From the IMG/VR virus record IMGVR_UViG_3300006065_000007, positions 1-20,458 of that record: a DNA stretch of 20,458 bases. One strand, 5' to 3'. Positions 1-20,458 of this stretch are shown here, in pieces (the first letter of the stretch is position 1; each line of letters begins with the position of its first letter). Made by a program: the position numbers and the translations under genes. The notes below the pieces were generated by a model. The model searched no databases, was not told the DNA's origin, and saw nothing but the letters and a program-made list of their open reading frames with translations. This DNA is from a virus.

Positions 1-40
1 GTGAAGTCGCTGTTGAACAATTAACAATTAACGTATTTGG
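1..40. repeat. Perfect 40-bp inverted copy of 1242-1281
   Basis: 1-40 gtgaagtcgctgttgaacaattaacaattaacgtatttgg is the exact reverse complement of 1242-1281. Confidence 0.95.
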
Positions 41-3000
41 CGTTGGTGTTGATGTAGGAGTACTAGTTGGTGTTTCCTCTGGTGTTATTGTTGGGGTAGG
101 AGTACTAGTTGGTGTTTCTTCTGGTGTAATAGTTGGCGTTGGTGTTGATGTAGGAGTACTAGTTGGTGTTTCTTCTGGTGTAATAGTTGGCGTTGGTGTT
201 GGTGTTGGTATATTTACTACGGTACAAACAGGAAGAACACAAGGATCTCTATAAACAAACAAATCATCACAACTTTGTTCTATTTTAATATCATAACATT
301 CAAACGGCTCTTTAAGGTGTGAAGTTAATATCGTTTTATTATTTTCCAAAGATATACCATTAAATAAAATATTATGTGTCAAATCTTCTGATGTGTATAA
401 ATGAAAATAAAGATTTGGTTCACAATAATTTAAAGTTATACCTGTGACTTCAATTAATGTTCCTTCTTGATCCATTAAAAAATCACCTTTTTCAATAGTA
501 TCTTCACAGCAAGGTATTATTTCACCTGTTGTTGGTAAAATAAGATCTGAAGGATATCTATATAAAAATTGATAATGACTTTTTTCTAAATTCTCATCAT
601 ATTGTGTATAAACATAAAGTTTTGTAGTTGGTAAAACCTCATATTTTTCATTTATTATATATCTTTTAATAGAACTTAAACATTCTTTTTTTTCTAATTC
701 AACAAAATTATAATCAAATGAAAATTTTGCACCATCATTAAAAATATTTAGAAAATATTGATGTGATAATGTATTTGGGTTTTTTGGTGTAATTGTTAAT
801 AATTTATCACCTACAAGTGTTTCTGATACTGGAATTTCCAAAATATCACCATTATTGATAAGTGTCATTAACTCTTCCGATGTTTCAATATTAGGTTCAG
901 TATTTCCAGATAATATATAAACAGTACTTTCTTTTTTTAATCCATAATTAAAAGACGTTTTATACTGAACATTTGGTTCTATTGTATAACCACTATATAA
1001 TTCATTTGGTATAACTCTTAATCCTTCTATTCTAAGTTTCTGTTCACAATTTGCGGCATCTAAAACTATTATATCAAAAAGATCTGTTTCAGTTACATAT
1101 GGAATTTCATAAGTACAACCAGTAACAAAATAATAATCATAATTAAAATCACATAATGTACATGGTCCGTCCACACAAATATTACCTTTACTAATGTAAA
1201 AATAATAATAAGGGTCAAATGGGTCTGTTTCAACCCCCACACCAAATACGTTAATTGTTAATTGTTCAACAGCGACTTCACAAATGTTAAAATCATCAGG
1301 GTATAGAACTTCTGGTGTGAAAACATGTACTTCTAATTCACATTTAGGTATAGTATTAATATTTGTTTCATAATAAAAATCATATGTCCAATCACATTCG
1401 ATACTTTCTTTACCTGAAATAGTAAATTTAATTTTTTCTATACCATCATTATCCGTAAAATATTCGTGATGTATATTAAAGTCGTCGTTATTTATATCTA
1501 AAATAAGTTCATCAATAGTTTCTTTCCATTTTTGTTTTATATCTTCATTGTTAAAAACTAACCAATCTTTAAACTCACATATTAGAGGAATGAAATCTTC
1601 ATTACTTCTTAAAACTGTACAATTCTCATCAACTATTGATATAAATTCATTAAAAAACTTTAATAAATCGGTGGTTTTCTGTGATTTTACACCATTTACT
1701 TCAATAACAACATTAAATGTTAAACCACTAAATTCGATTAAACCTCTAAAATATTCCAGAATTTTAGTTCCTGGATTGTCCTCTACAGTTCCTAATAATT
1801 TTTCTAAATCACCAATAACAATAGTTTCAAAATCAGGGTATAAATTTTCAATAAATGTTAAAGGTAAACAAGGACCACTAGAATGTTTTCTATATTGATA
1901 TTTAGATCTACCAAACAAACCATTTTCGATTAAATGACCACCTGACCATAAGGTAGTTGCAGGTATAAATTGATCAACTATATTAATCCAATAAGGACTT
2001 AAACGTTCAATAAATTCATTAACTTTTATAAAATTATAAGGGGTAAACTGATTACTATTTTGATAATCAAAATAAATGTCTCTTAAAATTTTATATTCTT
2101 TTTTATATTTTATAACATTAGTATTTGGTATTGTTTCTTGTATTAAATCATCCAAGAATTCTGCGAATGTTTTACCTGTTTGTGGTGGTAATGATCCAAA
2201 TGTTAAAAATAATGTTGAACTTTTAGTAAATATATCATAATCAATCGCTCTATTTGTTGATATAAACAATTCTATATTTTTTCTATTTAAAATATATTTA
2301 GAATCATCTGTTTCATCAGCATTTTCTGTTTTTAAATTATTAACCACAGGTGTAAGATCGTAACCATAATCTAATCCAGGTAATGTTCTTAAAGCATCGA
2401 AATAATCTTCACCAAAAGTAAATGGTTTAGATTTGGTTTTAATCGTTTTAATTCTACCTGTTAAATCAGAATTATCATCATCTAAAATATCTGGTGATAT
2501 GTGTTCTATTATTTTTTTATACCATCCAGCACCTTTTTCAAAAAACATTGAACCATCACTAAGTTCAAATTTATTAGGTAAACCATTTTCTCTATTAACA
2601 GGATATTCAGATCTGGTAATATCAACAAAACTTATATTTGATTTAACTTTATAAGGTGGAATGTCAATATCTATTACGTTTGAGTAATTAACATCGTTAA
2701 AAGTATTAAAAGAAACTATTTGATTTTCACTAGAACCTGTTATTGTTCTTATATCTTCGTCATCATAATATGCAATATATTGAACTTTAGTACCTTGAAT
2801 TACTTCTGAAATATCATTTTCATATTGTTCTTTTGTTTTTGGTAAAGTATCGTTAACAATATATGTTAATTCATTGAAAATAATCATTGGTTCAGGTGCA
2901 CCTATAAATTTCATAAAAAATTCAATAGCACTTCTAGTTCCTTTTGATTTATAAATGTGTGCTAGATTAACTAAAATTCTTCTATAAAATTCATATTCGC

Positions 3001-4285
3001 TCTCGATAAGGTTTTTTCCTGTTAAATCTGCTTCATATTGTGTATTGTGTCTTTCATATAATAAGTCTTGTAAAGTTTTTTCATCAACAAGTTTTAAGGT
3101 AGATAGACCTAATGTTTCTGCTAAATTTTTTAAAAGAACATCTGGAACATTATTTATTTTATCATAACTTACATTTCTCATGTAAGCAATATTATCTATA
3201 AATTTTTTTACTTTATCAAAACTTTGACCATATAATTGAAAAATTGATTCTGCTTTTTTTTCTTCAGTATCAAATTCAAATAATTGTGGTGCAGTTAAAA
3301 ATCTTACAACAAGATTTGATTTATATTGGTCGATTTCTTCACTAATTGAACTTAATCGTTCAATATAATAATCAAATTCAAGACCAACGATTTGAATATT
3401 CCATCCGTCCTTAAATAATGGCCAAGTAACAAATTCTGTTATAAGTTCTGTTGATGACCCATTATTAAAATCTTTTGGTAATCTAAATTTTGCTTGATAT
3501 TTTGGAGATGTTTCTCTATCTAATAATACAGATTCTAATTCGTCTAAATTATTAAAAAATTCTTCTGTTACACCATCATTTGGTCTTATAAGATAATTGT
3601 TTAAATATTCGGTTGATCCTGAAAATAAATCACCATCTACTTTAAAGATTATTTTATTGGCGTTATTTGGTTCTTCATATGATAATATATCATATGTTTT
3701 ACCATTAATATCAATAACATATTTTTTATATGAAGAATAAAAATTTCTTAACGAATTTAAATCTTCTAATAAAGTATTTGTGTTTGGTGTTTTTAAAACA
3801 ATATCAAATGGGTTATATATTAAAGAGTTTGTGACAGTAAATTCCGTAGTATTTGTTACTATATCATAAGATATATTTTCCGCTGTAATTGATGTACTAC
3901 TAACGGGCATATCTTTATCAACATACAATCCTGCTGGAAAATGTTTTATTATTTTCTGAATAGATACACGTATTCTTTCTTTTAATGAGCCAAATAATGA
4001 TTTTGATCCATCATTTTTTGATGAATTAAATTTTATTTCGTTTTTTTTCTTACTATCAACATTTATTGTTGTAGTTTCTTGTTTTAAATCATTAAGTGTT
4101 AAAAAATCTGAAAATGGTTGTGTAATAAAATTTTTACTATCTTTTTCTGGTATAGTTTTATCAATAGTAAAATTAGTAGTCGTCATTTGACTACTACCGT
4201 CAGTTATTTGAAAACCAACTAAATTATCGCTGAATGTATCTTTTCCACTAGCAGCTTGACTAGGAACTTTAGTAAATTTCGCCAT
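1..4285 (-). CDS. Large baseplate/tail protein (>=1428 aa, 3' end outside window); P2 gpI / T4 gp7-like wedge region followed by a Cys-rich region and a Pro/Thr linker
   Basis: Not in the ORF track. I read the frame by hand from ATG at 4285 (MAKFTKVPSQAASGKDTFSDNLVGFQ...) to the window edge with no stop. The start overlaps the upstream stop (TAATG). It contains NNVPDVLLKNLAETLG and FYRRILVNLAHIYKSKGTRSAIEFF, resembling the 'P..L..LA' and 'KGT' motifs of gpI/gp7-type wedge proteins, and lies downstream of gp25 and gp6. The last 40 nt may be chimeric. Confidence 0.8.
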   Translation of the reverse strand, partial: MAKFTKVPSQAASGKDTFSDNLVGFQITDGSSQMTTTNFTIDKTIPEKDSKNFITQPFSDFLTLNDLKQETTTINVDSKKKNEIKFNSSKNDGSKSLFGSLKERIRVSIQKIIKHFPAGLYVDKDMPVSSTSITAENISYDIVTNTTEFTVTNSLIYNPFDIVLKTPNTNTLLEDLNSLRNFYSSYKKYVIDINGKTYDILSYEEPNNANKIIFKVDGDLFSGSTEYLNNYLIRPNDGVTEEFFNNLDELESVLLDRETSPKYQAKFRLPKDFNNGSSTELITEFVTWPLFKDGWNIQIVGLEFDYYIERLSSISEEIDQYKSNLVVRFLTAPQLFEFDTEEKKAESIFQLYGQSFDKVKKFIDNIAYMRNVSYDKINNVPDVLLKNLAETLGLSTLKLVDEKTLQDLLYERHNTQYEADLTGKNLIESEYEFYRRILVNLAHIYKSKGTRSAIEFFMKFIGAPEPMIIFNELTYIVNDTLPKTKEQYENDISEVIQGTKVQYIAYYDDEDIRTITGSSENQIVSFNTFNDVNYSNVIDIDIPPYKVKSNISFVDITRSEYPVNRENGLPNKFELSDGSMFFEKGAGWYKKIIEHISPDILDDDNSDLTGRIKTIKTKSKPFTFGEDYFDALRTLPGLDYGYDLTPVVNNLKTENADETDDSKYILNRKNIELFISTNRAIDYDIFTKSSTLFLTFGSLPPQTGKTFAEFLDDLIQETIPNTNVIKYKKEYKILRDIYFDYQNSNQFTPYNFIKVNEFIERLSPYWINIVDQFIPATTLWSGGHLIENGLFGRSKYQYRKHSSGPCLPLTFIENLYPDFETIVIGDLEKLLGTVEDNPGTKILEYFRGLIEFSGLTFNVVIEVNGVKSQKTTDLLKFFNEFISIVDENCTVLRSNEDFIPLICEFKDWLVFNNEDIKQKWKETIDELILDINNDDFNIHHEYFTDNDGIEKIKFTISGKESIECDWTYDFYYETNINTIPKCELEVHVFTPEVLYPDDFNICEVAVEQLTINVFGVGVETDPFDPYYYFYISKGNICVDGPCTLCDFNYDYYFVTGCTYEIPYVTETDLFDIIVLDAANCEQKLRIEGLRVIPNELYSGYTIEPNVQYKTSFNYGLKKESTVYILSGNTEPNIETSEELMTLINNGDILEIPVSETLVGDKLLTITPKNPNTLSHQYFLNIFNDGAKFSFDYNFVELEKKECLSSIKRYIINEKYEVLPTTKLYVYTQYDENLEKSHYQFLYRYPSDLILPTTGEIIPCCEDTIEKGDFLMDQEGTLIEVTGITLNYCEPNLYFHLYTSEDLTHNILFNGISLENNKTILTSHLKEPFECYDIKIEQSCDDLFVYRDPCVLPVCTVVNIPTPTPTPTITPEETPTSTPTSTPTPTITPEETPTSTPTPTITPEETPTSTPTSTPTPNTLIVNCSTATS
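38..208 (-). repeat. Coding tandem repeat encoding a Pro/Thr-rich linker (PTPTPTPTITPEETPTSTPTSTPTPTITPEETPTSTPTPTITPEETPTSTPTSTPTP)
   Basis: The anchor gtaggagtactagttggtgtttc occurs at 54, 96 and 150 (spacings 42 and 54 bp, both multiples of 3), in frame with the large ORF. Confidence 0.93.
1242..1281. repeat. Partner of the 40-bp inverted repeat (native copy, encodes EVAVEQLTINVF on the minus strand)
   Basis: ccaaatacgttaattgttaattgttcaacagcgacttcac is the reverse complement of 1-40. Confidence 0.95.
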
Positions 4286-5205
4286 TATTCAACATCTGTA
4301 ATAATATCTAAGTTTAATGTTTCGTCTATATCGTCTCTTTCTTCTCTTATTTCATATAACGTTTCATTAAATTCGTCTTTAATTTCATATAAATTATATT
4401 GTCTATAAATGTTATTTTCTTTATCATAAATTGTATAGATACCACTTTCAATTGCTTTACTTTGATTTCCATATAATGCATGTGCTAAAGTTGATTCATC
4501 GTGTTCAACCATTTCAACTTCAATAGTTATCGGATTAAAATACGTATTTGTGATAATTATTTTTTGATCTGGCTGACCAATGAATGGTATTGTGTTAGGT
4601 CTATTTGATGGTGATGAACTAGGTGTAAGTGTTAAAAACATTAAATTCGTTACCTGATCTGTATATCTATATCTTATAGCTTTTTCAGATACATTAGTTA
4701 GATTAGAAACAACTGGTTCACAATAAAATGATGATGTTATTAATCTATAAAAATTTTTCATTTTTGTATTATCTTCAGTATCGATATATTCTATTCTATA
4801 ACCAACTAAACCTTGTGGTATAAATTTATAAACATCATCTACTGGTACAGTTGATAAATCAACAACAATTCCTCTTACAGACGGAAGTGATGCCAAAATA
4901 CCGCAATCTGCTATTCTACATCTAATTTCTTTTGGTCTTATATATAATGTATAAACACCTAATTCAGAAAAATCAGCCGAATCTAAGGTTAAATTATATA
5001 AACCACCCAATATATCACTAACTGATGTTTCATCATCAATTGTTTCAGATGTGTGTATTACCGGATTTAAAATATCTGATGATAATTTTTTAAAATAAGT
5101 TGTAGATGGATTTTCTGTTCTATCTGATGAAAAATTACAAAAAATTTCAACATCAGATGAATCTACATCCGAAGGTCTAATATTGCCAAATGATCCAATT
5201 GCCAT
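4285..5205 (-). CDS. Hypothetical protein (306 aa), probably virion/baseplate-associated
   Basis: Long ORF with ATG start, inside the baseplate cluster, coupled by TAATG to the gpI/gp7-like gene. No recognisable catalytic motif. Confidence 0.75.
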   Translation of the reverse strand: MAIGSFGNIRPSDVDSSDVEIFCNFSSDRTENPSTTYFKKLSSDILNPVIHTSETIDDETSVSDILGGLYNLTLDSADFSELGVYTLYIRPKEIRCRIADCGILASLPSVRGIVVDLSTVPVDDVYKFIPQGLVGYRIEYIDTEDNTKMKNFYRLITSSFYCEPVVSNLTNVSEKAIRYRYTDQVTNLMFLTLTPSSSPSNRPNTIPFIGQPDQKIIITNTYFNPITIEVEMVEHDESTLAHALYGNQSKAIESGIYTIYDKENNIYRQYNLYEIKDEFNETLYEIREERDDIDETLNLDIITDVE

Positions 5206-5212
5206 GTTTTTT

Positions 5213-5224
5213 TATTTATAAATA
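5213..5224 (-). promoter_or_regulatory. Putative late promoter: palindrome TATTTATAAATA containing sense TATTTATA and TATAAATA
   Basis: Lies in a 25-bp intergenic gap upstream of ATG 5205. The same sense TATTTATA octamer precedes three other genes. Confidence 0.5.
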
Positions 5225-5230
5225 TAAAAA

Positions 5231-6331
5231 TTATTGTTTTTTAACATCAAAAAATCCATTTCCATAAATTTCTAATTCACCTGTACTTTTGATTTCAGAT
5301 AATCTAAAATTTCTTTCCATTACCCCTAGTTTCCCTCTTTCAACAAAAATATCAGAATAAATTGTTGGTTCTTCAACAAAACCTATAAAATGTTCGTTTC
5401 TAGTTATTTGTCCATTATATTCTTCATCTCTAAAAAATATAGATCTATCTTCAGGTATAAAAACTATTGTTTTACCATCTTTATAATCTCTATATCTTAT
5501 AGTTTCAGTATCACCAGTAATACCCGAATAAGTAAAACTATATCCTGTATATTCAGGGGTAATGGTTAAAAAATCATAATTATTATTAGATCCGTATTTT
5601 TTTAATTCGTCTAATCTACTTACGGTTTCACCTGTTATTTCAATATTATCCGTATATCCCGTGAATTTAGAATAATTTTCATATTGTGATTTTTTATGTA
5701 AGTCACCTAGTGTTACTTCTGAATAAGGTAGTTTTATTGTTTTTTTAACTATCTGTTTATCCCAATCTGAAGTTTTTGTTAAAGTTAATACGTAATCACC
5801 TATCGATGTATATGTATGTGTAACACCTGATGAAACTGGATCCAATATATCTGAACTACCATCACCCCAATCGATTACAAATTCAGAATCTATTAAAAAT
5901 CTATATTTATCTAAATTAACTGAATTATAAACAGTTATTGTTTTACTATTAGTTATACCGGTATATAAAAAATTATATTTTTGTTCTATTTGTTCAATTT
6001 CTCCATCGAAATCTGACATAATACCTAAATTATTAACAGTTTCGGTTAAAAATATTGGTAATTTAAAATTAAAATTTTCAGATGTTATTTCTTCCCATAT
6101 GTTACCATTCCATTTGTAGTTACCATTTAAAACTAAACCTTCAATATCATTTATATTTTTAACGATATATCCCACTTTAGGTGTATTATCCACATAATAA
6201 TTTTTTTCCGGTTCGTTAATAATCCAAGGAATTAATTCACCGTCATTATTATACCAATATCCACCATATATTGAATTTAATTTTACTTTAGGTATAAATT
6301 GTTTTAATATTTTAAATTCTATTTTTTCCAT
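5231..6331 (-). CDS. Putative virion protein with a PKD (Ig-like) domain (366 aa)
   Basis: FVIDWGDGSS...VTHTYTSIGDYVLTLT matches the PKD signature (W.FGDG...HTY...G.Y.V.L). Located in the structural cluster. Confidence 0.75.
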   Translation of the reverse strand: MEKIEFKILKQFIPKVKLNSIYGGYWYNNDGELIPWIINEPEKNYYVDNTPKVGYIVKNINDIEGLVLNGNYKWNGNIWEEITSENFNFKLPIFLTETVNNLGIMSDFDGEIEQIEQKYNFLYTGITNSKTITVYNSVNLDKYRFLIDSEFVIDWGDGSSDILDPVSSGVTHTYTSIGDYVLTLTKTSDWDKQIVKKTIKLPYSEVTLGDLHKKSQYENYSKFTGYTDNIEITGETVSRLDELKKYGSNNNYDFLTITPEYTGYSFTYSGITGDTETIRYRDYKDGKTIVFIPEDRSIFFRDEEYNGQITRNEHFIGFVEEPTIYSDIFVERGKLGVMERNFRLSEIKSTGELEIYGNGFFDVKKQ

Positions 6332-6334
6332 TAT

Positions 6335-7150
6335 TTAAAAAGGAATTTGATAAAAAGTTATTGGGTCATTTGAACGTCCTATAATATCATTATTCATCGT
6401 CAAAACCTCATATGTATAATTATCTCTATCGATAACTACTTTATAGTAAAAATCATCGGTTTCTTCAATTTCATTACCAATTGTATCTTTATTTACAAAA
6501 TTTAATATTGAACCATCACCAGCATTAAAAAACCTTGCTGTCATATAAAAAGTGTTTCCTGATAAAATAGATTCAGAAAAAATTTCATCTGTTTGAAACC
6601 AATATAAAAAAGATAACTCATTATGTCTATAATTAGAACCAATAAAAAAAGGAACAAAAATATAATCATTTGTTGGTGTATAAAAAACTCTTTCACTTGA
6701 TGTTATAGGTAAATTTTTAGTCATCACAAGTTTTCTATTTGACCTATCGATTATGAAATCTTCATCTTCTGAATCGTTTTCATCAACTTTAAAAAATTCT
6801 AATCTAAAAAAACTATTTGTAACTTTTTTATGAAGAGATGCGTTATCGGAATATGATATATCTACTAATGAATAATCTAAACCACCATCATAAGTACCAC
6901 CACTATAATTATAAAATAAAAATTTATACCAAATATCAGAAGATAAGTCCTCTGGATTTTCAGTTATTCCAGAATATGGTTGATAACTAAATCTTGCTGT
7001 TTCATAATTTTCGACAGGGTTTATTATTTTACGTAATGTTTCATCTTCAAATTGTTTTAAAGATTCTTCTTTACCTAAATCCGGTGAAAAATCAGTTTCA
7101 ATAGTAATATTTAAATTTTTGTTTTTATTTTTATTTCTTATAATTTTCAT
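6335..7150 (-). CDS. Hypothetical putative structural protein (271 aa)
   Basis: ORF track starts at TTG 7156. ATG at 7150 overlaps the upstream stop (TAATG) and is the more likely start. Aromatic, beta-strand-like composition. Confidence 0.75.
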   Translation of the reverse strand: MKIIRNKNKNKNLNITIETDFSPDLGKEESLKQFEDETLRKIINPVENYETARFSYQPYSGITENPEDLSSDIWYKFLFYNYSGGTYDGGLDYSLVDISYSDNASLHKKVTNSFFRLEFFKVDENDSEDEDFIIDRSNRKLVMTKNLPITSSERVFYTPTNDYIFVPFFIGSNYRHNELSFLYWFQTDEIFSESILSGNTFYMTARFFNAGDGSILNFVNKDTIGNEIEETDDFYYKVVIDRDNYTYEVLTMNNDIIGRSNDPITFYQIPF

Positions 7151-8862
7151 TAACAATTTATATTATCTGTTGGGTTATTATTTCTAGGTATATTAAAGTC
7201 ATATAAACCATCTTTTTTGTTTGTAAAATATCTTTCATTTCTTAAAAAGAAGTTAATATCGTTTTTAACATAATGAATATTATTCATAAATGGAAAATCG
7301 GTCCCAAAATTTAAATCATCTATATAACCATGATCATATAAGTCTCTCCAAACCCACAATTTCTCGTTTTTAAGGTACTTTGCGTTCTCAGGTAGGTTAT
7401 CTATCACAGGACTATTAGATACTTCAATATAGGGGGATAATTCCCTTAATTTGACCCTATAATGACTCTGGTAGAATAACCCAAATGGGTTATCAATAGT
7501 TGACCCACTAAATCCATCAACATCTCCTGTTTGACCATAATTAATAACTTCAGTTGGATTGGTTATTTTATGAAATGTTTCCGATATTGTTCTTTCTCGC
7601 ATTTCACTAGGAATATATTCTATAAAAGAACCAATAATACCATCATCACCTTTTTCTAATGGTAAATTATATAATGATATATCTGTAGAACCAGTTCCAA
7701 TAAAATGTTCATCTATCCACGAATCATGGAAATTAAATTTATATCCCACTTTAGGTGGTGTAATAAAATATTCGTTGGTATTTTTAAAAACAATAGTAAC
7801 ATAAACTTCAGTAGGTGTATAACCCAAATTATTAGTTAAACCATTTAAAACTAAAGGGTTTTTAAAATCATAAAGAACATTTTCCATACGGTTTCTAACT
7901 ACCAAAACATCAGTTTCACCTTCACTATTTTCTAATAATAATTTTTTTTCATCTTTCCAAATTGAACTTTCAAATCCTAAATTATCAATTACATAATCAT
8001 TTATATCTGTTAGTGTTTTATGTTTATGTATATAATATTGTGATGTACTATTTTCTATATTGGTATTATCTATACAACGTTTTCCTGTTACTATTTGATT
8101 AAACGTTGTTCCTGATGGTATTTGTGTTTTTAAAAGTTTAATTATATATTTTTCAGAATTATAATTTTCATTTCCAGTAGAATTGATATAATAAACTTCT
8201 TCGTCTATTATTACATATTCACCAGTATTCATACCATGTTCTACAGGACTTGTTAACACATAAAAATTTCCTAATTCTGTAACTTCAAATGGTATTCCAT
8301 CACTACTAACAAAATTTAAAACATCGTCTTTTGATGTATATGTCATAGGATAAAAATCATCCTGTTCATTTACATAAGTTAAATAAAAATTCCAATTATA
8401 ATATGATGCGTTTACTGGTGTTAAGTATTTAGATTCGTCTACTATTAATTCTTCTGTTGTAAAACCTGTAAATAAATTTAAATCATCTACACTCAATTCT
8501 GGAACTGATTCATGTATATAGTCTTGTCTAATAAATGCAAACTCATCGTATGGTAAATATCCTGAAAAATTTTGGTTTGAACCATCACCAACTAAATAAA
8601 GTTTCTTTCTTAGTTCTTCATAATCATCTGAAACATCACCAAAATATAAATTTTTAAATACCATTCGTATTTTACCATAAATTTTATAATTTAAACTTTC
8701 ATTTCGTTCTTCGTTAAAAAGTTCATTTACATCTAATACGACGTTTCTATCACCATTATTTAAACTTTTATTAACTTCTTCAAGTTTAATTTTAAAAGAT
8801 AAATTTTCGTCTGGTGCTTTTTTATATCGTTTATCGGGTAATATTATTCTTTTTTTTTCCAT
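7150..8862 (-). CDS. Hypothetical putative structural protein (570 aa)
   Basis: Long ORF with TAATG overlaps at both ends, in the baseplate cluster. No family recognised. Confidence 0.75.
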   Translation of the reverse strand: MEKKRIILPDKRYKKAPDENLSFKIKLEEVNKSLNNGDRNVVLDVNELFNEERNESLNYKIYGKIRMVFKNLYFGDVSDDYEELRKKLYLVGDGSNQNFSGYLPYDEFAFIRQDYIHESVPELSVDDLNLFTGFTTEELIVDESKYLTPVNASYYNWNFYLTYVNEQDDFYPMTYTSKDDVLNFVSSDGIPFEVTELGNFYVLTSPVEHGMNTGEYVIIDEEVYYINSTGNENYNSEKYIIKLLKTQIPSGTTFNQIVTGKRCIDNTNIENSTSQYYIHKHKTLTDINDYVIDNLGFESSIWKDEKKLLLENSEGETDVLVVRNRMENVLYDFKNPLVLNGLTNNLGYTPTEVYVTIVFKNTNEYFITPPKVGYKFNFHDSWIDEHFIGTGSTDISLYNLPLEKGDDGIIGSFIEYIPSEMRERTISETFHKITNPTEVINYGQTGDVDGFSGSTIDNPFGLFYQSHYRVKLRELSPYIEVSNSPVIDNLPENAKYLKNEKLWVWRDLYDHGYIDDLNFGTDFPFMNNIHYVKNDINFFLRNERYFTNKKDGLYDFNIPRNNNPTDNINC

Positions 8863-11800
8863 TATTCTATTGGGTTAAAAAAATCTTTAGGACCAAAATT
8901 TTCAATAAATCTATCTAAACCTGTTTTTCCGGGTCTTAATCCAAAATAAAACGTAAAAGGTGTTGATAGAATTTGTCTGTTTGATGTATAATAATCTTGT
9001 GTTTTTCTTATTATAAAAGTTCCAATATTCCATTGAGTTGTATCCCAACTAGTTATTGTAATTCCAGTATCTACTTTAGTATATAAAATACCTGATGTTG
9101 GATTATCTTCAGTACCACCAGTTACTTCTAAATATGTAAAACCAGGGTATGCTGATTCATATAATGTTTCTGAAAATGGTGTTTCTGATATTACATTAAA
9201 ATCTAAAGATAAATCCGAATCGAATGTAAAACCGGTATATGTAAAACCAGAATACGTATATGTCATTGGTAATAATAAATATTTATTATTATCAGTTATA
9301 GTAGTTCCACCGACATTATACATTCCTTGTAACGGTTGTACAGTTATTCCACTATATTTATAGTCCCAAGATTGATCGTCCATTCCCGAACCAGATGTAG
9401 GACCGAATCCAGTACCTTTCTTATCCCATAGATAAAATGGAACTAATTGTGATGATTCAGTTAAATTACCAGGTTGATTTATACATGCACGAATTCTTTG
9501 ACCATCACCACTTAAATAAAATGTTATTGCTATAGGTCCACCATTAAAAATTTGATTTGTTGGTGGTGCATCAGGATCTAAAAATTGAAAAGAATAACCA
9601 GCATAATTTAAACTTTGTAAATCAAACTCTTCAATACCTGTTTCATTATGAATTGAAATTAACTGAAGTATGTCACCATCAAAAGCTCTTTTCATTCCAT
9701 AACTATTAAACCCATCATTATCAAAAAATTTATTTATATTAAATTGTTTATCTGCAACATCCAATCTATAATTAATTGCTAAACCCAGAAGTTCACCAAA
9801 ATCTTGAAAAGATGTTGAACCTATTGATCTTGAAACAGAACAATTAGGATCCAATGATTTGTCTAAACAAATTTCTTTTATAAACTCGTCTCTAGGTCCT
9901 AAATCAACTAATGTTGTTGGTCTACCCAATCTTATAATACCTGTTGTATCTGGATATCCAGTAAAACCTGTTAATGGATCTAAAAGTGGATTAAAAAGTG
10001 TTGATCTATAATAAAACCTTTCATCTATTTCACTATAATGTAATAATTTTTTACAATATTTTACCTTAGTTTCCTTTTTCTTATCTTTTATTTTAGATTT
10101 AAATTGAAAGAAATATAACGAACCAGATAACCAATTATCGATATATGAAAAATTAACTATACCACCACAAAATAATGTACCAATACGTTTTCTTCTGTAA
10201 TATTCTAATATAATACCTAATAAACGACCATTTGTTTGAGTACCAGGAACAACATAAAAAATACCATTAGAAAATTCAGATTGTCCAGATTCGGTAATTA
10301 AACTATATGTTTCATTTTTATATTTTTCAACAAGTTTTCTATTACCATTTCTATTTGATAAATTAGTTCCTGAAACTTCCATTCCTGCAGTATAACCACT
10401 TAATGGAATAATTTCTCTATTAGGTCCATAATAAAATTCTATAACTTCTTCATTATAAGGTACATCATAAATATCACAACCAGATTCCATTTCAATAATA
10501 GTACCTTCAGTATCACCACTAAAAACAGTTAATGAATATATAGGTACGTTATTATAAGTAATATTTTCATTAAATACCCTATCTCTATCTAAAAAATAAA
10601 ATGTACCACTATCTTCATAAAAATATTTATCATCACTTATATATAAAGGAACACCATTATAAAGAATAAAATAAGAACTACCATTAGTTATTAATTCTTG
10701 TTTCAATTCGTCTTCTGCGGTTACACCTGTATATATTGTAATTCCGGTACATACTACATTATCTTGTGTTATATTTGTTATTTCAACATCGTTTGATGAA
10801 CTATTACCTAAAATAGTTGCGGTAGCAAATAAACAATAATTATCATCATTAATTAATCCCGCAGCTTCATTATAATTTAAATCTTCATCGTCTCTACATT
10901 CATCACATTCTGGATATGTTATTAAATATAATTTCTTTTGTCCTGATGATTGTAAACTATATGCTCCCTTTCTAAATGGTTCTTCTAAAAATCTAGTTGG
11001 CCATTGATCAAAAATATTTGCAATACTATGTAAAAAATTTGCTAGAGTATTAAAAACCAATAAAATAACTAAATTAAACACATGTTCCACAAATAATAAC
11101 ATATCTGCAATTAATAATTGAAATGTGTAATTTTTAACACCAAAATTTACAGGTGGTGTTACAGCGTCACCACCACAATCATCATCATCCCCTGGAACAG
11201 CATCTTTAATACCTAAAAATCTATCTTTTTCCATCGTATTTCCCTTAAAATGTGAACCATTAAAAGATGAAACAGTGTAAACTTTATTATACGTGACTCT
11301 ATAAAAATAATCTTTAGGTTGAAAAAAACCGTCTGATGAATTTAGAATTAAATCTATTGAATCTTCAGGGTAGTCTTGAAAATCTAATGAAAATGAATAA
11401 GATTTTGATTCTTCATCATTGTATTCTCTTATATTTGGAACTAAATAACTACCAATAGTTCTTGTTCTTGATAAGCCAGAATCATTTAAACTTAATCTTA
11501 ATCTATAACAAGATGATGTAGGTATTCCAATGTTGGGATTATTAGTATATTCGTTTTCACCAAATTCATTTGTATATATATATTCCATATTCATAGGTAA
11601 TAGAATCATAAATGAACCTTCATCATCTATTGTTCCTAAATTTTCAATATATTCTAACAATGGTTTTCCATCTTCATCATATTGTGATGTGAATCTTATA
11701 CCTTCAACTATACCAGATTTTGTTATTAATTCACATTTTTTACCCATTTTTTTCTTGGGTGTACAATTTTTATTGATAGACATTTTATCTGAATCAGTAT

Positions 11801-12578
11801 ATGTTCCACCTATTAGATATGCATTAGGTTCTATTTTCAATCCATATTCTGATAAATCAAAATCTGTTCGTGTTATGGAAATGTCACATAATTCTGGATT
11901 ACCCCAGAATGGATAAACCTCGATAGTTTTATCAAATGTTTTTATTTGTGGTAAACTATTTAAATTTTCACTAGCATCAAATTCATAATTATTTTTAAAT
12001 TGACCGACACTAGCACCATTTATAATAAAATCATATGGTCTTAAAGAAAAACAACCAATATCCGATAAATCTAAATCAACATGTAAAATTTGTTGACCTA
12101 TTGGTACACCCCATATCATAAAATCACCAGCATCATTTGTTTTTACTGTGTATTTATAATATTTTTCATATACTTCTAAAATTTCGTCCCTTGTTAATAT
12201 ATCTAATTGATCTGGAAAAGTACCAGTCGCTTCATGTCCGCCATGTTGTTTTCTTGCTGGTAATAAATTATAACGAAATCCATCTTCATTTAAATCACTT
12301 GGTGATTTATATGGATATAATTCTGAAATTACAGGGTCATCCTCATCTTCTTCAGATAAAGGAACAAAAATAGAAATTTTTGCGTTTGGTACACCGAAAC
12401 CATTGTTAACAGTTATTCTACCAACAACAACACCATAATCAGAACATAATGAAGTATATATATCTTTTTGTGTTAATTTTAAAGATAGTATTTCTAACAA
12501 ATCAAAAGATTGTTGTAATTCAACTGTGATTTTTTGGTTACTACCGATATCGGTTTTAATTCTAAATTTTTCCATCAT
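8862..12578 (-). CDS. Large putative baseplate/tail-associated protein (1238 aa) with an N-terminal carboxypeptidase-regulatory/prealbumin-like beta-sandwich and a central hydrophobic segment
   Basis: GVVVGRITVNNGFGVPNAKISIF...TVKTNDAGDFMIWGVPIGQQILHV resembles the G.I.G.V...G.P..A.V...TD..G.F.I..VP.G pattern of CarboxypepD_reg-like domains. Directly follows gp6. Confidence 0.7.
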   Translation of the reverse strand: MMEKFRIKTDIGSNQKITVELQQSFDLLEILSLKLTQKDIYTSLCSDYGVVVGRITVNNGFGVPNAKISIFVPLSEEDEDDPVISELYPYKSPSDLNEDGFRYNLLPARKQHGGHEATGTFPDQLDILTRDEILEVYEKYYKYTVKTNDAGDFMIWGVPIGQQILHVDLDLSDIGCFSLRPYDFIINGASVGQFKNNYEFDASENLNSLPQIKTFDKTIEVYPFWGNPELCDISITRTDFDLSEYGLKIEPNAYLIGGTYTDSDKMSINKNCTPKKKMGKKCELITKSGIVEGIRFTSQYDEDGKPLLEYIENLGTIDDEGSFMILLPMNMEYIYTNEFGENEYTNNPNIGIPTSSCYRLRLSLNDSGLSRTRTIGSYLVPNIREYNDEESKSYSFSLDFQDYPEDSIDLILNSSDGFFQPKDYFYRVTYNKVYTVSSFNGSHFKGNTMEKDRFLGIKDAVPGDDDDCGGDAVTPPVNFGVKNYTFQLLIADMLLFVEHVFNLVILLVFNTLANFLHSIANIFDQWPTRFLEEPFRKGAYSLQSSGQKKLYLITYPECDECRDDEDLNYNEAAGLINDDNYCLFATATILGNSSSNDVEITNITQDNVVCTGITIYTGVTAEDELKQELITNGSSYFILYNGVPLYISDDKYFYEDSGTFYFLDRDRVFNENITYNNVPIYSLTVFSGDTEGTIIEMESGCDIYDVPYNEEVIEFYYGPNREIIPLSGYTAGMEVSGTNLSNRNGNRKLVEKYKNETYSLITESGQSEFSNGIFYVVPGTQTNGRLLGIILEYYRRKRIGTLFCGGIVNFSYIDNWLSGSLYFFQFKSKIKDKKKETKVKYCKKLLHYSEIDERFYYRSTLFNPLLDPLTGFTGYPDTTGIIRLGRPTTLVDLGPRDEFIKEICLDKSLDPNCSVSRSIGSTSFQDFGELLGLAINYRLDVADKQFNINKFFDNDGFNSYGMKRAFDGDILQLISIHNETGIEEFDLQSLNYAGYSFQFLDPDAPPTNQIFNGGPIAITFYLSGDGQRIRACINQPGNLTESSQLVPFYLWDKKGTGFGPTSGSGMDDQSWDYKYSGITVQPLQGMYNVGGTTITDNNKYLLLPMTYTYSGFTYTGFTFDSDLSLDFNVISETPFSETLYESAYPGFTYLEVTGGTEDNPTSGILYTKVDTGITITSWDTTQWNIGTFIIRKTQDYYTSNRQILSTPFTFYFGLRPGKTGLDRFIENFGPKDFFNPIE

Positions 12579-12582
12579 TTAC

Positions 12583-12605
12583 TATAAATAGATTTAAATC
12601 TATTT
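12583..12605 (-). promoter_or_regulatory. Sense TATTTATA (12590-12583) overlapping a perfect 20-bp palindrome (12586-12605)
   Basis: aaatagatttaaatctattt is self-complementary. TATTTATA ends 4 nt before ATG 12578. Confidence 0.5.
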
Positions 12606-12634
12606 TATATAATGAAAGATACGAAAAATAAAAA

Positions 12635-14467
12635 TTAATATGTAGTGGAAGTAAGACTTTTAACCCTAATTTTTATATCATTTTCTGGATATCTAAGTTG
12701 AAATATTTGATTTGATTTCATAAAAATAATCATATCTGATTGTGAAATTTCTTTTGTGGTATCATCAACATATGATTGTGATACTTCAGAAATCGAATAT
12801 TTTCCACCAATTTTATTGAAAACTCTAATGTCTATTATGTTTATAACACCTATAACATTACCTATTTCTCTCATTAAATCACCCACAAACAATGGATCAC
12901 CCATCGTTCTTTTTTCAATACTAAAAAAATTGGTAGTAGTTTCGATTATTTGTCTTAAAATATCTGTTTGATTTTCATTTTTATTAATCATAACATCAAT
13001 TTCTAAAGATAAATCAATAACTTCACCAGAAGATACTTCTAAATAATCATTTAACATTCTATATTTTGTTAAATAATTTAATATATTATGTTTAAGAGTA
13101 TTAGAAACATCATCAGATAAATTACCTTCATCATCATATGATAATAAAAGTATTTTAACCTTATTATCTTCTTCCATTACATTGACTTTTGCAGGTGCAC
13201 CAAACGTAGATGGCATAGTTTGAATCATTGATTTATAATCATTTAATGTAACTGCTCTGTTTTGTGCAGCAAAATTATAAGCTATCATATTTCTTATTTC
13301 TTCAACTGTCGGTGCATCCGCACCACCAATTGCTGGCGTTACATTAGTTACAGTTAATGATTGTTCAACTTGTCCGTTTATATTTGAATTTGGTCCATTA
13401 ATTACAAAGTCTATTAGTTCTATTGTAGATATAACATTAACACCTAAATTACTTTCTTTTCCCCCACCAATTCTATATTTAACAAATAATGTAGTATTTG
13501 CTTTTGGAACATTACCCAATGACATATTGTTTAAAAAGGTAGTTATATTAACTTTCATTGCTCCGTTCATGTAGTTATTTAAATTATCCATAGGGTCAAC
13601 ATTACCTGACCCAAATGTAATGGAAAAATAATTTTCTGGTGTATATTCTGTAATAAATTTTTTTGAAACTGGTATATATGTTCCCGCTTTGAAATTATTT
13701 CTATCTGAAACCGATGTTGAATTTTCAACAAAAACTTCACTTTCTACTAAAGATTTAACTTCATACCATTTATTTACATTCGACACAAACTCTGAATATG
13801 TTGGATTAGCACCATAATTTGTTCCATCTTTATGTATAATAGATGTAACCCCTAAAACATTTTTTTCTGGTAAATAAAACTTTAAAAAAGGTTTTTGATC
13901 TAATTCTGTTATAACTCTTCTATAAATTCTTGTTACACCATTAACTACAGCTTCCCTTTTTACAATGGTATAAGATACTAACTTATTGTTATTATCAAAA
14001 TTAGGAATTTTTAATCTATTTGGTTCGCCTCTACTATTAAATGGATTAGAAAAATCAATATCTTCAATTGTTTCAAAAATTTGTCCACCACCCGATACTT
14101 GTGCTCCTGCTCTTAAAATACCTTCATATCTTTCATCATCTTTATCACCTCTAACTGGAACATTAATACTGAAATCACATAACGCAACTGATGGTCTTAA
14201 ACCCGGTAATTTCATACCATATGTTTTAGCAATATGAAATAATGATTGTCTTTGTTGTGCAAAATCCAACATTGTTTCTTGCCATACTCTATCAATATGA
14301 AAATGTAAATTATCTGCCACTGCAGCATTTAAATCTAATAATACAGAATAAATTGATGCATCATTATAATTACTAATTAAATCAGGATAATATTGTTTTG
14401 TTAGGTTAATTAGTTCTTGTCTTAAACCTGAAAAATCCCTAGTTGCGTATGAAATCTGTTTTGACAT
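12635..14467 (-). CDS. Baseplate wedge protein, T4 gp6 / baseplate J-like (610 aa)
   Basis: N-terminal YATRDFSGLRQEL, ETMLDFAQQRQSLFHIAKTYG, and GGADAPTVEEIR...AQNRAVTLNDY are typical gp6/J motifs. Adjacent to gp25. Confidence 0.9.
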   Translation of the reverse strand: MSKQISYATRDFSGLRQELINLTKQYYPDLISNYNDASIYSVLLDLNAAVADNLHFHIDRVWQETMLDFAQQRQSLFHIAKTYGMKLPGLRPSVALCDFSINVPVRGDKDDERYEGILRAGAQVSGGGQIFETIEDIDFSNPFNSRGEPNRLKIPNFDNNNKLVSYTIVKREAVVNGVTRIYRRVITELDQKPFLKFYLPEKNVLGVTSIIHKDGTNYGANPTYSEFVSNVNKWYEVKSLVESEVFVENSTSVSDRNNFKAGTYIPVSKKFITEYTPENYFSITFGSGNVDPMDNLNNYMNGAMKVNITTFLNNMSLGNVPKANTTLFVKYRIGGGKESNLGVNVISTIELIDFVINGPNSNINGQVEQSLTVTNVTPAIGGADAPTVEEIRNMIAYNFAAQNRAVTLNDYKSMIQTMPSTFGAPAKVNVMEEDNKVKILLLSYDDEGNLSDDVSNTLKHNILNYLTKYRMLNDYLEVSSGEVIDLSLEIDVMINKNENQTDILRQIIETTTNFFSIEKRTMGDPLFVGDLMREIGNVIGVINIIDIRVFNKIGGKYSISEVSQSYVDDTTKEISQSDMIIFMKSNQIFQLRYPENDIKIRVKSLTSTTY

Positions 14468-14503
14468 TATAATGTTTTTTAAATATATTATTATTAATTA
14501 TTA

Positions 14504-14953
14504 TTATATATTGATGATTATGAAATCAGAAGATGAAAATGCTCCGTTATTAACTGTATAATCTATTTTAACTATGGCAGTATATGGTTTACTAGATTCA
14601 GATGAAACTCTAAATAATCTTTCATCTTCCTCTTCACTATATGTTCTCATTGAATCAGGATCGTCTTCAGCAAAAATAACAGTAATAGAATTAATATCTA
14701 AATTGGGAATATATTTTCTTACACCCTCTCTAATTTCATCTTCAATATGACTATGTGTTATCATATCATTTTGATTGAATATATATTCATATAATCTAGT
14801 TCCAAAATCAGGTAAAAAATATCTACTACCTTTTCTAGTTAAAAGTAAATGAATAAGATCCGCTCTTATTTCTTTTTCCGGAGTTGTTGTCATTTGTAGA
14901 AAATCACCCGTTCTACTATCTCTAAATGGAAAATCAATACCATATGTCGCCAT
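14504..14953 (-). CDS. Baseplate wedge / sheath-initiator protein, GPW/gp25 family (149 aa)
   Basis: GIDFPF...IRADLIHLLLTRKGSRYFLPDFGTRLYEYIF is the gp25 signature. Start moved from TTG 14989, which lies inside the terminator hairpin, to ATG 14953. Confidence 0.92.
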   Translation of the reverse strand: MATYGIDFPFRDSRTGDFLQMTTTPEKEIRADLIHLLLTRKGSRYFLPDFGTRLYEYIFNQNDMITHSHIEDEIREGVRKYIPNLDINSITVIFAEDDPDSMRTYSEEEDERLFRVSSESSKPYTAIVKIDYTVNNGAFSSSDFIIINI

Positions 14954-14956
14954 AAC

Positions 14957-14964
14957 TATAAATA
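14957..14964 (-). promoter_or_regulatory. Putative late promoter motif TATTTATA
   Basis: Lies between the terminator and the gp25 ATG (3 nt upstream of it), where a new structural-gene transcript would need to start. Confidence 0.55.
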
Positions 14965-14974
14965 TATCTATTTT

Positions 14975-15012
14975 AAAAAATAAAATCAAGACATTTTCTT
15001 AATGTCCTGATT
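14975..15012 (-). terminator. Rho-independent terminator after nrdJ
   Basis: Minus-strand RNA AAUCAGGACAUU-AAGAA-AAUGUCUUGAUU forms a 12-bp stem with one G-U pair, which pairs only on this strand, followed by UUAUUUUUU. Confidence 0.8.
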
Positions 15013-15063
15013 GTCCAGATAGAATATAAGATTACACCTGTATAACTATAACTTTATAAAAAA

Positions 15064-16923
15064 CTATTTAATTTCACATGCATTTCCAGCACAAGCAAGT
15101 TCCCCTGAAAGATTTGTATCATCTTGTAGTTCTATTACTTTAGTTAAATCAATTGTATGTAATTTTGAAAATAACTCATCGAATTGTTCTTTTGTACAAT
15201 CCTCAAATGGTGGTTGTTTATATGTTCCCGAATCATATGGTAATACCGATAATCCATTATAATAATCACGATTTATCCACATCCATTCACCAACTTCTTC
15301 CCATTCTTGGGGTTTTAAACTTATAGTTGCAGATACATTATGTGTATTAGAACCATTTCTATGACCTGGTTTAATCCAATTTTGTGAAATATGTTTTACT
15401 CTTTCTAACAATTGAATTGGTGATTCAGTTCTTAAAATAGAACCTTTTGGTGCCGATTGTGGAACAGATATTATTGCTGTGTCATGTGGTCTGAAAAAAT
15501 CATCTTCTAATAATTCAGGATGGTTTATCATTAAATAGGTATAAATAGATTCATTTTTTCCTACCCTTATTCTACGTATATAATAATCGTTATGCCATGC
15601 GTGAATACCACTTGAAGTACCTAAAACTAAAGATGCAGTTCCACTTGGTTTTACTGTGGTAGTACGTGCAGCTTTATTAATACCAATCAATTCAGCAACA
15701 CGTGCATTTTCCTCTTTAACTATTTTAGCAGTAATTTTCGTATCATATTGTAAAATTTTTCCTGAACCTATTCCAGTCATAGAAACACCAATAAGGGCTT
15801 CTTTTTCAGTTGTTCTTTTCCAAATATCCCTTAAATAATGAAAATCTGTATATCCAGCTTGTAATGTACCAATAAATGTAGCTGCACGAACTCTTTCATT
15901 CAAATCTTCTTGTGATTCAATATCTGAAACATTAACTTCACATAGATTACAAAATTGATTTGGTCTAAGAGCTATCTCACAACATGGATTTGTACCGTAT
16001 TCTTTATCGTTTGTTAAATAAATTCCAGGTTCTCCCGCACCAGAAGCTTCAACTCTATGCCATAAATCCATAAAAAATTCTTTAGTTATTCTATGTCGTA
16101 ATAAAACAGCTGAATTATTTGATCTTCCTCTTTGTGGGTTTTTTTCCCACCATTGTCCTGATTTACAAGATATCATTTCATTATCATCTGCACTAAACAA
16201 TGAAATTAATGCCGCTCTACGAATACCACCAGCTAATACAGCATCAGCAATATGACATATAATATCGTGAACTTCAATTGGTTCTAATTTATCACCATCT
16301 TCTTTAGATTCTAAAATTTTAGTTATATGATGAATACAATCTTTTAACGGTTGTGGTCCAGGTGCTTTACCACCTGATGTTACTAATTGTGCCCCTTTTG
16401 GTCTTATGTCTGAAAAATCAAAAATAGGTATTGACGAAGATAACCCAAAATAAGTTTTTATCAAAACTTTAATTGAATCCGCCCATCCTTCAATACTATC
16501 ACCTATCAAATATCGTCTAGTTCTATTTTTATTTGGTTTTCTAATTTCAGGTAATTTTTCTACATGATGTTTTTGAACTGAATAACCAACACCCGTACCT
16601 CCTAATAACAAGAACATAATTTCCGAAAAAACATCAACATGATCGATAGGGGTATATGCACAATTAAAAATCCTATTCGGACTAATTTCAATTGGTTTAC
16701 CACCAAATTGCATTGATCTCATTGATGGTAAAACTTTTTTAACATGTACAAATTGATAAACGTATTTTATTTCTTCTTTTATTTGTGGGTATTTTTTTAT
16801 ATGCATATTCATATTTCTAGTTACGATCTCATCCCATGTTTCTCGTCTATTTAATTGAGGTATATATTTAGCATACTTCATATACACCGTCAAATCAGAT
16901 AAAATTTTTTGTGAAATATCCAT
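15064..16923 (-). CDS. nrdJ: Class II (adenosylcobalamin-dependent) ribonucleotide reductase, monomeric RTPR-like (619 aa)
   Basis: Motifs RRETWDE, PSMRSM, FNCAY, GGTGVGYS, GGIRRAALI, GEPG, TNPCCEI (thiyl-radical Cys), CNLCEVN, TTVKPSGT and C-terminal redox pair CAGNAC. No ATP cone and no adjacent nrdB. Confidence 0.92.
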   Translation of the reverse strand: MDISQKILSDLTVYMKYAKYIPQLNRRETWDEIVTRNMNMHIKKYPQIKEEIKYVYQFVHVKKVLPSMRSMQFGGKPIEISPNRIFNCAYTPIDHVDVFSEIMFLLLGGTGVGYSVQKHHVEKLPEIRKPNKNRTRRYLIGDSIEGWADSIKVLIKTYFGLSSSIPIFDFSDIRPKGAQLVTSGGKAPGPQPLKDCIHHITKILESKEDGDKLEPIEVHDIICHIADAVLAGGIRRAALISLFSADDNEMISCKSGQWWEKNPQRGRSNNSAVLLRHRITKEFFMDLWHRVEASGAGEPGIYLTNDKEYGTNPCCEIALRPNQFCNLCEVNVSDIESQEDLNERVRAATFIGTLQAGYTDFHYLRDIWKRTTEKEALIGVSMTGIGSGKILQYDTKITAKIVKEENARVAELIGINKAARTTTVKPSGTASLVLGTSSGIHAWHNDYYIRRIRVGKNESIYTYLMINHPELLEDDFFRPHDTAIISVPQSAPKGSILRTESPIQLLERVKHISQNWIKPGHRNGSNTHNVSATISLKPQEWEEVGEWMWINRDYYNGLSVLPYDSGTYKQPPFEDCTKEQFDELFSKLHTIDLTKVIELQDDTNLSGELACAGNACEIK

Positions 16924-16942
16924 TTTTACTTTATTTTTTTTT

Positions 16943-18346
16943 TTATTTATTTTCTTCTTTTATTATTTGAGGATTTCTTTTTTGTTGTGCTCGTTCATAC
17001 ATTTCTTTTTGTCTATTAGCACGTTTTTTAATTTTATCTTCTTCGTGACCTAATAATGTAGTTTGACTTTCAGTATCTATATCAAGATATTCATTATTAA
17101 ATTTACAATTAGTAAAAATAATACCATCAGGTCCTATTCTAGATTTTAAAATAGTAACCGTTGCTAAATTATGTTCTTTCTGTTCCAATGTTTTACCTAC
17201 AGATATAACAACATGACCTATCTGTGCTTTTTTAATTGACCCCCCCATTTGATCTGTTGTTACTACTTCTGATGATATTGAATCTCTATTACCTTGTGTT
17301 GCTGTCCACAAAGCAATTTCAAATTCAGATGTCATAGCTTCCAAATGTCTCATTATTGAACCCTCACTTTTCCATTCTTCACCTAACATATTACTATTTT
17401 CTTGAACTATACAATCCACATAATCAATTACTAAAAGATCTGGAATAAAACCTTCTGTAGCAAGTTTTCTTAGTTTTGATTTTAAACCTGAAACTGTAAG
17501 TGAATCACTAGGTAATTTAATTAATTTTAAAACACCTTTTGATTCATTTTTTTTCTGTTTTACAATTGTAATTACTTCATCTTTTCTAGTTACTTGGTCA
17601 TCGGGTGATATTCCAGTCCATATTGTATAATGTTTCTTTAAAACATTATTCATATTATCTTCAAAAAATATATGTAATACCTTAAATCCTGAATTAAATG
17701 CACTATTAGCAAATTTGGTTAATATAGTAGTTTTTCCAACCCCTGTAGGTGCTAAGACAACCCCTAATTCACCAATACCAAGACCACCTTTTAAAACTCT
17801 ATCTATACCATTTACACCTGTAGGTATAGGTATTCTGGAATCTTTTTCTAATACACTTTCGATATTTTCAAAAGCATCTCGTACATCATTTGAATCTATT
17901 CCAACTTGTAACGCGTCCTGTATAATTTTTTCTATTTTTGGATATTCTGTAAAATGTCCTTGGTCAATTATTTTTTGTACTACTTTTAATTCTCTTTTTA
18001 ATACTTGTTGTTTACAAAATAATAATGTTGTATTTTTTACCCATTGTACATCGGGTACTTCAAATTTTCTTATATCTTCTAATGTATCTAAATGTACTTT
18101 AAGAGTAGTATTTTTAGAATTTTCGGCCATTACCTTTTCTTTCAAGGTATCATATGAAGGAATTATATTATACAATGTATATAATTCCTTTATATTTTCA
18201 ATAATATATTTAAAGTATGGACTGTCAAAATATTTACTCTCTATAACATCCAAAATTGTTGATGTAAATTTCTTATCTTCAATTAATACCTTAATGAGTT
18301 TTAATTGAAAATCTGATCCTAAATGACCAAAATTTTCTTCTACCAT
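16943..18346 (-). CDS. Replicative DNA helicase, DnaB / T4 gp41-like SF4 (467 aa)
   Basis: IPTG...D.VLKGG, Walker A APTGVGKT, Walker B LLVIDYVD, WTATQGNR, and LKSR.GP arginine-finger region. Confidence 0.92.
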   Translation of the reverse strand: MVEENFGHLGSDFQLKLIKVLIEDKKFTSTILDVIESKYFDSPYFKYIIENIKELYTLYNIIPSYDTLKEKVMAENSKNTTLKVHLDTLEDIRKFEVPDVQWVKNTTLLFCKQQVLKRELKVVQKIIDQGHFTEYPKIEKIIQDALQVGIDSNDVRDAFENIESVLEKDSRIPIPTGVNGIDRVLKGGLGIGELGVVLAPTGVGKTTILTKFANSAFNSGFKVLHIFFEDNMNNVLKKHYTIWTGISPDDQVTRKDEVITIVKQKKNESKGVLKLIKLPSDSLTVSGLKSKLRKLATEGFIPDLLVIDYVDCIVQENSNMLGEEWKSEGSIMRHLEAMTSEFEIALWTATQGNRDSISSEVVTTDQMGGSIKKAQIGHVVISVGKTLEQKEHNLATVTILKSRIGPDGIIFTNCKFNNEYLDIDTESQTTLLGHEEDKIKKRANRQKEMYERAQQKRNPQIIKEENK

Positions 18347-18359
18347 ATTTTATTTTTAA

Positions 18360-18818
18360 TTAAGCTAATTCATAATTTAAGTATTTTGTTTCCACATTTT
18401 TAGTGGATAAAATATCTGTTAAATATCCCAATACGCTTCTTACCATAGGTCTAATATCTACCGAATATCTAGCTTTAGGGTGATAGACATGTGCAGGGAA
18501 TATTCTTTGTATAAATACCTCGTTATCTAGCTTCAATTCCAATAAAAAATGTTCTTTTTTTATTTCTTCTGGTGTTTCTTCAATATTTTCAATTTCGTCT
18601 AAACTATTAAAATAATTAAGATCTTCATACATAAATTCATATGATTTTCTTTTTAAATTATCAGAAATATCATCACAAATATCTCTTATTCCAAAATATA
18701 AATCTAATGATTTCTTAGCATTTGGATTGAAATTTGGAACACTAAAAAATCTTTGAATAATGAAATTTCCTTCTAAAGTTAAAAGGAATTCTACTTTTGT
18801 AACTTCTTGATTTGTCAT
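18360..18818 (-). CDS. Hypothetical protein (152 aa)
   Basis: ATG-started ORF filling the gap between the exonuclease and helicase genes (4-nt and 13-nt spacers). No recognised motif. Confidence 0.8.
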   Translation of the reverse strand: MTNQEVTKVEFLLTLEGNFIIQRFFSVPNFNPNAKKSLDLYFGIRDICDDISDNLKRKSYEFMYEDLNYFNSLDEIENIEETPEEIKKEHFLLELKLDNEVFIQRIFPAHVYHPKARYSVDIRPMVRSVLGYLTDILSTKNVETKYLNYELA

Positions 18819-18822
18819 ATTA

Positions 18823-19830
18823 TTATCGTTTTAAAAAATTTTTATTTTTTTCTTTTCTTGTTAATTTTAAAAATGGTGTTAAAAATTTTAACCATGCATC
18901 GTCTGTTTTAGGTAATAATGTGAAAATACCATCTTCTACCATCATTTTCATTGTATTTTTATATGATCTACCTTCCTTATCTAAACTTTCATGTATTAAT
19001 CTTAAAATTTCCATTTTTGCTTCATTATGTAAAAATGGTTCTTTTAGTTCAACTATTTTCGAATTTATATAAAAAAATTCATCACCTAAAACCCCCATTT
19101 TTGTTACTCCAGTTAAAATATTTTTAATTGTATTATTATTTTTATCACTTTCAAATAATAAATTAACTCTACCTTTAACATCGTCTAAGGTTAAAACCTC
19201 ATTTTTTAATTCAGGGATAAGATTAATTAGTTTTTTAATCCCCAAATTTTTAATACCATAGATATTATCTGATGGGTCTCCACATAACATTTTAATTAAT
19301 TTAACGTTATCTATTAAAATATTCTCGTGATCATATTCAATTGTATCACCTTTTTTATATAATATGTGATGTGAAGGGTTATAAAATTTTGTGTTATCAT
19401 CTAATAATTGTGTTAAATCTCTATCAGATGAAAATATAATTTTTTTCTCATGTGGAGTGTTTTGTACATAAAAAGCTATACAATCATCACTTTCACAATC
19501 ATCAAATTCTGTTTGTCTAACATAAATTTCTTCTAAATACTGTTTAACTCTATTCTTTTGGTAGTTGTATGCGCTGATTTCTTCTTCATTTCTGACTTTT
19601 TTACCAGTTTTGTCTTTATATTGATGATAAATTTGTTTTCTTTGTATAGATGAATTTTTTCCATCCCAAAACACACAAATCTTTTCGATATTATGTATTT
19701 CAAACATTCGTCTAAGTGTGTTTAAAAAATGAAAAATTCCCCCAATATGTTTTCCTTTATAAAAATGGTTTTTTAAACCATAAAAACCTATAGTTAATAA
19801 GTTGTCACCATCTACAACTAAAGTATTCAT
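18823..19830 (-). CDS. 5'-3' exonuclease / flap endonuclease (PolI N-terminal, T4 RNase H, T5 D15 family; 335 aa)
   Basis: Acidic motifs VVDGDN, VFWDG, ESDDCIA, SSDRDLTQL and the H3TH motif GDPSDNIYGIKNLGIK. Confidence 0.93.
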   Translation of the reverse strand: MNTLVVDGDNLLTIGFYGLKNHFYKGKHIGGIFHFLNTLRRMFEIHNIEKICVFWDGKNSSIQRKQIYHQYKDKTGKKVRNEEEISAYNYQKNRVKQYLEEIYVRQTEFDDCESDDCIAFYVQNTPHEKKIIFSSDRDLTQLLDDNTKFYNPSHHILYKKGDTIEYDHENILIDNVKLIKMLCGDPSDNIYGIKNLGIKKLINLIPELKNEVLTLDDVKGRVNLLFESDKNNNTIKNILTGVTKMGVLGDEFFYINSKIVELKEPFLHNEAKMEILRLIHESLDKEGRSYKNTMKMMVEDGIFTLLPKTDDAWLKFLTPFLKLTRKEKNKNFLKR

Positions 19831-19867
19831 TATTTGTTTTATTTTATGTTAAAGTTTCAGTATAAAG

Positions 19868-19875
19868 TATAAATA
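19868..19875 (-). promoter_or_regulatory. TATTTATA motif upstream of the exonuclease gene
   Basis: Fourth intergenic copy, 37 nt before ATG 19830, in a very AT-rich spacer, so it may be a chance match. Confidence 0.3.
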
Positions 19876-19894
19876 AAAATTTTAACGAAAAAAA

Positions 19895-20458
19895 TTATTC
19901 TTCATTTTCTTCTTCATTTTCATAATCAACTAAAATAATATCGTCATTATTACCCAATTTTTCATTCCAAAAAGATGAATAGTTTTTCTTATATAATTCC
20001 AATGATTCTTTAGTATCATCAATAAAACCGTTATGTACAGCTATTACTTTTCCGTCTTTATATCCTAAACCATTGATATGATTTTTTAAAATAGATATTT
20101 TAGTTCTAATACCATAAGATACTGTTCTACCGTTTTTAGTTGCTGTTATATGATTAATACCGGCTTTTTTCTGGTTTCCAAATAAGAAAACCAATGATGA
20201 TGCTAACCATATGGCTTCACCACCTTTTGCTTTAATTTCAGGTTGTCCAAATGGATTATCAGGTATATCTACCCATGGCTGATTAACCACTACCAAAGTA
20301 TTATAATATGGATATTCTTCTTGTTTTGATTTGGAAATTCTAGAATGTAATCCCATACCTATTTTATCTGCCAATACACTTGCATTGTGTTGTTTTCCAC
20401 CTTTTCCATCAAAGGTCATTTTACATGGTATTGAACCAATAGAATCCCATAAAAACAA
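19895..20458 (-). CDS. RecA/UvsX-like recombinase, C-terminal part (5' end outside window)
   Basis: Walker B FLWDSIGS, LVVVNQ, KGGEAIWLASS (compare RecA GG.ALKFYAS) and ILKNH. Acidic C-terminal tail. Confidence 0.85.
   Translation of the reverse strand: MFLWDSIGSIPCKMTFDGKGGKQHNASVLADKIGMGLHSRISKSKQEEYPYYNTLVVVNQPWVDIPDNPFGQPEIKAKGGEAIWLASSLVFLFGNQKKAGINHITATKNGRTVSYGIRTKISILKNHINGLGYKDGKVIAVHNGFIDDTKESLELYKKNYSSFWNEKLGNNDDIILVDYENEEENEE

Follow-up and report, generated by a model that had tools for sequence, protein, structure and literature searches.

Gene content of the window

The window, meaning the whole 20,458-nucleotide stretch of DNA analysed here, comes from an uncultured freshwater jumbo phage and covers positions 1 to 20,458 of IMGVR_UViG_3300006065_000007 (G000), a linear fragment with an estimated completeness of 44%. 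The clade concerned consists of freshwater jumbo myophages with genomes of ~300 kb and low GC content. The following features, all on the minus strand, make up a baseplate wedge core and the module beside it:

2..4285, minus: 1428-aa protein, running off the contig start; final gene of the baseplate-distal module
32..208, minus: Pro/Thr-rich tandem linker (residues 1360-1418) at the C-terminal end of the 1428-aa protein
4285..5205, minus: 306-aa protein within the module; 0 [ST]GxT
5231..6331, minus: 366-aa protein; 6 [ST]GxT
6335..7156, minus: 273-aa protein; 3 [ST]GxT
7150..8862, minus: 570-aa protein; 4 [ST]GxT
8862..12578, minus: 1238-aa protein; 10 [ST]GxT
12635-14467, minus: gp6-like baseplate wedge core; 0 [ST]GxT
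14504-14989, minus: gp25-like baseplate wedge core; 0 [ST]GxT

The gp6-like/gp25-like core (PHROGs 219/6 and 261/43), which is 74-79% identical in relatives, served as the synteny anchor for all genome comparisons. Within the module, the 306-aa protein is the best conserved member (64-69% identity in relatives, 57-59% in the motif-free sister lineage described below) and is probably an inner or structural part. Pfam and PHROGs returned nothing useful for the six module proteins, apart from a match of PHROG 15511 to residues 1357-1418 of the 1428-aa protein, which has no Pfam or PDB relative. PDB sequence searches with the 1238-, 1428- and 306-aa proteins gave no match, nor did Foldseek with a model of the 570-aa family against the PDB; a wide VIA search found just a generic small barrel (residues 189-273, Z 7-8), and a BFVD search one uncharacterised family member and nothing else. 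No cultured member is available, as nothing closely related to gp6 or to the GT2 gene discussed below is present in the phage collection. Closing the 1428-aa reading frame by joining the contig ends was considered and dropped, as the record is a linear fragment.

A tetrapeptide enriched in five module proteins

Strictly defined as S or T, then G, any residue and T, the motif [ST]GxT occurs 30 times in the five proteins downstream of gp6 other than the 306-aa protein, against 2.85 expected, and even the highest of 5000 composition shuffles reached only 10 (mean 2.85, s.d. 1.67). The remaining eight proteins of the window (2837 aa) hold a single copy. The sites, all on the minus strand, are distributed as follows:

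1428-aa protein: 3611-3622, 2168-2179, 1718-1729, 1112-1123, 983-994, 899-910 and 434-445; 7 against 0.95 expected
366-aa protein: 5951-5962, 5819-5830, 5651-5662, 5624-5635, 5516-5527 and 5507-5518; 6 against 0.36 expected, with overlapping copies (SGITGDT)
273-aa protein: 6962-6973, 6893-6904 and 6551-6562; 3 against 0.13 expected
570-aa protein: 8458-8469, 8104-8115, 7684-7695 and 7498-7509; 4, the low end of its family
1238-aa protein: window 9057-10748 (residues 611-1171); 10, all in the divergent part

These recounts agree exactly with the initial annotation, which had tallied 7, 6, 3, 4 and 10 copies, one copy in the other eight proteins and none in gp25, gp6 or the 306-aa protein, and had put the compositional expectation at about three. 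Its three motifs in a 271-aa protein also stand, the length alone being wrong (the open reading frame encodes 273 aa). As it had further remarked, Y, F, L, I or V precedes the motif at 24 of the 30 sites, and the copies in the 1238-aa protein all fall in the C-terminal half; the N-terminal 568 residues of that protein have none and are 45% identical to the motif-free lineage.

An [ST]G dipeptide is followed by x-T in 30 of 63 cases in the five proteins (T frequency 8.3%, binomial P 2e-16); the remaining eight show this in 1 of 23 cases (Fisher P 1e-4 against the five). An unbiased scan of every three-residue pattern in the forms abc, ab.c and a.bc, 24,000 in total, was run as a guard against post hoc choice and placed both SG.T (15 against 1.3 expected, P 1.4e-11) and TG.T (15 against 1.6, P 1.6e-10) in the top five; over the remainder of the contig, neither reached the top 20. 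The head of the list also holds TPT-type patterns, which stem from the Pro/Thr linker of the 1428-aa protein.

Codons at the sites are mixed and follow ordinary usage (AGT, TCN, ACN; GGT/GGA 20:9), which rules out a DNA-level repeat. Paralogy or a shared cassette was likewise rejected, the best pair reaching E 0.001 at 21% identity without composition correction, and no significant similarity was found within or between the five proteins. Spacing between sites is irregular, from 3 to >40 residues, and their flanking sequences are unrelated; a search for a repeated structural unit such as a β-helix, β-spiral or tandem domain revealed neither regular spacing nor similarity between copies. The proposal from which we started is borne out in that a short linear motif, confined to outer virion proteins, is under selection at the level of protein, and the sites are not those of one repeated fold.

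Distribution across the genome and in relatives

On the whole contig, seven open reading frames contain 40 [ST]GxT against 4.1 expected, and the other 130 contain 21 against 16.9. Beyond the window, the outer part of the tail sheath carries the motif, as does one further protein of the virion region. Of six sites in the sheath, five lie at residues 140-266, outside the conserved sheath core (631-937); the capsid protein has two copies, both N-terminal. The complete relative G007 (310,542 bp, with terminal repeats) has 134 sites, 89 of which fall in 9 of its 409 open reading frames. The motif is not a feature of the phage's enzymes or inner virion parts. The depletion that a promiscuous cytoplasmic enzyme might be expected to produce in the other proteins of the phage was seen in neither census.

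Hundreds of metagenomic relatives share the motif, at 8-11 copies per protein against fewer than one expected: the 366-aa family (521 proteins) averages 8.1 against 0.86, the best 120 of >1072 members of the 570-aa family average 10.6 (range 3-17) against 0.66, and the highest copy number per protein in these two families is 17-18. Pooled counts, which are inflated by shared ancestry, indicate that only S (464 against 69) or T (393 against 92) is accepted at position 0, only G at position 1 and only T at position 3 (857 against 161), where S is just 1.4 times as frequent as expected. The 570-aa family has 19 semi-conserved motif columns, most of them lost in the window copy. Full, two-of-three, one and no matching residues are observed 685, 193, 270 and 169 times in these columns, against 500, 465, 282 and 70 predicted by independent variation with kinship ignored. 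Two-of-three states are in short supply, and on this alignment evidence the motif evolves as a unit.

Between G000 and G007, sites occupy different positions of the same loops, and where a site is lost, other turn formers often substitute, with Gly frequently kept (NG, DG, DD). It had been asked whether sites are gained and lost in homologues while density is kept; gain and loss between lineages are evident, but density varies about four-fold. Sequence comparison shows that what is selected is the whole tetrapeptide and its occurrence in putatively exposed parts that evolve fast, rather than any given position or fold.

A sister lineage without the motif

A syntenic sister lineage, which we compared by following its long contigs gene by gene, possesses orthologues of all the motif-bearing proteins and has 13 [ST]GxT against 12.5 expected over 24 orthologues of similar composition. 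Motif counts in the motif-free lineage, G000 and G007 are, in that order:

Tail sheath (50% identity): 0, 6 and 7
1238-aa protein: 2, 10 and 11
570-aa protein: 1, 4 and 13
366-aa protein: 1, 6 and 9
1428-aa protein: 0, 7 and 13
348-aa protein: 0, 4 and 5

The motif-free orthologue of the 1428-aa protein has 1699 aa and 36% identity. In the 570-aa family, the sister clade P0391-P0404 contains 0-1 motifs and distant members 0-4. As sister-lineage orthologues show no excess, the folds, judging from these sequences, do not need the motif. Nor is it an ordinary property of β-rich tail proteins, which would have undercut the initial proposal: three distant phages reach only 1.0-1.7 times expectation, namely the Flavobacterium phage immuto (20 against 11.9), Microcystis phage Mel-JY01 (5 against 4.2) and LR756508 (2 against 1.9).

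Over the 75 kb shared by motif-rich and motif-free phages, only NrdJ, a homing endonuclease and two small open reading frames separate the two, and none of these is a plausible enzyme or partner gene.

Glycosyltransferase and sugar genes

No modifying enzyme is encoded in the window, as had been stated at the outset. Two adjoining candidates lie elsewhere on the contig:

Contig 69138-70187: GT-B-like open reading frame, weakly supported (PF00534 15.7 bits, NCBIfam E 0.005, Atlas look-alikes)
Contig 70195-70983: GT2 (PF00535 30.9 bits, above the cut-off)

The pair is found in every clade record of at least 90 kb. The suggested search for co-occurring glycosyltransferases succeeded on the contig, but the pair does not track the motif: the motif-free lineage carries both orthologues (43% and 44% identity) at the same place, between PhoH-like and sigma-like genes as in G000 and G007, so the pair does not explain the trait and was rejected as the discriminating reader. 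G001, G006, G007 (at 131.2-132.7 kb), G008 and G009 have a further GT2 with two domains, and sugar epimerase/dehydratase genes occur in some clade genomes. G007, which has the highest motif density among the modules measured, yielded neither an epimerase (PF01370) nor a nucleotidyltransferase (PF00483). GT9 (PF01075) had no match in G000-G005, all of them incomplete records (26-60%), and DUF2827, searched beside it, had none either.

Interpretation of the motif

Given its roughly ten-fold excess on outward tail proteins and the absence of any excess in the sister lineage, [ST]-G-x-T, in most cases with a bulky hydrophobic residue before it, looks like a lineage-specific tag on putatively outward-facing virion proteins. 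The reading we put forward, tentatively, is that this surface tag is a site of post-translational modification, most likely O-glycosylation. The clade may, on an equally guarded estimate, mark the outside of its virions with a strict sequon that is read by a candidate enzyme, maybe encoded by the host. The tagged parts would be the baseplate-distal proteins, the outer sheath domain and the fibre-region proteins. A trans-acting factor would read the tag, most likely an enzyme acting on one or the other hydroxyl residue of the motif; the leading candidate is O-glycosylation in the cytoplasm while virions assemble, and the outcome would be a glycan coat on the particle. The reader would not simply be the GT-B-like/GT2 pair, unless this pair changed its acceptor specificity, and could instead be another phage glycosyltransferase or a host enzyme.

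Rather unlikely in our estimation is a structural or physico-chemical habit that nothing reads. The lineage would have adopted, in its exposed β-rich parts, a favoured strand-edge or tight-turn sequence, with Gly in the turn flanked by hydroxyl residues, to the benefit of folding, solubility or stability in the habitat. In two AlphaFold2 (AF2) models, many sites are predicted at a strand end or in a loop of 3-4 residues that leads into the following strand; in that of the 366-aa protein (pLDDT 65.5), sites 124 and 269/272 belong to hairpin loops, and the rest are found at the edges of strands or in a loop modelled with low confidence. Such placement fits a structural habit, as do the replacement of lost sites by turn formers with Gly retained and the lack of an enzyme gene that discriminates the lineages within the shared 75 kb. 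However, the predicted context is mixed: a crude count over the two models places 4 of 17 sites in a strict strand-loop-strand setting against a background of 19%, which leaves a uniform hairpin context unsupported, and the models offer no single structural context. Sister-lineage orthologues of the same families fold without the motif, the phage dispenses with it in enzymes and inner virion parts, and a turn would need neither so strict a T in place of S at position 3 nor a scarcity of two-of-three states. Moreover, x is often large and hydrophobic (I, F, Y or V at 16 of the 30 window sites), which is unusual for a tight turn.

Direct binding, in which the motif would dock a decoration or fibre protein or make multivalent weak contacts with host surface glycans, we regard as improbable. 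It would suit a motif that is limited to the outer virion surface, specific to a lineage and numerous despite the turnover of its sites; but a protein-protein site would hardly consist of just three fixed residues, up to 17-18 copies per protein, overlapping copies and a sheath location sit badly with stoichiometric docking, and the 75 kb common to both lineages contain no gene for a candidate partner that sets them apart. An artefact of composition, post hoc pattern choice or repeated-domain homology, to which we give hardly any credence, could appeal to a pattern first found by eye and to pooled counts inflated by shared ancestry, but shuffles, dipeptide test and 24,000-pattern scan all oppose it, the five proteins are dissimilar and motif-free orthologues have similar composition; it is effectively refuted.

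Relation to known systems

If the motif is a modification site, the virion-wide modification would be of a kind not described for phages. According to Freeman et al. 2023, as cited in PMC12619734, mycobacteriophage virions are O-glycosylated by phage-encoded glycosyltransferases, with glycans at the C-termini of capsid and tail-tube subunits. Our proposal shares with that system the decoration of phage structural proteins in assembly, phage glycosyltransferase genes and a likely surface coat. It differs in that a strict tetrapeptide is scattered over baseplate-distal, sheath and fibre-region proteins, in that the sites are not placed at C-terminal extensions of capsid and tail-tube subunits, the two of the capsid protein being N-terminal, and in that the conserved glycosyltransferase pair does not track the motif. 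We know of no dispersed sequon in mycobacteriophage glycosylation.

The Bacteroidota O-glycosylation motif D-[ST]-[AILVMT] is likewise a three-position Ser/Thr motif on many unrelated proteins. As first noted, the two are distinct: D-[ST]-[AILVMT] is not enriched in the five proteins (6 against 14.4 expected), and a hydrophobic residue, not Asp, precedes S/T here. The Bacteroidota system acts on exported proteins in the periplasm, and virions assemble in the cytoplasm. Heptosylation by GT9 enzymes of the TibC/AAH type is cytoplasmic and targets many Ser at strand-loop-strand positions of a β-rich autotransporter; the proposed cytoplasmic O-glycosylation of β-rich surface proteins is similar, but would involve many unrelated proteins rather than one repetitive β-helix.

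In freshwater habitat, genome size (310.5 kb with terminal repeats in G007) and possession of several glycosyltransferases, the clade resembles the 'Moraphages', freshwater jumbo phages of 200-307 kb with predicted Flavobacteriia hosts and four core glycosyltransferase groups, for which PMC12619734 mentions no motif in virion proteins. Three clade members (G006, G008 and G009) carry glutamine synthetase genes. The clade may be the 'Moraphages' lineage, for which published work predicts Bacteroidota hosts. A full-text literature search for SGxT/TGxT motifs found unrelated papers only.

Significance

The clade is common in lakes, with >1000 clusters of the 570-aa protein in public data. If [ST]GxT is indeed modified, phage particles would have in it their first sequon-like decoration code. 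Coating of the tail and baseplate surfaces could then alter host recognition, resistance to proteases or grazers, and stickiness, and structure predictions and host-range inferences for the tagged proteins would miss a layer. The motif-rich and motif-free sister lineages provide a natural on/off comparison for finding the reader. Even if its role is purely structural, a lineage-specific tetrapeptide, enriched 10- to 16-fold and confined to putatively exposed parts, would be unusual in that selection has converged on one sequence in unrelated folds.

A strict motif in excess in five proteins

The initial annotation had counted the tetrapeptide [ST]GxT in five proteins of the window and a hydrophobic residue ahead of it in 24 of 30 sites, and both sets of counts are reproduced exactly. 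The five are encoded downstream of the baseplate wedge genes, in a window of 27% GC with every gene on the minus strand:

Window, minus strand, first part: recombinase-like fragment, exonuclease, 152-aa ORF, DnaB-like helicase, NrdJ, gp25-like and gp6-like baseplate wedge proteins
Window, minus strand, after the gp6-like gene: six ORFs of 1238, 570, 273, 366, 306 and at least 1428 aa

None of the six ORFs has a relative in Pfam or PHROG searches, nor did a PDB sequence search with the 1238-, 1428- and 306-aa proteins return any. All but the 306-aa protein carry the motif, with 30 copies against 2.85 expected (s.d. 1.67; per-protein shuffling, maximum 10 in 5,000 trials), an excess that survives the shuffled-control comparison. 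In these five proteins [ST]G is followed by x-T in 30 of 63 cases (binomial P = 2e-16), as against 1 of 23 in the other eight. Post hoc choice of the pattern can be ruled out as the cause, because SG.T and TG.T both come out in the top five when all 24,000 three-residue patterns are scanned without bias, a position shared with TPT-type patterns from the Pro/Thr linker that ends the 1428-aa protein. The five proteins have no significant mutual similarity, and the codons at the sites are mixed, in agreement with the earlier statement that this is not a DNA repeat. Chance or artefact is thus excluded for practical purposes.

The Pro/Thr-rich linker itself (window 32–208, minus strand) consists of two tandem copies of a 28-residue unit, residues 1360–1418, just ahead of the point where the start of the contig cuts off the ORF; a distal module probably follows in the complete protein.

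Among proteins downstream of gp6 in 80 relatives, the motif is strict: its first position accepts only S (464 versus 69 expected) or T (393 versus 92), its second only G and its fourth only T (857 versus 161), S being enriched merely 1.4-fold there, and outside the motif only the preceding position shows a preference, for bulky hydrophobic residues. Mean copy numbers are 10.6 versus 0.66 expected in the 570-aa family (best 120 of more than 1,072 members) and 8.1 versus 0.86 in the 366-aa family (best 120 members), and this phage lies at the low end.

Across the contig, 40 copies (4.1 expected) fall in seven ORFs and 21 (16.9 expected) in the remaining 130. Two of the seven lie beyond the window: a 348-aa protein next to a fibre-like gene, and the tail sheath, five of whose six sites are within residues 140–266, outside its conserved core. 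Of the 134 copies in the complete relative G007, 89 belong to just 9 of its 409 ORFs.

A syntenic lineage without the motif

The window makes up the first 20,458 bases of an IMG/VR record of 136,948 bases (linear and 44% complete by CheckV), and because relatives' records reach 288–310 kb, one with terminal repeats, the phage is a jumbo myophage. Its lineage is very common in metagenomes, with gp6 on at least 595 viral contigs and the 570-aa protein in more than 1,072 protein clusters. It resembles the 'moraphages' (PMC12619734) in size and habitat and may belong to them. Glutamine synthetase is encoded by some of the relatives.

Using exact protein identity to move gene by gene along contigs of a sister lineage, we recovered about 75 kb in gene-for-gene synteny with this contig. 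The 24 orthologues there contain 13 copies against 12.5 expected, and a second member has 5 against 13.1.

Copies of [ST]GxT in orthologous proteins
Protein; sister lineage; this phage; G007
Sheath (50% identical); 0; 6; 7
1238-aa; 2; 10; 11
570-aa; 1; 4; 13
366-aa; 1; 6; 9
1428-aa; 0; 7; 13
348-aa; 0; 4; 5

The N-terminal 568 residues of the 1238-aa protein, conserved even in the sister lineage, have no copies; the ten sites of this protein are all in the rest of the sequence, which is divergent. Intermediate lineages show 2.3-fold and about fivefold enrichment, and tail modules of three distant phages 1.0–1.7-fold. In the 570-aa family, copies number 0–4 in distant members and 0–1 throughout the clade to which the sister lineage belongs. 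The motif is therefore not needed by the folds and not due to composition.

Site turnover and structural setting

The alignment of the 570-aa family has 19 columns in which at least 15% of members, and for some columns nearly all, show the motif. Sites turn over among homologues: they are lost from columns, and the same variable loops often carry them at different positions in this phage and G007. One sheath position reads YSGET and YVGEK in this phage and G007, and YNGDV in the sister lineage. Full and empty states are over-represented in motif columns, with two-of-three states at 193 versus 465 under independence, a statistic that ignores shared ancestry.

A structural habit without any reader would account for the ordinary turn sequences (NG, DG, DD) that often stand at lost sites, and for the placing of many sites at the ends of strands or within short loops in AF2 models of a 17-site 570-aa family member (pLDDT 77, pTM 0.78) and, more weakly, the window's 366-aa protein (pLDDT 65.5). 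A crude count finds no single structural context, strict strand-loop-strand settings making up 4 of 17 versus a 19% background; with folds that do not need the motif, we consider such a habit less likely than a tag that is read.

Search for a reader enzyme

The window holds no enzyme candidate, as the initial annotation had stated. Elsewhere on the contig lies a glycosyltransferase pair:

Contig 69138–70983, between PhoH-like and sigma-like genes: GT-B-like ORF and GT2 (PF00535 above cut-off)

GT2 occurs in every relative's record of at least 90 kb, among them the three whose completeness is 90% or higher, and the GT-B-like ORF adjoins it in this phage and G007. The motif-free lineage carries both genes at the same place (43–44% identity), so the pair does not explain the trait, unless acceptor specificity changed. 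The order PhoH, GT-B-like ORF, GT2, sigma-70 region-2-like gene is kept in this phage, G007 and the sister lineage (contig 69138–71685; L086, a piece of this contig, 13139–15686).

Within the shared 75 kb, the sister lineage lacks only these genes of motif-rich genomes: NrdJ (it has a class I reductase instead), a homing endonuclease and two small ORFs (128 and 106 aa). The reductases represent a clean class swap with synteny conserved: class II NrdJ lies between DnaB and gp25 at window 15064–16923, and class I large and small subunits occupy the same position in the sister lineage (L204:93–2555). The 509-aa HNH/homing-endonuclease gene (contig 38044–39573, beyond the window) adjoins the sheath gene; its G007 homologue is 39% identical, and the sister lineage lacks it at that place.

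Five relatives (G001, G006, G007, G008 and G009) encode a further GT2, which has two domains. Sugar epimerase genes are patchy: G006 has a glycan-gene island at 213–235 kb, where four NAD-dependent epimerase/dehydratase genes and several more GT2 genes accompany the orthologue of the paired GT2, and G007, carrier of the densest motif module among those measured, has no match to PF01370 (epimerase) or PF00483 (nucleotidyltransferase), which makes sugar-nucleotide genes accessory in the clade. Neither GT9 nor DUF2827 gave a match; the GT9 search covered this phage and five relatives, in records that are 26–60% complete. The motif-free member G017 has a nine-ORF block after its baseplate module (record 13152–23389; pieces L199–L200) with no homologue in this phage or G007; one of the nine, of 307 aa, gives a weak match of GT2-like type (15 bits).

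Interpretation

The motif fits a short tag read by some trans-acting factor, because the pattern is strict, behaves as a unit and turns over by site, is restricted to putatively exposed, fast-evolving parts of unrelated proteins, and is present or absent between lineages with the same folds. A direct binding role for the motif seems improbable. In its most economical version, the tag would be a modification of one hydroxyl residue, with O-glycosylation as first candidate; we hold this sequence-based reading only tentatively, because the most evident candidate enzymes, the GT-B-like/GT2 pair, do not track the motif across lineages. The Bacteroidota D-[ST]-[AILVMT] motif, from which this one had been distinguished, is if anything depleted in the five proteins.

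Mycobacteriophage virions are glycosylated at subunit C-termini, according to work cited in PMC12619734, whereas the candidate sequon here is dispersed on tail and baseplate proteins, an arrangement for which we found no precedent in the literature searched. To this question our analysis adds a negative glycosyltransferase result, a complete-genome census in G007 and a matched lineage free of the motif.
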